Source: Alphaproteobacteria bacterium (GTDB lineage: Bacteria; Pseudomonadota; Alphaproteobacteria; UBA828). From it: a stretch of DNA of 64,000 nucleotides. The position numbers were made by a program, and so were the translations under genes. Positions 1-64,000 of the stretch are shown here, one piece after another; positions within the stretch are counted from its first letter, which is position 1, and every line of letters starts with the position of its first letter. The stretch lies in contig CAXXVO010000011.1 of assembly GCA_963422645.2 (NCBI GenBank), forward strand, positions 116,600-180,599, written 5' to 3'. Below the pieces are notes generated by a model. It had not been told where the DNA came from, did not search any database, and was given only the letters and a program-made list of their open reading frames with translations.

Positions 1-53
1 CTGGAAGAAGCGCGTCCCTGGATCGACCGCCGCCCGGCGTGGACTACGGCGGG

Positions 54-2384
54 CTAAGCCCTGACCCGCGACTTCTCGGGATCGTAGAAGGGAAACTGCA
101 CGACCACCGCCTCGAGGCGTTTCTGCACGCCGTCGAGCTGGCCGACCTCGACGGCGGTCCCGAGCGCGGCGTGTTCCACCGCCATGCGGCAGAGCGCGAT
201 GGACTTGCCCGAGATCGGCGAGCGGGCGCCCGACGTGACCACGCCGACCCGGTGGCGGCCGACGATCACGCCATCGCCGTGGCCCGCCACCTCGTCGCCC
301 GTGAGCTCCAGGCCCACCAGCACGCGCTGCGGGTTTGTCTTGCGTTTGACCAGCGCCGCCTTGCCGCAAAAGTCGTCATCCTTGGACTTGAGCGGCACCG
401 TGAAGCCGATCCCCGCCTCGAAGGGGTCGGTCTGATCGTCGAATTCGTAGCCTGAGAAGATCAGCCCCGCCTCGATCCGCAGGATATCGAGGGCCTCCAG
501 GCCGAGCGGGCTGAGTCCGTGCGGCTCACCCGCCGCCCAAACCGCATCCCACACCGCTTCGCAGTCCGAGGGGTGACAGAAAATCTCGTAGCCGAGCTCG
601 CCGGTGTAGCCCGTCCTCGAGACCACGAGCGCTGGCCCGTCCGGATCGCCCAGCCGGCCGATGGAGAAGCGGAACCACCCAAGCTCGCCGATGCTCGGCT
701 GGGCCGGCGGGGTCCACACGACCTCGCTCACCAGCTGCCTGCTCAGCGGCCCCTGAACAGAGAGGTTGTGGAGCTGGTCGGTGGACGAGCGGACCCAGAC
801 GTCGAGGCCGAGCTTTTCGGCCTGCTCACGCAGCCAGACGCCACCCTGATCGCAGCCGCCGATCCAGCGGAAGTTGTCCTGGCCCAGCCGGAACAGGGTC
901 CCGTCGTCGAGCATGGTGCCGGTGTCGTAGCACATGGCGGTGTAGACCACCTGGCCCACGGCGAGCTTGCGCACGTTGCGGGTGAGGCAGTGCTGCAGCA
1001 GCGCCTCCGCCCCCGGCCCCAGCACCTCGAACTTGCGGAGCGGCGAGAGATCGATGGCGGCGACGCGCTCGCGGCAGGCCCAGTACTCGGCGATGGGCCC
1101 GACACCGGTGTAGCTGTTGGGCAGCCAGTAGCCGTTGTACTCGACGAGATCGCGCGTGCGTCCGCTGGTGCGGGAGTGGAAGCCGGTTTCCTTGGTCATG
1201 GTCACGTCCGCATCCGGTTGTTTGTAGTGGCCGACGGCGCGCGTGAAGGACTGCGTCTCCGGATAGACGCGCACGTGGATGTCGGTGGGGTTCCAGCCGT
1301 TCGCCGCGTCGATGTCGTCCGGGCAGGCGGAAGAGACGCAGACCAAGTCGGTCAGCGCCCGCAGCAGAACGTAGTCGCCGGGGCGCGACCAGGGCTCGTC
1401 GAGGGTAAAAAGGTTCTCGCCGTCGACGACCGTGTTGTAGAAGAAGTTCATCGCCATCCAGCCGCGCCGGGGCTGAATCGCATAGGTCTCCAGGGCCGCA
1501 TTGAAGTTGTCGGAGCAGTTGGCGTGGCCGGGGTAACCCTGGTCTTCGTAGTACTTGGCCATGCAGGCCAGCCCGAAGGCGTCGTGGCGCATGCAGGTGT
1601 CCTGCACCACCTCGAGCAACGCCGCGAAATCCTGGTCAAGATACTTCGCCCGCTGCCCCGGATGGGGATAGCCGAGCCCCATCAGCGAGCGGGTCGTGGT
1701 CACGTCGAGGCAGCGCTCGACACCCTCGTCCAGCCGTGCCCGGTGGAACGCCTGGAAGTCCGTGCACTGGCGCCCCTCGACATCGATGACCTGGATCCAC
1801 TCGCCGGCGCGCACCTCGTAGCTTCCAGCCGTGCGGCGGTCGATCCGCTGGTCGAGGCGCGGGTCCGCCAGCGGCTCGGGCAGGACCGCTTCGCCGGCCG
1901 GCGCGGCGCCGGCGGCACGCTCGACGAACACCACGATCGGCGTCGGCGGGTCCTGCCCGTCGGCCGCCATCGGTGCGCCGGGCGTCGCCACGATCACCGC
2001 GCCGGCGCCGCTCGCGGTGAATGACGCCTCTTCGCCGGCGCGGCTCTCCGGCCCGAACAGATCGAGAGACGAGGCACCGGCGAGGTCCCGGTCGATGCTG
2101 GCGACACCCTCGGCAACCAGCCGGCGCAGGCCGGCGGCGCTTCCCCCTGCCCTCGCCCCCAGCAGGTCTTCGGCAAGCCGGCCGTCGTCCGCCAGGCAGA
2201 CAAGCTCGCAGGCCTGCCCGCCTTCGGCGTTGATGAGACGGATGACGTCGCCGCCCTCAATCCCTATGGCCCGCGCGCTTCGGCCCGGAACGACATGGCG
2301 TTCCACCCCGGGCGGGAGAGCGAGCAGGCCGGGCCGCCGCACGCCGCGGGACAAGCGAACTTCGCTGGCCGAAACGAGTTCCAT
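54..2384 (-). CDS. DUF1989-like domain(s) fused to an aminomethyltransferase (GcvT / glycine-cleavage T family) domain
   Basis: 776-aa track ORF. The C-terminal ~370 aa carry GcvT-family signatures (VVSRTGYTGELGYEIFC, LGLEALDILRIEAGL). Residues ~190-390 resemble the urea-carboxylase-associated DUF1989 family (IQVIDVEGRQCTDFQAF). It is the last gene of a co-directional ABC operon, 25 bp after the permease gene. Confidence 0.8.
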   Translation of the reverse strand: MELVSASEVRLSRGVRRPGLLALPPGVERHVVPGRSARAIGIEGGDVIRLINAEGGQACELVCLADDGRLAEDLLGARAGGSAAGLRRLVAEGVASIDRDLAGASSLDLFGPESRAGEEASFTASGAGAVIVATPGAPMAADGQDPPTPIVVFVERAAGAAPAGEAVLPEPLADPRLDQRIDRRTAGSYEVRAGEWIQVIDVEGRQCTDFQAFHRARLDEGVERCLDVTTTRSLMGLGYPHPGQRAKYLDQDFAALLEVVQDTCMRHDAFGLACMAKYYEDQGYPGHANCSDNFNAALETYAIQPRRGWMAMNFFYNTVVDGENLFTLDEPWSRPGDYVLLRALTDLVCVSSACPDDIDAANGWNPTDIHVRVYPETQSFTRAVGHYKQPDADVTMTKETGFHSRTSGRTRDLVEYNGYWLPNSYTGVGPIAEYWACRERVAAIDLSPLRKFEVLGPGAEALLQHCLTRNVRKLAVGQVVYTAMCYDTGTMLDDGTLFRLGQDNFRWIGGCDQGGVWLREQAEKLGLDVWVRSSTDQLHNLSVQGPLSRQLVSEVVWTPPAQPSIGELGWFRFSIGRLGDPDGPALVVSRTGYTGELGYEIFCHPSDCEAVWDAVWAAGEPHGLSPLGLEALDILRIEAGLIFSGYEFDDQTDPFEAGIGFTVPLKSKDDDFCGKAALVKRKTNPQRVLVGLELTGDEVAGHGDGVIVGRHRVGVVTSGARSPISGKSIALCRMAVEHAALGTAVEVGQLDGVQKRLEAVVVQFPFYDPEKSRVRA

Positions 2385-2409
2385 GACGTGCGCCTTTCCG
2401 CAAATCCGC

Positions 2410-4410
2410 TCAGGCCAGGCCCAGCTGGCGCCGGCGCTGCTCGGACCACTCCACGACCAGGCGATCGACCGTGAGACCGATGAACGCCACGCAGAGGCCG
2501 ATCACGAGGCCCTTGCCCGCGTCGGCGAAGGTGAGCGCCCGGAAGATCTCCTGCCCGAGGTCCTTGGTCCCGATGAAGGCGGCGATGATCACCATGAAGA
2601 GCCCGAACATGATGGTCTGGTTGACCCCCAGCATGATCTCGGGGAAGGCCAGCGGCATCCGCACCTTCCAGAGGATCTGCCGGGGCGTGCAGCCGGCGGT
2701 GATCGCCGCCTCGATGGTCTCGTTGGGCACGCCGCGCAGGCCGAAGATCGTGTAGCGGACGATGGGGATCGCCGCGTAGATCACGATGGCGGTAATCGCC
2801 GCCACGTCGCCCACCTGGAAGAGCATGATCACCGGGATCAGGTAAATGAACGACGGGAAGGTCTGAAAGGTATCGCAGAGCAGCTGCACGAAGCGGGTGC
2901 GTCGCGCCGTCTTCGATGCCCAGATGCCGAGCGGCAGCCCGAAGATCAGGCAGAGGATCAGCGCGAAGAAGACCATATAGGCGGTGATCGTCGCTCGCTC
3001 CCAGAAGCCCGTGAGCGCGATGAAGGTGACGAAGCCCGCCGTCGTCGCCGCCAGCCGCGGGCCCGCGAGGCGCCAACCGATGGCGCCGGCCAGCGATGCC
3101 ACCGCAATCCACGGCATCCACTGGAAGCCCGTGCGCAGCGGGATCAGCACGTGAACGAGCAGGCCGTCGCGAATGACGGAAAGCGGGTCGTAGAGCGCGA
3201 ACGTGACGGCATCGACGACCATGTCCCAGAAGGGCGCGGTGGTGATCGTTGCGGACCTGGGCAGCGTCTGGGCGTAGGGCGTCAGCAACGACGCGACGAT
3301 CGACACGACAATGACGACCGCGGCAACCGTCAGATAGGGATGCACGCGCCAGAAGGGGCCGTCGGGGCGACGCTCGGGCTGCTTCTCGGAGAGCGCCCGG
3401 CTCAGCCGGTCGAGCATCACCGCCATCAGCACCACGGCGACGCCGTTCTCCAACGCCTGCCCGAGACGCAGGCTCTGAAGGCGGAAGAGCAGGTCCTGCC
3501 CCAGCCCCTTGGCGCCAACGAAGGAGGCTATCACGACCATCGCCAGGCACTGCATGATGACCTGGTTGACGCCGAGCATGAGCGAATCGCGCGCGGCCGG
3601 AATCTCGACCCTCAAGAGCATTTGCCAGCGCGTGCAGCCGGCCATCACGCCGGCCTCGCGCACTTCCTCGGAAACGCCTTTGAGTCCGAGGACAGTGAGC
3701 CGCGTCATCGGCGGTATGGCGAAGAGGATGGTGGCGATGGCGCCGGCCCGGTGAGAGACGCCGATGAAGAGCGCCACCGGGATCAGGTAGGAGAAGTGAG
3801 GCAGCGACTGCATGACGTTGAGGATCGGCCACAGCACCCGCTCGAAGGGCGGCGACTTGGCCCCCATCACGCCGAGTACAAGGCCGACGGCGGCTGCGAT
3901 CGGCGCCGCGACCAGGACGACGGAGAGAGTCGTCATCGAGAGCGACCATTTGCCGAAGAGGGCGAAGTAGACGATGCAGCCGCCGGCCAGCAGCGCGAGA
4001 CGCCAGCCCTTCAGCCACCAGCCGAAGACCGCGGCGAGGCCGGCGATCATCACCCATGGGATGGCGGGGATACCGATCGACTTGAAGCCGTCCGCAAGCA
4101 GGCCGTGCACGATGTCGAGCGGCCACTCGATTCCATAGGCGATCGCCCGCGTCACGTCCTTGACCGTGAAAACGCCGAAGAGCTCGTGCTTGTGGAAGAC
4201 GTTGACGACGACGTTGATCCAGTCGATGAAGGGCACCGCGATATCCCTGGGCCAGACGATCCCGGCCTCAGGCAGAATGGGCTTGAGCGCGAGCAGAAGG
4301 ACGAAGGGCACCAGAACCAGCAGCGGCCCCGCCCCCGGCATGCGCCAGAGACGACGGGTCGCCGCCAATGAACCTGCGATCGATACCCCGGCGGTTCGCT
4401 CTGCGGCCAT
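2410..4410 (-). CDS. ABC transporter permease, two fused ProW/OpuAB-type halves (quaternary-amine/betaine type)
   Basis: 666-aa hydrophobic ORF with two EAA-loop-like motifs (EAGVMAGCTRWQMLLRVEIPAARD and EAAITAGCTPRQILWKVRMPLAFP). There is a 4-nt gap to the upstream ATPase gene. Confidence 0.85.
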   Translation of the reverse strand: MAAERTAGVSIAGSLAATRRLWRMPGAGPLLVLVPFVLLLALKPILPEAGIVWPRDIAVPFIDWINVVVNVFHKHELFGVFTVKDVTRAIAYGIEWPLDIVHGLLADGFKSIGIPAIPWVMIAGLAAVFGWWLKGWRLALLAGGCIVYFALFGKWSLSMTTLSVVLVAAPIAAAVGLVLGVMGAKSPPFERVLWPILNVMQSLPHFSYLIPVALFIGVSHRAGAIATILFAIPPMTRLTVLGLKGVSEEVREAGVMAGCTRWQMLLRVEIPAARDSLMLGVNQVIMQCLAMVVIASFVGAKGLGQDLLFRLQSLRLGQALENGVAVVLMAVMLDRLSRALSEKQPERRPDGPFWRVHPYLTVAAVVIVVSIVASLLTPYAQTLPRSATITTAPFWDMVVDAVTFALYDPLSVIRDGLLVHVLIPLRTGFQWMPWIAVASLAGAIGWRLAGPRLAATTAGFVTFIALTGFWERATITAYMVFFALILCLIFGLPLGIWASKTARRTRFVQLLCDTFQTFPSFIYLIPVIMLFQVGDVAAITAIVIYAAIPIVRYTIFGLRGVPNETIEAAITAGCTPRQILWKVRMPLAFPEIMLGVNQTIMFGLFMVIIAAFIGTKDLGQEIFRALTFADAGKGLVIGLCVAFIGLTVDRLVVEWSEQRRRQLGLA

Positions 4411-4414
4411 GGCC

Positions 4415-5437
4415 TTATGAGCGGTCGGTGTACATCGCGTGGACGAGACGGAAGCGGTCGACCACGCCGATCGTCTCGCCCTTCTCGTCGACGACCGCCA
4501 CCGGGCGCTCGGCCTCGATCACTTGCGGCGCGGCGTCCGCCAGCGTGGAGTCCGCCCTGACCTCGCCTTGCGTCGTCTCGCCCGCGGCAGCGGGACGCAC
4601 CGCCGTCGCCACGGTGAGCAGGCGATCCCGCGCCACGTCCTTGGTGAACTCGCGCACGTAGTCGGTCTCCGGGTTCTCGATCAGCTCGGTGGCGGTGCCG
4701 GCCTGCTCGATGATGCCGTCCTTCATGATGATGATGCGGTCGGCGAGCCTGATTGCCTCATCGAAGTCGTGGGTGATGAACAGGATCGTCTTCTGCAGCA
4801 TGTTCTGCAGGCGCAGGAACTCGTTCTGCATCTCGCGGCGGATGAGCGGATCGAGGGCGGAGAAGGGCTCGTCGAGGAACCAGAGCTCGGGCCCCACCGC
4901 GAGCGAGCGGGCGATGCCGACGCGCTGCTGCTGCCCGCCGGAAAGCTCGCGCGGGTAATAGCGCTCGCGTCCTTCGAGGCCGACCAGCTCGATCATCTCG
5001 TGGGCACGAGTCTCCCGCGTACGGCGGTTGATGCCCTGGACCTCGAGCGGGAAGGCTACGTTCTGCAGCACCGTGCGGTGGGGAAGCAGCGCGAAGTGCT
5101 GAAACACCATGCCCATCTTGTGGCGGCGCAGCTGCGTGAGTTCCCGATTGGTCGCCTTGAGCAGGTCCTGGCCCTCGAACACGATCGCACCGGCGGTGGG
5201 CTCGATCAGGCGCGCGAGGCAACGGAGCAGCGTGGACTTGCCGGAGCCCGAGAGCCCCATGATCACCAGGATTTCGCCGGCGTTAACCTCCAGCGAGGCG
5301 TCGCGCACGGCGGGGATGTAGCCTTCTTCCAGAATGACGGCGAGGCCGGGCGTGCCCCCGTGCCTGTCCATGAACGACCAGGGCTTGGGGCCGAACAGCT
5401 TCCAAACGCTGCTGCATGTCAGAATCGGCTCGGCCAA
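4415..5437 (-). CDS. Quaternary-amine (glycine betaine/proline type) ABC transporter ATP-binding protein, ProV/OpuAA-like
   Basis: Walker A GLSGSGKST, signature LSGGQQQRV, Walker B LWFLDEPFSALD and H-loop ITHD are present. A C-terminal extension is typical of ProV-type ATPases. Confidence 0.9.
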   Translation of the reverse strand: MAEPILTCSSVWKLFGPKPWSFMDRHGGTPGLAVILEEGYIPAVRDASLEVNAGEILVIMGLSGSGKSTLLRCLARLIEPTAGAIVFEGQDLLKATNRELTQLRRHKMGMVFQHFALLPHRTVLQNVAFPLEVQGINRRTRETRAHEMIELVGLEGRERYYPRELSGGQQQRVGIARSLAVGPELWFLDEPFSALDPLIRREMQNEFLRLQNMLQKTILFITHDFDEAIRLADRIIIMKDGIIEQAGTATELIENPETDYVREFTKDVARDRLLTVATAVRPAAAGETTQGEVRADSTLADAAPQVIEAERPVAVVDEKGETIGVVDRFRLVHAMYTDRS

Positions 5438-5560
5438 ATTGTGTCTCCACCGTTGCGGCGGAGCATAGGCCGCTGCCCCGCCCTGTCGGCGCTGCGCCTC
5501 GTCGCCCGCGGCGCGGGGCGAGACGACCGTACGCCGGTACTATGTGCCGGCAGGAGCGTG

Positions 5561-5605
5561 AAATAAAGCGAGGGCGCCGCCACAGGGAGAAAAGGCGGCG
5601 CCCTC
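5561..5605 (-). terminator. Intrinsic-terminator-like hairpin between the binding-protein gene and the ATPase gene
   Basis: Perfect 12-bp GC-rich stem (GAGGGCGCCGCC / GGCGGCGCCCTC, 5570-5581 and 5594-5605) with a 12-nt loop. On the minus strand it is followed by GCTTTATTT. It lies 19 nt downstream of the SBP stop codon. Confidence 0.5.
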
Positions 5606-5623
5606 GTTGCCAGCGGCGCTAGG

Positions 5624-6592
5624 CTAGTTCACCCAGGACATCCACTTGGCTTCATTGTCGGCCATCCACTGGTCGGCCGCCTCTTCGACCTCCATGCCGT
5701 CGATGTCGACGAGCTTGGACATCACCGCGATATCAAGATTGGACAGGTTCATCTTCGAGACGATGCCATAGGCCGTCGGCCACTTGTCGGGCATGCCGTT
5801 CCAGACGCCGATCTTGAGATAGCCGTCCTTCGGGTTGCCGCAGTCATAGGTCATGTCGGGGTTGGGACCCCAGGCCGGGTCGTCCTTGCAGCCCTCGCCA
5901 TACTCCGGGAACTCGACGAACTTGCCGTCGTAGATCGCCTCGATGAAGTTGGGCGTCCAGTTGAAGTGCACGATGGGCGCCTTGCGCTCGAACGCCGATG
6001 CGAGCTCCGCCCAGATGGCCGCTGCCGAGCCAGCGTTCACCACCTCGAAGTCCATGCCGAGGCCTTCGACACGCTCGGCGTCGTGCTTCAACCAGTCCAC
6101 CGGCCCACCGAGGAAGCGACCCTTCGGGGCCGTCTCGGCAGTCGAGAACATCTCGGCGCAGGCATTCAGCGCCTCCCAGTCGGGCAGGCCCGGGCACTGC
6201 TCCTCGACATAGCTGGGATACCACCACTCTTCGCGGGTCTTGGCGTCGTGAGTCGCGGTGTCGATCACGCAACCTTCGCCAACGACCTTCTCGAACGCCA
6301 CGCCGAACGCGCCCTGCCAGACCTCGTGGACCACGTCGATGTCGCCCTCGCACATAGAGGTGTAAACCACCTGGCTGTCGGCGGGGATGAACTCCGTGGC
6401 GAAGCCCTGGCCGTTCAGAATCTTGCCCAGGACATGGGCACCCACGATCTGGCTCGACCAGTTGTGGATCGGGATCTTGATCGGGTCGTCGGAATCCGCT
6501 GCCTGAGCCACGCCGGACACGGCGCCCGACAGGCCGATCGCGGCCCCTGCGACGAGCGCAATTGCCCACCGTCTCATATTCGTACCCACCAT
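5624..6592 (-). CDS. ABC transporter substrate-binding protein, ProX/OpuAC-like (glycine betaine family)
   Basis: Signal-peptide-like N-terminus MRRWAIALVAGAAIGLSGAVSGVAQA. GAGGAGG lies 5 nt upstream of the ATG at 6592, whereas the track ORF starts earlier at 6688. It is the first gene of the ABC operon. Confidence 0.8.
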   Translation of the reverse strand: MVGTNMRRWAIALVAGAAIGLSGAVSGVAQAADSDDPIKIPIHNWSSQIVGAHVLGKILNGQGFATEFIPADSQVVYTSMCEGDIDVVHEVWQGAFGVAFEKVVGEGCVIDTATHDAKTREEWWYPSYVEEQCPGLPDWEALNACAEMFSTAETAPKGRFLGGPVDWLKHDAERVEGLGMDFEVVNAGSAAAIWAELASAFERKAPIVHFNWTPNFIEAIYDGKFVEFPEYGEGCKDDPAWGPNPDMTYDCGNPKDGYLKIGVWNGMPDKWPTAYGIVSKMNLSNLDIAVMSKLVDIDGMEVEEAADQWMADNEAKWMSWVN

Positions 6593-6765
6593 TGTCGCCT
6601 CCTCATTAGTTACACGCATGCCCATGCTATCGTGCGGGGGATCCCGCTCCGAGCTTGCAAGCCTAGAGGGGCGTTGTGAACAAGACACACCCTTGCGATA
6701 AACAGCCTGTAAAAGTTCATGAAAGATGTGAAAATGCAGAGGAGATCGAGGCGCGGGGCCCGGAG

Positions 6766-7101
6766 ATGACCGACCCCTTTCATATCGTCGTGGTCGAGGA
6801 CGACGCCGTGACCCGCACCAAGCTCGCCGGCTATGCCCAAGCGGCAGGCCATCGGGTGAGCGAGGCGGAGGACGGCCAGGGCATGTGGCGCATCCTCGAG
6901 AAGGATGCCGCCGATCTCATCCTGCTCGACATCAACCTGCCGCGCGAAGACGGCCTCGATCTGACCCGCAAGCTGAGAGCACAGAGCAACGTCGGGATTA
7001 TCCTGGTCACGGTGCGCGACGACGAAGTGGACCGGATCCTCGGCCTGGAGATCGGTGCCGACGACTACATCACCAAGCCCTTCAACCCGCGGGAGCTGCT
7101 C
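6766..7101 (+). pseudogene. OmpR-family response regulator, receiver domain only (3'-truncated at the IS1634 end)
   Basis: MTDPFHIVVVEDD...LILLDINLPREDGLDL...GADDYITKPFNPRELL is a complete REC domain. The reading frame then runs into the IS inverted repeat at 7099. No winged-helix output domain follows anywhere downstream. Confidence 0.75.
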
Positions 7102-9025
7102 CTGACTTCGACGGTTGGGCCGGATTTTGGCTGATCTCCCGTCTGGAGTTTTCTGCAAAGACAATGACTTAGAAGTTGCGGTGCGGTCAAGCCGCTTTGT
7201 AGTGCCTAGTAGGTATATGTGGTTGTCGATACCCCCGCCGCGCGCTACACTTTCCCCGTGTTCGTTCGCATCAAGACCACGCCCAACAGCCCGCGACGCT
7301 CGGTCCAGCTCGTCGAGGCCGTGCGCGACGGCGGCAAGGTCCGACAGCGCATCGTTCGCCACATCGGCGTGGCCATGGACGAGGACGAGCTCGAGCGCCT
7401 GAGGCAGCTCGGCGAGTACGTCAAGGCGAAGCTGGAGGACCAGCGCCAGCCTTTGCTGTTTGCGCCCGAGAAGATCGCAGACCAGGTGATCCGCGTCGGA
7501 CGCCAGGGCGACGGCAAGCAGGAACTCCCGGTCGATCTCAAGCAACTCGAAGAGGAGCAGCGCCTGATCACTGGCGTCCACGAGGTCTACGGCGAGATGT
7601 ACCGCCTGCTGGGCCTCGATGCGCTGCTGCCGCGATCGCGCTACCGGGCCTCGCACGACGCGCTGTTCCACGTGGTGATGGCACGCATCGCCAACCCCGA
7701 CAGCAAGCGGGGCAGCGTGCGCCGGCTCGAGGAGGACTTCGGCGTGAGCCTTCCCCTTGAGAAGGTCTACCGCATGATGGACCAACTCGGCGCGACCGTG
7801 ATCGAGCGTCTGCGCACGCAGGTGGGCGAGGCGAGCCGATCGCTGCTGCCGGAGCCGGTCGCGCTCCTCTTCTTCGATTGCACCACGCTCTACTTCGAGA
7901 CCGCGGTTGAGGACGAGCTTCGCCAGCACGGCTTCAGCAAGGACGGCAAGCACAAGGACTCGCAGGTCCTGCTGGCATTGATGGTGACGCGCGAAGGGCT
8001 GCCGATCGGCTACGAGGTCTTTCCCGGCGCCACCTACGAGGGGCACAGCCTGGTCCCGGTCTTGCAGGACATGCAGCGCCGCCACCAGGTGGAGCGCACG
8101 GTGTGCGTGGCCGACCGGGGCATGCTGAGCGCCGACAACCTCGACGCCATGGACACGATCGGCGGCGAGTACGTCGTCGGCGCGCGGCTGCGCAAGCTGC
8201 CGCTCGCGCTGCGGAAGCAGATTCTCGACCCGGGCACCTATGCCCCGCTGGAGGGCCCGGAGAAGCGCCGGGTCGGCGAATGGGAGCACAAGGGCCGGCG
8301 CCTGATCGTCGTCTTCTGCCCCGTGCGCGCGCGCACGGACGCACACGAGCGCCGCAAGCAGGTGGAGCGCCTGCTCGACAGGCTGGCCCGCAGCGACAAT
8401 CCGAAGGAGCTGCTCTCCAATCACGGGGCGAAGCGCTTCATCGCCGTCGAGGGCGAAGCCCGGCTCACGGTGAACCCGGAGAAGATCGCCGAGGCCGAGC
8501 GATGGGACGGGCTCGCCGGCGTCATCACCAATCTGCGCGACGCCAGCGTCACCGAAGTGATGTCTCACTACCACGGGCTCTGGCAGGTCGAGGAGAGCTT
8601 CCGGATCACCAAGCACGACCTGCGGGTGCGCCCCATCTGGCACTGGAACCCGGACCGGATCCGCGCCCACATCGCCATCGCCTTCATGGCCTTCGCCTGC
8701 GTCCGCCACCTCGCCTACCGCGTCGCCATCCAGAAGCGGCGGATGTCCCCGGAAGTCATCCGCTCCGCCCTCGTCCACCGCCAATGCTCGGTCCTGCGCT
8801 GCCGCCAATCAGGCAACCGCTACGTCATCCCCTCCAAGCCGACACCGGCGGCGGAACAGATCTATGCGACCATGGGGCTGCCCCTGACGATCACCCCGTA
8901 CCAGCTCGACTGACCGCCGACGAAACCCGGCCCGGTCTCGCAGCGCCGCCGGATGTAGTGCCTGGCCGGAAATGAGAACCGGCCAATTTCAAATACTTAC
9001 GCGAATCAACCGTCGAAGTCAGGAG
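7099..9025 (+). mobile_element. IS1634-family insertion sequence (1,927 bp)
   Basis: Perfect 19-bp terminal inverted repeats: CTCCTGACTTCGACGGTTG at 7099-7117 and its reverse complement at 9007-9025. They enclose a single 564-aa transposase ORF. No matching direct repeat flanks the element. Confidence 0.75.
7219..8913 (+). CDS. IS1634-family (IS4-related DDE) transposase
   Basis: The N-terminus FVRIKTTPNSPRRSVQLVEAVRDGGKVRQRIVRHIG is typical of IS1634-type transposases. The start could be the GTG at 7219 or 7258. Confidence 0.8.
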   Translation: MVVDTPAARYTFPVFVRIKTTPNSPRRSVQLVEAVRDGGKVRQRIVRHIGVAMDEDELERLRQLGEYVKAKLEDQRQPLLFAPEKIADQVIRVGRQGDGKQELPVDLKQLEEEQRLITGVHEVYGEMYRLLGLDALLPRSRYRASHDALFHVVMARIANPDSKRGSVRRLEEDFGVSLPLEKVYRMMDQLGATVIERLRTQVGEASRSLLPEPVALLFFDCTTLYFETAVEDELRQHGFSKDGKHKDSQVLLALMVTREGLPIGYEVFPGATYEGHSLVPVLQDMQRRHQVERTVCVADRGMLSADNLDAMDTIGGEYVVGARLRKLPLALRKQILDPGTYAPLEGPEKRRVGEWEHKGRRLIVVFCPVRARTDAHERRKQVERLLDRLARSDNPKELLSNHGAKRFIAVEGEARLTVNPEKIAEAERWDGLAGVITNLRDASVTEVMSHYHGLWQVEESFRITKHDLRVRPIWHWNPDRIRAHIAIAFMAFACVRHLAYRVAIQKRRMSPEVIRSALVHRQCSVLRCRQSGNRYVIPSKPTPAAEQIYATMGLPLTITPYQLD

Positions 9026-9127
9026 TCATTTCCCGAAATTCCCGTCAAGCCCTTTCCACCAACTCCGAACGAGAAACGCCTCAATCCACTGGCCCAAAAT
9101 GACAAATCAGACGACCTGGGCAGTTAC
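9026..9127 (+). mobile_element. Right-end fragment (non-coding tail plus terminus) of an IS66-family element
   Basis: It ends in AATCAGACGACCTGGGCAGTTAC. The intact IS66-family element at 40279-42739 ends in AATCAGACCTGGGCAGTTAC after a tail of similar length (~102 bp). A TCAATCCA block is also shared. Confidence 0.5.
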
Positions 9128-9196
9128 CATATTCGATGGCATCTAGATGTGGCACTTGACAACCGACGCTCTGTTGATCTCGCGCTCTTGGCCAGA

Positions 9197-9222
9197 ATGG
9201 CCGGAAGTTCCCTTCCGGCCAT
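9197..9222. repeat. Perfect 11-bp stem / 4-nt loop hairpin
   Basis: ATGGCCGGAAG ttcc CTTCCGGCCAT. Confidence 0.6.
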
Positions 9223-9237
9223 GGAAAGCCCCTTGCT

Positions 9238-9318
9238 CCTGGGGTTGCGGCGCGTCACCCGAAGGGCCGAAGCGCAGCGGAGGAGCCGCGAAGCGGCTTG
9301 ACGCGCCGCAACCCCAGG
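9238..9318. repeat. Perfect 20-bp inverted repeat enclosing 41 nt
   Basis: CCTGGGGTTGCGGCGCGTCA (9238-9257) pairs with TGACGCGCCGCAACCCCAGG (9299-9318). The enclosed 41 nt contains its own short GC stems, for example AGCCGC ttc GCGGCT when read on the minus strand. Confidence 0.6.
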
Positions 9319-9647
9319 TGCCCGATGCTACATGTAGTGGGTGATGATCCCTTCCAAATGATCAAATACCCGCGCTTTTGCGAGATCGACAACAATGTCG
9401 GATTTACAGTTGCCGCTAACAAGAGAATCTGCGAACCACTTGTCGGTTTGCCAACTAAAGTATGGCTTTCCAGCTCAATGGGATCCCCTGACACACGCAA
9501 GCACTATGCCGGTGCGACCGTTTGGCGATGAGGTCGAGACGGTTCCGAGGTGACCAGCAGTTCTGCATTATACTTGAGCAGTGTCGGCCCGCCCCAGTGG
9601 TTCCAACATCGTCTGAACCAGACTATCCATTTCACCCTTGGACGGTT

Positions 9648-10187
9648 TCAGATCTCAAGCAGCATGTCCAATGTCTGCTCTTCGATGTTCTCCAGCGCAC
9701 CCAAGTCCGCGACGACGGAATAGTCTGCTCGCATGACTACTGCTCGGATTACGAGTGCGTTCGGCAAATTTCCCCGATAGCCTGCTTCCACCCCCGGGAT
9801 GATGGTCCCCTGCCATGGTTCGCCCGATCCTATTCCTACACGCCGATCCACTTCCTGATTCCACACCCCCCTCAGCGTCTCTGCGTCAACAATGTCCTTT
9901 TCGCCGGCCTCACGATCAATCTCCAGCCATACGGAAAGGTCCGCATCGTGGGTCGCACCAAACCACTGCGCCCAGTTATGCCACTGGTTCCATTCGTCCC
10001 TCGCAGATGGTCCGAAGTCAAACAGACTTACCCAACCACGCGCGCTGACGAACGAACCCTTGAATCGGTTTCCCGGAGTGATAAAACCACCCCGCCGAAT
10101 TCCCCGGAACCCGTCCACACTTGTCGCATGCCACAGCCCTCGGTCCAGTACGGCCCAAGCTTCGGGTCCACATCCTCGATCTTCCAC
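9648..10187 (-). CDS. Hypothetical protein (179 aa, Trp-rich), trailing ORF of the defence-like operon
   Basis: GTG start with AGAGGAA 8 nt upstream. Its composition is protein-like (LWHATSVDGFRGIRRGGFITPG, WNQWHNWAQWFG), whereas the antisense 288-aa ORF is Cys/Pro/Ser/Arg-rich junk. No family was recognised. Confidence 0.5.
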   Translation of the reverse strand: MEDRGCGPEAWAVLDRGLWHATSVDGFRGIRRGGFITPGNRFKGSFVSARGWVSLFDFGPSARDEWNQWHNWAQWFGATHDADLSVWLEIDREAGEKDIVDAETLRGVWNQEVDRRVGIGSGEPWQGTIIPGVEAGYRGNLPNALVIRAVVMRADYSVVADLGALENIEEQTLDMLLEI

Positions 10188-10314
10188 AGATTTCGTTCCT
10201 CTACGTCTTCACGAGTAACACCGGAAAAGTTCCAAGGTCATGCAAATCGACGCCATCCTGATCCGCGCCAATGGCAGCTGGGCGCGCTCAGTCGGTTCTG
10301 TGACCAGTCAATAG

Positions 10315-13047
10315 CTACCAGTCAGTCCTCATCAATTGGGCGAAATCACGTCGAGACAGGACTTCCGTGCAGTCACGCCAATCCTTAGCGGAAGGCTCTG
10401 TAGTTGCCTTGTAACGAAGATCGAAGCCGGTGGCCTCCCGCTGCGCGCTAATGTACTCGTCCATCTTCTCTCCCAGTGTTTCAATGTTTTCTATCCACTC
10501 ATCTTTGATCGTGTCCGGCAGGGAACCGAACAAGTTGAAGCGGTCGCGCATGCGTTCTGATAACCGGTCATAAACTTTTTCGTCAACGGTCTTCTCGTTT
10601 ACAAGATTTAGCATATCGACCTTTTCTCGAGCTTGGCCGAACCGCTTGATCCGGCCGATGCGCTGCTCTAAGCGCGTAGGATTCCAGGGCAAATCAATGT
10701 TGATAAGCGTGCTCAATGTTTGGAGGTTGAGACCTTCGCTAGCGGCGTCGGTCGCAACCATGATTTTGATCTCATGTTCGGCGACCATTTTCTTTAGTGT
10801 CTCGCGTTCTATGCTAACACTGTCTCCCTTCTGATAGAGACGAGTGCGGGACGCGCCAGCATACAGACCAATGGCGAGGTTTGGATACCGAAGTGCTAGC
10901 GAGTCCGCCATCCATATCGCTGTGTCAAAGTACTGACTGAAGATGATCACTCCATGGTCTAGCCATTTCTCGCGATTCAAGAAATGAATTGTAGCCTGAA
11001 GCTTTGGATCGCTCTGAATTCGCTCTAAGCGTTCGATGAGACGCTCCAAAGCCATTCTCTCATCCGAGCTCTCAACCGCAAGCTCGATGACTTGTTCTTC
11101 CGTTTCTTCCTCGACGGTGCGACCTGACAGAAGCGTCTTAGCGGTGCTCAGCCCTGCAGCTATGCTGGAGCACATACGTTGCTCCACGAGGTTCTTCATG
11201 AATCCGCTGCCCTTGCCTCTCCGGGAGAGAGCTTTCCCAAAAGCCCGGGCCTCTTGGTACGCTTCCCTGAAATCGTCATTTGTGCGAAGAGCCCTGCCTT
11301 CGAACAAGGCGTCAAAGAGCTGGACATCGCGGATGTACTGCCGGTCAGGGTGCAGATCTACGCCAATCCGTGGCAGTAGACCGGCGTCTTCGAGGTCAGA
11401 TCGCTTGCGCAAAACGATGTGCCGTATGAAGGGATTCTCACGCTGGAAAAAAGCGGCGCCCGACATGTCGCGCTCCAGCTCCTCCTCTAAGATCTCCCGC
11501 GTGTCACCCGACAAATCAAGCAGGGTTGCGCCGCACTCAGTCTGCCTATCCGCAAGACCAAGATCCTGCCGGATGGCACCAAAAAGTCTTCTTGCCTTTG
11601 GTTCATCCGTTGAGTTGACAACTGGCAATGGCGAGCGGAGAAGGTTCCAACCCAAATCGGGTTCCACGACTTGAGTATGCCCAGCAATTAGGGGGAGAAC
11701 CGCATCGGGCTGATGCCACCAAGCGTAGTCGTTTCCAAGAACAAAGTTCCCTTTCCCTTGATGGAGAAGGCGCATAAGATCCCACAAATCTTCCGAGCGC
11801 GTCTGGATTGGGGTGGCAGTTCCTAGAAGCACATGATCGCTTCTCTCTGCGATAGCTCTGGCAAATGCGAGGAGTTCGTTAGGTGTGCCTGCGTCTCGCC
11901 CGAAACCTTGGCGACTTCGCGCCTTGTGCGCTTCATCAAGTATGATAAGACCAAAGCGGAGCCCCAATAAGTGCTGCTTTTCCAAGCTATCGCGCATCAT
12001 CAGGCCAGTTGACACAATACCAATTCGAAGTGGACAGCGTACGATTTGCTCTCGCCCTACCGGAGCAATGGCGCGATCGTCGTGGTCGAGCCAAACCTTC
12101 TTCTGAGTATCCCAGCGCGCGCAAGGAATACCCAACTTGTCGATCATTTCCGTCTGCCACTGTTCGCAGAGTGTTGCAGGTGCAAAAATGACGACAGGTT
12201 TTTGTCCAATGTTTGATTTATCTTGAAGGAGGCATAGGGTGAGAGCTGCGGTGCCCAGCGAAAGGGTTTTTCCAAGGCCAACTTCATCAGCCAACAACAG
12301 TCGAACTATGCCATGATTGGAGTAGTGGCGCAGGCACTCGGTCAGAAAGCCCTGCTGCCAGGGTTGAAGTGAGAAGCCTTCTCGATAAAGCGGAGCCTCG
12401 ATGAGCGCCGCAGGTGCAATGTCTGCGGAATCTTCGATCTCGTCGAATAGGACCTCGCGACGATAGCCACGCCGGTGAACCTCTCGGATGACAGCGCGCG
12501 GCAGCTCCTTGGAAGCATTCCAGAGGAACTCGAACTCTTCCTCGATCCAGACAACGCCTTCTGGCGACGAGTCCTCCCAGAGAATTTCGTAGTGGCGCTG
12601 CCAGCCACTGCTGGTCTCGTTCATCGAACCGATGAATCCGAGCTTTCTCCCATCCTCACACTCAATCACCCCGGCCTTGCCATGGAGGAAGCCGCACACA
12701 TTGTCGGGGGCAACCCGGACCGCCTGGCCGTGCTTCTGAAGAAACGTGTCCAGTCGGCGATACCGCTCTCGGTTCAAGAGCGCTTCCGCCTCAAGCCCGC
12801 GTTCATTCCACCGCCCGATCAACTTGGCTTCTCGGAGCTTCGCGATCCTCAGATCATCAGGGTGAATATCGACATTGCAGACGATCCTTACTTCCGGAAT
12901 GTGGTCCAGCAGTTCGCCGGCCACTTCGAAAAGCGAGCTAGTGAAGTAGCCGGCGATCCGCTTGTAACTGCGAGCACCCTTGAGGTGCTCGAACAGCACC
13001 GTTTGATCCAGACGATGTGTCCGTGAAGAGAACCGACGAATGGCCAT
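10315..13047 (-). CDS. PLD-family nuclease domain fused to an SNF2/SWI2 superfamily-2 helicase
   Basis: N-terminal PLD-like HxK motif FLHGKAGV (12667-12690) followed by GSMNETSSGW. SNF2 motifs are LLADEVGLGKT (motif I) and LIILDEAHKAR (DEAH, ~11926-11937). Helicase-C motifs are ATDAASEGLNLQ and DLPWNPTRLEQRIGRIKRFGQ. Confidence 0.9.
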   Translation of the reverse strand: MAIRRFSSRTHRLDQTVLFEHLKGARSYKRIAGYFTSSLFEVAGELLDHIPEVRIVCNVDIHPDDLRIAKLREAKLIGRWNERGLEAEALLNRERYRRLDTFLQKHGQAVRVAPDNVCGFLHGKAGVIECEDGRKLGFIGSMNETSSGWQRHYEILWEDSSPEGVVWIEEEFEFLWNASKELPRAVIREVHRRGYRREVLFDEIEDSADIAPAALIEAPLYREGFSLQPWQQGFLTECLRHYSNHGIVRLLLADEVGLGKTLSLGTAALTLCLLQDKSNIGQKPVVIFAPATLCEQWQTEMIDKLGIPCARWDTQKKVWLDHDDRAIAPVGREQIVRCPLRIGIVSTGLMMRDSLEKQHLLGLRFGLIILDEAHKARSRQGFGRDAGTPNELLAFARAIAERSDHVLLGTATPIQTRSEDLWDLMRLLHQGKGNFVLGNDYAWWHQPDAVLPLIAGHTQVVEPDLGWNLLRSPLPVVNSTDEPKARRLFGAIRQDLGLADRQTECGATLLDLSGDTREILEEELERDMSGAAFFQRENPFIRHIVLRKRSDLEDAGLLPRIGVDLHPDRQYIRDVQLFDALFEGRALRTNDDFREAYQEARAFGKALSRRGKGSGFMKNLVEQRMCSSIAAGLSTAKTLLSGRTVEEETEEQVIELAVESSDERMALERLIERLERIQSDPKLQATIHFLNREKWLDHGVIIFSQYFDTAIWMADSLALRYPNLAIGLYAGASRTRLYQKGDSVSIERETLKKMVAEHEIKIMVATDAASEGLNLQTLSTLINIDLPWNPTRLEQRIGRIKRFGQAREKVDMLNLVNEKTVDEKVYDRLSERMRDRFNLFGSLPDTIKDEWIENIETLGEKMDEYISAQREATGFDLRYKATTEPSAKDWRDCTEVLSRRDFAQLMRTDW

Positions 13048-13071
13048 GTCGCGGGCCTCTCCCTGAGCGCG

Positions 13072-16000
13072 CTACTGGTTGAACGCGCGGAGGTTCTTGA
13101 TCCGTCCGCCGAGAATCTCGGCTGCGTCCCGCACTTCTTGCTCAGGCGCCCTCCGCTCGATGAACGAGAGCATGTCGATCAGCAGCGGACGCACCTCGAG
13201 GAAATCCGGGAGGTCTTCCTGGATCTGGCTGACGACCACGGACGGTTCCACTTCCGCTAGAAGCTGCTGTAGGCCGATTATCAGCCGTCCGAGCCAAGTC
13301 GGCCCGATCTCCGTGCTGTCCGTCAGGTCGCGGGATGTGAACTCGGTCACGCGCTTCAGGCGAGCGCTGTTCGCCGCCATGTTCCCCATGACATTTCCGT
13401 AGTCAGCAACCCGAAACGCCTTTGCGAAGTTCTGATAGTTGTCGAGCTTGCTGGCGCCCGTCGTTTCCATGTCTATCATGCGGAACAAGAACCGCTGGAT
13501 GCCTGACAGACGGGACCAAGTCTCAGCTTTCAGCCCCTCTGGCACGAGAAGGCTATTGGCCGCCTCAGCCGCCTGCTGGACGATCTCATCGACGACCGTC
13601 TCCTCACCCCGCTGACGCGGACGCAGGGCGAAACTCGTCACGTCCTCTCCACCGATCTGCGTGTAGGACGTCAAGACCTTCAGGGCTGCGGCGAATCCCG
13701 CCATCTGAAGATCGGCGTCGTTGAAAACCGACTCACCGAGCTTGTCCTTCACCTCCTCATTGAGGTGCATCATGCTCTCAATTTGCCGCTCCACTTCGGT
13801 ACGGACGGCTGGGAGGATGCGTTGCTTGAAGCCAGGGCGTTCGCCCGCTGGCCGCTTGCGCAGCATCAGGATGACTGTGCCCTGGACGTAGCCCCCCTTC
13901 TTGAGCTCGGAAGTCGTTTCAGTGGCGATGTACCAGGCCGCTATCACCTGCAGGCCCGCAGCCCAAAAAATGCCGACCATGTCGGACCAGACGCTGGTGT
14001 CCTGATGGGTGAACATCACGCACTGCATGCCGTTGTCCGGCATGTGCTCCGCCATCGCCCGGTAGGCGTCGACCATACCGCGCCTGAAATCGTCGCCAGA
14101 ACCCTTGATCGCAAATGCCCGGCGCGAATCCCAAGTCCAGTCACGGAACTCCTTCGGCGGGTTCCGTCGCAGCCAGGCGATGAAGAATTCCGTGATCTCG
14201 TGGTAGTTCACGGCGTCGGCGTACGGCGGATCGGTCACCCAATATTCGCAGCTGCGCGAAAGCTGATTGGCGGGAGCGGAGACGACCTCCCGTTCGACAT
14301 CGGGCAGTGCCTCCTCCGCCATTCTGAACGACCCCGTGCCGTAGCCTGCCCAAGACCGGGTGGCATAGTTGTAGAAGGTGTTGAGCGCTTGGTTTGAGAA
14401 CACGCCTTTGGGACCTCCGAGCCCGCCCCCTTGTGATGTTGCCCACCGGCACAGTCGTGAGTTGAAGTCGGCCATTTTTGCGACGTTCAGCCATCCAAGC
14501 GGTGCGCCTGGTGACTCCCGCCACGCTTTCAGCGCCAAGGCCTGCAGAAGCAGTTGTCGTGGGTTGAAGAGATGGTGCCAGTAAGTCCAGCCGCGGGTCC
14601 GGATGGGCTCGTCTGTCTTGGCGCCAGGTTCGATCTGCATGTCTGGCGTCAGGCCATCGGCTTGCCAGGCTGCAAGGTTGTCCGCCACGATCTGTTCGAC
14701 CTTGCGTTCCCGCTCCAAGTCGGCCTCGGTCACACTGCGGAAGTAAGTGATCTGCCGCGGCTCGTAGATCGAGTTCTTCGTAATCCATTGGATGGCGTAG
14801 AGCCGCTCCTGGAAGATGTCGTCTTCGCGCGGATCAAAATCAAGCTTCTCCCAACGGCGCAGCCTGTTGGAGGTTGCCCCATCCGGGCCGCGATAATCCC
14901 CGCGAAGGGTCTTCACGGGAGCCCGATAGGTCTTTCCGTCCAGTCCGTAGACGAGGGCGCCGCCGTGGATCGTACCCCTTTCGGCAGCCTTCAGGTCTTT
15001 TGCGGAGACGTTGCTGACCACCTCGATCTCGAAGCGCTTTTTCGAGTGATTGGGTGTCAATTTCGCGATGGCGCCGAGTTTCGGCGAAACGATCCTGCTA
15101 GGCAGCATTGGCACCATCCAGCCGGTCTCCGGGCACCTGGTTTCGAGGCAGTACAGGTACGCTTTGCCGCGGTTCCCCTTATCGTCATGCTCGACTCCGA
15201 GACGGATCAGTTCTTTATCAACCTTTTCAATGACCGTGTTCTGGGCCTCTTCGAACATTGCGCGGCGCTTCTTCGGTGCGCCAATGATGTTTATCGCACC
15301 CCAAGTGAGCATGCAGGCGATCGGGTTTAAATCGGCAGCGTAGGCATCGCAGCCCATTCGCGCGGCTTCAAACGGAATGGAGCCACCACCGGAGAAGGTG
15401 TCGCCAACGCGCGGTCTATGCCCGAAACGCAAGAAGCCAAGCTGTTCGACAAGCTCAGGTAAGGAGCTGGCCTCGATTCCCCATTGCTCATAATGCTCAT
15501 TCACAGCGGGCCAAATCGGAGCGTATAGCCAGTTCTGATCTACCTCTTCCGGACGCTTGCAGAAGCTGGCTTTCTCTTCATAGGTCGCAAATGTCGCAAG
15601 CGCCTGTTCGATTAGCCGGAGTTTCGCATCGTCCAGTAAGTCGCGTGCCCAGCGGAGCGAGATACCTTCTTCATCTGCGTCGAACGGACACTCTAGGTTC
15701 AGCAGCCGGTCATCCTCGAGCAGCTCGTCACGGTCTTTGAAGGTGAAGTAGTCCCAAGGGTTCGACAGCGTGATGCGGGCCGCGATGTGCTTTGGCTTGA
15801 GGACGTTCTGGATGAACGCGCGCCGCGCAAGCCCATGGTCGTCGAACGCCATGAGCTTCTCGAAGATCCCGAGGTCTTTCTCGCTGTCGCCTGTCTGCGG
15901 CAGCAGCGATCCCAGCACCACGGCACGCACCAGGATAAGTGGTTTGCGGCCCTTCCAGTAGGAGCCGAGGCTCGTCAGCGTCTGAGCGGCGACCGCTTTC

Positions 16001-16098
16001 CGCTCCGACTGAGCTTCGAAAGACACCTTCTGCGCGGGGAAGACCGCCTGGATCAGGGCGGGTACATCTTTCAGGGAAACTGAAGTGACTTCGTTCAT
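13072..16098 (-). CDS. DUF1156-type DNA methyltransferase (DPPY, N6-adenine/N4-cytosine class)
   Basis: DUF1156-like N-terminus (LGSYWKGRKPLILVRAVVLGSLLP). AdoMet motif I is DTFSGGGSIPFEAARMGC (15380-15403). The catalytic motif IV is WVTDPPYADAVNY (DPPY at 14221-14232). Confidence 0.9.
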   Translation of the reverse strand: MNEVTSVSLKDVPALIQAVFPAQKVSFEAQSERKAVAAQTLTSLGSYWKGRKPLILVRAVVLGSLLPQTGDSEKDLGIFEKLMAFDDHGLARRAFIQNVLKPKHIAARITLSNPWDYFTFKDRDELLEDDRLLNLECPFDADEEGISLRWARDLLDDAKLRLIEQALATFATYEEKASFCKRPEEVDQNWLYAPIWPAVNEHYEQWGIEASSLPELVEQLGFLRFGHRPRVGDTFSGGGSIPFEAARMGCDAYAADLNPIACMLTWGAINIIGAPKKRRAMFEEAQNTVIEKVDKELIRLGVEHDDKGNRGKAYLYCLETRCPETGWMVPMLPSRIVSPKLGAIAKLTPNHSKKRFEIEVVSNVSAKDLKAAERGTIHGGALVYGLDGKTYRAPVKTLRGDYRGPDGATSNRLRRWEKLDFDPREDDIFQERLYAIQWITKNSIYEPRQITYFRSVTEADLERERKVEQIVADNLAAWQADGLTPDMQIEPGAKTDEPIRTRGWTYWHHLFNPRQLLLQALALKAWRESPGAPLGWLNVAKMADFNSRLCRWATSQGGGLGGPKGVFSNQALNTFYNYATRSWAGYGTGSFRMAEEALPDVEREVVSAPANQLSRSCEYWVTDPPYADAVNYHEITEFFIAWLRRNPPKEFRDWTWDSRRAFAIKGSGDDFRRGMVDAYRAMAEHMPDNGMQCVMFTHQDTSVWSDMVGIFWAAGLQVIAAWYIATETTSELKKGGYVQGTVILMLRKRPAGERPGFKQRILPAVRTEVERQIESMMHLNEEVKDKLGESVFNDADLQMAGFAAALKVLTSYTQIGGEDVTSFALRPRQRGEETVVDEIVQQAAEAANSLLVPEGLKAETWSRLSGIQRFLFRMIDMETTGASKLDNYQNFAKAFRVADYGNVMGNMAANSARLKRVTEFTSRDLTDSTEIGPTWLGRLIIGLQQLLAEVEPSVVVSQIQEDLPDFLEVRPLLIDMLSFIERRAPEQEVRDAAEILGGRIKNLRAFNQ

Positions 16099-16731
16099 TC
16101 AGGTCTCATCATCAAAAAGGTCGAGCGTCGGTCGATCGCTGGCCTTCCCGATTTGTCGTCTGGCGCAGGGCTGCATAGCGTCACTCTGCGCGACATCTCC
16201 CAACGCATGCTTCAGGGCGAGTCGCCAGCCGCGGCCGCCATCTTTCACCGTTCCGGTGGCCATGGCAGTCATGCCGAAGAGCCACCACCGTTCCTCCGGC
16301 CGAAGCGCCAGCCAGTTGCGGACGGCGACAGGGATCTTTTCTATCTCTAGGTCCTCGACCGCCCACGCCAGAACGCAGATCTCCTTGCCGAGCAAACGGT
16401 CGACAGGGTTTTCACCTACTTTCCAGGCAGATGTCCTCAACCCGTGCGCCTTCAGCCGTGCATTGAACGCGCGCTGGACTTCGCTGCGGATGGCAGTCCA
16501 ACGCGGGCGTTCGAGCACGATGCGATCCATGACGGCGAACTCATCGCTGCTGGCTTGCATCCCGAGGTATTCGCTGATCTGGACTTTGCCAGAGTTCGCC
16601 GAAGGAATCCGGACCTTGAAGTGGTGAGGGTCCGAGGTCGCAGGCACGCCAAACCCGAGCGTCGGATTCGCCTCACGGCCGTCCCTGGCGTCCAGGTTCG
16701 TCCTCCTGCCTGCTGTCTGCCCTCTGGACAT
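16099..16731 (-). CDS. Small conserved-operon protein, probably DUF3780 family (210 aa)
   Basis: The ORF abuts the methyltransferase start with no gap and begins 3 nt after the ATPase stop. The DUF3780 assignment rests on its position in DUF499/DUF1156 clusters as I remember them, not on a recognised motif. Confidence 0.65.
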   Translation of the reverse strand: MSRGQTAGRRTNLDARDGREANPTLGFGVPATSDPHHFKVRIPSANSGKVQISEYLGMQASSDEFAVMDRIVLERPRWTAIRSEVQRAFNARLKAHGLRTSAWKVGENPVDRLLGKEICVLAWAVEDLEIEKIPVAVRNWLALRPEERWWLFGMTAMATGTVKDGGRGWRLALKHALGDVAQSDAMQPCARRQIGKASDRPTLDLFDDET

Positions 16732-16734
16732 GCC

Positions 16735-19700
16735 CTATGCCTCCTGCACCACGTCCCCGGGTCTTAGATCGAGACCCGCGATCTTGGCGAACTCCTTCGC
16801 GGCGAAACCGTTCTCGAACTGGACGCCGTCGCTAATCGTAATGGCGACCGGCGCCTGAACTTCCTGCAGGACCTCGCGAAGGCTGTTGACCACGCCTTCG
16901 ATCATTGCAGCCGTCACTGAACGCTCTTGGAAGCGGACAGTGACAGTATTCTCACCTTCACCGATCTCAATTCGAACGCCCTTGAAGAGCGTGCTCGCGT
17001 TTTCCTTGAACGTGTTGATGACGCCGTAGACCCGGTCGGTTGTATCGAGAGACACTCGCTTGCCCTGAAGCCGGGCCGGCTTCGTATCGTCAATCTGAAT
17101 CCGTTTGTCCCCGCTCGCGGGGATCTGGAAATCAGCCGAATTGTTAGCCTCGCCAGCGCGGGCGTAAACGAGCAGGCGGACAGCCTCAGGCCCGATTTCG
17201 AATGGCTCGCTGTACTCGATGCCGTCCTTGGGATTGGACCCGTCGAGCGAATACGTAATGAACGCTCGAGGGGTCGATTGCAGCGTCACGCGGCGTTTAT
17301 CGGCTGCGGGATCAACCTGGTGCCGGATCTTCAGCTCCGCTACCCAACGAATCGGCGGACCGCTTTCAAATTTCCCTGTCGGCTCGTTGACCCAAAAATA
17401 GAGCGAGCCTTCTCCAGTGGAAAAATTGTCCATGTCCTCGACCTTCGGATCAGTTTCACTGACCTCCGGCTTCGTCGAGTAGTGGATGATAGGGCTGTCG
17501 CCCGCGTTTCGCGGTGTCAGGCTGAGCAGGGACTCCCCGGTTTCCGGATTGTTGCCCTGAACTGATACGTTCACCGTCGCTTTTTCTTTCGGGAACGGCC
17601 CTTTCTCGATGTAGCCGTTCTCCCCAAAGCGCCATCGCCCTTGCTTAAGCGCCTCCGTCTTCAGAGTATCCATGCCCCCGGAACCCGGCATCCAAGGCCA
17701 CACCGGAAGGCTCTTCCCGCGACTAAGGACGTCTTTCCACGGGGTGCGACGATTGTCTTTGCCCGAGGGCCACAGATACTCCTCAGCCATCGCAAAGTAC
17801 GGACTAAAGTCTTCTGTCATATCGAGCGCTAGCTTGTAGTTGGCGCGTGGGCTGGCGAGCAGCTTCTCGATCTGAACTTCAGCCGACTGGTCCCCGTCGC
17901 CGACTTTCAGGCCGTTGTCGATGGTCACGGCGACGAGCCGCTCGCTTCCGTCCGTTTCCTCAAGAGCGGGGAAGTAAAGACGGTTGTAGCCAGCTGATAG
18001 GGCCTTGTGAAAGCGGTCCACCGCTTCCTCGAAACGATCTCGCGCCTCTTCATAGAGGGTATCGCCTGACTTCAGTCTCTTGGAGATTTGCTCGATCGCA
18101 TAGAGCTCCCGCAGACGGTCTTCCACAGCGTCAGCAAGATGACTGTCCTGACCAGTCAAGACTAGCAGGTTGTTCTTTTCCTGTTGATAATTGAAGAAGT
18201 TTTCGAGCTCACTCGGAGGCATACGGCCATCTGAACGGATCACGATCAGCACTCGTGGACCGGAAAGACGCAATTCTTCCAGTTTCGGAAGGACCTGCAG
18301 TTCTTGGTATGCGTGTTTGCTAGCAGGCTGAAGAATGCCCACAAGCCGATTCACCAGGGCTTGATCGATCTTTGGCTGCGGTACCTCCTTCGCGGTACGT
18401 TCGATTTGGCGTGAGAGGTTCTCAGTCTCCTTGATCAAGAAGCGCTGTTCCTCGCGATGCAGATACCACGCATGTTCGCGCAAGCGCTCAAGCGCGGCTA
18501 AGAACTCATCGGGCTTTCGGTTCGGGGCTGCGAGAAATTCAATGATCTCGCTGTCAGACAGACCAATTCTTCCCCCAACCGCGCGCGAGAGCGAAGCTGC
18601 AAGCAGCAAGGTCATAACTTGTTGAGCGGCGTCTGTGCCCAGCTCGGCATCGACAGTTTCTGAGATTGCGTTGCCGCTGTCTGCAATGTCACGGGTGACG
18701 GCAGGCAACAACTTGGGGGCGATCCGCTCGACCTCATCCCGGGCTTGGTCGTCATTAAGATCAATGTGTTGGGTACCAATGAGGAAGACATCATCCAACG
18801 TCCGCTGCTCAACGCTCTTTAGAAGACGAGCAGTGAACTGCATAAGGCCGCGCGTCTGGCGGAACCCCTCGTTTTCCTTGAAGAGCGCTACAAGGTGCTT
18901 GAAGGAGGGGTGGAACGGGTAGGTCTCACGGACTTGCTCTGCGATTTGCTCGATGCTCGACGCCACGATGTACCCGCCGTCCTCCGCTTTCTTGACCTGT
19001 TGCGCGTATTCCTCGGCGATATCCGAAATCGTTCTCTCGTCGGGCAGTTTATCGATTAGTCGCTTGTTAAGAATTTCGTAGATTTCGTTTCCAGCTAGTT
19101 GCACGGGAGTAATCGTCATTGCCTGACGCCGCGCCTCTTGCTGAAGGTTTGTAATAGCCTCAGATAACGCCTTACTTTGTGACTTATAGCTTCCAGAGAG
19201 ATTCGCGATGACAATCGCACAATTAGGAAGTTCCAAAGCCGCGCTCATCAACGAGCTGAGGCTATAAACGACCATGTCGGCCAATGTGCCCGTACCTACA
19301 GCTTGTGTTGCGGCGTTCTGGAGGTAGGGTGGAAGCTCGTCAAGAAGTATCAGCGTTGGGATGTCGCCGATAATTTCCTTCCATTTCCGTTGATCGACGG
19401 CCTTGGGACCATTCGCCCAGTGCGGACGAATCGCCTCGTCCGCGCTGAGTTGAGTAGCGATCTCACCCCAAATATAGTTATCCGGATTATTTCTTCCGTT
19501 GAACGCTGCAATCCGAGCCTCGTCAAATTCGACCCGGTCATTGAGCTCGGAGCGAAGAACTTCTGCTCGTAGATAAGGATGGCGTGCCAGAAGGCCGAGC
19601 GCAATCATCATGTGGGTCTTACCACCGCCCATGGCTTGAGTTAGCTCAAAGACCGCTTGATCTGACTTTCCGGATAGACGCAGCATTCCCTCTTTGAAGA

Positions 19701-19857
19701 GCTGCTCCATTCCGTGTGTTACGTAATTCCGAGCGAAGAACTCTCGTCCATCGCCATGGTCAGCAATCAAATCAGCAAGGTGCTCAATTCCTTCAGCCAT
19801 CCGGTAATCTCGGATTGCCGGATTAAATGTGCATGCTTGCTTTACTGTCTTGATCAT
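16735..19857 (-). CDS. DUF499-type P-loop ATPase (BrxC/PglY-like, COG1483-like), 1040 aa
   Basis: Walker A is AMGGGKTHM (19609-19635) and Walker B is PTLILLDELPPY. The protein is very large with a long non-ATPase C-terminal region. Confidence 0.85.
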   Translation of the reverse strand: MIKTVKQACTFNPAIRDYRMAEGIEHLADLIADHGDGREFFARNYVTHGMEQLFKEGMLRLSGKSDQAVFELTQAMGGGKTHMMIALGLLARHPYLRAEVLRSELNDRVEFDEARIAAFNGRNNPDNYIWGEIATQLSADEAIRPHWANGPKAVDQRKWKEIIGDIPTLILLDELPPYLQNAATQAVGTGTLADMVVYSLSSLMSAALELPNCAIVIANLSGSYKSQSKALSEAITNLQQEARRQAMTITPVQLAGNEIYEILNKRLIDKLPDERTISDIAEEYAQQVKKAEDGGYIVASSIEQIAEQVRETYPFHPSFKHLVALFKENEGFRQTRGLMQFTARLLKSVEQRTLDDVFLIGTQHIDLNDDQARDEVERIAPKLLPAVTRDIADSGNAISETVDAELGTDAAQQVMTLLLAASLSRAVGGRIGLSDSEIIEFLAAPNRKPDEFLAALERLREHAWYLHREEQRFLIKETENLSRQIERTAKEVPQPKIDQALVNRLVGILQPASKHAYQELQVLPKLEELRLSGPRVLIVIRSDGRMPPSELENFFNYQQEKNNLLVLTGQDSHLADAVEDRLRELYAIEQISKRLKSGDTLYEEARDRFEEAVDRFHKALSAGYNRLYFPALEETDGSERLVAVTIDNGLKVGDGDQSAEVQIEKLLASPRANYKLALDMTEDFSPYFAMAEEYLWPSGKDNRRTPWKDVLSRGKSLPVWPWMPGSGGMDTLKTEALKQGRWRFGENGYIEKGPFPKEKATVNVSVQGNNPETGESLLSLTPRNAGDSPIIHYSTKPEVSETDPKVEDMDNFSTGEGSLYFWVNEPTGKFESGPPIRWVAELKIRHQVDPAADKRRVTLQSTPRAFITYSLDGSNPKDGIEYSEPFEIGPEAVRLLVYARAGEANNSADFQIPASGDKRIQIDDTKPARLQGKRVSLDTTDRVYGVINTFKENASTLFKGVRIEIGEGENTVTVRFQERSVTAAMIEGVVNSLREVLQEVQAPVAITISDGVQFENGFAAKEFAKIAGLDLRPGDVVQEA

Positions 19858-20099
19858 TCTGATTGTCCCACCTGACTTTCGGACTTAACTGAGTCCTTCA
19901 CAAGAACACCGTTTCGCTGGTAGTAAGCGAAGATATTGACCTCGACCAATTTGTCGATAGAGCGATGCTCCTCCCGCGCGGCGGCGCGAAGCATGTCGTT
20001 CACACTCGGCTCTATACGGAGCGTAAGCGTTGCGGTCTTGTTCTCCACCGTCACGGCTTCTCGGGAAAGCTGCGAATGTACCGCATTTCGCAGTATCAC
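19854..20099 (-). CDS. Small ribbon-helix-helix (CopG/Arc-like) protein, putative operon regulator
   Basis: 81 aa with a GTG start. TLTLRIEPSVNDMLRAAAREEHRSIDKLVEV fits a beta-strand/helix/helix RHH pattern. Its stop overlaps the ATPase start codon (ATGA). Confidence 0.55.
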   Translation of the reverse strand: MILRNAVHSQLSREAVTVENKTATLTLRIEPSVNDMLRAAAREEHRSIDKLVEVNIFAYYQRNGVLVKDSVKSESQVGQSE

Positions 20100-20160
20100 A
20101 TTGCAGTCTGGATTGCCTAATCAAAAGCGAATCAAGGGACAGCACAGGAAGTTCCGGTTG

Positions 20161-21572
20161 GGTCAAGTGCGAGAAGTGCTGGATATTTTGGTTTGGCGTG
20201 CTGGAGCTGAGGCCTTTGTGCCGAGGCCGTTGGCGGCCTCGTATTCTCGGTCGATCTCCTCTCTGACGGCGCGCATCTGACGACGCTCGAGCTCGCTGAC
20301 TCTGATGGCGCGCCAACGCTCGGCGGCGCGGATCATGGCGCCGAACATGAGCTTGAGCACGGCCTTCTCGCCGAAGGCGTTGGGGATGATCTTGAGCCGC
20401 CGGCGCTCCTCGACGAACAAACGCTCGAGGAGGTTCGTGGTGCGGATCGCGCGGCGGTGCGCGATCGGCATGCGCAGATGCGCGATGCAGGCCTCGAAGT
20501 CATCCATGAAGCAGGCGCCCGCACTCGGCAGTTCGGCCTGGTAATCGGCGACCACACCGCCGGCGAGATCGCGGGCGATGGCGCGGGAGGGGGCCTGGTA
20601 GGCAGCGATGACGCGAGCCTTGAACTCCGGCCAGAGGTCGTCCGGCACCTTGGCAGCCAAGTTCCGCATACGATGGGCGAGGCAGCGCTGGCGCTCCGAG
20701 CGCGGGAAGCAGGTCTCGATCGCCTTGACGATGCCCGGTGCGCCGTCCGAGACTACCAGCAGAGGATCGCCGAGGCCGCGCCTGCGCATGTCCTGGAAGA
20801 ACGCGCTCACCGTCTCGGCGTCCTCCTTGGAGCCCGCCATCAAATGCAGCAGAACCTTGCCGCCAACCCACGTGAAGCCCCAGGCCGCCAATACTGGCTC
20901 GCGCTTCTGTCCGGGCCGGATGCGCTCGGCGATGCCGTCGACGAACAGATAGGCGATGTCGTACTCCGACAGATCGCGGTCGGCGAACTCCTGGTAGTCC
21001 GCCCACAGCCGCTCGCCGATCTCCGAGACCGCACTCCGCGACAGCAACAACCGTCCGCTCTCGTCCCGGAACGCGTCCTCGATGTCGCGCACGCTCAAGC
21101 CGCGAGCCAGAAGTTCCACCGCCAGGTCCTCAAGCGCCTGGGTGCGGCCCTTCAGGCTCTCGCGGATATCCGAACGGAAGGGCTCCTCACGACCAGCGAT
21201 CTGCGGTGCCGCGTAGTCCACCAGCCCCTCCGCCGTCTTCAGGCGACCCATGCGCACGCCGTTGCGCCAGCCTTGGCCGGGGGACGCGCCGTGCTCGTAG
21301 TAGTCGCGGCCGAGTACGTCCCGGCTCTCGGCCTCCAGCGCCTCCTCGACAATCAAACGGGTCGCCAGCTTCACCAGCTCGGCACGCCCGTCCGCCGACG
21401 ACAAACGGCCTTCGATCAGATCCGAAAGGGATTCGCGCGTGCGCATCGACGCGGGTACTCTCTTCGACATGGGGTGCCTCCTTGCTGGCGCCGGCGGCAA
21501 CCGGCACCGGTTGGTGAATCCTCAGCGAGGATGCACCCCAACCTAAATTTCCAGCAAGTCTAGGACTTCACC
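20161..21572 (-). mobile_element. IS256-family insertion sequence (1,412 bp) with 9-bp target-site duplication
   Basis: Imperfect ~40-bp terminal inverted repeats (GGTCAAGTGCGAGAAGTGCTGG... versus the reverse complement GGTGAAGTCCTAGACTTGCTGG...). The direct repeat TTCCGGTTG lies immediately outside both ends (20152-20160 and 21573-21581). Confidence 0.85.
20163..21500 (-). CDS. IS256-family transposase
   Basis: 445-aa ORF (ELVKLATRLIVEEALEAESRDVLGRDYYEHG..., typical IS256/mutator-type). The more likely start is MSKRVPAS at 21470. Confidence 0.9.
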   Translation of the reverse strand: MPPAPARRHPMSKRVPASMRTRESLSDLIEGRLSSADGRAELVKLATRLIVEEALEAESRDVLGRDYYEHGASPGQGWRNGVRMGRLKTAEGLVDYAAPQIAGREEPFRSDIRESLKGRTQALEDLAVELLARGLSVRDIEDAFRDESGRLLLSRSAVSEIGERLWADYQEFADRDLSEYDIAYLFVDGIAERIRPGQKREPVLAAWGFTWVGGKVLLHLMAGSKEDAETVSAFFQDMRRRGLGDPLLVVSDGAPGIVKAIETCFPRSERQRCLAHRMRNLAAKVPDDLWPEFKARVIAAYQAPSRAIARDLAGGVVADYQAELPSAGACFMDDFEACIAHLRMPIAHRRAIRTTNLLERLFVEERRRLKIIPNAFGEKAVLKLMFGAMIRAAERWRAIRVSELERRQMRAVREEIDREYEAANGLGTKASAPARQTKISSTSRT

Positions 21573-21792
21573 TTCCGGTTGGCCGCCCGAACCCAGAGGT
21601 CCCCTGAACATGGTGGAGAACGATGGCCCTGACTACCATGAAACCCGCGCCCCGGCGATCTCGGTCCGGATGAATCTGGTGACGGGTGTGTGATCCGCCG
21701 CTGCCCAAATACGGCGGCCCCGGAGGCGGGAAGCAACAAATTGTGACGGAGGTGCAGGAGCCTTGCCTCTCGGTGCCGATGCTGGCACAGCG

Positions 21793-22322
21793 CTACGCCG
21801 ACGAGACACGCTGCATCCGGGACACCGCGTCCCGCAGGCGCTCCCGTCCGTCTCCGATGCGGTCGAGATGCGCGCCGTAGGTCGCGGAATCGTCGAGGAT
21901 CGCGCGGCACGCCGGCAGCAGGCGTTCGTTGCGTTCCAGCCAGATCGGCCAGGAGCGCAGCTCCTGTGGCCGGATGTCGAGGTCGCGGGCACGCCAGGAA
22001 ATGGTCCTGTAGCGCAGCCAGTGGCGTCCCGCCGCGCCTGCTCGCTCTCACCCACGGCGTCCTGCCGCGTGCGGTGCGTGGTCCTGGCAGTGACGGAGCG
22101 CAGGTAGCTCCCGGCGCGGGCATGCACCTCGCGCAGCTCCCGCAGCTCGCCTTCGCCGATGCCGTCGTGCTCCGAGAGAAGCCGTTCGAAGGTCCGGGGC
22201 CTGGTCCTGAAGGATGCGGCCTACCTCATCAGCGCGCCGCTCCGGTCGAGGGTCTCGCGGAAGACGCGCACCTCGTCGGGGGCGGCGAGCTTGAAGCTGA
22301 CGTCGGTGCGATAGCGTCCCAT
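21793..22322 (-). pseudogene. Degenerate remnant of a plasmid/ICE-type gene (frame-disrupted)
   Basis: Protein-like stretches lie in different minus-strand frames: MGRYRTDVSFKLAAPDEVRVFRETLDRSGALMR-stop, then FERLLSEHDGIGEGELRELREVHARAGSYL, then RPQELRSWPIWLERNERLLPACRAILDDSATYGAHLDRIGDGRERLRDAVSRM. No family was recognised. Confidence 0.3.
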
Positions 22323-22379
22323 TGGATGGTTCCCCTTCGGCGGTTGCGGCGGGTTCTCTCTCTCCATCCCCCGCCTGGC

Positions 22380-22670
22380 TCACGCCAAGTCGCGCCGCCC
22401 TCGCTCTCCTGCGAAGCGGAGGACCGGCGCGAGGCGGGCGGCGAGCGCGGCGGAGCCGAGAGCGACCAGATCGTCGTTGAAGTCACCGCCCTCGGGGGCG
22501 ATGATCTGGGCGACCACGCCCGTCCGTCCGCAGCGCCGGGCGAGGCGTTCCCCCGCCCGCTCCCCTTCGATGTCGTTGTCTCGCGCGATGACGAGGCGGG
22601 CTGTGGCGGGCGGAGGCGCGAACACGCCGAGGCTCCCGGCCGAGAGCCGGGTCGTCGTCCCCGCCGACAT
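22380..22670 (-). pseudogene. C-terminal Toprim-domain fragment (conjugative primase-like)
   Basis: LVIARDNDIEGERAGERLARRCGRTGVVAQIIAPEGGDFNDDLV matches the DxD ... DFND Toprim pattern. Only ~96 codons remain. Confidence 0.5.
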
Positions 22671-23448
22671 GCTGGCGGCGATGTTTCAGCAGGGAGCAAG
22701 CTACGAGGGCGATCCGCAGCTCTATACCCACTGCGTGATTTTCAATGTCGTCAGAACCTGCCGCGACGGCCGGTACCGCTCGCTTCACCAGAAGCCGGCC
22801 TACTTCCGGAAGATGGCGGCGGGTGCCGCTTACCGCAATGCGCTGGCCTGGAACCTGCGGACGCGTCTCGGCATCCGCATGGAACAGTACGGGCCGGACG
22901 GCGCCTTCACGCGGATCGCCGGCATCCCGGAGGCGCTGGTGGCTCACTGGTCGAAGCGGCGAAAGACCATCGCAAAGTCCGGCGGTGCGGGATCGTGCTA
23001 CAAGTTGGACTATCGAGTCAGGGCGCTGGGAGGGGCCAAACGGCATGAGCGCTGGAGTAGCGAGTGCGCCGACTTCGTGGATCCTGGGGAGCTGATCGGC
23101 TCCTTGATCGGGCAGGAGGTTGGACAGCCGCCCGATACCCCTTTTGAACGGGCGTCGTGCACGGATGCCGTGCTCGCGAGGCTGGCCGCCCGCACCGAGG
23201 GCGTCCGGCTGTGCCAAGTCGTCCAGGCAGTGGAGAATGCGGCCGCCGGCCTGTTCGATCGGGCCGCGACCGCGGATATCCTCGCGCGTGTTCTCCAGGC
23301 GGGCATGGTGGTGCGCCGGCAGTGTCGAGATGGGCAACGAACGGCGGGTATGGCGGCAGCCATGATTGCCGGCCCGTTGCGGTGGACGAGACAATGGGAG
23401 TTGAGATCGGCTGGTCGCAGACGGGTCGCATCCGCGTTCGGGGATTGA
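22663..23448 (+). pseudogene. TrwC/TraI-type relaxase fragment (internal part only)
   Basis: GDPQLYTHCVIFN...RIAGIPEALVAHWSKRRKTI matches the relaxase histidine-triad region. The N-terminal catalytic-Tyr region and the C-terminal helicase are absent. It abuts the Toprim fragment head-to-head. Confidence 0.55.
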
Positions 23449-23508
23449 GACGTATGACACTCGGTGCTATATCACGCGGCATGACGGGAAAGGCGCGCGG
23501 GGCTCGGA

Positions 23509-23892
23509 TTGCGCACGTTCAAGACCAAGCCGTTCGGGCGCTTTGCCACTCGCGAGGAGATCGAGGACGGCGCACTGTGCGAGGCCGTGGAGCGCGCGGC
23601 GAAGGGCTTGATCGGCACCGACCTGGGCGGCGGCGTCATCAAGCAGCGCATCGCCCGTCGGGGACAGGGGCGGTCCGGCGGGTTCCGCGTCATCGTGGCG
23701 TTTCGTCGTGGAGAGCGCGCTTTCTTCGTCCACGGGTTCGCGAAGAGCGATCGGGAGAATTTGCGCCCTAGGGAACTCACGGCGTTGCGGTCCCTGGCGA
23801 ACGAGATGTTGGGATTGGACGCCGCCGGCCTGGAAGCGATGCTGACGAACGGGACGATCAGCGAGGTGGACTGCGATGACCAAGCGGTATGA
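23509..23892 (+). CDS. Type II toxin, RelE/HigB-like (COG4737-type)
   Basis: 127 aa with a TTG start. Motifs: MRTFKTKPFGRFA...DLGGGVIKQRIARRGQGRSGGFRVIVAF...FFVHGFAKSDRENL. Confidence 0.75.
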   Translation: MRTFKTKPFGRFATREEIEDGALCEAVERAAKGLIGTDLGGGVIKQRIARRGQGRSGGFRVIVAFRRGERAFFVHGFAKSDRENLRPRELTALRSLANEMLGLDAAGLEAMLTNGTISEVDCDDQAV

Positions 23893-24193
23893 GAGCGAGG
23901 TGCTGGCGTCGGTGCACGAGACGGCTCTGGGCATGACGGAAGCGGGCGTCATGTCGAAGCGGACGATGAAGGCGTTCGACGAGCTGTGCCTCACGCCGGT
24001 GGAGGACATGCCGCCGGAGCGGATTCGTGAAATCCGGCTTCGCGAGAACGCGAGCCAGGCGGTGTTCGCCCGCTATCTTAACGTGACCACGGGTCTGGTG
24101 AGCCAGTGGGAGCGCGGCGAGAAGCGCCCGCGCGGCGCGTCGCTGAAGCTGTTGACGCTGGTGGCGAAGAACGGCCTCGGGGCGGTCGCGTGA
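23876..24193 (+). CDS. HTH (XRE/MqsA-like, COG2944-type) antitoxin
   Basis: 105 aa, overlapping the toxin gene by 17 nt. IREIRLRENASQAVFARYLNVTTGLVSQWERGEKRPRGASLKLL is an HTH_3-type motif. Confidence 0.75.
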   Translation: MTKRYESEVLASVHETALGMTEAGVMSKRTMKAFDELCLTPVEDMPPERIREIRLRENASQAVFARYLNVTTGLVSQWERGEKRPRGASLKLLTLVAKNGLGAVA

Positions 24194-24300
24194 TGCCAAA
24201 TGCGGCATGCAACGACTGGAGTACGATCGACTCCGGTGACTATCCGATTACGGAATTTGTATCAGAAAAATACTATCAATGATTGCAGTGGGTTAGATGG

Positions 24301-25276
24301 CTACGCCGCACAAGTATGGCGCAGGTCATGAAGCCGCACGTCGCGCAAGTCGGCTTCCCCGCGGATCCGTCGCCACGTCTCGTCGAGGCCGTTATGGCTG
24401 AGGGGGCCGTTCGTCATCGGCGAAGGGAAGATCCAGCTTGCCGTCTGCGGCACGCGGTCCAGGACCGCGCGGGCGGCAGACGACAGCCAGACCGTTCGCG
24501 GCCCGGTTTTGCTGTCCGGCAGGAACAGCTTGCCCTCCCGCCGGTAGCGCCACTTCAGCGTGCGAACCTCGCTCGCGCGACAGCCGGTCAGCAACAGCAG
24601 CCTGACGATGGCGACCTGCTGCGGACGGTGGGCCTCGAAGCGGTCGAGCACCGCCGCCAGGCTGCGCATCTCCGCCGCCGACAGGAACCGTTCGCGTCCC
24701 TCGCGCCGGTATCGCTTGATGCCCCTGCACGGGTTGCTGCCTTCCGGGCGATAGCCGTAGATCTCGGCCTGGCGCATGATGACGGACAGGATCGGAGCGG
24801 CCCGGTCCGCCGCCGCGGGCTTCGCGTGGAGCGAGGCGAACCACTGCCGCACGTCGCGGCTGTCGATGCCGGCGATCGGGCGGCCCCTGAAGCACGGCAG
24901 GATATGGTTGCGGTAGTAGTTCCGGTTGACCTTGAGCGTTCCGGGCTTCCAGTTTCGCGCGTAGCGCCTGAAGACCTCGTCGGCAACGGCCTCGAACAGG
25001 GCTTCTTCGGGCGATGCGGGCGCGTCGCCGCCTCGCCGGATCGCGGCGAGCATCGTCGCGGCCCGCGCGGGCTTCATCGGCGCTCGCGCTCCCGGCGCCG
25101 GCGACGGTCTTCCAGATGCGCCGGCCCTCGTATTGGCTGTGGATGAAGTGGCGTTTCTTTCCCGACGGCCAGACCCGCAGGCCGAAGCCCTTCAGCTCCC
25201 TGTCGCGCACATCGCAGGCGGAGTTGCGGGGTTTCAGCGCATCGACCCGGCGCTGGTCGAGCTTCACGGCAGGCAT
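24301..25276 (-). pseudogene. Tyrosine integrase (DUF4102-type N-terminus), frameshifted and 3'-truncated
   Basis: GGGGAGGAAAAGCCC precedes the ATG at 25276. MPAVKLDQRRVDALKPRNSACDVRDRELKGFGLRVWPSGKKRHFIHSQYEGRRIWKTV is in one frame. The frame switches near 25065 to ...AATMLAAIRRGGDAP...LLLLTGCRASEV...HDLRHTCAA-stop. The region carrying the catalytic Tyr is missing, and the sequence turns AT-rich at 24300. Confidence 0.7.
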
Positions 25277-25540
25277 GGGCTTTTCCTCCCCCGAACGGTT
25301 GCAGGCGGGGCGGAAACACCTCTGGAATCCGCCCCGATCCACATCTGCGGGAGGAAAAAGAAGGCTCAATTCGTGAATCGTAGGCGTCGTGGTAGAATCT
25401 TTCCGGATTCGCCCTGGAGGTGTCAACGCCGGATGAAGATTCGGCCAGAGGGCGGCGCAAGAGACTGCCACTCTGGGTGATGCGTGGTTGTGACGGTTTT
25501 TCGGCGGGCGCGGTCCGTGGAGCCATCCAGAGCTCAAGCT

Positions 25541-27009
25541 GTCGTAGCGCTTGAGGCGGCCCTTGACCGGCAGGCCGCTATGGAGCCTTTCCAGCGCCGC
25601 CTCGAAGCGGTTCCGCCTGAGGCCGATGATCGCGTTCTCGGCCTTCTTCTTGCCCTCGCTGACGACGTAGAGCCGCGCCTCGCCGTCCTCGCTGGCAAGC
25701 CGCCAGGCGCGCACCTCGTGCCGCGCGCTGGTGATCAGCAGAGCCTCGGGCCCGCCCTCGGGCAGCGGCGGCCTGGCGCCGCGGCTGACCGCGATCCAGT
25801 CGTAGCCCTGCTCGCCCAGCCACGCGACGTTCTCCTCGGTGGCGATGCCCGCGTCCATGACCACCGTGGGCTTCGGCGCCGTGCCGCCGCACACCGCCTC
25901 GAGCCTGACCAGCGCGTCCTCCAGCGTGCCCGGCTCGCTCACGTTGCCCGGCAGGATCTCGCAACTGCGCGGGAAGCCTGCGCCGTCGAGCGCCAGCGCC
26001 AGCGTGATCAGCGGACAGTCGTCGCGCTTCTGCTTGGAGCGCCCGAACCTGGGAAGCTGGCCGTGGGTGTGGCCGTGGTAGTGGACATTGGTGAGATCGT
26101 AAAAGGCGATCGTTTCGGGCAGGTCGAGCAGCGCGCGCTCGCGGTTGAACAGCTCCCGCTGAATGGCGGCCCGGTGGCGCCAGAGCAGGTCGCCGATGCG
26201 GTAGAGCGTCTTGCGCCGCAGCGCCTTGCGGTCGCCCTCCAGCCCCAGGAGCTCGGCGGTCGCGCTGTCGCGGCGCAGCCAGCGGCTGGTGTCACGCTCG
26301 CTGGCGGGATGGACCATCCTGGCGACGATCAGCGCGCTGGCGATGCGCCCGTCGCGGCCCTTGATATCGAGGCCGTGGAGGATGTCGGCGAAGCCGAGGT
26401 CGTCGAGGGCCTTGAGGCACAGGCGCTCGCAGCCGACCGTGCGCGGGTTCTCGTGCTCCAGGGTATCGAGGTCGACGGTGGCGATGTCGGGCTTGCGCGC
26501 CTCTTCCTGTATCGCCTCGGGGCGGAACCCCCTGGCCCTGAGCTTGGCGACGATGTCCTCGGCTGCGGCCTGCACGTCCGGCGCGGCTTCGAGCAGCGGC
26601 GGGCGGCCGTTGAGCAGCGCCTCGGCGAGTCCGGCAACTTCGCGCCATTTCTCCTTCGGCACCGGATAGTCGGTGCCGAGGTTGAGAAGCGTGCGCTGCC
26701 TGACCTTGTCGCCGATGCGCTGCGAGAGCACGAGGCGATGGCTGCGGACCGGCTTGCCTTCGGTAGTGTGGGTCTTGGTTGCCCTGATGAACATGTCGCC
26801 CGGCACGTTTTGGTCGTGGCGGGTTCAGATATGTCGGCTTTGGTGGTGGGGTCAAGGGAAATCCTGCAAACCCACCATTCCCTGGCACTACAAAGGGAGT
26901 TCGAGACGGCAATCGCAAATGTAGGGGCGTGCCCTTCTCGTCAACGCTATATCTGGTGTGTCAGCCGGAAAAACCTGGCCAATTCGGCCCCGAACAAACG
27001 GAAAAAGTG
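25541..27009 (-). mobile_element. 5' portion of a second, different IS1634-family element (transposase truncated after ~420 codons)
   Basis: MFIRATKTHTTEGKPVRSHRLVLSQRIGDKVRQRTLLNLG... runs to ...KGRLKRYD, after which the ORF becomes nonsense (the track ORF 24392-26806 reads through the integrase region out of frame). The end region shares CTTTGTAGTGCC and GGCCGnATTnGGC blocks with the left end of the 7099 element. Confidence 0.6.
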
Positions 27010-27342
27010 CCAACTTGGGATGAGAAGATCTCAGGCGGCTTCCGCTCCCTGCAAGGCGCCTGCAACTTCGCCGGAATGCGCAGCGTCATCGTCACCGCTC
27101 GAAAGCAAGGCTGGAACATCCTGCAAATCCTGGCGCACCCGGAACCGATGCAGCTGATCCCTATACTGCGCTCCTGAACTTCTCCGGCTCATCCTGAGTA
27201 TCGCTGTCCTCTCATCTTGTTCGCGACGCGGCGTTCATCATCCTCTCGCGCTCAAGAGAGTAGGCACCCCCGCGGCGTGGGGGCGTTGACGCAAAAGGAA
27301 CTGGCTTGTTCCATAAGAGAGAGGGGGTACCTGGGCAGTTAC
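27010..27342 (+). mobile_element. IS66-family right-end remnant (last ~50 codons of TnpC plus terminus)
   Basis: KISGGFRSLQGACNFAGMRSVIVTARKQGWNILQILAHPEPMQLIPILRS (27025-27177) parallels the C-terminus of the intact TnpC, KISGGFRSIQGARDFANLRSVIATARKQRWNVLETLAHPDPIQLIPVLRF. It ends in GGTACCTGGGCAGTTAC at 27342. Confidence 0.7.
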
Positions 27343-27809
27343 GGGAAACCTTTGATCGCGAGGGGACGATTAGTATGAATGTACCAGGAACAAGAGTAAC
27401 GCCAAAACTCGCCGTATACGTAGCTAGCGAGTTTTTGAAAGAAGTTCCCGGATTAGTGCCCTCGGCGGATATCAAGTCAGCGAAATGTATTGATGCGAGG
27501 AACGGCGATGTAGTTTTTGATATTAGGATTCACGTTTAGCCTGACACCTGAGCGGACTATTCGGGCAAGGTCTGCCTTATGGGCCGTCGACGAGCTTCGC
27601 CGAAGGCGGTTCCTCTAGCCTTGATGGACGCGATGATGAGCGTGGAGTGCGCGGCGCAGGGCTATGCCGTCTGTCGCTGAGCGAATGGTGAGGCGTACGG
27701 CAATCCGCCGTCAAATGGTCCGTAGAGGGTAGCCTGCTCGACCTCGGCCGAAGCAAGCTCATTGCCCCCCTTTTGCCAGCCAAGATCGCATTTGAGTTTC
27801 TCGCGCTGT

Positions 27810-28463
27810 GCGGCCGAAGAGCTGGCGCTTGGCCTCCGCCACGAAGGCGTTGCCGGGGCCCACCAGCATGTCCACCGGTGCGATGCTGCCGGTGCCGAGC
27901 GCCATGGCGCCCACTGCCTGGATGCCGCCCAGCACATAGATCTCGTTGGCGCCCGCAAGGTGCTGGGCTGCGACGATCGCAGGCGCCGGCCTGCCCTCGA
28001 AGGGCGGCGCGCAGGTTGCAATGCGCTCGACGCCCGCCACCTTCGCCGTCACCACCGACATGTGGGCGGACGCCACCATCGGGTACTTGCCCCCCGGCAC
28101 GTAGCAGCCGACCGCGTTAACCGGGATGTTCTTGTGACCCAGCACCACGCCGGGCAAAGTCTCGACCTCGACATCCTGCAACGCGTCGCGCTGAGCCTGC
28201 GCAAAATTGCGAATTTGCTCCTGGGCAAAGAGGATGTCCTCGCGGTCCTGACCTGGCAGCCGATCCAGACAGGCTTCGATCTCCGCCTCGCTCAGCTGAA
28301 AGTCACCGCGCTCCCAGCGGTCGAACTTGATCGACATCTCGCGCACGGCTGCATCGCCCCGCTTCGCGATGTCGTTCAATGCGTCTTCCACGACGCGGCG
28401 GACCTTCTCGTCCGCTTCCGCGGCTTCCGCATCGCTGATTCCGGTCTTCAGGTATCGAGGCAT
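27810..28463 (-). pseudogene. Histidinol-dehydrogenase-family gene (HisD/HpsN-like), 3'-truncated at about codon 218
   Basis: MPRYLKTG...[28 protein letters not shown]...[16 protein letters not shown]...[18 protein letters not shown], then 16 unrelated codons and a stop. Full-length members of this family are about 430 aa. Confidence 0.7.
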
Positions 28464-28533
28464 CGGCGATCCTGCTTTCTGTTGCGCGCCTTACGGCGCA
28501 AGCACGCACGTGCAGCCGAATGGCGGTCGGGGC

Positions 28534-28818
28534 TCAAGTCTCGACGGTGACACCCCGCCAGAAGGCGACATGGTCCCGGATATTCTCGGCCGCAGACTTG
28601 GGGTCGGGGTAATGCCACGCGGCATCGGCGTTGCGCGCGCCGTCGACCTCGACCGAGTAGTAGTGGGCCGTGCCCTTCCAACCGCAGATGGTCGTGGTGT
28701 CACTCGGCGTGAGGAACGCGCGGTTCACGGTCTCCGGCGGGAAATAGACGTTGCCCTCCACGCTCTCTCACGTCTCGGACTCCGCGATGACCTGCCCCTG
28801 CCAGAGTGCGCGCGCCAT
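28534..28818 (-). pseudogene. DUF427-family gene interrupted by an in-frame TGA
   Basis: MARALWQGQVIAESET-TGA(28768-28770)-ESVEGNVYFPPETV...CGWKGTAHYYSVEVDG...AAWHYPDP...VAFW. Both parts are in one frame and together look like a normal ~94-aa DUF427 protein. The track ORF restarts at the GTG at 28761. Confidence 0.6.
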
Positions 28819-28847
28819 GCCGCGGTCCCCCTCGTTTCTCTCGTCGC

Positions 28848-29285
28848 CTACGTCTGCGGCACCCACTTGATGATGTGCTGGGCGACGGCGACGGTCTCGC
28901 CGCGCTGGTTGACCACCTCGATGTCGGAGAGCGCGCGGCGGCGCTCCTCGTCGATCTCGGCGACCGTGTAGGTCACGCTCACCGTGTCGTTGATAAAGAC
29001 CGGCGCGGTAAAGCGAATGCGGTCGTAGCCGAGCGAGACCGGGGTCTCGTCGCTCCCCTTCTCGTCGCATCGGGCGATCATCATGGTCGACGTGGTCGAC
29101 ATGAAACCGACCAGGAGAGCCCCGTGGGCGATTCGGTGCCCGTAGGACGTCTCGGACATGTAATGCTCGTTCACGTGAAGACCGTTCAGATCGCCGGTGA
29201 TGCCCGCGAACAGGTAGACATCGCTTTCGCCGACGGTCTTGGAAAACGTCACCTGCTCGCCGACGCTCACGTGGAAGTCGGACAT
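28848..29285 (-). CDS. MaoC-like (R)-hydratase / hotdog-fold dehydratase
   Basis: 145 aa. Motif: FAGITGDLNGLHVNEHYMSETSYGHRIAHGALLVGF. Confidence 0.8.
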   Translation of the reverse strand: MSDFHVSVGEQVTFSKTVGESDVYLFAGITGDLNGLHVNEHYMSETSYGHRIAHGALLVGFMSTTSTMMIARCDEKGSDETPVSLGYDRIRFTAPVFINDTVSVTYTVAEIDEERRRALSDIEVVNQRGETVAVAQHIIKWVPQT

Positions 29286-29351
29286 CCCTCGCTCCGAGAA
29301 TCGATTGGCTGACTTCGCTCAGGCGCCGCGGGAACCCCCGGTCGCAGACGG

Positions 29352-29948
29352 TCAAAGGCCGGCGGGCTTGCCCCAAGCGTCGGCGAAGACGAATTCGTCG
29401 AAAGGCCGCCGCGTGCGCGCTGAGATCTCCATTTCGCGGAGATCGTCGGGAAGAGAATCCGGATCCCCGGGATAGCCGATGGCGATCCCCGTCACGGGGT
29501 CGTAGCCCTCCGGCACACCGTACACCTCCCGGATCTTGTCCGCCTCGATGCCGGCCATCTGATGGGTCGCGTACCCGAGCTCCGTGGCTTGCAGCACGAG
29601 CTGACAGGCGGTGAGCCCGATATCGTGAACGCAGCAACTGTTGGGCGAATTGTTGTGGTCGAATGTGCGCTTGGTCACGGTGAGGATGAGCAACGAGGCA
29701 TTCCGCGCCCACACCTGGTTGCCCGGCACCAGGCAATCGAGCAGCTGCGCGAAGCGCTCTTCGTCGTCCCTGGTCGCGACCAGGAAGTGCCAGGGCTGCT
29801 GGTTGAAGCTCGACGCCGCCCAACGCGCGGCCTCCAGGAGCGTGAGGATATCCGCACGAGGCATCGCGCGCGGCTCGAAGGCGCGGGGACTCCAGCGCCG
29901 TCGCATCACGTCGTTGATCGGGTGTTCGGCTGCCGCCGGCTTCTCCAT
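29352..29948 (-). CDS. Nitroreductase-family protein
   Basis: 198 aa. Motif: RRWSPRAFEPRAMPRADILTLLEAARWAASSFNQQPWHFLV. Confidence 0.8.
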   Translation of the reverse strand: MEKPAAAEHPINDVMRRRWSPRAFEPRAMPRADILTLLEAARWAASSFNQQPWHFLVATRDDEERFAQLLDCLVPGNQVWARNASLLILTVTKRTFDHNNSPNSCCVHDIGLTACQLVLQATELGYATHQMAGIEADKIREVYGVPEGYDPVTGIAIGYPGDPDSLPDDLREMEISARTRRPFDEFVFADAWGKPAGL

Positions 29949-29978
29949 GTCCTCACTCCTCCACCATCGGGGCGGTCA

Positions 29979-31376
29979 CTACTCCGACCACAGCCACTCG
30001 CCCGGCTCCTCCCGCACGCTGCGGTAGTACGCCTCCGGGTCGTACAAGTCGACCGGGAGGCCGAGCTGTTGCGCGGTCAACGCGCCGATCGCCGCCTTCA
30101 ACTGATAAGCGGCGACGATCTCCTCCCGCTGCGCCCGGACCAGGTTGATTTGCGCCTTGAAATGCTCCTGTTCCGCGTCCAGCACATCGAGCGTGGTGCG
30201 CAGGCCGACCCGCGTCTCCTGCTCGACGCCGTCCAGCGCGACAGCCGCCGCGGCCACCTGCGACTCGAACGCGGCGATCTGCGCCCGTGCCGAGGTGAGC
30301 GCCCGCCAGGCCTGGGCGACCATCTCCTGCACCGTGCGCCGGGACTCGTCCAACTCGAGGAGCCGCTGCGACGCAATCTGCTTGGATTGCCGAATGCGCG
30401 CATTCGCGGCACCGCCCTGATAGAGAGGCACGCGCACGCTGGCCCTGATCGAGGCATCGGTGGTCTGATCGATGAGGTTCGAGTTGTCGAAGCGCTGCCG
30501 CAAATCGCCAACGATGGAGATCTGCGGCCTGAGCGCCGCAGATGCCGCCCCGATATCCGCCTGTGCCGCCTGGGCGATGAACGACGCCGCTGTGATCGAG
30601 GGGTTGGCGTCGTTGGCAGCGGCCAGCGCGTCCTCTTCGGATTCGGGCAGGCCCATGGGAACCGGCGGCCAGGAAAGCGTGCTCGGCACCTGACCTGTCA
30701 CCTGCTGATACATGGCGCGGGCGGACATCATGCCGCCCTCGGCCGCCACCCGTTCCGCACCCGCCTGTGCCAGCCGGGCCTCGGCCTGTGCCACATCGGT
30801 CCGCGTCACCTCGCCGACCTCGAGCCGGTCCATCGCGGCCTGAAGCCGGCGGCGCACCACTCTCTCGCTGCTGCGGCTGAGCTCGATCTCGGACAGAAAG
30901 CGGAGCACGTCCATGTAGGCGGTCACCGTGTCGAGCAGGATCGACTGCTCGACCGCCTGGAGCTGCGCCCGGCCAGCGTTGACCCGGTTCTCGGCCGAAT
31001 CGATCTGCGCGGAGACCCGTCCGCCCTGGTAGAGGGGCGCGGTGGCCGTGAGCCCGACGCCGTGAGGGGCGGTGGTATGGCTCCCGGCGTTGGGAACCAT
31101 GCCGTCGGTCCTGCTGTAGGAGGCGCCGATGTCGCCCGCGATCTCCACCGTGGGGCGCCAGCCAGCCAGTGCCGCCGGCACCTCCTCGTCCACCGCGCGA
31201 AGCCGGGCGCGCTGGGCCTGCAAGGCCGGGTTGTTCTGGTACGCGTACACGAGCGCGTCTTCCAGAGTCTGCGCGGCGGCGCCCTGAGTGAACGCCAACG
31301 CGCCAGCGAAGAGCGCGCCGGACAGGACGCCAAGCGCGATTGTTCCGATCGAGGAGTGCCGTCGTCTGCGAGTCAT
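29979..31376 (-). CDS. tolC: TolC-family outer-membrane efflux/type I secretion protein
   Basis: 465 aa with a signal peptide, then TLEDALVYAYQNNPALQAQRARLRAVDE and a repeated coiled/beta architecture. It sits in the pcm-rhodanese-tolC arrangement that I recall being common in Alphaproteobacteria. Confidence 0.85.
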   Translation of the reverse strand: MTRRRRHSSIGTIALGVLSGALFAGALAFTQGAAAQTLEDALVYAYQNNPALQAQRARLRAVDEEVPAALAGWRPTVEIAGDIGASYSRTDGMVPNAGSHTTAPHGVGLTATAPLYQGGRVSAQIDSAENRVNAGRAQLQAVEQSILLDTVTAYMDVLRFLSEIELSRSSERVVRRRLQAAMDRLEVGEVTRTDVAQAEARLAQAGAERVAAEGGMMSARAMYQQVTGQVPSTLSWPPVPMGLPESEEDALAAANDANPSITAASFIAQAAQADIGAASAALRPQISIVGDLRQRFDNSNLIDQTTDASIRASVRVPLYQGGAANARIRQSKQIASQRLLELDESRRTVQEMVAQAWRALTSARAQIAAFESQVAAAAVALDGVEQETRVGLRTTLDVLDAEQEHFKAQINLVRAQREEIVAAYQLKAAIGALTAQQLGLPVDLYDPEAYYRSVREEPGEWLWSE

Positions 31377-31388
31377 GGGCCGCTCCTT

Positions 31389-31718
31389 TCAGTAGGTCGG
31401 CATGGCGGGATCGACCGTGCGAGCCCAGGCATCGATGCCGCCTTCCAGGTTGACCGCATTGTCGTAGCCGAGCCGCTGGAGCCATGCGGTGACCTGACCG
31501 CTCCGCTGGCCGTGGTGGCAAAGCACCACCAGCGGCCGATCCGCCGGCAGGGATTCGACCCGATCAGGCAGCTCGTTCATGGGGATTGTCATGGCCTCGG
31601 GCAGCGCACCGAGCGCCACCTCCCAGGGCTCGCGCACATCGAGCAGCGCGTAGGCCTCCGGCCCGGCGCGCAGCGCCGCGAAGTCCCCGACCGAGAGCGC
31701 CGGCACCTCTCCCTGCAT
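31389..31718 (-). CDS. Rhodanese-domain sulfurtransferase (single domain)
   Basis: MQGEVPALSVGDFAAL...LLDVREPWE...VVLCHHGQRSGQ (active-site Cys loop). The ATG at 31718 lies 4 nt after the pcm stop, so the longer track ORF (to 31931) overlaps pcm and is rejected. Confidence 0.8.
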   Translation of the reverse strand: MQGEVPALSVGDFAALRAGPEAYALLDVREPWEVALGALPEAMTIPMNELPDRVESLPADRPLVVLCHHGQRSGQVTAWLQRLGYDNAVNLEGGIDAWARTVDPAMPTY

Positions 31719-31722
31719 GGAC

Positions 31723-32379
31723 CTAGAACTCGAATTGCGCCGGCCGGACGATGCCCGGAAGCGGCGGCAGCGACGCTTCGAACAGGGAGCGGCTGGAGAG
31801 CGCCCCCCGGTGCCGCGCCCAGAGGGTCGCCTGCCCCACCCTACCGGGCTCACGCACGACACCCACGATCCTGCCCGCCTCGGCAAGCTGGTCCGCCAGC
31901 GCCTGCGGCAGGTGATCGACCGCACCGCCAACCAGGATCACGTCGTAGGGCGCCTGCTCGTCAAAGCCGTCGGCGAGCGGGCCGGTCACGACGATCGCAT
32001 TGTCGGCGCCGACGGCGCTCAACGCCTGTTCAGCCTCGGCCGCCAGCGATTTGTCGGTGTCCAGCGCGATCACGGTGCCCGCGAGGCGGGCCATGACCGC
32101 CGAGGCGTAGCCCGTGCCGCAACCGACATCGAGAACCATGTCACTCGCCCTGATCTCGGCCTCTTGCACCAGCCGCGCGAGCACCATCGGCTCCATCAGG
32201 TAGCGGCCGGAGGCGATCTCCACGTCCTCGTCCACATAAGCGACGCCTCGCTTGGCGCGCGGGACGAAGAGCTCGCGGGGTATCTCCTCCATCGCCTCGA
32301 TCAGCCGCTCATCGGTAACGCGGTTGGTCCTGATCTGGCCGGAGACCATGTTTTGGCGCGCGACGGCGTGGTCGATCAT
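31723..32379 (-). CDS. pcm: Protein-L-isoaspartate O-methyltransferase
   Basis: 218 aa. Motifs: MVSGQIRTNRVTDERLIEAMEEIPRELFVP...VLDVGCGTGYASAVMARL. Confidence 0.85.
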   Translation of the reverse strand: MIDHAVARQNMVSGQIRTNRVTDERLIEAMEEIPRELFVPRAKRGVAYVDEDVEIASGRYLMEPMVLARLVQEAEIRASDMVLDVGCGTGYASAVMARLAGTVIALDTDKSLAAEAEQALSAVGADNAIVVTGPLADGFDEQAPYDVILVGGAVDHLPQALADQLAEAGRIVGVVREPGRVGQATLWARHRGALSSRSLFEASLPPLPGIVRPAQFEF

Positions 32380-32658
32380 CTGGTGGAAAATCCGTTGGAG
32401 ACAGGGGTTGCTATTTCATTCTAGTGCGTATTGCCGGCGAATGGCAACGCAACTGCAAAGGCGGCACAATGATCGAGACGCCGCAACATGACTCGACCGT
32501 GACCAATACTTACAATATGTCGTAGCTATACCCGGCGTACCATCGCTATATATTGGTATTTCTGTCTAATGGTGCGCGCTGTTGGCCGAGAAATACTGTG
32601 GCACGACAGGGAGCCTTCGCCGCACTACGAAGGCGGCCATCGACCGCCGAGGCGTCGC

Positions 32659-33642
32659 TCAGCCCCGGCGGGCGCTACCCTTCGACTTTCGCTTCGGCGG
32701 CGGCCCCGAGGGACCCGCCACCAGGTTGCCCTTCTCGCTGAACAGGAAGCAGTGCTCGGGCGGGTAGCCCACCGTCTCACCCTCGCGCTCGATGTGCTCC
32801 GGCCAGATGGCCAGGGTGGCGCGCTCGCCGGCAGCCGCCTCGCCCCCCTCCCACGGAATTGTGAGGATGTCACCGTCCTTGAGACGCACGGTGATCGCGT
32901 CCGGCTCCGTGCCCATCACGCGCGCGGCGCGGAGTCTTGCACCCAGGAGCTTGGCGACCCGGCGGGAGGCGGGCCATTGGTGGATTCGCTTCGGACTGCC
33001 CATTTGCAGCCTGCTACCTTCGTCGAGGACGACGACCCAGTCGGCGAGGTCGTCAAGGTCATCGACTGCGCCGGTGGCATAGACCACGGTGCGCCCGAAC
33101 TCGTCCCTGAGCCGCTTCATCTCGCTGATTGCGAGCCTGCGCAGGACCGGGTCTTCCTCCGTCGGCAGCTCGAAGAGGTAGACCCCGGGGTCGCGCACCA
33201 GCGCGCGTGCAAGGCCGATCTTGTAGCACTGAACGTCGGTGAGCTTCTTGGGGCGCAGCGTGAGAAGGTCGGTGAGTTCGAAGTGCTCGCTCACGGCAAG
33301 CACCCGCGCCTCGATGGTCTCCCGGTCGAAGCGGGCGATCCTGAGCGGATAGGCGATATTCTCCAAGGCCGTCTTGTGCGGCATCAGCGCGGCGGTGCGG
33401 AAGACCGTCGCCGCCTCCCGAATCCCGGCACTGTGCCCGAGCACGTCCTCGCCGTCGATCAGGATGGAGCCGCCTTGCGGTTTCTCGATCCCCGCGATGA
33501 CCTTGAGCGCCGTGAGGCGGCCCGACTCGTCATCGCCCAAGAGCGCGGTGATACGGCCCGACGGTGCTTTCAGACTCAACTCGTCGAGGATGATACGCCG
33601 GTGGTGCCAGCGATCGACTTTATTCAGCTCAAGCTCGGCCAT
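32659..33642 (-). CDS. MalK/UgpC-like ABC nucleotide-binding-domain protein with degenerate catalytic motifs (orphan)
   Basis: Overall ABC-NBD plus C-terminal regulatory-domain layout, but every motif is altered. Walker A is GDDESGRLT, the Q-loop is VFRTAALMPH, the signature is LTDVQ, Walker B is YLFELP and the H-loop is YATGAVDD. No permease or binding-protein gene is adjacent. Confidence 0.7.
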   Translation of the reverse strand: MAELELNKVDRWHHRRIILDELSLKAPSGRITALLGDDESGRLTALKVIAGIEKPQGGSILIDGEDVLGHSAGIREAATVFRTAALMPHKTALENIAYPLRIARFDRETIEARVLAVSEHFELTDLLTLRPKKLTDVQCYKIGLARALVRDPGVYLFELPTEEDPVLRRLAISEMKRLRDEFGRTVVYATGAVDDLDDLADWVVVLDEGSRLQMGSPKRIHQWPASRRVAKLLGARLRAARVMGTEPDAITVRLKDGDILTIPWEGGEAAAGERATLAIWPEHIEREGETVGYPPEHCFLFSEKGNLVAGPSGPPPKRKSKGSARRG

Positions 33643-33653
33643 TGCTCGCCCCG

Positions 33654-34700
33654 CTATACTTCGAGCACGATTTTGCCGAAGACTGCGCGCGCGGCAAGTC
33701 GTTCGTGGGCGGTGCGCATCTCGGCCAGAGGCAAAATCTCGCCGATCACCGGCCTGAGCTTGCCCTGCTCCATCAGGCGCAGGACCTCGTGGTTGGTCGA
33801 CTTCGGCGCGAAGTGGCAGCTCGTCATGGTAATCTGCTTGCGGAAAAACTCGATCATATCGATCTCGACCTTCTCGCCCGCATGCGCGCCGCAGGTGGCG
33901 AGCCGCCCGTTGAGCGCAAGTGCGTCAAGGCTCTGCTGTAGCACCGAACCGCCCACCATTTCGATACAAACATCGACGCCGCGGCCTTCGGTGAGATCGC
34001 GCACGGCGTCGCCGATCGCCGGCGTCTCATTGTAGTTGATGACCTCGTCTGCACCGAGCTGACGGGCACGCGCGAGCTTCTCGTCGGAGCCGGCGGTGGC
34101 GATGATCCGCGCGCCCGCGACGCGCGCGCACTGGATCGCTGCCGAACCGACGCCGCTGCCGGCGGCGTTGATGAGCACGTCCTCGCCCTGGCGCACTTGC
34201 GCCTTCTTCACCACCAGCTCCCAGGCCGTGGCGAAGGCGACCTGCCCCGCTGCTGCGTCGAGCGCCGAGACGCCGTCGGGAATTCGGAGCACGTTGTGGT
34301 GGGAGACCGTCACGTATTCGGCGTAGGTGCCCCAGCAGGTCACGCCCAGCTTCTCGAAATCTAGGCAGATGTTGTCCATGCCGAGGGCGCAGTTGCACAC
34401 CCTGTGCCGGCAGAGGCCGGACGTGATCGTGAGGAAGGGCATGACGCGGTCGCCGGGGCGAAAGGCGCTTACCGCGCTGCCGGTCTCTGCGACCGTGCCG
34501 GCGCCCTCCACGCCCAAAATGTGCGGCATGTCGAGGCTGAGATAGCCGGAGATGCCGTCGCAGACGTCGAGGTCGAAATGGTTGAGGCCCACCGTCTCGA
34601 GGTTGATGAGGACGTCATCGGGGCCGACCGCCGGCGTCTCGATGTCCTCGCAGACGAGCTCCTCCGGCCCGCCGTGGCGGTGGATGACGACCGCCTTCAT
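33654..34700 (-). CDS. Zinc-type alcohol dehydrogenase / quinone oxidoreductase family (MDR)
   Basis: MKAVVIHRHGGPEELVCEDIETPAVGPDDVLINLETVGLNHFD...INAAGSGVGSAAIQ. The ATG at 34700 overlaps the stop of the upstream VOC gene. The longer track ORF (to 35117) is a read-through artefact. Confidence 0.85.
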   Translation of the reverse strand: MKAVVIHRHGGPEELVCEDIETPAVGPDDVLINLETVGLNHFDLDVCDGISGYLSLDMPHILGVEGAGTVAETGSAVSAFRPGDRVMPFLTITSGLCRHRVCNCALGMDNICLDFEKLGVTCWGTYAEYVTVSHHNVLRIPDGVSALDAAAGQVAFATAWELVVKKAQVRQGEDVLINAAGSGVGSAAIQCARVAGARIIATAGSDEKLARARQLGADEVINYNETPAIGDAVRDLTEGRGVDVCIEMVGGSVLQQSLDALALNGRLATCGAHAGEKVEIDMIEFFRKQITMTSCHFAPKSTNHEVLRLMEQGKLRPVIGEILPLAEMRTAHERLAARAVFGKIVLEV

Positions 34701-35206
34701 GCCTGTGCGCTCCCTTTGGCTGCGGGTCGCCGCCTTGCCCCGGGATACTCGGCGTCGGCCACCCTCTCGCTCTGGTCCGCGTCGGGCGGACCCTTGAGCT
34801 CCACCGTATTGCCGTCCGGGTCGGTGAGGTAGAGCGAGGGCCCGTGGCCGTCGGCGCCGTAGCGCCGCGCGATCTCGCCCGCCTCGACGCCGCGTCGCTT
34901 GAAATAGCGGCGGAGCTTCTGCTCGTCGAAGGCGGCGAGCTTGAGAGCGAAGTGCTCCATGTTGCGCCGCGTCTTGCCCGGCGCGCCCCCGCCGGGTTTG
35001 CCGGCCTTGCTCGCAACGGGAACCAGGTCGATCAGGTTTGTACCCGCGCGCAGCTGGTAGAGCCCGAAGTTCTCGATCCGGCGCTCGACCGTACAGCCGA
35101 GCACCCGCCGGTACCACGCCAGCGAGGCCTCGATGTCCGCAACCCGGAGCACGACGTGGTCGAGGCCCAATACGTCGACGGGGCTCGGGCGCGCGGCGGA
35201 AGGCAC
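34697..35206 (-). CDS. VOC / glyoxalase-bleomycin-resistance-family protein
   Basis: Motifs: LGLDHVVLRVADIEASLAWYRRVLG...HFALKL...LYLTDPDGNTVEL. Confidence 0.8.
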   Translation of the reverse strand: MPSAARPSPVDVLGLDHVVLRVADIEASLAWYRRVLGCTVERRIENFGLYQLRAGTNLIDLVPVASKAGKPGGGAPGKTRRNMEHFALKLAAFDEQKLRRYFKRRGVEAGEIARRYGADGHGPSLYLTDPDGNTVELKGPPDADQSERVADAEYPGARRRPAAKGSAQA

Positions 35207-35243
35207 GGTCTCTCCTTGGTCTCGGATGGGTACGGTGCGGCGC

Positions 35244-36074
35244 TCAGGCTGCGATCAGCCGGGCGCTCTGGCGCTCGCGCGGGGTCTCCCGCATCACCGC
35301 GGCCATGTCGGGCTGGTCGTCGGCGCCGAAGGGCGTGAGATGGCGGCCGGTGAACGAGACTTCCAGGCCATCGTCACGGAAGGGATAGGGGTCGAGGCTG
35401 TATACGCCGTCGCCGAGCGCCCGAACCTCGATATCGACATCGTCGGCGACGCCGCGCGGCACGTTGGCGAAGGTGCTCTCCCCGCGCCCTTCAGCGTGGA
35501 CGCAGTTGAAGTAGAGGGCGAAGGTGTCGAAGAACTGCAGCGCCTTGTAGTTGGCGAAGAGCTGCTCGTGCTCGACCCAGGGCGCGGTCTCGGGATCGTC
35601 CTGCAGCACGGCGGTGAGGCGCTCCTGCCGCTGGCTCTCGGTGCTCAGCATGGTCTCGGCGGCGAGCCGATGCTCTTGCGGCACGATGTCGATCAGCACC
35701 TTGTCCGAGAGGCCGTAGCGCCCGTTGTAGAGGCCCCAGATGTGCATGCTGTCCAGCAGCCCGCAATAGGCGTGGTGCGCCTCGTTGTACTCGGGCGAGC
35801 GGCAGCCGGTCAGCGTGATAATGGGGATCGGCGTCTCCACCAGGTTGTAAGGCAGCCCGGTCTTGGGATCGAGAGGCGGGTTGTCGTCGAGATCCTTCCA
35901 GCCCTTGTCGTGCCAGCGGCAGGCATAGAGGAAGTAGTCGCGCGGCTCGGGCTGAGCGAAGCTGTCGTTCCCGAAATTCTCGGCGAATTGGCTCGCGAGC
36001 TGGAGATGCTCGTCGAGAGTGATGGCGAAGCGAGCGCTGTCCTGCCGTGCTTCTGCCTGGGTCTGGATGATCAT
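35244..36074 (-). CDS. Conserved hypothetical protein (possibly DUF3891 family)
   Basis: A protein-like ORF of ~276 aa starting at MIIQTQAEAR (ATG 36074). The family name is a low-confidence recollection. Confidence 0.55.
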   Translation of the reverse strand: MIIQTQAEARQDSARFAITLDEHLQLASQFAENFGNDSFAQPEPRDYFLYACRWHDKGWKDLDDNPPLDPKTGLPYNLVETPIPIITLTGCRSPEYNEAHHAYCGLLDSMHIWGLYNGRYGLSDKVLIDIVPQEHRLAAETMLSTESQRQERLTAVLQDDPETAPWVEHEQLFANYKALQFFDTFALYFNCVHAEGRGESTFANVPRGVADDVDIEVRALGDGVYSLDPYPFRDDGLEVSFTGRHLTPFGADDQPDMAAVMRETPRERQSARLIAA

Positions 36075-36176
36075 GGCGTCCCCCCTGCGTTCCCATCGAT
36101 CGCAATGGCGGCAAGGCTTGCGCGACCCTATCAAAGGCACGGGAGCGAGTCACGGCGGGCAGAAGCGATGGACGCG

Positions 36177-38396
36177 TCACATGAAGCTGTGGGGGTCGAT
36201 GTCCACCTGGAGGCGCGCGCGGGCACGCCGGTCGAGCGCGGTGAGCCATCTCCTGAGATGCGGTTGGAGCAGCACGCCGCGCGGCGCCTTGAAGAGGAGG
36301 CGAAAGCGATGGCGGCCGCGCAAGAGCTTGAGCGGTGCCGGCGCAGGGCCGAGCACCTGGATGCCGAGCGTCTTCTCTTCGGCGCGCGCGGTGCGTGCGA
36401 GGGCCGACGCGGCGCGTAGGGTCTCGGACTCGCTGGGGCCGGCGGCGATGACCGCCACGAGCCGGCCGAAGGGCGGCAGGCCGTGGGCTTCGCGGGCGGC
36501 TGCCTCCTGCGCCATGAAGGAATCGCGGTCGCCGGCGGCGAGCGCCTCGATCACCGGGTGCTCGGCGGCGTAGGTCTGAAGCACCACCCGGCCGGGGCGC
36601 CCGCCGCGCCCGGCGCGCCCGCCCACCTGGTGAAGCAACTGGTAGGTGCGCTCGGCGGCGCGCATGTCGCCCCCCGCGAGGCCCAAGTCAGCGTCCACCA
36701 CACCCACAAGGGTGAGCTGGGGGAAATGGTGTCCCTTGGCCACCATTTGAGTGCCGATCAGCACGTCGATCTCGTGGTTCACGACGGCATCGACCAGATC
36801 CTGGACCTGACTGGGACCGCGCACCGTATCGCTGGTCAACACCACCCAGCGGGCGCCGGGGAAGGCCTCGTCCACCTCCTCGGCGAGCCGCTCTACCCCC
36901 GGCCCGCAGGCCGCGAAGCTCCCCTCCGCCTCGCAGGCAGGGCAAGCCTCGGGCTGCGCGCGCTGGAGCCCGCAATGGTGGCAGTCGAGGGTGCCGGCGA
37001 AGCGGTGCTCGACCAGCCAGGCGCTGCAATTCGGGCAGTGGAAGCGGTGGCCGCAGGCGCGGCAGAGCGTGAGCGGCGCGTATCCCCGCCGGTTGAGGAA
37101 GAGCAACGCCTGCTCGCCGGCGTCCAGGGTCTCGGCGAGAGCCACGCGCAGAGCCGGTGCCAGCCAGGTGCCGCGCGCCGGCGGCGTCTCACGCAGGTCG
37201 ACGGTCTCGATCGCCGGCAACTGTGCGCCACCGTGCCGGTCCGGCAGGCGCTCGCATCGGTAGCGGCCATTCTCGACGTTGACCACCGTCTCCAGCGAGG
37301 GCGTGGCCGTCGCCAGCACGATCGGGCAGCCCTCGAAGCGGGCGCGCACCACCGCCATGTCGCGGGCGTGGTAGACGACGCCGTCCTCCTGCTTGAAGGC
37401 GGTGTCGTGCTCCTCGTCGACCACGATGAGACCGAGACTGCGGAAGGGCAGCCAGAGCGACGAGCGCGCACCGACCACCACCGGCGCCCTGCCCTCGGCG
37501 ACGGCGCGCCAGGTCTCGCGCCGCTGGCGCGTGCCAAGCTCGGAGTGCCAGACCGCAGGGTCGGCGCCGAAGCGTTCGCGAAAGCGCGCGAGCCATTGGG
37601 CGCTGAGCGCGATCTCGGGCAGCATCACCAGCACCTGATGACCTCGATCGAGCGCGGCCGCGATGGCCTCGAAATAGACCTCGGTCTTGCCGGAGCCAGT
37701 CACACCGTCGAGGACGGTGACCGAGAACGCCTGGGCGGCGACCGCCTGCCGCAACGCCTCGGCGGCGGCTCCCTGCGCCTGGGACAAGACGGGACCCGCC
37801 CGGGACGTGTCGGGACGGCCGAATGCCGCGACCTCCCGCATCGTGACCGCCTCGATCGCGCCGAGGGTGGCCAGGCCGCGCACCACGCCTGCGCTCACGC
37901 CGGCCTCGCGCGCGATCTCGGTGGCGATGCGCGGGGGCCCCTTCTGCAGCAGCGCGATGACGCGCTCCCGCGCCGCCGTCATGCGCGGCGCCTCGCCCTG
38001 CCCCAGCCGATAGGCGGTGCGCACCGGCGGCGACTCCACGGCGCCGGGGACGCTCATCGCCATGCGAAGAACGGACCCCCGGTTGGTCAATGTGTATTCG
38101 GCCGTCCAGTCGACCAGTTGCCGGAGCGGCTCGGTCATCGGCGGTGTTTCCAGCACTGCGGTCACCGGCTTGAGGCGGGCTGGATCGACGTCGCCTTCCC
38201 CCTTGCCCCAGACCACGCCGACACGCTCCAAACGGCCAAGGGGCACGCGCACGAAAGCGCCGGGAGCCACGGCGGGCGCGAGATCGGCAGGCACTGCGTA
38301 GTCGTAGGCGCGCTCCAGCGGCAGCGGCATGAGGACGGCGACGGTCTTGTGCGCGCCCTCCTGGCCCCCGCCTCCGCCCTCGGCCGACCCGCTCAC
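36177..38396 (-). CDS. priA: Primosomal protein N' (replication restart helicase PriA)
   Basis: VAVLMPLPLERAYDYAVP N-terminus, Walker A LDGVTGSGKTEVY, DEEH box IVVDEEHD, and a Cys-rich zinc motif CRACGHRFHCPNC...CHHCG...CPAC. The start is uncertain (GTG 38396 or later). Confidence 0.9.
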   Translation of the reverse strand: MSGSAEGGGGGQEGAHKTVAVLMPLPLERAYDYAVPADLAPAVAPGAFVRVPLGRLERVGVVWGKGEGDVDPARLKPVTAVLETPPMTEPLRQLVDWTAEYTLTNRGSVLRMAMSVPGAVESPPVRTAYRLGQGEAPRMTAARERVIALLQKGPPRIATEIAREAGVSAGVVRGLATLGAIEAVTMREVAAFGRPDTSRAGPVLSQAQGAAAEALRQAVAAQAFSVTVLDGVTGSGKTEVYFEAIAAALDRGHQVLVMLPEIALSAQWLARFRERFGADPAVWHSELGTRQRRETWRAVAEGRAPVVVGARSSLWLPFRSLGLIVVDEEHDTAFKQEDGVVYHARDMAVVRARFEGCPIVLATATPSLETVVNVENGRYRCERLPDRHGGAQLPAIETVDLRETPPARGTWLAPALRVALAETLDAGEQALLFLNRRGYAPLTLCRACGHRFHCPNCSAWLVEHRFAGTLDCHHCGLQRAQPEACPACEAEGSFAACGPGVERLAEEVDEAFPGARWVVLTSDTVRGPSQVQDLVDAVVNHEIDVLIGTQMVAKGHHFPQLTLVGVVDADLGLAGGDMRAAERTYQLLHQVGGRAGRGGRPGRVVLQTYAAEHPVIEALAAGDRDSFMAQEAAAREAHGLPPFGRLVAVIAAGPSESETLRAASALARTARAEEKTLGIQVLGPAPAPLKLLRGRHRFRLLFKAPRGVLLQPHLRRWLTALDRRARARLQVDIDPHSFM

Positions 38397-38596
38397 GGCG
38401 CCCTGCCGGCGGCGGCGCGATGGAAAGGGCGCATCGGACGTGCTAAGAGGCCGACCCAATTCGCCGCTGGCCCGAAGCCGATTCGAGTCGTGGATGCTGC
38501 GCTCATGCTTTCGTCCTGCATCACTCGCGCGACGGCGTCCAGCCCGATGACTCAAGAGGCCGGCGTCGGCTGGCAACTCTCGCACGGAGCGGTGGC

Positions 38597-39259
38597 ATGA
38601 AGTTTTTCGTGGATACGGCGGACATCGCCGAGATCGAGGATCTCTCCGCGACCGGCTTGCTCGACGGAGTGACCACCAATCCCTCGCTCATCGCCAAGAG
38701 CGGCGGCGACTTTTTCGAGGTGATCCGGAACATTTGCGACATCGTGCCGGGGCCGGTGAGTGCCGAGGTCACTGCGACCGACGCTGAGACCATGCTCTCG
38801 GAAGGTCGCACCCTAGCCGCCATCGCGCCCAACGTCGCGGTCAAGGTGCCGCTCACCTGGGACGGGCTCAAGGCCTGCCGCGCGCTCAGCCAGGGCGGCA
38901 CCAAGGTCAACGTCACCCTCTGCTTCTCGCCCTCCCAGGCGTTGCTGGCGGCGAAGGCCGGCGCCGCCTTCATCTCGCCCTTTGTCGGCCGTCTCGACGA
39001 TATCAGCCAGGACGGCATGGGCCTGATCCGCGAGATCGCGACGATCTATCGCGCCTATCCCGACACCATCGGCACCGAGATCCTGGTGGCTTCGATCCGC
39101 CACCCGCTCCACGTCGTGGAGGCCGCGAAACTCGGCGCCGACGTGGCGACGCTACCGCCGGCAGTGCTGCGCAAGCTCGCGAGCCACCCGCTCACCGACA
39201 AGGGCCTCGACGCCTTCCTCGCCGACTGGCAGAAAACGGGGCAGTCGATCCTGCCATGA
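38597..39259 (+). CDS. fsa: Fructose-6-phosphate aldolase / transaldolase type 3B
   Basis: 220 aa. Motifs: [32 protein letters not shown]...[12 protein letters not shown]. Confidence 0.85.
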
Positions 39260-40203
39260 CCAGCCCTCTACCGGCCGCAGCCGACCTGGCGACGGCGGTG
39301 GAGACCTGGCTCGGCCGCCTCGCCGACGAGCGGCGACGCTCCGACAACACCGTCGCTGCCTACCGGCGCGACCTCAACGACTTCCTGGGCTTTCTGGCTG
39401 AGCATCGGGGCGAGGCACCCAACCTCGCTGTGCTCGGCGCGCTCGGCGTGCGCGACGTGCGCGCCTGGCTCGCGCGCCGGGCGGCGGAAGGCTACGCGAA
39501 GACCTCCACCGCACGGGCGCTATCGGCGGTCCGAGTCTTTTTCCGTTTTCTGGAACGCGAGGGCGTTCCCGTGTCCTCGGCGCTCTCTCTGGTGCGCGCG
39601 CCGAAGACGCCGCGCGGCGTGCCGCGCCCGCTCACCGAGAGCCAGGCCAAGGCCGTCGTCGAGCTGAAGGGGGGGAGCGGCGGGCCGCCCGACTGGACCG
39701 CCCGCCGGGATACCGCGGTGCTGCTACTGCTCTACGGCTGCGGGCTCCGCATCGGCGAGGCGTTGGGGCTGGACCGCGCCGATATGCCGGCAGAGGGCGC
39801 TGCTCCGCGCAGCCTGATGATTACCGGAAAGGGCGGCAAGGAGCGGGTGGTGCCGGTGCTGCCCGTCGTTGCCGAGGCAATCGCAGACTACCTCGCGGCC
39901 TGCCCGCACCGGCTGGAGCCGGAGGATCCGCTCTTCGTCGGCGTGCGGGGCAAGCGGCTTCAGCCCCGCCTGGTGCAGCACACGATGGCGCGGCTGCGCG
40001 GTGCGCTCGGCCTGCCGGCATCGGCGACACCGCACGCGCTCCGCCACAGCTTCGCCACCCACCTGCTCGCAGGCGGTGGCGACCTGCGCACGATCCAGGA
40101 GTTGCTCGGCCACGCGAGCCTCTCCACCACACAGCGCTACACCGAAGTCGACGAAGCCGGGCTCCTCGCGGCCTACACGGCAGCGCACCCGAGGGCGGGC
40201 TGA
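39256..40203 (+). CDS. xerC: Site-specific tyrosine recombinase XerC (XerC/XerD family)
   Basis: [17 protein letters not shown]...[14 protein letters not shown]...[12 protein letters not shown]...[13 protein letters not shown], with the catalytic R..H-R-H..Y pattern complete. Confidence 0.8.
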
Positions 40204-40211
40204 AGGCCTGC

Positions 40212-40233
40212 CCCGGCGCCGGGCGGCGCCGGG
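40212..40233. terminator. GC-rich hairpin between convergent xerC and the original peroxiredoxin 3' end
   Basis: CCCGGCGCCG gg CGGCGCCGGG. There is no T-tract, so it is only terminator-like. Confidence 0.35.
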
Positions 40234-40430
40234 CTCAGACGATCGCGCTCAGGCGGCCCGCGCCGGCTTTAGCGATTCGTAACTACCCAGGTACCCCGCC
40301 GCCAGTTCTGAGTGCGTGCTGATGTTGCTTGCCGTCGGTGCCGTTTCGCCGTCGGCGCGTCGTTGATCCCCGCTTGACTGTATAGGTTCTCTCGCCTATG
40401 GGTTGCACTCTCGCATGAGAGGAGCAGCCG

Positions 40431-41099
40431 GTGGGGTATTTCGGGTCGAAGGCGACGACCGGTCTGAGCCAGGCGCTGATTGCGCTGATGCCGCGGCACT
40501 CTGTCTATATCGAGAGCCATCTTGGGGGCGGGGCGCTGATGAAGCGCAAGCCTGCGGCCATGCGCTCGATCGGGATCGACCGCGACGAGCGGGCGCTTGA
40601 GGCCTTTGGCTGCGACTACCCGGTGGAGTTGGTGCACGGCTGCGCCCATTCCTTCCTGGCCTCGTTCCCGTTTCTGGGCCCGGAGCTGGTCTACAGCGAT
40701 CCGCCCTATCTGCACGCGACCCGGCGTTCGTCGCAGCGCTACCGCTTCGAGTACGAGGAGGCCGACCACGTCGCGCTCCTCGAACTGCTCAAGGGTCTGC
40801 CCTGCCAGGTGATGGTCTCGGGCCACCCGTCTGCGCTCTATGACGAGCTGCTGGCGGGCTGGCGCCGGCTGGCGCTGCAGGTGACGACCCAGGCCCAGGT
40901 GCGGACCGAGGTCGTGTGGTTCAACTTCGCGCCTGACCGGGTGCACTGGGCGAGCTTCGCCGGCCGGAACTTCACCGAGCGCCAGTGCATCAAGCGCAAG
41001 GCGGCCAACTGGGGCCGGCGCTACGAGGCCATGCCGGCGGGCGAACGCCTGGCGGTGCTGGCCGCGATCATGGCCGTCGAGGCCGACGAGGGTTCGTGA
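40431..41099 (+). CDS. D12-class (Dam-like) N6-adenine DNA methyltransferase, short form (222 aa)
   Basis: GTG start preceded by GAGAGGAG. Motifs: YFGSKATTG (GxK motif), IESHLGGGAL (AdoMet motif) and LVYSDPPYLH (DPPY). It is the first ORF inside the IS66-family element. Confidence 0.75.
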   Translation: MGYFGSKATTGLSQALIALMPRHSVYIESHLGGGALMKRKPAAMRSIGIDRDERALEAFGCDYPVELVHGCAHSFLASFPFLGPELVYSDPPYLHATRRSSQRYRFEYEEADHVALLELLKGLPCQVMVSGHPSALYDELLAGWRRLALQVTTQAQVRTEVVWFNFAPDRVHWASFAGRNFTERQCIKRKAANWGRRYEAMPAGERLAVLAAIMAVEADEGS

Positions 41100-41185
41100 C
41101 AGTGTCGCGCTGGCACGAGGACCTCGCTGCCCACGACGAGGCCTTCGCGTGCCTGCAGGACCTTTTCACCCCACAATCCTTCGCA

Positions 41186-42637
41186 ATGACCGCCGTCAAA
41201 GCCATTCGGGAATGGGGCCAGAGGTTGCTGCGCCTGAGCGCGGCCCTGGTCAAGGAGAACGACGCGCTGGAGCGGGAGAACGCCCGCTTGCGCGAGCGGA
41301 TCGCCGAACTCGAGCGCAGCGCCGCGCTCGACAGCACCACCAGCTCCAAGCCGCCGGCCAGCGACGGTCTGAAGAAGAAGAGCGGTGACCGGGAGAAGCG
41401 CACCCGGAGCCAGCGCGGCAAGTCCGACAGGCCCAGTGGCGGCCAGCCGGGCCACAAGGGAACTACCCTGGAGCGGACCGCGACGCCCGACCATGTCGTC
41501 GATCATGATCCGTCCGCCTGTGAGGGCTGCGGCGCGCCGCTGTCGGACGCTGACCGTCACGGAGCCCCCGTCTGCCGGCAGGTCTTCGATGTGCCCGAGC
41601 CGCAGCCCCTCGAGGTCACCGAACATCGCGGCCATCGTTGCCTCTGCGCTGCCTGCGGCACCGTGACGACAGCCGTCTTCCCGAACGGCGTGAGCGCACC
41701 GGTCCAATACGGGCCGCGCATCACCGCGTGGGTGACCTACCTGCTGCACGCTCAGTTCATTCCCGAGAAGCGGGTCGCCGAGGTCATGAGCGACCTCTTC
41801 GCGGTCAAGCTCTCAACAGCCACCATCGTCGCCATGGGAAGGCGCACCGCCCGGCGCTTCGAGGGCTTCCTCGATCGCCTCGCGGAGATCATCCGCACCG
41901 CAGCCCCAGTCAAACACCTCGACGAGACCGGCATCCGCATCGCCGCCCGGACCCATTGGCTCCATGTGCTGTGCACCCCGTTGCTCACCATCCTGCGCGT
42001 CGCCACCGGGCGCAGCCACATCGACGAGAAGCTCAACGGCATCGTCATCCATGACGACTACGCCACCTACTTCGCTCTCGAGGGCGTGCGCCACGGGGCC
42101 TGCAACGCCCATCACCTGCGCGAGCTCCAAGCCCTCATCGAGATCGAGAAGGAAGACTGGGCAACGAGCACGCACCGGCTCCTCATCCGTGCCAACAGAG
42201 CCGCCCGCTTCGCCCACAAGAACGACCGCGACGTGCCCGCCTCACTGGTGGCCCGCATCTCGCGAGCCTGGGACCGCATCCTCGAACGTGCCATCGCCTC
42301 TCACGAAGAAATGCCACCGCTCCAGACCGGAAAGCGCGGACGACAAAAGCGCCGCATCGGTCACAACCTCGCCCTCCGACTCCAGAAGTACAAGGAGGGG
42401 TGCCTGCGCTTCCTCACCGATCCGCGAACCCCCTTCTCCAACAACGAGGCCGAGCGCGACCTCCGAATGGGCAAGCTGCGCCAGAAAATCTCAGGCGGCT
42501 TCCGCTCGATACAAGGCGCCCGCGACTTCGCAAACCTGCGATCCGTCATCGCCACCGCTCGAAAACAGCGCTGGAATGTCCTCGAAACCCTGGCGCACCC
42601 CGATCCAATCCAGCTGATCCCCGTATTGCGCTTCTGA
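41186..42637 (+). CDS. IS66-family transposase (TnpC)
   Basis: Leucine-zipper-like LERENARLRERIAELE, then SSKPPASDGLKKK...GGQPGHKGTTL, a zinc motif CEGCGAPL...CLCAACG and a DDE core. The start is ATG 41186 or an upstream GTG overlapping the methyltransferase stop. Confidence 0.85.
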   Translation: MTAVKAIREWGQRLLRLSAALVKENDALERENARLRERIAELERSAALDSTTSSKPPASDGLKKKSGDREKRTRSQRGKSDRPSGGQPGHKGTTLERTATPDHVVDHDPSACEGCGAPLSDADRHGAPVCRQVFDVPEPQPLEVTEHRGHRCLCAACGTVTTAVFPNGVSAPVQYGPRITAWVTYLLHAQFIPEKRVAEVMSDLFAVKLSTATIVAMGRRTARRFEGFLDRLAEIIRTAAPVKHLDETGIRIAARTHWLHVLCTPLLTILRVATGRSHIDEKLNGIVIHDDYATYFALEGVRHGACNAHHLRELQALIEIEKEDWATSTHRLLIRANRAARFAHKNDRDVPASLVARISRAWDRILERAIASHEEMPPLQTGKRGRQKRRIGHNLALRLQKYKEGCLRFLTDPRTPFSNNEAERDLRMGKLRQKISGGFRSIQGARDFANLRSVIATARKQRWNVLETLAHPDPIQLIPVLRF

Positions 42638-42735
42638 AATCCTGCGCTGCTCCGGGAAAGCGCCGCCTGACCCCTGGCTGGTCAGAACCATCAATCCATC
42701 ACGTCCGAGTGCTCGGCAGAATCAGACCTGGGCAG

Positions 42736-43254
42736 TTACAGCGATTCAATGTGGGCAAGCATGGTGTCTGCGTCGGAGACCTCGAAGGGATCTCCCGCCG
42801 CGTTGTCGCAAAGTCCCGGCTCCACGAACATCTTCGTGATCTCGCCGTCCTCGACCAGCATGGAATAGCGCCAGCTGCGCAGGCCGAATCCGAGATTGTC
42901 CTTGTCCACGAGCATGCCCATGCGCCGCGTGAAGGTGCCGCAGCCGTCCGGCAACAGGGTGACGTGCTCGGCCCCTTGATGCTTGCCCCACTGGTGCATG
43001 ACGAAGGCGTCGTTCACCGAGAGGCAAATGACCTCGTCGATGCCGGCGTCCCTGAAGCAATCGTGCAGGGCTTCGTAGCCGGGCAAGTGGGTGCTGCTGC
43101 AGGTCGGCGTGAAGGCGCCCGGCAGCGCGAACACCACCACACGCCGGCCGGCGAAAATCTCGGCGCTGGTCCGGTCCTGCCAACGGAAGGGGTTCGGCCC
43201 CTCGACGCTCTCGTCACGAACGCGGGTCTTGAATGTCACCTCTGGTACACGCAT
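42736..43254 (-). CDS. Peroxiredoxin (Prx5-like / AhpC-TSA family), C-terminus altered by the IS66 insertion
   Basis: [11 protein letters not shown]...[22 protein letters not shown]. The last sense codon (CTG) and the TAA stop use bases of the IS terminus. Confidence 0.85.
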
Positions 43255-43415
43255 GTCACTGGCTCCTGCTCCGGAATGGGTCGTGTTCTGCAAATAAGAA
43301 CTATTCCAATATACGTCAAGGGAGAAGACAGGTTTTTGTTCGCGATTTGTCGCAGAGGCGCCGGAGCGCGAAACGAGACCAACGAAGGAGCCCGGCGCTC
43401 GCCGCAACGCCGAAG

Positions 43416-43854
43416 CTACGGCGTGAGCGGATTCAGTGTCGTCAACCCTTCGTTGGTTGCCGCTTCGCAGAGGCGCGCGTCCGCGCAGACGAAGGTCACC
43501 GCCTCCGGCATGCCCTCACGCACGACCAGACAGCCCGCGAGTTGAAGCGCGTCGTAGGCGCGGAGCGGGTGCCGGTCGATCAGCCGGGCGGCCTCCTCCA
43601 TCACCGCTGAAGTCGAGGGCTGCACCAGGAAGAGCGCCGAGGTGTCGTCTTCGATCCGCCTGAGCACAAGAACCGCGTCCGCCGCTGCGATGTCGCCTTC
43701 ACGCTCGCGCCGGCGAACTGCCGACCGGGGTGAGGTCCAGGATGACGATCCGGCCGGCGGTGACCTCTTCCGCGACGCTGACGACCCGCTCCGTGCCCTC
43801 CTCCGCGATGTAGAGCTTGAGCAGTGCGCTCGTGTCGAGATAGATGCTCGCCAT
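43416..43854 (-). pseudogene. PIN-domain (VapC-like) toxin gene with a frameshift
   Basis: MASIYLDTSALLKLYIAEEGTERV...ILDLTPV is in one frame (it stops 8 codons later). ...AVRRREREGDIAAADAVLVL...LRAYDALQLAGCLVV...[22 protein letters not shown] is in the +1 frame. The switch is at about 43718-43726. Confidence 0.7.
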
Positions 43855-43863
43855 TCGAACCGC

Positions 43864-44148
43864 CTAGCGTCTGTCGCCGAGAACCGTGTCTGCGATCGTA
43901 CCGCCTCGTATGGGGATCGGCGCGAAGGCAACGCCCCTCTTTGCGGTGTCTGTCTGGAACCGCGGATGCCGCCGATTGACCCTGATTGCGGTGACCGGGT
44001 GAAGCGGGTTGTTCGGGTTGGGAACCTGGCTCGTCAGGATCAATCGCTGCCCGGTCGCGTGGCGCAACAGGACACCGTTATCCCTCGGGTCGCTGGACCA
44101 TTCGCGGCCACGCGAAGGAAGATACTGGTCGCGGAACCATTTCAGGCT
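43864..44148 (-). pseudogene. 3' part of a ~226-aa gene split by IS4 (upstream partner of the PIN gene)
   Basis: Begins with SLK (the TSD copy) WFRDQYLPSRGREW...PVTAIRVNRRHP...PIPIRGGTIADTVLGDRR. Its stop is 9 nt before the PIN gene ATG. Confidence 0.65.
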
Positions 44149-45473
44149 CACTAGTGTCCCATTAAAACTACAATAGAATCAGTTGCTTATCTTCGCGGCT
44201 CTGGCCCACCGGGAGTGCCTTATGCGTAAGTAGCGCATTGAGCGGGATTTTTTCGAACAGGGTGAGGCTCAGGGTCTGTAGAATTGTGTAGAGGCTGGCA
44301 TCGAGTCTCAACCTCTTCTTGATGATGGCAATCAGGACGTAGACGGAGACTGCGATCCAGATTTGGGTCTTTACGGCATTTTCGGAGGTGCCGAAGAAGG
44401 CCTTGATGCGGAGGTTTTGCTTGATCCATTTGAAGAAGAGTTCGACCTGCCAGCGATAGCGGTAGAGCTCTGCGACGGTGAGGGGCGGAACAGCGAAGTT
44501 GTTGGTCAGGAAGTTGAAGGTCTTGTTGGTTTCAGTATCCTTGTAGCCGACCCTGCGGAGCGGCTTTGGGTAGCGGCTTTTGCTCGCCTTTCCGGTCAGG
44601 ACGATGGTTTGATCGCAACGCAGTCCGGCGTCTTTGTCGACGGTACGGGAGTATTGGCGCCGGTATTTCGTGTTGGCCTTTGCGCGGATGACGAAGAAGC
44701 TTCCCGCCATATCCAGGGCGTTGAGGCGCTTGAAGTCGAGGTAGGCGCGATCCATGATGTAGAAGGCGCCGGGCTCCGGAATGATGATGTCCAGGACATT
44801 CACATCGCCGAGCTTGCCGTCGGAGATGTGAATGAAGGCCGGGATACTGCCCTGCAAGTCAAGGAGAGTGTGAAGCTTGACGGCCGACTTGGTTGAGCGG
44901 AACAGAGCCCAGGGGAAGACCGACAGGCACAGATCGATGGTCGACGCGTCGAGAGCGTACACGGTATTGTCGAGTTGAAGACCGAGGTCCTCGCCGGCAT
45001 AGAGTGGGCGTGCGATGTCGATCAGTTCCTGGGCGAACTCGGCATAGATGCGCCAGTCGCGTTGCGCGTTGGCGTTCGCTAAAGTGTTGCGCGAGACCGG
45101 TCCCCGAATTCCCATGTGATAAAGCTTGTTATTCTGGGCACGCAGACAAATCTCGATGTCGCGCAGGCTTTCTCGATAGGACAATTGTGCGAAGGCCATG
45201 CAGAAAAACTGGCTCAGGCATGAGAACGATTTGACGTACCGATTACCATCGTATTGTTCGACGCATTTGCGGAACGAATGCAGGGGCAGATGGTCCATCA
45301 CCTGCGAGAAGACAAGTTGTCCCGTGGACATGACCGGGCTCCCTCTGGATCGGAGAACCCAGCCTCGGCACTCGCGCCGGCCACTTCAAGTCGGTAACAG
45401 CGCGAAATGGCGCTTAATCGCGCTTTGTCAATAACTTAACAAGGGTCTCTCCAATTTTCTTGGGACACTAGTG
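44149..45473 (-). mobile_element. IS4-family insertion sequence (1,325 bp) with 9-bp TSD
   Basis: Terminal inverted repeats CACTAGTGTCCCA (44149-44161) and the reverse complement at 45461-45473. The direct repeat TTTCAGGCT is at 44140-44148 and 45474-45482. Confidence 0.9.
44168..45331 (-). CDS. IS4-family DDE transposase
   Basis: 387 aa. Motifs: MSTGQLVFSQVMDHLPLHSFRKCV...YALDASTIDL...FYIMDRAYLDF...YRYRWQVELFFKWIKQ (YREK-type). Confidence 0.9.
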   Translation of the reverse strand: MSTGQLVFSQVMDHLPLHSFRKCVEQYDGNRYVKSFSCLSQFFCMAFAQLSYRESLRDIEICLRAQNNKLYHMGIRGPVSRNTLANANAQRDWRIYAEFAQELIDIARPLYAGEDLGLQLDNTVYALDASTIDLCLSVFPWALFRSTKSAVKLHTLLDLQGSIPAFIHISDGKLGDVNVLDIIIPEPGAFYIMDRAYLDFKRLNALDMAGSFFVIRAKANTKYRRQYSRTVDKDAGLRCDQTIVLTGKASKSRYPKPLRRVGYKDTETNKTFNFLTNNFAVPPLTVAELYRYRWQVELFFKWIKQNLRIKAFFGTSENAVKTQIWIAVSVYVLIAIIKKRLRLDASLYTILQTLSLTLFEKIPLNALLTHKALPVGQSREDKQLILL

Positions 45474-45878
45474 TTTCAGGCTGACGAATTCCCGCGCACT
45501 TTCGACCTCCGCAAGATCATCAAGAAGCTGGTCTATAGCCGTCCCGTAATCGAGCGCACCTGCCCTGCCGCCATCACCTTGGGGCACTTCCGCATCGCCC
45601 GGGTGACCGACGTCCCGCGGTTCGTCAGAGGCGACGAAGCGAATAACCACTTCGCAAGCCTCCGGCTCGAAGTAACTGGCGTCCGCATCCCTGCGGATCT
45701 TCCTGTACTGCTTCCCGCTCCGGTAGCGAATGCTCACCTGGGGCTCGTAGCCACCCAACGGTAAGTGCCGCAATCCCTGCAGCGCCGGCGGCAAGGCAGA
45801 CCCACTCAAGCTCTTGAGGTTGGCAAGGCTTTGCTCGATTTCAAACACAACATCTTGAATTTGCATTATATTCTCCAT
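45474..45878 (-). pseudogene. 5' part of the ~226-aa gene split by IS4
   Basis: MENIMQIQDVVFEIEQSLANLKSL...LAEVESAREFVSLK. The SLK codons (AGCCTGAAA) are the duplicated target, so the two halves join in frame. Confidence 0.65.
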
Positions 45879-46061
45879 TTACTATCGTGTTTATATCTAG
45901 ATCATTTCCAGATACTAAATGTATTGTGTCACGCTTCTTCGAGATATCAAGCGGAAAATCGTGGAGTGCGGCCCTCGGTGCGAATCGAGGCACACGGCCA
46001 CGGTGGTGCCGGGGCGGCACCTACAACCGGCAGGCGTTGCGGCAGGCAGCGGCGCCCTGCC

Positions 46062-46820
46062 CTACTCCGCGGCCTCGGCGATGTCGTCGGCTGTACCGAA
46101 ATGGCTGAACATGCCGGTGAAGCGCTTGCGCTCCGGCGGGCGGTAGGTCTTGCGCTTGCTGGTCTTGAGCCCGAGGCCCACCAGCAGCTCCGCCTGCTTG
46201 GTGGCGCAGACCACGCCGTCGAGGATCGGCACCCCGAGCTCGGCTTCGAGTTCGGCGGCAAACCGGGCGAAGCCGGCGCAGCCGAGGCACACGGCCTCCG
46301 CATCGTCCTCCGCCACCGAGCGGCGCACCTCGTCACGGAGCTTCTCCATCGAGCCTTCCGGGTCGCGCTCGATGTCCAGCACGTAGAGCGGCAGCGTGCG
46401 GATGGCGACGATGCGATCCGCCATGCCGTAGCCGTGCACCATCTCCTCCAGCAGGGTGCGGACACGGGGAATGACCGAGACGATGGAGAAGCGCGCCGCC
46501 ACCATGGAGGCGGTGTAGAACGAGGCCTCGGCGATGCCGACGACCGGCTTCTCGGTCACCTCGCGCGCGGCGTGAAGGCCGGGATCGCCGTAGCAGGCGA
46601 TGACGTAGGCGTCGACGCCTTCGGCCTCGCCCTTGCGCACCTCGTCGAGGACGCCGCAGGCCGCGACCTGCTCGTCGTAGAAGCTCTCGATCGACTCCGG
46701 CCCGAATTCAGGGCTCACCGCCACGATCTCGGTGCCGGCGCTGGCGACTGATCGCGCCGCCTCGCCAATGCCTTCGGTCATCTCCAGCGTGGTGTTGGGA
46801 TTGATCACCTTGATCTTCAT
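46062..46820 (-). CDS. Asp/Glu/hydantoin racemase-family protein
   Basis: MKIKVINPNTT...YVIACYGDPGLHAAREV...VCLGCAGF. GGGAGAG lies upstream of the ATG at 46820. Confidence 0.8.
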   Translation of the reverse strand: MKIKVINPNTTLEMTEGIGEAARSVASAGTEIVAVSPEFGPESIESFYDEQVAACGVLDEVRKGEAEGVDAYVIACYGDPGLHAAREVTEKPVVGIAEASFYTASMVAARFSIVSVIPRVRTLLEEMVHGYGMADRIVAIRTLPLYVLDIERDPEGSMEKLRDEVRRSVAEDDAEAVCLGCAGFARFAAELEAELGVPILDGVVCATKQAELLVGLGLKTSKRKTYRPPERKRFTGMFSHFGTADDIAEAAE

Positions 46821-46943
46821 CGGTGGCTCTCCCTTCATGTCCCTCGTGCGGATGCCATCGGCGGGCGCGCCGCGCGGCGGCTCTCACCCGCCCACCATCA
46901 TTGGCCTTATCCGGTCCTGACTCAACCTCGCATCCCGCGGCGA

Positions 46944-48179
46944 TCAGCCGCGATCGGACGCCGGATGCGCGGTCTTGACGCCGCCCTCGGCCCACCAGAT
47001 GGCTCCCAGCGTGGCCAGCCCCGAGACGGCGAAGGCGCCGATCAGCGTGTACATGGTCCCGTCGAAGCCCTGGCCGACCACGGCCCCCAAGGGCACCGAG
47101 ATGAAGGTGGCGAGCGACGCGATGACTGCCGCTCCCACGCCGGCAATATGGCCGAGAGGCTCCATGGCCAGCGCGTTGAGATTGCCGAAGAGCAGGCTGA
47201 CGCTCACGAAGACGGTGAGGAGATAGCACATGAAGAGCCAGAATGGCGGAAGCCCGTCGAAGGCGAAGGCAACCGGGCAGGCGACGAGCGAAATCAACGC
47301 GATGGCGCCGGCGGCGAGCTTGGAGAGCCGGCGCATGCCGTAAGTCATCACGAGGCGGCCGTTCACGATCGAGCCGGCCCCGAAAGAGAGCGCGAGCACG
47401 CCGAAATAGAGAGGAAAGAGGGTGCCGGTTCCGTAGGAATCCTGAAAGACCTGCTGGGCGGAGCCGAGATAGGCCACGAAGGGCGCGAACACGAAGCCCG
47501 TCGCGATGGTGTATCCGAGCGCGGTCCGAATCCTCAGTATCTCACCCACGGCCTGGCCGATGGCACGCAGCGAGAAGGGCCGGCGCCGCTCGACAGGCAG
47601 GGTCTCCGGCTGGCGCAGCGCAAACCATGCGAAGACGATCACGGAGATGACGAGGAAGGTGATGAAGATCGCACGCCAGCCCCCCAGGATCAGCAGCCCC
47701 TGCCCGAGTGCCGGGGCGACCGTCGGGACCATGATGAACACGGCCATCGCGAACGACATCAGCTTGGCCATCATCCGCCCCTCGTACTGATCGCGCACGA
47801 GGGCGATGGTCACGATGCGGGGCCCCGCCACGCCGATGCCCTGCAGCACACGGCCCGCGATCATCACCTCGAAGGAGGGCGCGAAAATGCTCACAAGGCA
47901 GCCGATCATGAAGAGGGCGAGGCCGGCATGAACAGCGGGTCTGCGCCCGATGCTGTCGGAGAGAGGGCCGAAGAGCAGCTGGCCGATCCCGAGCCCCAGA
48001 AAGAGGGACATGATGACCATCTGGACGTCGTTCGGACGCGAGACGCCGAAGTCGCGGCCGATTGCGGGCAGCGCCGGCAGCATCGCGTCGATCGCCAGCG
48101 CGACCAGCGACATCAGCAGCCCGACGAGGGGCACGAACTCGGCGGTGCGAAGGGCGCGGCCGCGCTCCGACTGGCTCAT
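46944..48179 (-). CDS. MFS transporter (Bcr/CflA-type drug-resistance subfamily)
   Basis: 12-TM-like hydrophobic profile with GPLSDSIGRRP (MFS motif A). AAGGGGAAAG lies upstream of the ATG at 48179. Confidence 0.8.
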   Translation of the reverse strand: MSQSERGRALRTAEFVPLVGLLMSLVALAIDAMLPALPAIGRDFGVSRPNDVQMVIMSLFLGLGIGQLLFGPLSDSIGRRPAVHAGLALFMIGCLVSIFAPSFEVMIAGRVLQGIGVAGPRIVTIALVRDQYEGRMMAKLMSFAMAVFIMVPTVAPALGQGLLILGGWRAIFITFLVISVIVFAWFALRQPETLPVERRRPFSLRAIGQAVGEILRIRTALGYTIATGFVFAPFVAYLGSAQQVFQDSYGTGTLFPLYFGVLALSFGAGSIVNGRLVMTYGMRRLSKLAAGAIALISLVACPVAFAFDGLPPFWLFMCYLLTVFVSVSLLFGNLNALAMEPLGHIAGVGAAVIASLATFISVPLGAVVGQGFDGTMYTLIGAFAVSGLATLGAIWWAEGGVKTAHPASDRG

Positions 48180-48297
48180 TCTTTCCCCTTGCTCGCCGCC
48201 GTGATGCTCCACCCGCCGGCAACGGCACGCGGCGGTCGGACGGCGGGTTCAGGCCGGATTTCTTGTCAGGGTTATGGTCTGCCCGGCGCCCTTCGGA

Positions 48298-50073
48298 CTA
48301 GGGCGCAGGACTGCCACGCCGGGCCGCAGTGGCCGTGCTGTCGAGGGCGCCGTCTTCGGTGACGACAACACCATAGTCGCTCTCGGCAGTCTCACGAGAG
48401 ATGTAGCCGTCCCGCACGTCCTCCGCCACGGCGTCCGCCGGGCGCTCGGCAGCCGAGCCATAGCCGCCGCCGCAGGTGCCGGTGAGCGTCAGGCTCTCCC
48501 CGGCCTTGACTGCCCGGTTCGGCATCATCGAAGGGAAGGGAATGTCTTCGCCGTCGGCCTGGTGATAGACCAGCGCCGCCTCGCGGCCCTCGGCACCGCC
48601 CTTGAGGCCCCAGGGGCGGAAGGCGTGGCCGTCGCCCTCGACCGAGATGAAGCTGTCGGCGAGAAACGAGACCTCGCGGACGGACCCGATGCCGCCCCGC
48701 CAGCGCCCGGCTGCCGCCGCATCGTTGCGCAGCTCGTAACGCCGGATGCGGAGCGGCAGGTGGGACTCGATATCCTCGATCGGGTTGTTGCGGGTGTTGG
48801 CGTAGAGGGTGTCCACCGCGTCCATCGCATCCTTGCCGGCGCGGCCGCCGTAGCTGCCCTCGTGGATGTCCATGTGCACCCAGTGGCCGCCGTCCTTGAT
48901 GCCGGAAAATGCAATCACCTTGAGGTTGCCGACACCGGCCGAGACCTTGTCGGGCACCGCCTGGGCCAACGCCTTCATCACCGTGTCGGCGACGATATTG
49001 CCGGAGACGAAGCGCGCGATCGTAGGCGCCGGGAAGGTGGGATTGGCGATCGTGCCCTCCGGCGCCTTGATGGTGATGGGGCGGATCAGGCCCGAGTTCT
49101 GCGGGATCTGGCCGAAGCTCTCGCTGTCCAGCAGGATCGAGCGGACGGTCAGCCAGATTGCGCAGTCCACCGTGCCTTCCAGCGGCATGTTGATGGGCCG
49201 GTCGTCGCACTGGCGGGCGGTGCCGTCGAGATCCACCACCAGCTCGCTGCCCTTCACGGTGACCGCGACGGCGACCTTGAAGTGGCGCCGGTCGGGGTCG
49301 TCGAGGAAGCCGTCGACGTGGCCCTCAGCCCGGTAGGTGCCGTCGGGCAGCGCCTCGATCGCCTGGCGCATGAGCCGCTCGGAATAGTCCATGAGCGCGT
49401 CAGCCGCCGCCTCCACGGTCGCCAGGCCGTGGCGCTCGATCAGCGCGAGGTAGCGTTCGGCGCCGATCCGGCTGGCGGCGACCTGCGCCTCCATGTCGCC
49501 CACCACCATGTCGGGCGCGCGGATGTTGTCGCGCATCATGTGCCAGAGCACCTCATTGGCGACGCCCCGGTCGTAGGCCTTGAGCGCCTTGAACTGGAGT
49601 CCCTCGGCGTAGGCATCCATCGCATCGACGATGCCGCAACTGCCGGGGCTGAGCGCGCCGATATCGAGATGGTGCGCCGTAGTGACCGCGTAGCCCACCA
49701 GCGCGCCGTCGTGGAAGACCGGCACGATGAAGGCGACGTCCGGCCCGTGGCTCGCGCCGTGATAGGCGGAGTTGTGGATGATGACGTCCCCCTCGCGCAG
49801 GGTCTGGCCGCGCTCCTCGAGGATCTGGTTCATGCCCTTCACGTAGCCGGGGATCGGTCCTGACTGCAGCGGCGTCGAGTGCTTCGATTCGCAGAGCTGG
49901 CGGCCGTGGCGGTCGATGATCGCCGCCCCGAAATCCTCTGATTCGCGGATGATCGAGGAATAGGACATGCGCATGAGCTTCCAGCCCATCTCGACCGCGA
50001 TGTTCTCCAGCGCGCCCTGGATCACGCTGGCGGTGACCGCGTCCATGGGGCGGATGTTCGGCGTATCTGCCAT
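48298..50073 (-). CDS. hyuB: Hydantoinase B / oxoprolinase-family protein
   Basis: 591 aa. Motif: DAVTASVIQGALENIAVEMGWKLMRMSYSSIIRESEDFGAAI. Confidence 0.85.
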   Translation of the reverse strand: MADTPNIRPMDAVTASVIQGALENIAVEMGWKLMRMSYSSIIRESEDFGAAIIDRHGRQLCESKHSTPLQSGPIPGYVKGMNQILEERGQTLREGDVIIHNSAYHGASHGPDVAFIVPVFHDGALVGYAVTTAHHLDIGALSPGSCGIVDAMDAYAEGLQFKALKAYDRGVANEVLWHMMRDNIRAPDMVVGDMEAQVAASRIGAERYLALIERHGLATVEAAADALMDYSERLMRQAIEALPDGTYRAEGHVDGFLDDPDRRHFKVAVAVTVKGSELVVDLDGTARQCDDRPINMPLEGTVDCAIWLTVRSILLDSESFGQIPQNSGLIRPITIKAPEGTIANPTFPAPTIARFVSGNIVADTVMKALAQAVPDKVSAGVGNLKVIAFSGIKDGGHWVHMDIHEGSYGGRAGKDAMDAVDTLYANTRNNPIEDIESHLPLRIRRYELRNDAAAAGRWRGGIGSVREVSFLADSFISVEGDGHAFRPWGLKGGAEGREAALVYHQADGEDIPFPSMMPNRAVKAGESLTLTGTCGGGYGSAAERPADAVAEDVRDGYISRETAESDYGVVVTEDGALDSTATAARRGSPAP

Positions 50074-50076
50074 GAT

Positions 50077-52155
50077 CTAGTCCTCCTCGCCCAGGCGCAG
50101 GATCAAGTTCGCGCTCGTGTCGACGCGCACCGACCAGCCGGGCGGCACCACGGTGGTGGCATCCGTTTGCAAGATGATCGCGGGCCCTGCGAACGGCGCA
50201 TCCACCGGCAGCGCCTCGCGCCGATAGAACGCCGTGTCGTGGCCTTCGAGCGCGCCGTTCACGCGGAAGACCGAGCGCGCGGTCTTGACCCGCGCCTCTT
50301 CCAGCGAGCCGCCCGCCGGCGCAGGCGGTGCCGCAATCTTGGGCATGCGGCCGACGCCGGTGATGCGGATGTTCACGATCTCGATGGGGCTCTCGGTGAA
50401 GCAGTGGCCGTACTCCTGCTCGTGCAGGGAATGGAAGGCCTGCCAGACCTCTTCCAGCCCGGCCTCGTCCAGCTCGCCCGCCGGGAAGGCCACGCGCAGC
50501 TCGTAGCCCTGGCCGACGTAGCGCAGATCGCCGGCACGGCGCTCCTCCACCCGGTCCGCGCCGAGGCCGGCGGCCTCGTACTGGGCCATGAGGTCGCGGC
50601 CCAGTCTGGCGAAGTCGCCGTTGATCCGCCCGATATCGACCGCGCCCTTGACCTGGAAGGCGGTCATGATCTGGTCGTACTTGAGGTCGGTGGTGAGCAG
50701 GCCCGCCGCAGAGGTGATGCCGGGATGCGGCGGCACCACAACCTCGGGCACGTCGAGCATCGCCGCGACCTCGGCACCGTGCAGGGGTCCGGCGCCGCCG
50801 AAGGCGACCAGCGAGAAGTCACGGGGGTCGAGGCCCTTCTGCACCGTCTTGGAGCGGATGGCGTTCGCCATGTTGGCGTTCACGATGGTGAGCACGCCTT
50901 CGGCGGCCTCATGCTTGTCGACGCCGAGCACCTCGGCGAGGTCCGTGATCGCGGTATCGGCCCGCTCGGGCGCAAGGGTCATCTCGCCGCCGAGAAAATT
51001 GTCCGCATCCAGCCGGCCGAGCACGAGGTTGGCGTCGGTGACCGTGGGCGAGGCGCCGCCCCTGCCGTAGCAAGCGGGGCCGGGCTCGGAGCCGGCACTC
51101 TCCGGCCCGACCTTGAAGGCGCCGCCGGCATCGGTGCGGGCGATGCTGCCACCGCCGGCGCCGATGGTCGTGATGTCGATCATCGGCACGAGCACGGGGT
51201 AGCCGCCGATCCAGGTATCGCGCGCGGTGGCCTCGTTGTAGCGGCCGTCGATCACGATGCCGATGTCGGCGCTGGTGCCGCCCACGTCGAAGGTGATGAG
51301 GCGCCGGCGGTCGGAATGCTCCGCCGCCCAGGCGCCGCCGAGCACGCCTGCGGCCGGCCCCGACATGAGGGTGATGACCGGCACGTCCGCCACCATCGCC
51401 GCGGTCGCAACGCCGCCGTTCGAGCCCATGATGTGGAGGTCGCCCGGGATGCCGGCCTGCTTCAGCCGGTCCTCGAAGCGGCGCACGTAGTTGCGCACCT
51501 TGGGGCCGATGAAGGCGTTCATCGCCGCCGTGGTGAAGCGCTCGAACTCGCGGAACTGGGGCGCGACCCGGGCCGAGGTGGTGACGAAGGCCTCGGGCCA
51601 TTCCTCCAGCACGATGGCCCGCGCGCGCTCCTCATGGGTCGGGTCGATGTAGGCGAAGAGGAAGCAGATGGCGACCGCCTCCACGCCCTTCTCGCGCAGC
51701 GCGCGCGCGGCCTGGCGCACGCCCTCTTCGTCCAGCGGCTCCAGCACGTCGCCCTGCGGGGGCACCCGCCTCTCCTTCACGGTGAGGCGGTGGCGGCGGC
51801 GCACTAGCGGGCGCGCCTGCCACGGGATGTCCTGCATGATCGAGTAGTTCTGGGGCCGCTGGTGACGGCCGATATGGATGATGTCGCGGTAGCCGGCCGA
51901 GGTGATCATCCCGGTCTCGGCGCCGTCGTACTGGAGCACCGCGTTGGTCGAGATCGTGGTGCCGTGGAAGACGTGGGCGATGGCGTCGGGCGCCGTGCCG
52001 CTCCGCTCGCAGAGCGCGGCGATGCCCGCCGCGGCGCCCTCCGAAGGGTCGTCGGGTGTGGTGGGCACCTTGTGGATCGCGCTCTCGCGCGTCTCGCTAT
52101 CGGTGATGATGAGGTCGGTGAAGGTGCCGCCGACGTCGACGCCGATCAGCTTCAT
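50077..52155 (-). CDS. hyuA: Hydantoinase A / oxoprolinase-family protein
   Basis: 692 aa. Motifs: MKLIGVDVGGTFTDL...ITFDVGGTSADIG. Confidence 0.85.
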   Translation of the reverse strand: MKLIGVDVGGTFTDLIITDSETRESAIHKVPTTPDDPSEGAAAGIAALCERSGTAPDAIAHVFHGTTISTNAVLQYDGAETGMITSAGYRDIIHIGRHQRPQNYSIMQDIPWQARPLVRRRHRLTVKERRVPPQGDVLEPLDEEGVRQAARALREKGVEAVAICFLFAYIDPTHEERARAIVLEEWPEAFVTTSARVAPQFREFERFTTAAMNAFIGPKVRNYVRRFEDRLKQAGIPGDLHIMGSNGGVATAAMVADVPVITLMSGPAAGVLGGAWAAEHSDRRRLITFDVGGTSADIGIVIDGRYNEATARDTWIGGYPVLVPMIDITTIGAGGGSIARTDAGGAFKVGPESAGSEPGPACYGRGGASPTVTDANLVLGRLDADNFLGGEMTLAPERADTAITDLAEVLGVDKHEAAEGVLTIVNANMANAIRSKTVQKGLDPRDFSLVAFGGAGPLHGAEVAAMLDVPEVVVPPHPGITSAAGLLTTDLKYDQIMTAFQVKGAVDIGRINGDFARLGRDLMAQYEAAGLGADRVEERRAGDLRYVGQGYELRVAFPAGELDEAGLEEVWQAFHSLHEQEYGHCFTESPIEIVNIRITGVGRMPKIAAPPAPAGGSLEEARVKTARSVFRVNGALEGHDTAFYRREALPVDAPFAGPAIILQTDATTVVPPGWSVRVDTSANLILRLGEED

Positions 52156-52340
52156 GGGCCGTCCGCTCGCTGTTGCGGCCCGGCGGCCGCACGTGTTCGT
52201 TGCGCCTTAGCCGCCGGGGGCCCCCGGCGGCGGCGCAGTGTCTTACCCGCGCCCGAGCGGGTCAAGCGGCCCCCGCCACGCACCGATGCGCGGGAGACGC
52301 GCGGCGCCTATACTGGCGCGCCGTCACGACGGGGGCGAGG

Positions 52341-53720
52341 ATGGCAAGGGAACGCATGCCGCGCTGGAAACGGCGGACCTACAACATCGCGGCGCTTCGG
52401 GCTCAGGCCCGGCGAGTGTTGCCGCGCGCGGTCTTCGATTTCGTCGACGGCGGGGCGGGCGACGAGCACACACTGCGCCGGAATGCCTCCGCCTTCGACG
52501 ACTTCGCCCTCTATCCGCGCCCGATCGGCGGCACACGCGAGCGCGATCTCTCTACCACGCTCTTTGGCCGGCAGATTTCTATGCCGCTCATCGTCCCGCC
52601 CACGGGGCTTGCCGGGCTGCTGTGGCCCGACGGCGAGGCCGCCTCGGCGCGCGCGGCGACCAAGGCCGGCTCGATCTACGCCCTCAGCCACGGCTCGGTC
52701 TGCAGCCTGGAAGAGTTGGCCGAGAACGACGTCGAGCCCCTCTGGTTCCAGACCTACATCTTCAAGGACCGCGGGCTCACACACGAGATGGCGGCGCGCG
52801 CGGCGGCGTCCGGTTACGAGGCGCTGATCGTGACCGTCGACACCCAGCTCCTCGGCAACCGCGAGCGCGACATTCGCAACGGCTTCGTCATTCCGCCCAC
52901 GATGTCCGCCCGCGAGGTCGCCAACATGGCGACCAAGCTGGGCTGGCTGTTCCGGATGCGGCGTGTCATCCCGAACATCACCTTCGGCAACTACCGCAGG
53001 GCGGACGGCGGCGAGGACCTCACCGCCCTCGCCCAGCGCATGTTGCGGCTGCCCGACCCCGGCATGCAGTGGCGCGACATCGCCGACCTGCGCGCGGTCT
53101 GGAAGGGGCCGCTCCTGCTCAAGGGCATCCTTCACCCAGCGGATGCCGTCGAGGCGGTGGCCAACGGCGTGGACGGGATGTTCGTCTCCAACCACGGCGG
53201 CCGGCAACTCGACGGTGCGGCGAGCGCCCTCGACGCGCTGCCGGCGGTGGCGGAGGCAGTGGGGGGACGCGCCGCGGTAATTCTCGACGGCGGCATCAGG
53301 CGGGGCGCCCATGTCGTCAAGGCGCTGGCGCTGGGCGCGGACTGCTGCTCCATCGGCAGGGCACAGTTCTGGGGCCTCTCGGTCGCTGGCGAGGCGGGAG
53401 TGGCGCATGTGTTCGACATCTTCCGCCGCGAGCTCGACCTCACCATGGGGCTCTGCGGGCTCCCCAACATCGCCTCGATCGGGCCGGACGTATTGGCGCG
53501 GGACCGCACGGCGACGGAGACGGCCCGGCTCGCTGCCGCGAGCGAGGCCGTCGCAGCAGTGGCCGTTGCGGTGGCGGAGTCGGGGAACGCCGCCGACAAC
53601 GGCGCCGGCGAGGGCACCGAAGAGAAGACCGAGCCAGTCGCCGAGACCGGCGGCCCGGCAGGGCCGGAGCCCACCCGCTACGGCGATTGGGAGCGCAAGG
53701 GGCGCGCCATCGACTTCTGA
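52341..53720 (+). CDS. FMN-dependent alpha-hydroxy-acid dehydrogenase/oxidase (LldD-like) with an in-frame DUF1674/SDHAF4-like C-terminal tail
   Basis: LPRAVFDFVDGGAGDEHTLRRN...VTVDTQLLGNRERD...VSNHGGRQLDG. A ~70-aa Ala/Glu-rich tail then ends in GGPAGPEPTRYGDWERKGRAIDF. The start is ATG 52341 or 52356. Confidence 0.8.
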   Translation: MARERMPRWKRRTYNIAALRAQARRVLPRAVFDFVDGGAGDEHTLRRNASAFDDFALYPRPIGGTRERDLSTTLFGRQISMPLIVPPTGLAGLLWPDGEAASARAATKAGSIYALSHGSVCSLEELAENDVEPLWFQTYIFKDRGLTHEMAARAAASGYEALIVTVDTQLLGNRERDIRNGFVIPPTMSAREVANMATKLGWLFRMRRVIPNITFGNYRRADGGEDLTALAQRMLRLPDPGMQWRDIADLRAVWKGPLLLKGILHPADAVEAVANGVDGMFVSNHGGRQLDGAASALDALPAVAEAVGGRAAVILDGGIRRGAHVVKALALGADCCSIGRAQFWGLSVAGEAGVAHVFDIFRRELDLTMGLCGLPNIASIGPDVLARDRTATETARLAAASEAVAAVAVAVAESGNAADNGAGEGTEEKTEPVAETGGPAGPEPTRYGDWERKGRAIDF

Positions 53721-53737
53721 TTTGATACGGGCGCTTC

Positions 53738-54376
53738 CTATCCCCCGTGGCGGGCGGACCAGCCTTCGGGGTCGGCGAGGAAGGCCCGGACCTCGCTGAG
53801 TCCCTTCTCGTCGATACGGCCGCGGCTAAGCGCCACCGCGAGCAGCGTTTCGAGATTGCAGATGGCGGTGAGCGCGAGGCCGGCCTCTTTCAGCGCCCGT
53901 TGCGCCGATCCGCCCGCGCGCGAGAACAGCACGCTCACGCCGTCCACCTCCGCGCCCGCGTCGCGCAGCGCGCGCGCGAAGGCGAGGATGCTACCGGCGG
54001 TCGAGATCAGGTCCTCGATCAAGTGGACGCGCTCGCCGGCGACGCTTCCGCCCTCGATGCGGCCTGCGGTGCCGTGTCCCTTGGCCTCGGTCCGGACGTA
54101 GACCATGGGCAGCGCCAGCCGGTCGGCGACGAGGGTGGCGAAGGGAACGCCGGCGGTGACGCCGCCGGCGACGACCGTGGTGGCGGGCTGCGGCACGGTG
54201 GCCGCCAACGCCGCCGCCGACTGCGCGCGTGCCTCGGGCCGCGAGAGGATCAGCCGGCAATTCACGTAGAAGGGTGCCAAGAGCCCCGAGGTGAGGCGGA
54301 AGGGCGCCTCGGGTCGCACCAGGAAGGCGCCGGTATCGAGCAGAACCGCCGCGATCTCTTCCGCCGCCTGGCTCAT
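53738..54376 (-). CDS. pyrE: Orotate phosphoribosyltransferase
   Basis: FRLTSGLLAPFYVNCR...VHLIEDLISTAGS (PRPP-binding motif). Confidence 0.85.
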   Translation of the reverse strand: MSQAAEEIAAVLLDTGAFLVRPEAPFRLTSGLLAPFYVNCRLILSRPEARAQSAAALAATVPQPATTVVAGGVTAGVPFATLVADRLALPMVYVRTEAKGHGTAGRIEGGSVAGERVHLIEDLISTAGSILAFARALRDAGAEVDGVSVLFSRAGGSAQRALKEAGLALTAICNLETLLAVALSRGRIDEKGLSEVRAFLADPEGWSARHGG

Positions 54377-54450
54377 CCCTGCCCCCTGCTCTCCCGCTCT
54401 GCGGTCGTCCCGCGCCCGGTGCGAGGGTAGACTATTCGGCCCGGGACAGG

Positions 54451-55182
54451 ATGCTCATGCCGAACGTTGCTCTCTATTGCGCCCTGGATGCGCGGGACAG
54501 GCCTGCGGTCGAGCGGCTGGCGCATCTGCTTGCGCCGGCGGTGGGCGGCCTCAAGCTCGGACTCGAGTATTTCTGCGCGAACGGACCGGAGGGTGTAAGC
54601 GCGGTGCGCGCCGCCGGCCGGCCGCTCTTCCTCGACCTCAAGCTCCACGACATCCCGAACACCGTCGCGGGCGCCGTGCGCAGCGTGGTCGCGCTGGAAC
54701 CGCACTATCTCACCATCCACGCCGGCGGCGGCGTCGCCATGATGCGGGCGGCGCGCGAGGCCGCGGAGGAGGAAGCTGCGCGCCGGGGCGTCGCCCCGCC
54801 CAACCTGCTTGGCGTGACCGTGCTGACCAGCCTCGACGCCGAGGCGTTGGCGCGCCAGGGCATCGCGGCCTCCGCTCACGATCAGGTGCTGCGCCTTGCG
54901 ACGCTGGCCCACGAATCCGGGTTGGCCGGCGTTGTCGCGAGCCCGCACGAGGTGGCGACTCTGCGCGCGGCGCACGGCCCGGACTTCGATATCGTGGTCC
55001 CGGGCATTCGCCCGGCATCCGGCGCCGGCAGCGGCAAGGGCGATCAAGCGCGGGTGGCGACGCCGGCCGATGCGGCGCGCGGCGGCGCGACGGCGCTGGT
55101 CGTCGGCCGCCCGATCACGCAGGCGCCCGATCCACTTGAAGCCGCGCGGGCCATCGTGGAGGAGATCGCGGTTGTATCGTGA
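54451..55182 (+). CDS. pyrF: Orotidine-5'-phosphate decarboxylase
   Basis: Motifs: LYCALDARD...GLKLGLEYF...LFLDLKLHDIPNTV. Confidence 0.85.
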   Translation: MLMPNVALYCALDARDRPAVERLAHLLAPAVGGLKLGLEYFCANGPEGVSAVRAAGRPLFLDLKLHDIPNTVAGAVRSVVALEPHYLTIHAGGGVAMMRAAREAAEEEAARRGVAPPNLLGVTVLTSLDAEALARQGIAASAHDQVLRLATLAHESGLAGVVASPHEVATLRAAHGPDFDIVVPGIRPASGAGSGKGDQARVATPADAARGGATALVVGRPITQAPDPLEAARAIVEEIAVVS

Positions 55183-56204
55183 CCGCGTGCAGTTGGCGCG
55201 CGGTGGTCGGCGCCCACCGCGTCGCTTAGCGAGGCAAAACCGTCGGCCGCGAGCAGCCGCGCGAGCCCTTGCGTGATTTCGCCGACGAGACGCGGCCCCC
55301 GATAGACCAGCGCGGTGTAGAGCTGGATCAGGCTCGCGCCCGCGCGGATGCGGGCGTAGGCCGCCTCCGCTGAATCGATCCCGCCCACGCCGACCAGCGG
55401 CAGGCGGCCATCGCTCAAGGCATAGGCGCGCCGTACAACTTCAAGCGCACGCGGCGCCAGCGGCGGGCCGCTGAGGCCGCCCTCCTCCCCCCGCTGGCGT
55501 GAGACCAGGCCGGGCGGGCGCGCGGTCGTGGTGTTGGTGAGGATCAGGCCGGCGATGGGCGCGCCCTCGATGGCCTCGAGCAGCGCCGTCAGGGGCTCGT
55601 CGTCGATCTCCGGCGCGAGCTTGAGCAGGATGGGGGGCGGTTCGTCGAGGCGGGCATGGGCATCCGCCAGCGCCGCCAGCAGGCGGTGGAGCGCGTCGCC
55701 CACCTGCCACGCCCGCAGCCCCGGCGTGTTGGGCGAGGAGACGTTCACCGCCACGTAGTCGGCCAAAGGGGCCACGCGCGCGAGGCCGGCGGCGTAGTCG
55801 CGCGCGGGATCGGTGCTCTCCTTGTTCACACCGATATTGATGCCAAGCGGGCGCTGAGACTCGCCGTGAGTGCGGCGCCATCGGTCCAGCCGTGCGGCGG
55901 CGATATCGAGGCCGGCGCTGTTGAAGCCCATCCGGTTGATTAGTGCGCGCTCGCGCCTCAGGCGGAAGAGTCTGGGAGGGGGATTGCCCGGTTGCGGCCT
56001 GGGCGTGACCGTGCCGACCTCGCCAAAGCCGAGGCCAAGCTTCGCCGCCGCGTCGGGGCATCGAGCATCTTTGTCGAAGCCGGCGGCGAGCCCCACTGGC
56101 GTTGGGAAGCGCAGACCCCAAAGCGAAACTGCGAGCGCAGAAGCGGGCGGCGTTGTCGGCAGCCGGCCAAGCCTGAGCAAAGCAAGCGCGGAGCGTGCCG
56201 CCAT
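55044..56204 (-). CDS. pyrD: Dihydroorotate dehydrogenase (quinone), class 2
   Basis: Motifs: FPTPVGLAAGFDKDA...GFGEVGTVTPRPQPGNPPPRLFRL...INRMGFNSAG...NVSSPNTPGLR. Both ends are unusual (see findings). Confidence 0.8.
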   Translation of the reverse strand: MAARSALALLRLGRLPTTPPASALAVSLWGLRFPTPVGLAAGFDKDARCPDAAAKLGLGFGEVGTVTPRPQPGNPPPRLFRLRRERALINRMGFNSAGLDIAAARLDRWRRTHGESQRPLGINIGVNKESTDPARDYAAGLARVAPLADYVAVNVSSPNTPGLRAWQVGDALHRLLAALADAHARLDEPPPILLKLAPEIDDEPLTALLEAIEGAPIAGLILTNTTTARPPGLVSRQRGEEGGLSGPPLAPRALEVVRRAYALSDGRLPLVGVGGIDSAEAAYARIRAGASLIQLYTALVYRGPRLVGEITQGLARLLAADGFASLSDAVGADHRAPTARGHDTTAISSTMARAASSGSGACVIGRPTTSAVAPPRAASAGVATRA

Positions 56205-56489
56205 CTCTGGCGGTAGAAGCCTGATAACAGCGGTGGCGAAGTCGGCGTAGGAGATGCTGGCCCCCCACTGAGGGTGCGGCGAAATCCTATCTGAGTGGGT
56301 TACGTCTCGCCAGCCGCAGACTCCCTCGTGACAGCAGCCACCGGCACCTCAGCCCGAAGATCGATATGAACACTCTCGACGCGTCGTCCAACGCACTATC
56401 ATGAGTCAATTCTGACTCAGCGCACAACTATATGAAATGACACACAAAATAGTCCTATTAGGATACGGATAAACTCTGCACGCCTGCAT

Positions 56490-57791
<1,302 letters not shown>

Positions 57792-57806
57792 GCGCGGCTC
57801 TCCGGG

Positions 57807-58769
57807 TCAGAACACCGGCGCCGGGCCGAGATTGCGGCTCAGCGCGTCGAGGCAGCCCTGGCGCACGGCAACGCCGAGCTCGACCTGGTCCAAGATGGCG
57901 CTCCGCGTGATGTCGTCGGCGACTTCGCTGTCGATCTCGACGCCCCGGTTCATGGGCCCGGGATGGAGGATCAGCGCGTTCTCGTGCGCCTCGGCGAGCT
58001 TGGCGCGGTCGAGGCCGTAGAAGCGGAAGTACTCGCGGACGGAGGGCACGAAGGTGCCCTGCATGCGCTCCTGCTGCAGGCGCAGCATCATGATGACGTC
58101 GCAGCCCGCGAGCCCCGCACGCATGTCGTGGAAGACTTCCACGCCCATGCGCTCGATCGCCGCCGGCACCAGGGTCGGCGGCGCGATGATGCGGACGCTG
58201 GCGCCCATGGTGTTGAGCAGCAGGATGTTGGAGCGGGCGACCCGGCTGTGCATCACGTCACCGCAGATGGCGACCCGGAGCCCCTCGATCCGGCCGAAGC
58301 GGCGGCTGATGGTGAGCGCGTCCAGCAGCGCCTGCGTGGGATGCTCGTGGCTGCCATCGCCGGCGTTGATCACCCCGCACTCGACGTGATTGGCGAGCAG
58401 CCGGGCGGCGCCGGCATCCGGATGGCGCATCACCAGCATGTCCGGGTGCATGGCGTTCAGCGTCATCGCCGTGTCGATGAGCGTCTCGCCCTTCTTGATC
58501 GCCGAGCTCGCCACCGCGATGTTGATGACGTCGGCGCCGAGCCGCTTGCCCGCAAGCTCGAACGAGGTGCGGGTGCGGGTCGAGGTCTCGAAGAAGAGCA
58601 GCACAACCGTGCGCCCGCCGAGCAGGCTCTTGCGCTTCTGCACCTCGCGGTTGAGCGCCACGTAGCCGTCAGAGAGATCGAGCAGGTGAGTGATCGCGCC
58701 GGCCGAAAGCCCTTCGATCCCCAGCAGATGCCGGTCGCCGAAGATCGATGGCAGGAGCGCAGGCTGCAT
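57807..58769 (-). CDS. pyrB: Aspartate carbamoyltransferase catalytic subunit
   Basis: Motifs: [23 protein letters not shown]...HPTQALLD...[11 protein letters not shown]. Confidence 0.9.
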
Positions 58770-58922
58770 CGCTACCTGTTGTAGGCGCGCCCGCGTCGAT
58801 ATGCAAGGTCTAGTGGTCTCTAAACTGTAACGTTAATCGGGGAAGGGCATCTCGAAGTGGCTGTCCACCGTGGTGTAGTCGGCGTAGCCGAGACACGCGT
58901 TCTCGCGGAACGCCGGCCGGAG

Positions 58923-59378
58923 CTAGGCCTTGGGCCTCTGGATGAACTCGACCGTGATGCCGTCGGGATCGCGGGTGTAGACCACGAGGCCACCCTTGTT
59001 GGGCCCGGCGTTGACAACGATGGGGTCGCCCAGAGGCTCGGAGCCCGCGGCGCGGGCAGCCGCGATCGCTTCGTGAATGTCGTCCACGTCGAAGGCGATG
59101 TGGGCGAAGCCCGCGTCGCAGGGGCGCGACTCGACCCGGCCGCGGTCGGCAGGGCCGCGATACTCGATCAGCTCCAGGCGATGGCCCGGTGCCTGCAGGT
59201 AGGCGACCTCGATGTCCGCGCCGTCGACGCCCACCACCTGCTCGATGAACGTGGGATCGCGCGGCGAGCGATTCAGCAGCGTGAAGCCGAGCGCGCCCTG
59301 GAACAGGCCGATCGCGCGGTCCAGGCTGGAGACCGTGAAGCTGGTGTGGTTGGTCGCCGTGATCGTGAACCCTGCCAT
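58923..59378 (-). CDS. VOC / glyoxalase-family protein
   Basis: MAGFTITATNHTSFTVSSLDRAIGLFQGALGF...FAHIAFDVDD...DPDGITVEF. GGGAGGAG lies upstream of the ATG at 59378. The longer track ORF is rejected. Confidence 0.8.
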   Translation of the reverse strand: MAGFTITATNHTSFTVSSLDRAIGLFQGALGFTLLNRSPRDPTFIEQVVGVDGADIEVAYLQAPGHRLELIEYRGPADRGRVESRPCDAGFAHIAFDVDDIHEAIAAARAAGSEPLGDPIVVNAGPNKGGLVVYTRDPDGITVEFIQRPKA

Positions 59379-59594
59379 CGTCGCTGCTCCTCCCAGTGGC
59401 CGCGGCTGCGCGCGGGCCGAGCCTATCACACGAAGGGGCGCCGGGCCGGCTTGCGAAGTGCCTCCAGATTGACAAGCTCTCGCTGGTACCACAGATGACT
59501 CTGGTGGAGCGATCCCGATGCATGTCCATCGACGGGAAACCGTCTCGGTAGTATCGTGGAGCGGTGGTTCGGTTGCCAAATACGGAGAGGAACC

Positions 59595-60086
59595 ATGATC
59601 TCCGACCAGACGAGAGGCGCGATCTGGCAGGGCCTACTCGATATGGCGCGGTGGTCCAGGTACTACGACGCCACGGCGAGACGCTATCAACTATACCGCA
59701 ACTTCTTGAGATTTCTCCTGGCCTTCCTGGGAATCGCCACAGGAGTCACTCTAATCGACCAAATTCCGGCTGGTTTCGCGGCATATCCGGGGATCGCGAT
59801 ACTTGCCGTCACAATCTGGGATCTGGTGGTCGATCCGGGAAAGAAGGCCGCGATGCTGGGATCCGTTAGCAAGGATTTCACCGAGCTTGAAACAGAGTAT
59901 CGCAGTCTCTGGGAGAGCGTCTACGCAGATCGAATCGCGGAGGATGAGGCCGTGAATCGGTCTGAAAACATCATGCGGCGCGCCACCGCAGCCGCCAACC
60001 GACTGGATATCCACACCAATAACAGAACCAACGAGCGTTGCGCAGAAGCCGCGTACGAGGCCGAGGCGAATCGATATGCCGCCTAG
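59595..60086 (+). CDS. Two-transmembrane protein with SLATT-like organisation (163 aa), lower-GC singleton
   Basis: GGAGAGG lies upstream of the ATG at 59595. An N-terminal helix (WQGLLDMARWSRYYDATARRYQLY) is followed by two hydrophobic helices (FLRFLLAFLGIATGVTLI and YPGIAILAVTIWDLVV) and a helical tail (FTELETEYRSLWES). The SLATT assignment is tentative. Confidence 0.55.
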   Translation: MISDQTRGAIWQGLLDMARWSRYYDATARRYQLYRNFLRFLLAFLGIATGVTLIDQIPAGFAAYPGIAILAVTIWDLVVDPGKKAAMLGSVSKDFTELETEYRSLWESVYADRIAEDEAVNRSENIMRRATAAANRLDIHTNNRTNERCAEAAYEAEANRYAA

Positions 60087-60459
60087 GTCGGGACCAGATG
60101 AGCAATTTGGACCGCCGCCGAGACCACCCAAGCCACAGCCCCCTCCTCCACCTCCGCGCCCGAAGCCCTAATCCCGGCGGGCACGTTTGTGCGAAGGCCG
60201 AGACGCGGGAGACAGCGGCGTTGCGCACGCTGCTATTGCGTCGCCGCGAGGGCGCGTTCGTCGGCGCACAGGGGATGGACGACCGGCGGGCGGGAATGAT
60301 CACCGACAAACGGCGCACGCATAGATTCTCGTCTTGAGTTCTCGGTCAAGGTCGATCGGGCAGGATCACGTACGACACATGATGACGCGGCTACTCGAAA
60401 ACGATAGCCCGTGATCGATCCAGGAGCGCGTTGAAGATTCCGGCAAAGAGCGCCGGCGT

Positions 60460-62928
60460 TCACTCCGCCGCCGGTGCGCCGGCGTCGAGCCCGGGCCGGA
60501 CCAGATCGCTCGCCGCCGCGCGCCGCTCGTAGCGCCGGGCCGGTGCGTTCACGACCGGGGCGAGCGGCGCCGCATCTTGGGCTGCCTCGCGGCGTGCGGA
60601 CGGTGCCCGTTCATAGAGCGTCGTCCGCTGTACCGGCGTGCGTCCCATGCGCTCGACCAGCGCCTCGATCTCCTCCGGCGGGAACTCCTGCCCGTGGCTT
60701 GCGCCGGCGGCGCGGGTGATCGATTCGTTCATCAGTGTGCCGCCGATATCGTTGGCGCCGGCGCGGAGGCAGGCGGCGGCGCCCTCCCGCCCCATCTTGA
60801 CCCACGAGGTCTGGATGTTGGGGATGACCGGGTGCAGCGCGAGCCGCGCCACCGCGTGCGTGAGCACCGCCTCACGCCAGGTCGGCCCCCGCCTCGCGCG
60901 CCCCTTGAGGTAGAGCGGCGCCTCCATCGCGACGAAGGGGAGCGGCACGAACTCGGTGAAGCCTCCGGTGCGCTCCTGCAGGGCGCGGACGCGCGCGAGA
61001 TGCCGCGCCCAGTGACGCGGCTCGTCCACGTGGCCGAACATGATCGTGGCGGTGCTGCGCAGCCCCAGCGCGTGCGCGGCCTCCATCACCGAGAGCCACT
61101 GGTCGGTCACGATCTTGTCGGGGCAGATGACGGCACGGACCTCATCGTCGAGGATTTCGGCGGCGGTGCCGGGGAGCGAACCCAATCCCGCCTCCTGCAG
61201 CTCGGCGAGGAAGTCGGGCACGGTGCGGCCGAGGGTCGCGGCGCCTTGCCAGATCTCCAACGGCGAGAAGGCATGGACGTGGATCGCAGGCTCGACCGCC
61301 TTGATGGCGCGGCAGATCGCGAGATAGGTCTCGCCGGTGTAGTCGGGATGGATGCCGCCCTGGAGGCAGACCTCTGTCGCGCCCCGTGACCAGGCCTCCT
61401 GCACGCGGCGCACGATCTCGTCGGTCGTCAGATCGTAGGGCCGGCCGCGCAGGTTCTCGCTCAGCTTGCCCTTGGAGAAGGCGCAGAACTGGCAGCGGAA
61501 GTAGCAAACGTTGGTGTAGTTGATGTTGCGGTTCACCACGTAGCTGACCTGCGGCCCGCTGACGCTCGCGCGCAGCTCGTCGGCGGCGGCGCAGACCGCG
61601 TCGAACGCACTGCCGCGCGCTCCGAATAGCCGCACCAGGTCGTTCTCGCCGAGCTCCTCGCCAGCCTCGGCCCGAACCAGGAGGCGCTCGATGTCAGGCG
61701 CCACGACCGCCGGGGTGGGTGCGCGATCCTCTGGTGGCGGCTGGCCCGCGCCCGTGACCCACGCATCGGTGCGGGGATAGCCCTCGGAATCGACCAGCTT
61801 GAGCACGCGCGTCTGCAGCGCCGGATCGAGCCAGCGCTCGCCTGCAAGGGCGTAGGACGGATAGATCGTGAGCCGCTCGGCCAGCGTCTTGCCGGCGGCG
61901 GCGGTCTCGCGCGCGAGCGCATCGAGATGCGGCCAGGGCGCCTCGGGATTGACGTAGTCCTGCGTCACCGGCGAGACGCCGCCCCAGTCGTTGATCCCGG
62001 CAGCGACCAGTTGCGGCAGCGCGCCGGGGCTCAGGTTGGGCGGCGCCTGGATGTTCGCTTCCGGCCCGAAGAGGATGCGGGCTGTCGCGATGGTCCAGAG
62101 CAGCTCGTCGAGGCTGGGTTCCGGTGCCTCGGACATCCGCGTCCCCGGCTTGGCCCGGAAATTCTGGACAATGATCTCCTGGATTTGCCCGTGGGCGTCG
62201 TGGGCATCGCGCAGAGCGACCAGGGCCTCGATCCGCTCCTCGCGCGTCTCGCCGATGCCGATGAGGATGCCTGAGGTGAAGGGCACCGCCTCCTCACCGG
62301 CGAGGCGGAGTGTTTCCAGCCGCGCGGCCGGGCGCTTGTCGGGCGAGCCGTAGTGCGGCCCACCCTTGTCGGAGAGGCGCTCGGACGCGCTCTCCAGCAT
62401 CATGCCTTGCGATGCCGAGACCTCCCGCAGCGCGCGAAAATCGTCCCGGCCCAGCACGCCCGGATTAAGATGGGGGAGCAGCGTTGTCTCCTCCAACACC
62501 AGCTTCGCCATCGCCGCGAGGTAGGCGAGCGTGCTTTCGTAGCCGAGCGCTTCCAGTCCCTCCCGCGCCGCGCGGTATCGCAGCTCCGGCTTGTCGCCGA
62601 GGGTGAAGAGCGCCTCCTTGCAGCCGGCGGCGGCACCTGCCTCCGCCACTTGCAGCACCTCGTCTGGCATCAAGAAGGCAGTCTCGCCCCGGCGCGGCGG
62701 CCGGGCGAAGGTGCAGTAGTGGCAGACGTCGCGGCAGAGATGGGTGAGCGGGATGAAGACCTTGCGCGAGTAGGTCACGACGTCGGGATGCGCCCGGTCG
62801 CGGAGCGCGGCCGCGCAGTCGAGCAGCGGCGTGAGTTCGTTCTCCGCGGCGAGTGCAAGGGCCTCGGCCGCCTCGGGGCGGCGGCCGTTCCGCACCGCCT
62901 CGAGCAGATCGCGGGTTGCGTCCTGCAT
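60460..62928 (-). CDS. fbiC: Bifunctional FO synthase (7,8-didemethyl-8-hydroxy-5-deazariboflavin synthase, CofG+CofH fusion)
   Basis: Two radical-SAM CxxxCxxC motifs, CRDVCHYCTF (CofG half) and CYFRCQFCAF (CofH half). The ATG at 62928 (MQDATRDLLEAV) lies 5 nt after the cofC stop. Confidence 0.85.
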   Translation of the reverse strand: MQDATRDLLEAVRNGRRPEAAEALALAAENELTPLLDCAAALRDRAHPDVVTYSRKVFIPLTHLCRDVCHYCTFARPPRRGETAFLMPDEVLQVAEAGAAAGCKEALFTLGDKPELRYRAAREGLEALGYESTLAYLAAMAKLVLEETTLLPHLNPGVLGRDDFRALREVSASQGMMLESASERLSDKGGPHYGSPDKRPAARLETLRLAGEEAVPFTSGILIGIGETREERIEALVALRDAHDAHGQIQEIIVQNFRAKPGTRMSEAPEPSLDELLWTIATARILFGPEANIQAPPNLSPGALPQLVAAGINDWGGVSPVTQDYVNPEAPWPHLDALARETAAAGKTLAERLTIYPSYALAGERWLDPALQTRVLKLVDSEGYPRTDAWVTGAGQPPPEDRAPTPAVVAPDIERLLVRAEAGEELGENDLVRLFGARGSAFDAVCAAADELRASVSGPQVSYVVNRNINYTNVCYFRCQFCAFSKGKLSENLRGRPYDLTTDEIVRRVQEAWSRGATEVCLQGGIHPDYTGETYLAICRAIKAVEPAIHVHAFSPLEIWQGAATLGRTVPDFLAELQEAGLGSLPGTAAEILDDEVRAVICPDKIVTDQWLSVMEAAHALGLRSTATIMFGHVDEPRHWARHLARVRALQERTGGFTEFVPLPFVAMEAPLYLKGRARRGPTWREAVLTHAVARLALHPVIPNIQTSWVKMGREGAAACLRAGANDIGGTLMNESITRAAGASHGQEFPPEEIEALVERMGRTPVQRTTLYERAPSARREAAQDAAPLAPVVNAPARRYERRAAASDLVRPGLDAGAPAAE

Positions 62929-62933
62929 CCGCC

Positions 62934-63662
62934 TCAGGCCGCGTCGGTTACCAGGAGGCGTTCGGCGATGCCGCTCTCGCGCAGATAGTCGAGGGTACGG
63001 CCCGGCACCGGCCGCGCGGCGAAGGCGCGGAGGTCGTCGGGCGTGTCGATGTCCAGGCCAAGGCCCGGCAGCGGGAGGATCCGGGGCGCGATGCCTTGCG
63101 CCCGTGCCGCCGCGCAATGCGGCCCGAAGCTGTCGTGGCCGAAGTGGAAGGGCAGCACGGCGGGTGGCGAACAGAGCACGCAGTTGGTGCCACGCCGGTC
63201 ATGCGCCGGCACCAGAGTGACGGCCGGCCGGCCGGCGCCCGTTCCCTCGTGCGCTGCCAGTACCGCCTCGATCTCGTCTGCGCTGGCGCCCGGTACGTCG
63301 CCCGGCACCTGGAGCAGGCTGTCGGCCCCTTCGCGGCTGAGCGCCGCGGCCGCTCTCTCCACCGCTGCGCTCTGGCCGTCGTTGGAGGGCTCGGTGAGCA
63401 GCCGCGCGCCGTGGCGTTCGGCGAGCGCCGCTGCCCTCTCGTCCCGCGTCACCACCACGATGTCCGACAATCCCGGCACGCGCGCGAGGGTCTCCAGCAC
63501 GTCTTCCGCCATGGCGAGGGCGAGACGCTGGCGCTCGGCCGCAGTGAGGAAACCCGCCAGCCGCTGCTTGGCGTCGCCCCTGTCCTTGACCGGAAGGACC
63601 GCCCCGATCGTCACATCGCCATCCCTTGGGCTATCCCCAGGGCCCTCCCCCGGCGCCGGCAA
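62934..63662 (-). CDS. cofC: 2-phospho-L-lactate (or related) guanylyltransferase CofC/FbiD
   Basis: IGAVLPVKDRGDAKQRLAGFLTAAERQRLALAMAEDVL...GRGTN-like RRGTNCV. The start is uncertain (63662 or GTG 63614). Confidence 0.75.
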   Translation of the reverse strand: MPAPGEGPGDSPRDGDVTIGAVLPVKDRGDAKQRLAGFLTAAERQRLALAMAEDVLETLARVPGLSDIVVVTRDERAAALAERHGARLLTEPSNDGQSAAVERAAAALSREGADSLLQVPGDVPGASADEIEAVLAAHEGTGAGRPAVTLVPAHDRRGTNCVLCSPPAVLPFHFGHDSFGPHCAAARAQGIAPRILPLPGLGLDIDTPDDLRAFAARPVPGRTLDYLRESGIAERLLVTDAA

Positions 63663-63743
63663 GCCGCGTGCCGGATCGCGACGCTAGGAAAAAGGCCGAA
63701 ACCTGTCAAACCACACGCGCCGCGCGGCCGGGGCAAAATGCGC

Positions 63744-64000
63744 TCAGGCCATGGTTCTGCGAACTGCGGCCTCCACGTCCTCGACCTTCGGCATGTAGAG
63801 GTCCTCGAGCTCGGGCGCGAAGGGAACCGGGCAGTGCGGCGCCGTCACCTTCTCGATCGCGGCCTTCAGCGACTTGAACGCCTTCTGCGCCACGATGGAG
63901 GAGATGTCTGCCGCCATGGAGCAGCGCGGGTGGCTCTCGTCCACGACGACGAGACGGCCGGTCGCCTCGACCTCTTCGATGATGGTCTCCTCGTCCAGCG
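63744..64000 (-). CDS. C-terminal end of a 2-oxoacid (pyruvate/acetoin) dehydrogenase E1 beta subunit (partial; continues past the window end)
   Basis: ...GRLVVVDESHPRCSMAADISSIVAQKAFKSLKAAIEKVTAPHCPVPFAPELEDLYMPKVEDVEAAVRRTMA is typical of the transketolase C-terminal domain of E1-beta. Confidence 0.7.
   Translation of the reverse strand, partial: LDEETIIEEVEATGRLVVVDESHPRCSMAADISSIVAQKAFKSLKAAIEKVTAPHCPVPFAPELEDLYMPKVEDVEAAVRRTMA

Follow-up and report, generated by a model that had tools for sequence, protein, structure and literature searches.

Genes and surroundings of the locus

On the minus strand of the 64-kb stretch of DNA analysed here (the window), five open reading frames are packed as one unit and followed by a sixth, X179, see Table 1. 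The junctions from the 81-aa ORF to X179 are a 4-nt overlap and then spacers of 3, 0, 24 and 127 nt, and mtsB is placed between mtsA and mtsC with gaps of 3 nt and 0 nt. A sequence-only reading of this DNA had described such a packed unit, and its ORF coordinates and junctions are exactly those found here. No interruption is found in the mtsA, mtsB, mtsC and mtsD ORFs (1040, 210, 1008 and 910 aa), and each reaches the full length of its family model.

Table 1. Operon features and flanking elements, in window coordinates.
Feature	Position	Strand	Description
IS4-type element	7099-9025	plus	Flank, outside the system; DDE_Tnp_1 transposase at 7219-8913
X179 ORF	9648-10187	minus	179 aa, GTG start
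mtsD	10315-13047	minus	910 aa; HKD/PLD nuclease-SNF2 fusion
mtsC	13072-16098	minus	1008 aa; DUF1156 N6-adenine DNA methyltransferase
mtsB	16099-16731	minus	210 aa; standalone DUF3780 protein
mtsA	16735-19857	minus	1040 aa; DUF499 AAA+ (ORC/Cdc6-clade) ATPase
mtsR-containing ORF as called	19854-20099	minus	81 aa, GTG start
mtsR	19854-20054	minus	Ribbon-helix-helix (Arc/CopG-type) putative repressor
Promoter/operator-like conserved DNA element	20070-20097	minus	Upstream of mtsR; window sequence GATACTGCGAAATGCGGTACATTCGCAG
IS256/Mutator-family element	20161-21572	minus	Flank, outside the system; Transposase_mut 3.7e-61; abuts the upstream module end

The block is AT-richer than its flanks, as had been claimed: the GC content is 0.51-0.61 over 9-20 kb and rises to 0.64-0.73 in the flanking DNA. 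The GC3 of the operon is 0.60-0.75, compared with 0.84-0.91 in the flanking genes. Since both GC and GC3 are below the flanks, the operon is of foreign origin. The IS4-type element has perfect 19-nt terminal inverted repeats (7099-7117 and 9007-9025), while the IS256/Mutator-type element has imperfect inverted repeats of 33 nt (20161-20193 and 21540-21572). Together with IS66 and DUF4372-DDE transposases at 41-45 kb, these confirm the earlier description of an IS-riddled island. Near the operon there are also a fragment of a TrwC relaxase and a remnant that resembles an integrase, and no tRNA gene that could mark an integration site is found in the 64-kb window. A low-GC patch at 44-46 kb was considered as a second defence cargo and rejected, as it consists of further IS elements.

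DNA homology to related loci stops at 10311-10314, just past mtsD, and therefore the X179 gene is outside the conserved module. On the upstream side, the homology with one related locus, L004, stops at 20160. A terminator scan at both operon ends gave no convincing terminator after mtsD.

Protein families and conserved residues

All four large proteins score above the thresholds that NCBIfam has curated for its 'anti-phage-associated' DUF499, DUF3780, DUF1156 and phospholipase-D-like equivalogs (NF042962, NF042961, NF042963 and NF042964): MtsA with 1503 bits (cut-off 1200), MtsB with 280.9 (200), MtsC with 1357.5 (1000) and MtsD with 1190 (1100). The PADLOC models are matched in the same way, i.e., DUF499 by MtsA over positions 1-1022 of 1022, DUF1156_MTase by MtsC over its full length and PLD_Helicase by MtsD over positions 1-905 of 905, all with E = 0, and two DUF3780 models by MtsB at 1e-95 and 9e-74. 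The Pfam families that had been expected, DUF499, DUF3780, DUF1156, PLDc_2, SNF2-rel_dom and Helicase_C, were all recovered. MtsA matches DUF499, MtsB matches DUF3780 (4.6e-76), the DUF1156 domain covers aa 19-73 of MtsC, and MtsD contains PLDc_2 (aa 21-176), SNF2-rel_dom (247-432) and Helicase_C (693-804). MtsA also contains a Fn3-like beta-sandwich at aa 854-908 (Fn3_assoc 9.9e-06, CHB_HEX_C_1 2.4e-05). Sequence searches of the PDB returned no informative match for MtsA, MtsB or MtsC, and only RapA/SNF2 motor cores for MtsD.

The catalytic motifs are intact in the ATPase, the methyltransferase and both parts of the PLD-helicase, in agreement with the sequence-only reading. In MtsA, Walker A is GGGKTH with K80 (19612-19629) and Walker B is LILLDE with E174 (19336-19353). 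MtsC has FSGGG as motif I (aa 235-239, 15382-15396) and DPPY as motif IV (aa 623-626, 14221-14232), and MtsD has HGK (H122), GLGKT (K260), DEAH (371-374) and QRIGRIKR as motif VI (795). The residues mutated in the MANTIS study, MtsA K80 and E174, MtsC D621/Y624 and MtsD H122 and K260 (10.64898/2026.09.23.753747), are all conserved in the window, as K80, E174, D623/Y626, H122 and K260. Their numbering is identical or close to that of the residues published for the Pseudomonas aeruginosa system.

MtsC is the most variable component. Its per-bin identity to 59 homologues is 0.38-0.68 at aa 100-600 versus 0.79-0.90 at aa 650-900, and DNA homology to four related loci (L002, L003, L005 and L009) is interrupted only within this variable central region. 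The variable part spans the TRD segment that has been swapped experimentally in P. aeruginosa (aa 444-527 of that protein). The centre of MtsC, about aa 100-600, appears to be the target-recognition region. In the relative L004, mtsC is disrupted by a 1.5-kb insertion.

The gene order R-A-B-C-D recurs in related loci, with mtsA found in 79 of 80, mtsC in 74, mtsD in 65 and mtsR in 62; the genes are absent from some loci mostly because short contigs end before them. In representative genomes, 218 relatives of MtsB were confirmed. The best genome relatives are ~90% identical and come from Paracoccus, Hyphomonas, Thermohalobaculum and others, while the plasmid collection gave matches at ~70% identity only.

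The mtsR gene and its upstream element

The 81-aa ORF is over-extended at its 5' end, where it takes in a conserved operator-like DNA element, and the true gene is about 64-66 aa long. The ATG of the mtsR homologues aligns with an ACG in the window, so translation must begin at a neighbouring GTG. In-frame GTG codons are present on either side of the lost ATG, and the start is most likely the GTG at 20054 or 20048 (66 or 64 aa), rather than the one at 20099.

An mtsR homologue was found in 62 of the 80 loci, in each case immediately before the DUF499 gene. Pfam RHH_1 is matched by 10 of 11 homologues (best 8.5e-07), which supports the proposal that the small upstream gene encodes a ribbon-helix-helix regulator. 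The direct matches of the window copy are weak (Arc 0.036, PHROG Arc-like repressor 4.9e-04), and its helix 2 is diverged, HRSIDKLVEVNIFAYY versus the consensus HRSIANMVEVLIRDYC.

Upstream of mtsR lies a conserved DNA element with the family core TGCAGTACATTTGCAG; the window copy contains a 7-nt inverted repeat, CTGCGAA/TTCGCAG. Allowing up to two mismatches, 57 of 60 loci have the core at a distance of 44-46 nt before the KTATLT codons, and only four other matches occur in the 2.87 Mb searched. It is also present upstream of the RHH gene in Escherichia coli UMNK88. In L004 a stop codon falls within the upstream segment; thus the segment is conserved as DNA, not as protein. Its placement and conservation suggest that the element may work as the MtsR operator. 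This near-invariant putative operator is absent from the mechanistic MANTIS preprint and is a modest by-product of the analysis. A strict consensus scan found no sigma-70 promoter upstream of mtsR. The IS256-type element, at a distance of ~75 nt on the upstream side of the operator core, could change the expression of the operon.

Assignment, proposed mechanism and alternatives

The four-gene set has been named the Type-2 BR (DUF499-centred BREX-related) system in a comparative classification of 1120 taxa (NAR 2026), and MANTIS in a bioRxiv preprint of September 2026. Type-2 BR consists of a DUF499 ATPase that carries Fn3-like domains, a standalone DUF3780, a DUF1156 methyltransferase and a HKD-Swi2/Snf2 helicase (PMC12839542); FnIII-like beta-sandwich domains precede the C-terminal domain of the ATPase in 53% of the Type-2 taxa. 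The window has these hallmarks: a DUF499 ATPase with a Fn3-like domain, a standalone DUF3780 protein, a DUF1156 methyltransferase, and a helicase with an N-terminal HKD/PLD domain. It also has the optional upstream Arc/CopG RHH regulator. According to two later papers (10.64898/2026.09.23.753747, PMC10855318), the same four genes are Gao_RL or GAO_29 and were validated by Gao et al. 2020.

The E. coli UMNK88 locus, which represents Gao_RL / GAO_29, is the same operon with the same NCBIfam annotation names. It shares R-A-B-C-D as well as the operator-like core, with a RefSeq 69-aa CopG protein at the position of mtsR. MtsA-D are 65-75% identical to the window proteins (A 75%, B 71%, C 65%, D 75%) and MtsR is 43% identical. 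However, the E. coli MtsB is extended at its C-terminus and 366 aa long, compared with 210 aa in the window, and the E. coli mtsD is followed by an additional overlapping 'restriction endonuclease' gene; at this place the window carries X179, which is unrelated. The MANTIS operon of P. aeruginosa AZPAE15024 shares all five genes, their order and their domain architectures with the window, and likewise has an Arc/CopG-type regulator upstream. The window differs from it in that its closest relatives are alphaproteobacterial (~90%), the recognition region of MtsC is diverged, and mtsR lacks the canonical ATG.

We therefore suggest that the region 10315-20097 (minus strand) is very probably a complete mtsR-mtsA-mtsB-mtsC-mtsD MANTIS operon, horizontally acquired and bracketed by IS elements, whose mechanism would be that of P. 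aeruginosa. As an intact copy of a described system, it is an ordinary defence operon and not a new kind of defence. The proposal of an RM-like operon was right in that a methyltransferase, an ATPase and a nuclease-helicase form a BREX-related defence system, but the operon is neither Hma nor uncharacterised. Dedicated NCBIfam and PADLOC models, the 2026 comparative classification and a 2026 mechanistic study already exist, and the window adds one further alphaproteobacterial-type copy.

The earlier remark that neither a mechanism nor a target motif had been described is out of date, as the MANTIS preprint reports motifs, hemimethylation, component needs and structures. In MANTIS, MtsA and MtsB load and activate MtsC, and asymmetric 6-bp sites are hemimethylated, with CAACAC and CAACAG as recognition motifs (10.64898/2026.09.23.753747). 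Hemimethylation requires MtsA, MtsB and MtsC, and the restriction of unmodified DNA by the PLD-helicase MtsD requires MtsA-D, with a preference for inverted site pairs; MtsR is an Arc/CopG repressor (10.64898/2026.09.23.753747). The evidence for methylation of this type comes from the P. aeruginosa system and from REBASE PacBio motifs (10.64898/2026.09.23.753747).

For the window operon, gene content and order, family membership, intact catalytic residues, a conserved upstream element and foreign base composition are observed, and activity, recognition sequence and regulation are inferred. The AAA+ ATPase MtsA would load the methyltransferase MtsC onto DNA, MtsB would stimulate methyl transfer, and ATP hydrolysis by MtsA would permit turnover. 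The standalone DUF3780 protein would be the Type-2-specific co-activator of methylation. As a result, a short asymmetric site (6 bp in the systems studied) would become hemimethylated at N6-adenine, and the variable centre of MtsC would determine the sequence of this site. When incoming DNA is unmodified, MtsABC bound to its site may recruit or activate dimeric MtsD, a putative PLD-nuclease/SNF2-motor, which would restrict this DNA most efficiently at inverted site pairs. The RHH repressor MtsR probably keeps expression low by binding to the conserved element that immediately precedes mtsR.

It had been proposed that the operon is a Hma (Type-1 BR) system, and the two sets are indeed both DUF499-centred and BREX-related. 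Hma (HmaABC) likewise combines a DUF499 ATPase, a DUF1156 N6-methyltransferase and a Swi2/Snf2 helicase-nuclease in an RM-like logic, and the PADLOC Hma models do match (HmaC 7e-44, HmaB 2e-21, HmaA 2e-37). However, these matches are partial, while the dedicated Type-2 models quoted above are matched end to end. Hma is also a three-gene core that lacks DUF3780, and in its helicase (the DUF3883-type HmaA) a TUDOR domain takes the N-terminus and a PD-(D/E)xK nuclease the C-terminus, in place of an N-terminal HKD/PLD nuclease. The standalone DUF3780 and the N-terminal HKD nuclease of the window, with no C-terminal PD-(D/E)xK, are Type-2 hallmarks, and this domain architecture already refutes the Hma assignment, which we regard as extremely unlikely. 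As the sequence-only reading had it, the operon is neither a canonical BREX system, which combines the PglZ phosphatase with BrxA, BrxB, BrxC and PglX, nor a DISARM system, which has DrmA (a DUF1998 helicase), DrmB and DrmC. Type-3 BREX (BrxC / PglXI / BrxHII) has a homologous ATPase, methyltransferase and helicase, and BREX likewise hemimethylates asymmetric 6-bp sites. However, MANTIS lacks PglZ, BrxA, BrxB and BrxL, has an explicit nuclease effector, and its restriction depends on site orientation. The six ORFs of the window have no PglZ, BrxA, BrxB or BrxL matches, and show weak matches to PglX (1e-06) and to the BrxH helicase core. No DrmB or DUF1998 protein is found in the operon, and MtsD scores 199 bits against the DrmD equivalog NF038317, where the cut-off is 610. 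Type III and Type ISP enzymes resemble MANTIS in their hemimethylated asymmetric sites and their preference for inverted site pairs, and SauUSI resembles MtsD in its dimeric architecture of PLD nuclease and SF2 motor. In MANTIS, however, the orientation rule is graded and not absolute, and the methyltransferase depends on an AAA+ loader and on DUF3780. MtsD itself carries no target-recognition domain, and its substrate is unmethylated DNA.

A MANTIS-type operon could also be silent or decaying, either deregulated by IS insertion or with a non-functional MtsR. The change of the mtsR start from ATG to ACG, the diverged helix 2, the IS256-type element 75 nt upstream of the operator and the lack of a consensus promoter in the scan are all consistent with this, and some relatives are visibly disrupted, e.g., L004 by its 1.5-kb insertion. 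However, the four large ORFs are full length with every catalytic residue intact, in-frame GTG starts surround the lost ATG, and the loss of MtsR in P. aeruginosa raised restriction (10.64898/2026.09.23.753747) and did not abolish it, so we consider a silent or decaying operon improbable. Alternatively, phage defence might not be the main role of the cassette, which could act as an epigenetic regulator or, as a selfish module, provide addiction to or stabilisation of the mobile island. The IS elements, relaxase fragment and integrase-like remnant around it fit such a role. Moreover, in P. aeruginosa a catalytically dead but targeting-competent MtsC could be transformed only alongside an MtsD nuclease mutation (10.64898/2026.09.23.753747), which implies an RM-like post-segregational potential. 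Outright deletion of mtsC is, however, not toxic in P. aeruginosa (10.64898/2026.09.23.753747), and homologous systems restrict phages and plasmids experimentally. Addiction would also be an additional role and not an exclusive alternative to the MANTIS defence function, and as the main function it is very unlikely.

The 179-aa ORF downstream had been counted as an orphan member of the set, but X179 is found in none of the 80 related loci. It is a real gene that lies outside the MANTIS system. X179 and its 47 aligned relatives have no family match in Pfam, PADLOC, NCBIfam or PHROGs. The predicted fold of this unannotated family is ADP-ribosyltransferase-like, with a candidate H...F...E catalytic triad. 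It can be speculated that X179 is an undescribed toxin or defence effector on mobile elements, which here takes the place of the auxiliary nucleases of other MANTIS loci, and, separately, that the 16-nt element is an MtsR operator that would set the expression of MANTIS and hence its site-orientation stringency, but this proposal is rather doubtful. The uncharacterised family of small proteins with this predicted fold, found on mobile elements, is a further modest by-product.

Identity and distribution of the operon

The operon in the window is very likely a MANTIS/Type-2 BR operon. For the four large proteins, MtsA to MtsD, the curated cut-offs of dedicated NCBIfam equivalogs were used, and all four are surpassed, see the table. 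PADLOC models cover the whole length of MtsA, MtsC and MtsD (DUF499, DUF1156_MTase and PLD_Helicase, E = 0), and MtsB matches the two PADLOC DUF3780 models at 1e-95 and 9e-74. The Pfam families DUF499, DUF3780, DUF1156, PLDc_2, SNF2-rel_dom and Helicase_C, which the sequence-only reading had expected, were all recovered. Its guess that the system is Hma was a near miss to a sister subtype; the PADLOC Hma models match only partially (1e-21 to 1e-44), in contrast to the dedicated models, and the Hma identity was rejected.

The gene set carries three names in the literature, Gao_RL (GAO_29), Type-2 BR and MANTIS. According to later papers, Gao_RL had been validated by Gao et al. 2020. Rakesh and Krishnan (NAR 2026, PMC12839542) defined the "Type-2 DUF499-centred BREX-related systems", found in 1120 taxa. 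In these, a DUF499 ATPase, which often has FnIII-like domains, is accompanied by a standalone DUF3780 protein, an N6-methyltransferase with DUF1156 and an HKD-Swi2/Snf2 helicase. Hma is Type-1 in their scheme. Shaw et al. (bioRxiv, 24 Sept 2026, 10.64898/2026.09.23.753747) renamed the system MANTIS, with the components MtsR, MtsA, MtsB, MtsC and MtsD. The preprint text gives "DUF3870" for MtsB, whereas the family is DUF3780 in Pfam, NCBIfam and the NAR paper. The preprint also describes the mechanism, which supersedes the earlier statement that none was known. The defence operon is real and correctly delimited; it is an ordinary, already known member of a named, experimentally validated and mechanistically described system.

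An MtsB scan of representative genomes confirmed 218 relatives, and the closest MtsB proteins (~90% identical) are from Paracoccus, Hyphomonas, Thermohalobaculum, Antarctobacter and similar alphaproteobacteria. MtsA, MtsC and MtsD are present in 79, 74 and 65 of the 80 loci fetched, in the same gene order, and contig ends mostly account for the absent genes. Among complete E. coli genomes the operon is found in 17 of 5426. The RefSeq annotation of E. coli UMNK88 lists a 69-aa CopG RHH protein and DUF499, DUF3780 (366 aa), DUF1156 and PLD proteins, which are 43%, 75%, 71%, 65% and 75% identical to MtsR, MtsA, MtsB, MtsC and MtsD of the window. This locus has an extra "restriction endonuclease" gene after mtsD, overlapping it.

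Many related operons are longer by ~1.7 kb between mtsB and mtsC (e.g. L037-L039, L065), by ~3 kb between mtsC and mtsD (e.g. L014, L027), or at both places (e.g. L036, L051, L054). Extended MtsB fusions or inserted auxiliary genes presumably account for the extra length, which the window operon shows at neither place.

Features of the operon and its surroundings in the window
Feature	Position	Description
IS4-type element	7099-9025	perfect 19-nt inverted repeats; on the other side of the module, past X179
Inverted repeat	9235-9321	23 nt, 96% complementary, 41-nt spacer; non-coding, between X179 and the IS4-type element
X179	9648-10187	minus strand; 179 aa
Module	about 10311-20160
mtsD	10315-13047	910 aa; HGK (H122), GLGKT (K260), DEAH (371-374), QRIGRIKR (795); NF042964, phospholipase D-like anti-phage protein, 1190 bits (cut-off 1100)
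mtsC	13072-16098	1008 aa; FSGGG (235-239), DPPY (623-626); NF042963, DUF1156, 1358 bits (cut-off 1000)
mtsB	16099-16731	210 aa; NF042961, DUF3780, 281 bits (cut-off 200)
mtsA	16735-19857	1040 aa; GGGKTH (K80), LILLDE (E174); NF042962, anti-phage-associated DUF499, 1503 bits (cut-off 1200)
mtsR ORF	19854-20099	81 aa as called
Near-invariant DNA element	20070-20097	16-nt core TGCAGTACATTTGCAG; same position in L001-L080 and L084
IS256/Mutator-type element	20161-21572	33-nt imperfect inverted repeats; bounds the module upstream
TrwC relaxase fragment	22477-23448	model positions 130-240 only
Long integrase-like ORF	24392-26806	DDE_Tnp_1 and Arm-DNA-bind_3 matches combined
IS66 family transposase gene	40985-42637
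DUF4372-DDE transposase gene	44168-45331

Boundaries, surroundings and the downstream gene X179

Six minus-strand ORFs were found at exactly the coordinates first proposed, and their junctions (the first two ORFs overlap by 4 nt, and the following spacers are 3, 0, 24 and 127 nt) and quoted catalytic motifs also agree. The block is AT-richer, as claimed, with a GC content of 0.51-0.61 over 9-20 kb against 0.64-0.73 on both sides. GC3 is 0.60-0.75 in the six ORFs and 0.84-0.91 in adjoining transposase and transporter genes. Thus, the operon block is compositionally foreign.

With IS256/Mutator, IS4-type, IS66 and DUF4372-DDE elements present, "IS-riddled island" is fair wording. The IS256/Mutator-type element starts at the exact point where homology to L004 stops, which among relatives with a similar upstream region is the closest, and the DUF4372-DDE gene explains a low-GC patch at 44-46 kb. 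To the left are ordinary chromosomal genes (OpuAC/ABC transporter, GCV_T), and no tRNA gene was found in the window. The TrwC fragment and the integrase-like ORF look like remnants of a conjugative or integrative element adjoining the module. In L004 itself, a 1.5-kb insertion (11391-12884) splits mtsC at the equivalent of window position ~15342; this copy is probably IS-disrupted.

The sixth ORF, X179, had been listed with the operon as an orphan ORF, but it is absent from all 80 related loci, and the closest loci are no longer homologous beyond the mtsD stop codon (10311-10314). Judged from these loci, X179 is not part of the MANTIS system. Still, X179 is a genuine gene whose family has no annotation, with a good ribosome-binding site (AGAGGAA), coding-like GC1/2/3 and 91 homologues, and without a match in Pfam, PHROG, PADLOC or NCBIfam. 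Invariant residues in the family are W19-H20-A21-T22, F58-G59, W87-L88-E89, R92 and G132-V133-E134. The AlphaFold2 model is confident (pLDDT 89.6), and the PDB structures that it matches best have an ADP-ribosyltransferase fold, namely cholera toxin A1, heat-labile toxin, DarT, pertussis S1 and Tpt1 (E = 2e-04, TM only 0.36-0.49). The homologues adjoin IS66 elements, integrase/Uma2 fragments or an AAA_15/AAA_21 ATPase, and none is beside MANTIS.

The mtsR start and an upstream DNA element

Assignment of the first gene to the RHH regulators holds at the family level, as 10 of 11 homologues match RHH_1 (best 8.5e-07), while window MtsR has marginal matches (Arc, 0.036; PHROG Arc-like repressor, 4.9e-04). 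By comparison with its homologues, the 81-aa ORF is over-called at its 5' end. In the homologues, an ATG start lies 4-5 codons ahead of an invariant KTATLT motif. In the window this codon is ACG, with in-frame GTGs on either side, at 20054 and 20048, and mtsR is therefore most likely ~64-66 aa long.

The "AVHxQ" segment translated from upstream of mtsR is conserved as DNA and not as protein, because it contains a stop codon in L004. Here lies a near-invariant element. In 57 of 60 loci its core is 44-46 nt upstream of the KTATLT K codon, and it has only four other matches in the 2.87 Mb searched. The core is also upstream of mtsR in E. coli, and MANTIS loci of alpha-, beta- and gammaproteobacteria share the element, even though their neighbouring RHH proteins are only ~40-50% identical. 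We suggest that this element probably serves as the MtsR operator and overlaps the promoter; the MANTIS preprint (10.64898/2026.09.23.753747) mentions no operator.

Predicted mechanism and state of this copy

The MtsC of P. aeruginosa hemimethylates an asymmetric 6-bp site, CAACAC, at its third adenine, and the site of a near-identical system is CAACAG. Methylation requires MtsB as well as ATP binding and hydrolysis by MtsA, while restriction requires all four proteins and both ATPases, and pairs of unmodified sites support it far better as inverted than as direct repeats. Swapping the MtsC TRD changes the specificity of modification and restriction alike, and MtsR is a repressor (10.64898/2026.09.23.753747). 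The residues mutated by Shaw et al. (MtsA K80 and E174, MtsC D621/Y624, MtsD H122 and K260; 10.64898/2026.09.23.753747) are kept in the window as K80, E174, D623/Y626, H122 and K260. By homology, the window copy would most likely work as the P. aeruginosa system does.

It could be imagined that the operon is present but silent or decaying. The ATG of mtsR is lost, helix 2 of MtsR departs from the family consensus, an IS element is near the gene, and no strict sigma-70 consensus promoter was found, although such a scan says little for a high-GC host that is probably an alphaproteobacterium. These are the only signs of possible deregulation, and none of the four large ORFs is interrupted or truncated. 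A silent or decaying operon is quite unlikely.

No component varies more than MtsC. Across 59 homologues, its identity in 50-aa bins falls to 0.38-0.68 at residues 100-600, against 0.79-0.90 at residues 650-900. In L002, L003, L005 and L009, otherwise ~76-79% identical, DNA homology breaks only inside the variable part of mtsC. Both patterns are consistent with a specificity that would be determined by MtsC.
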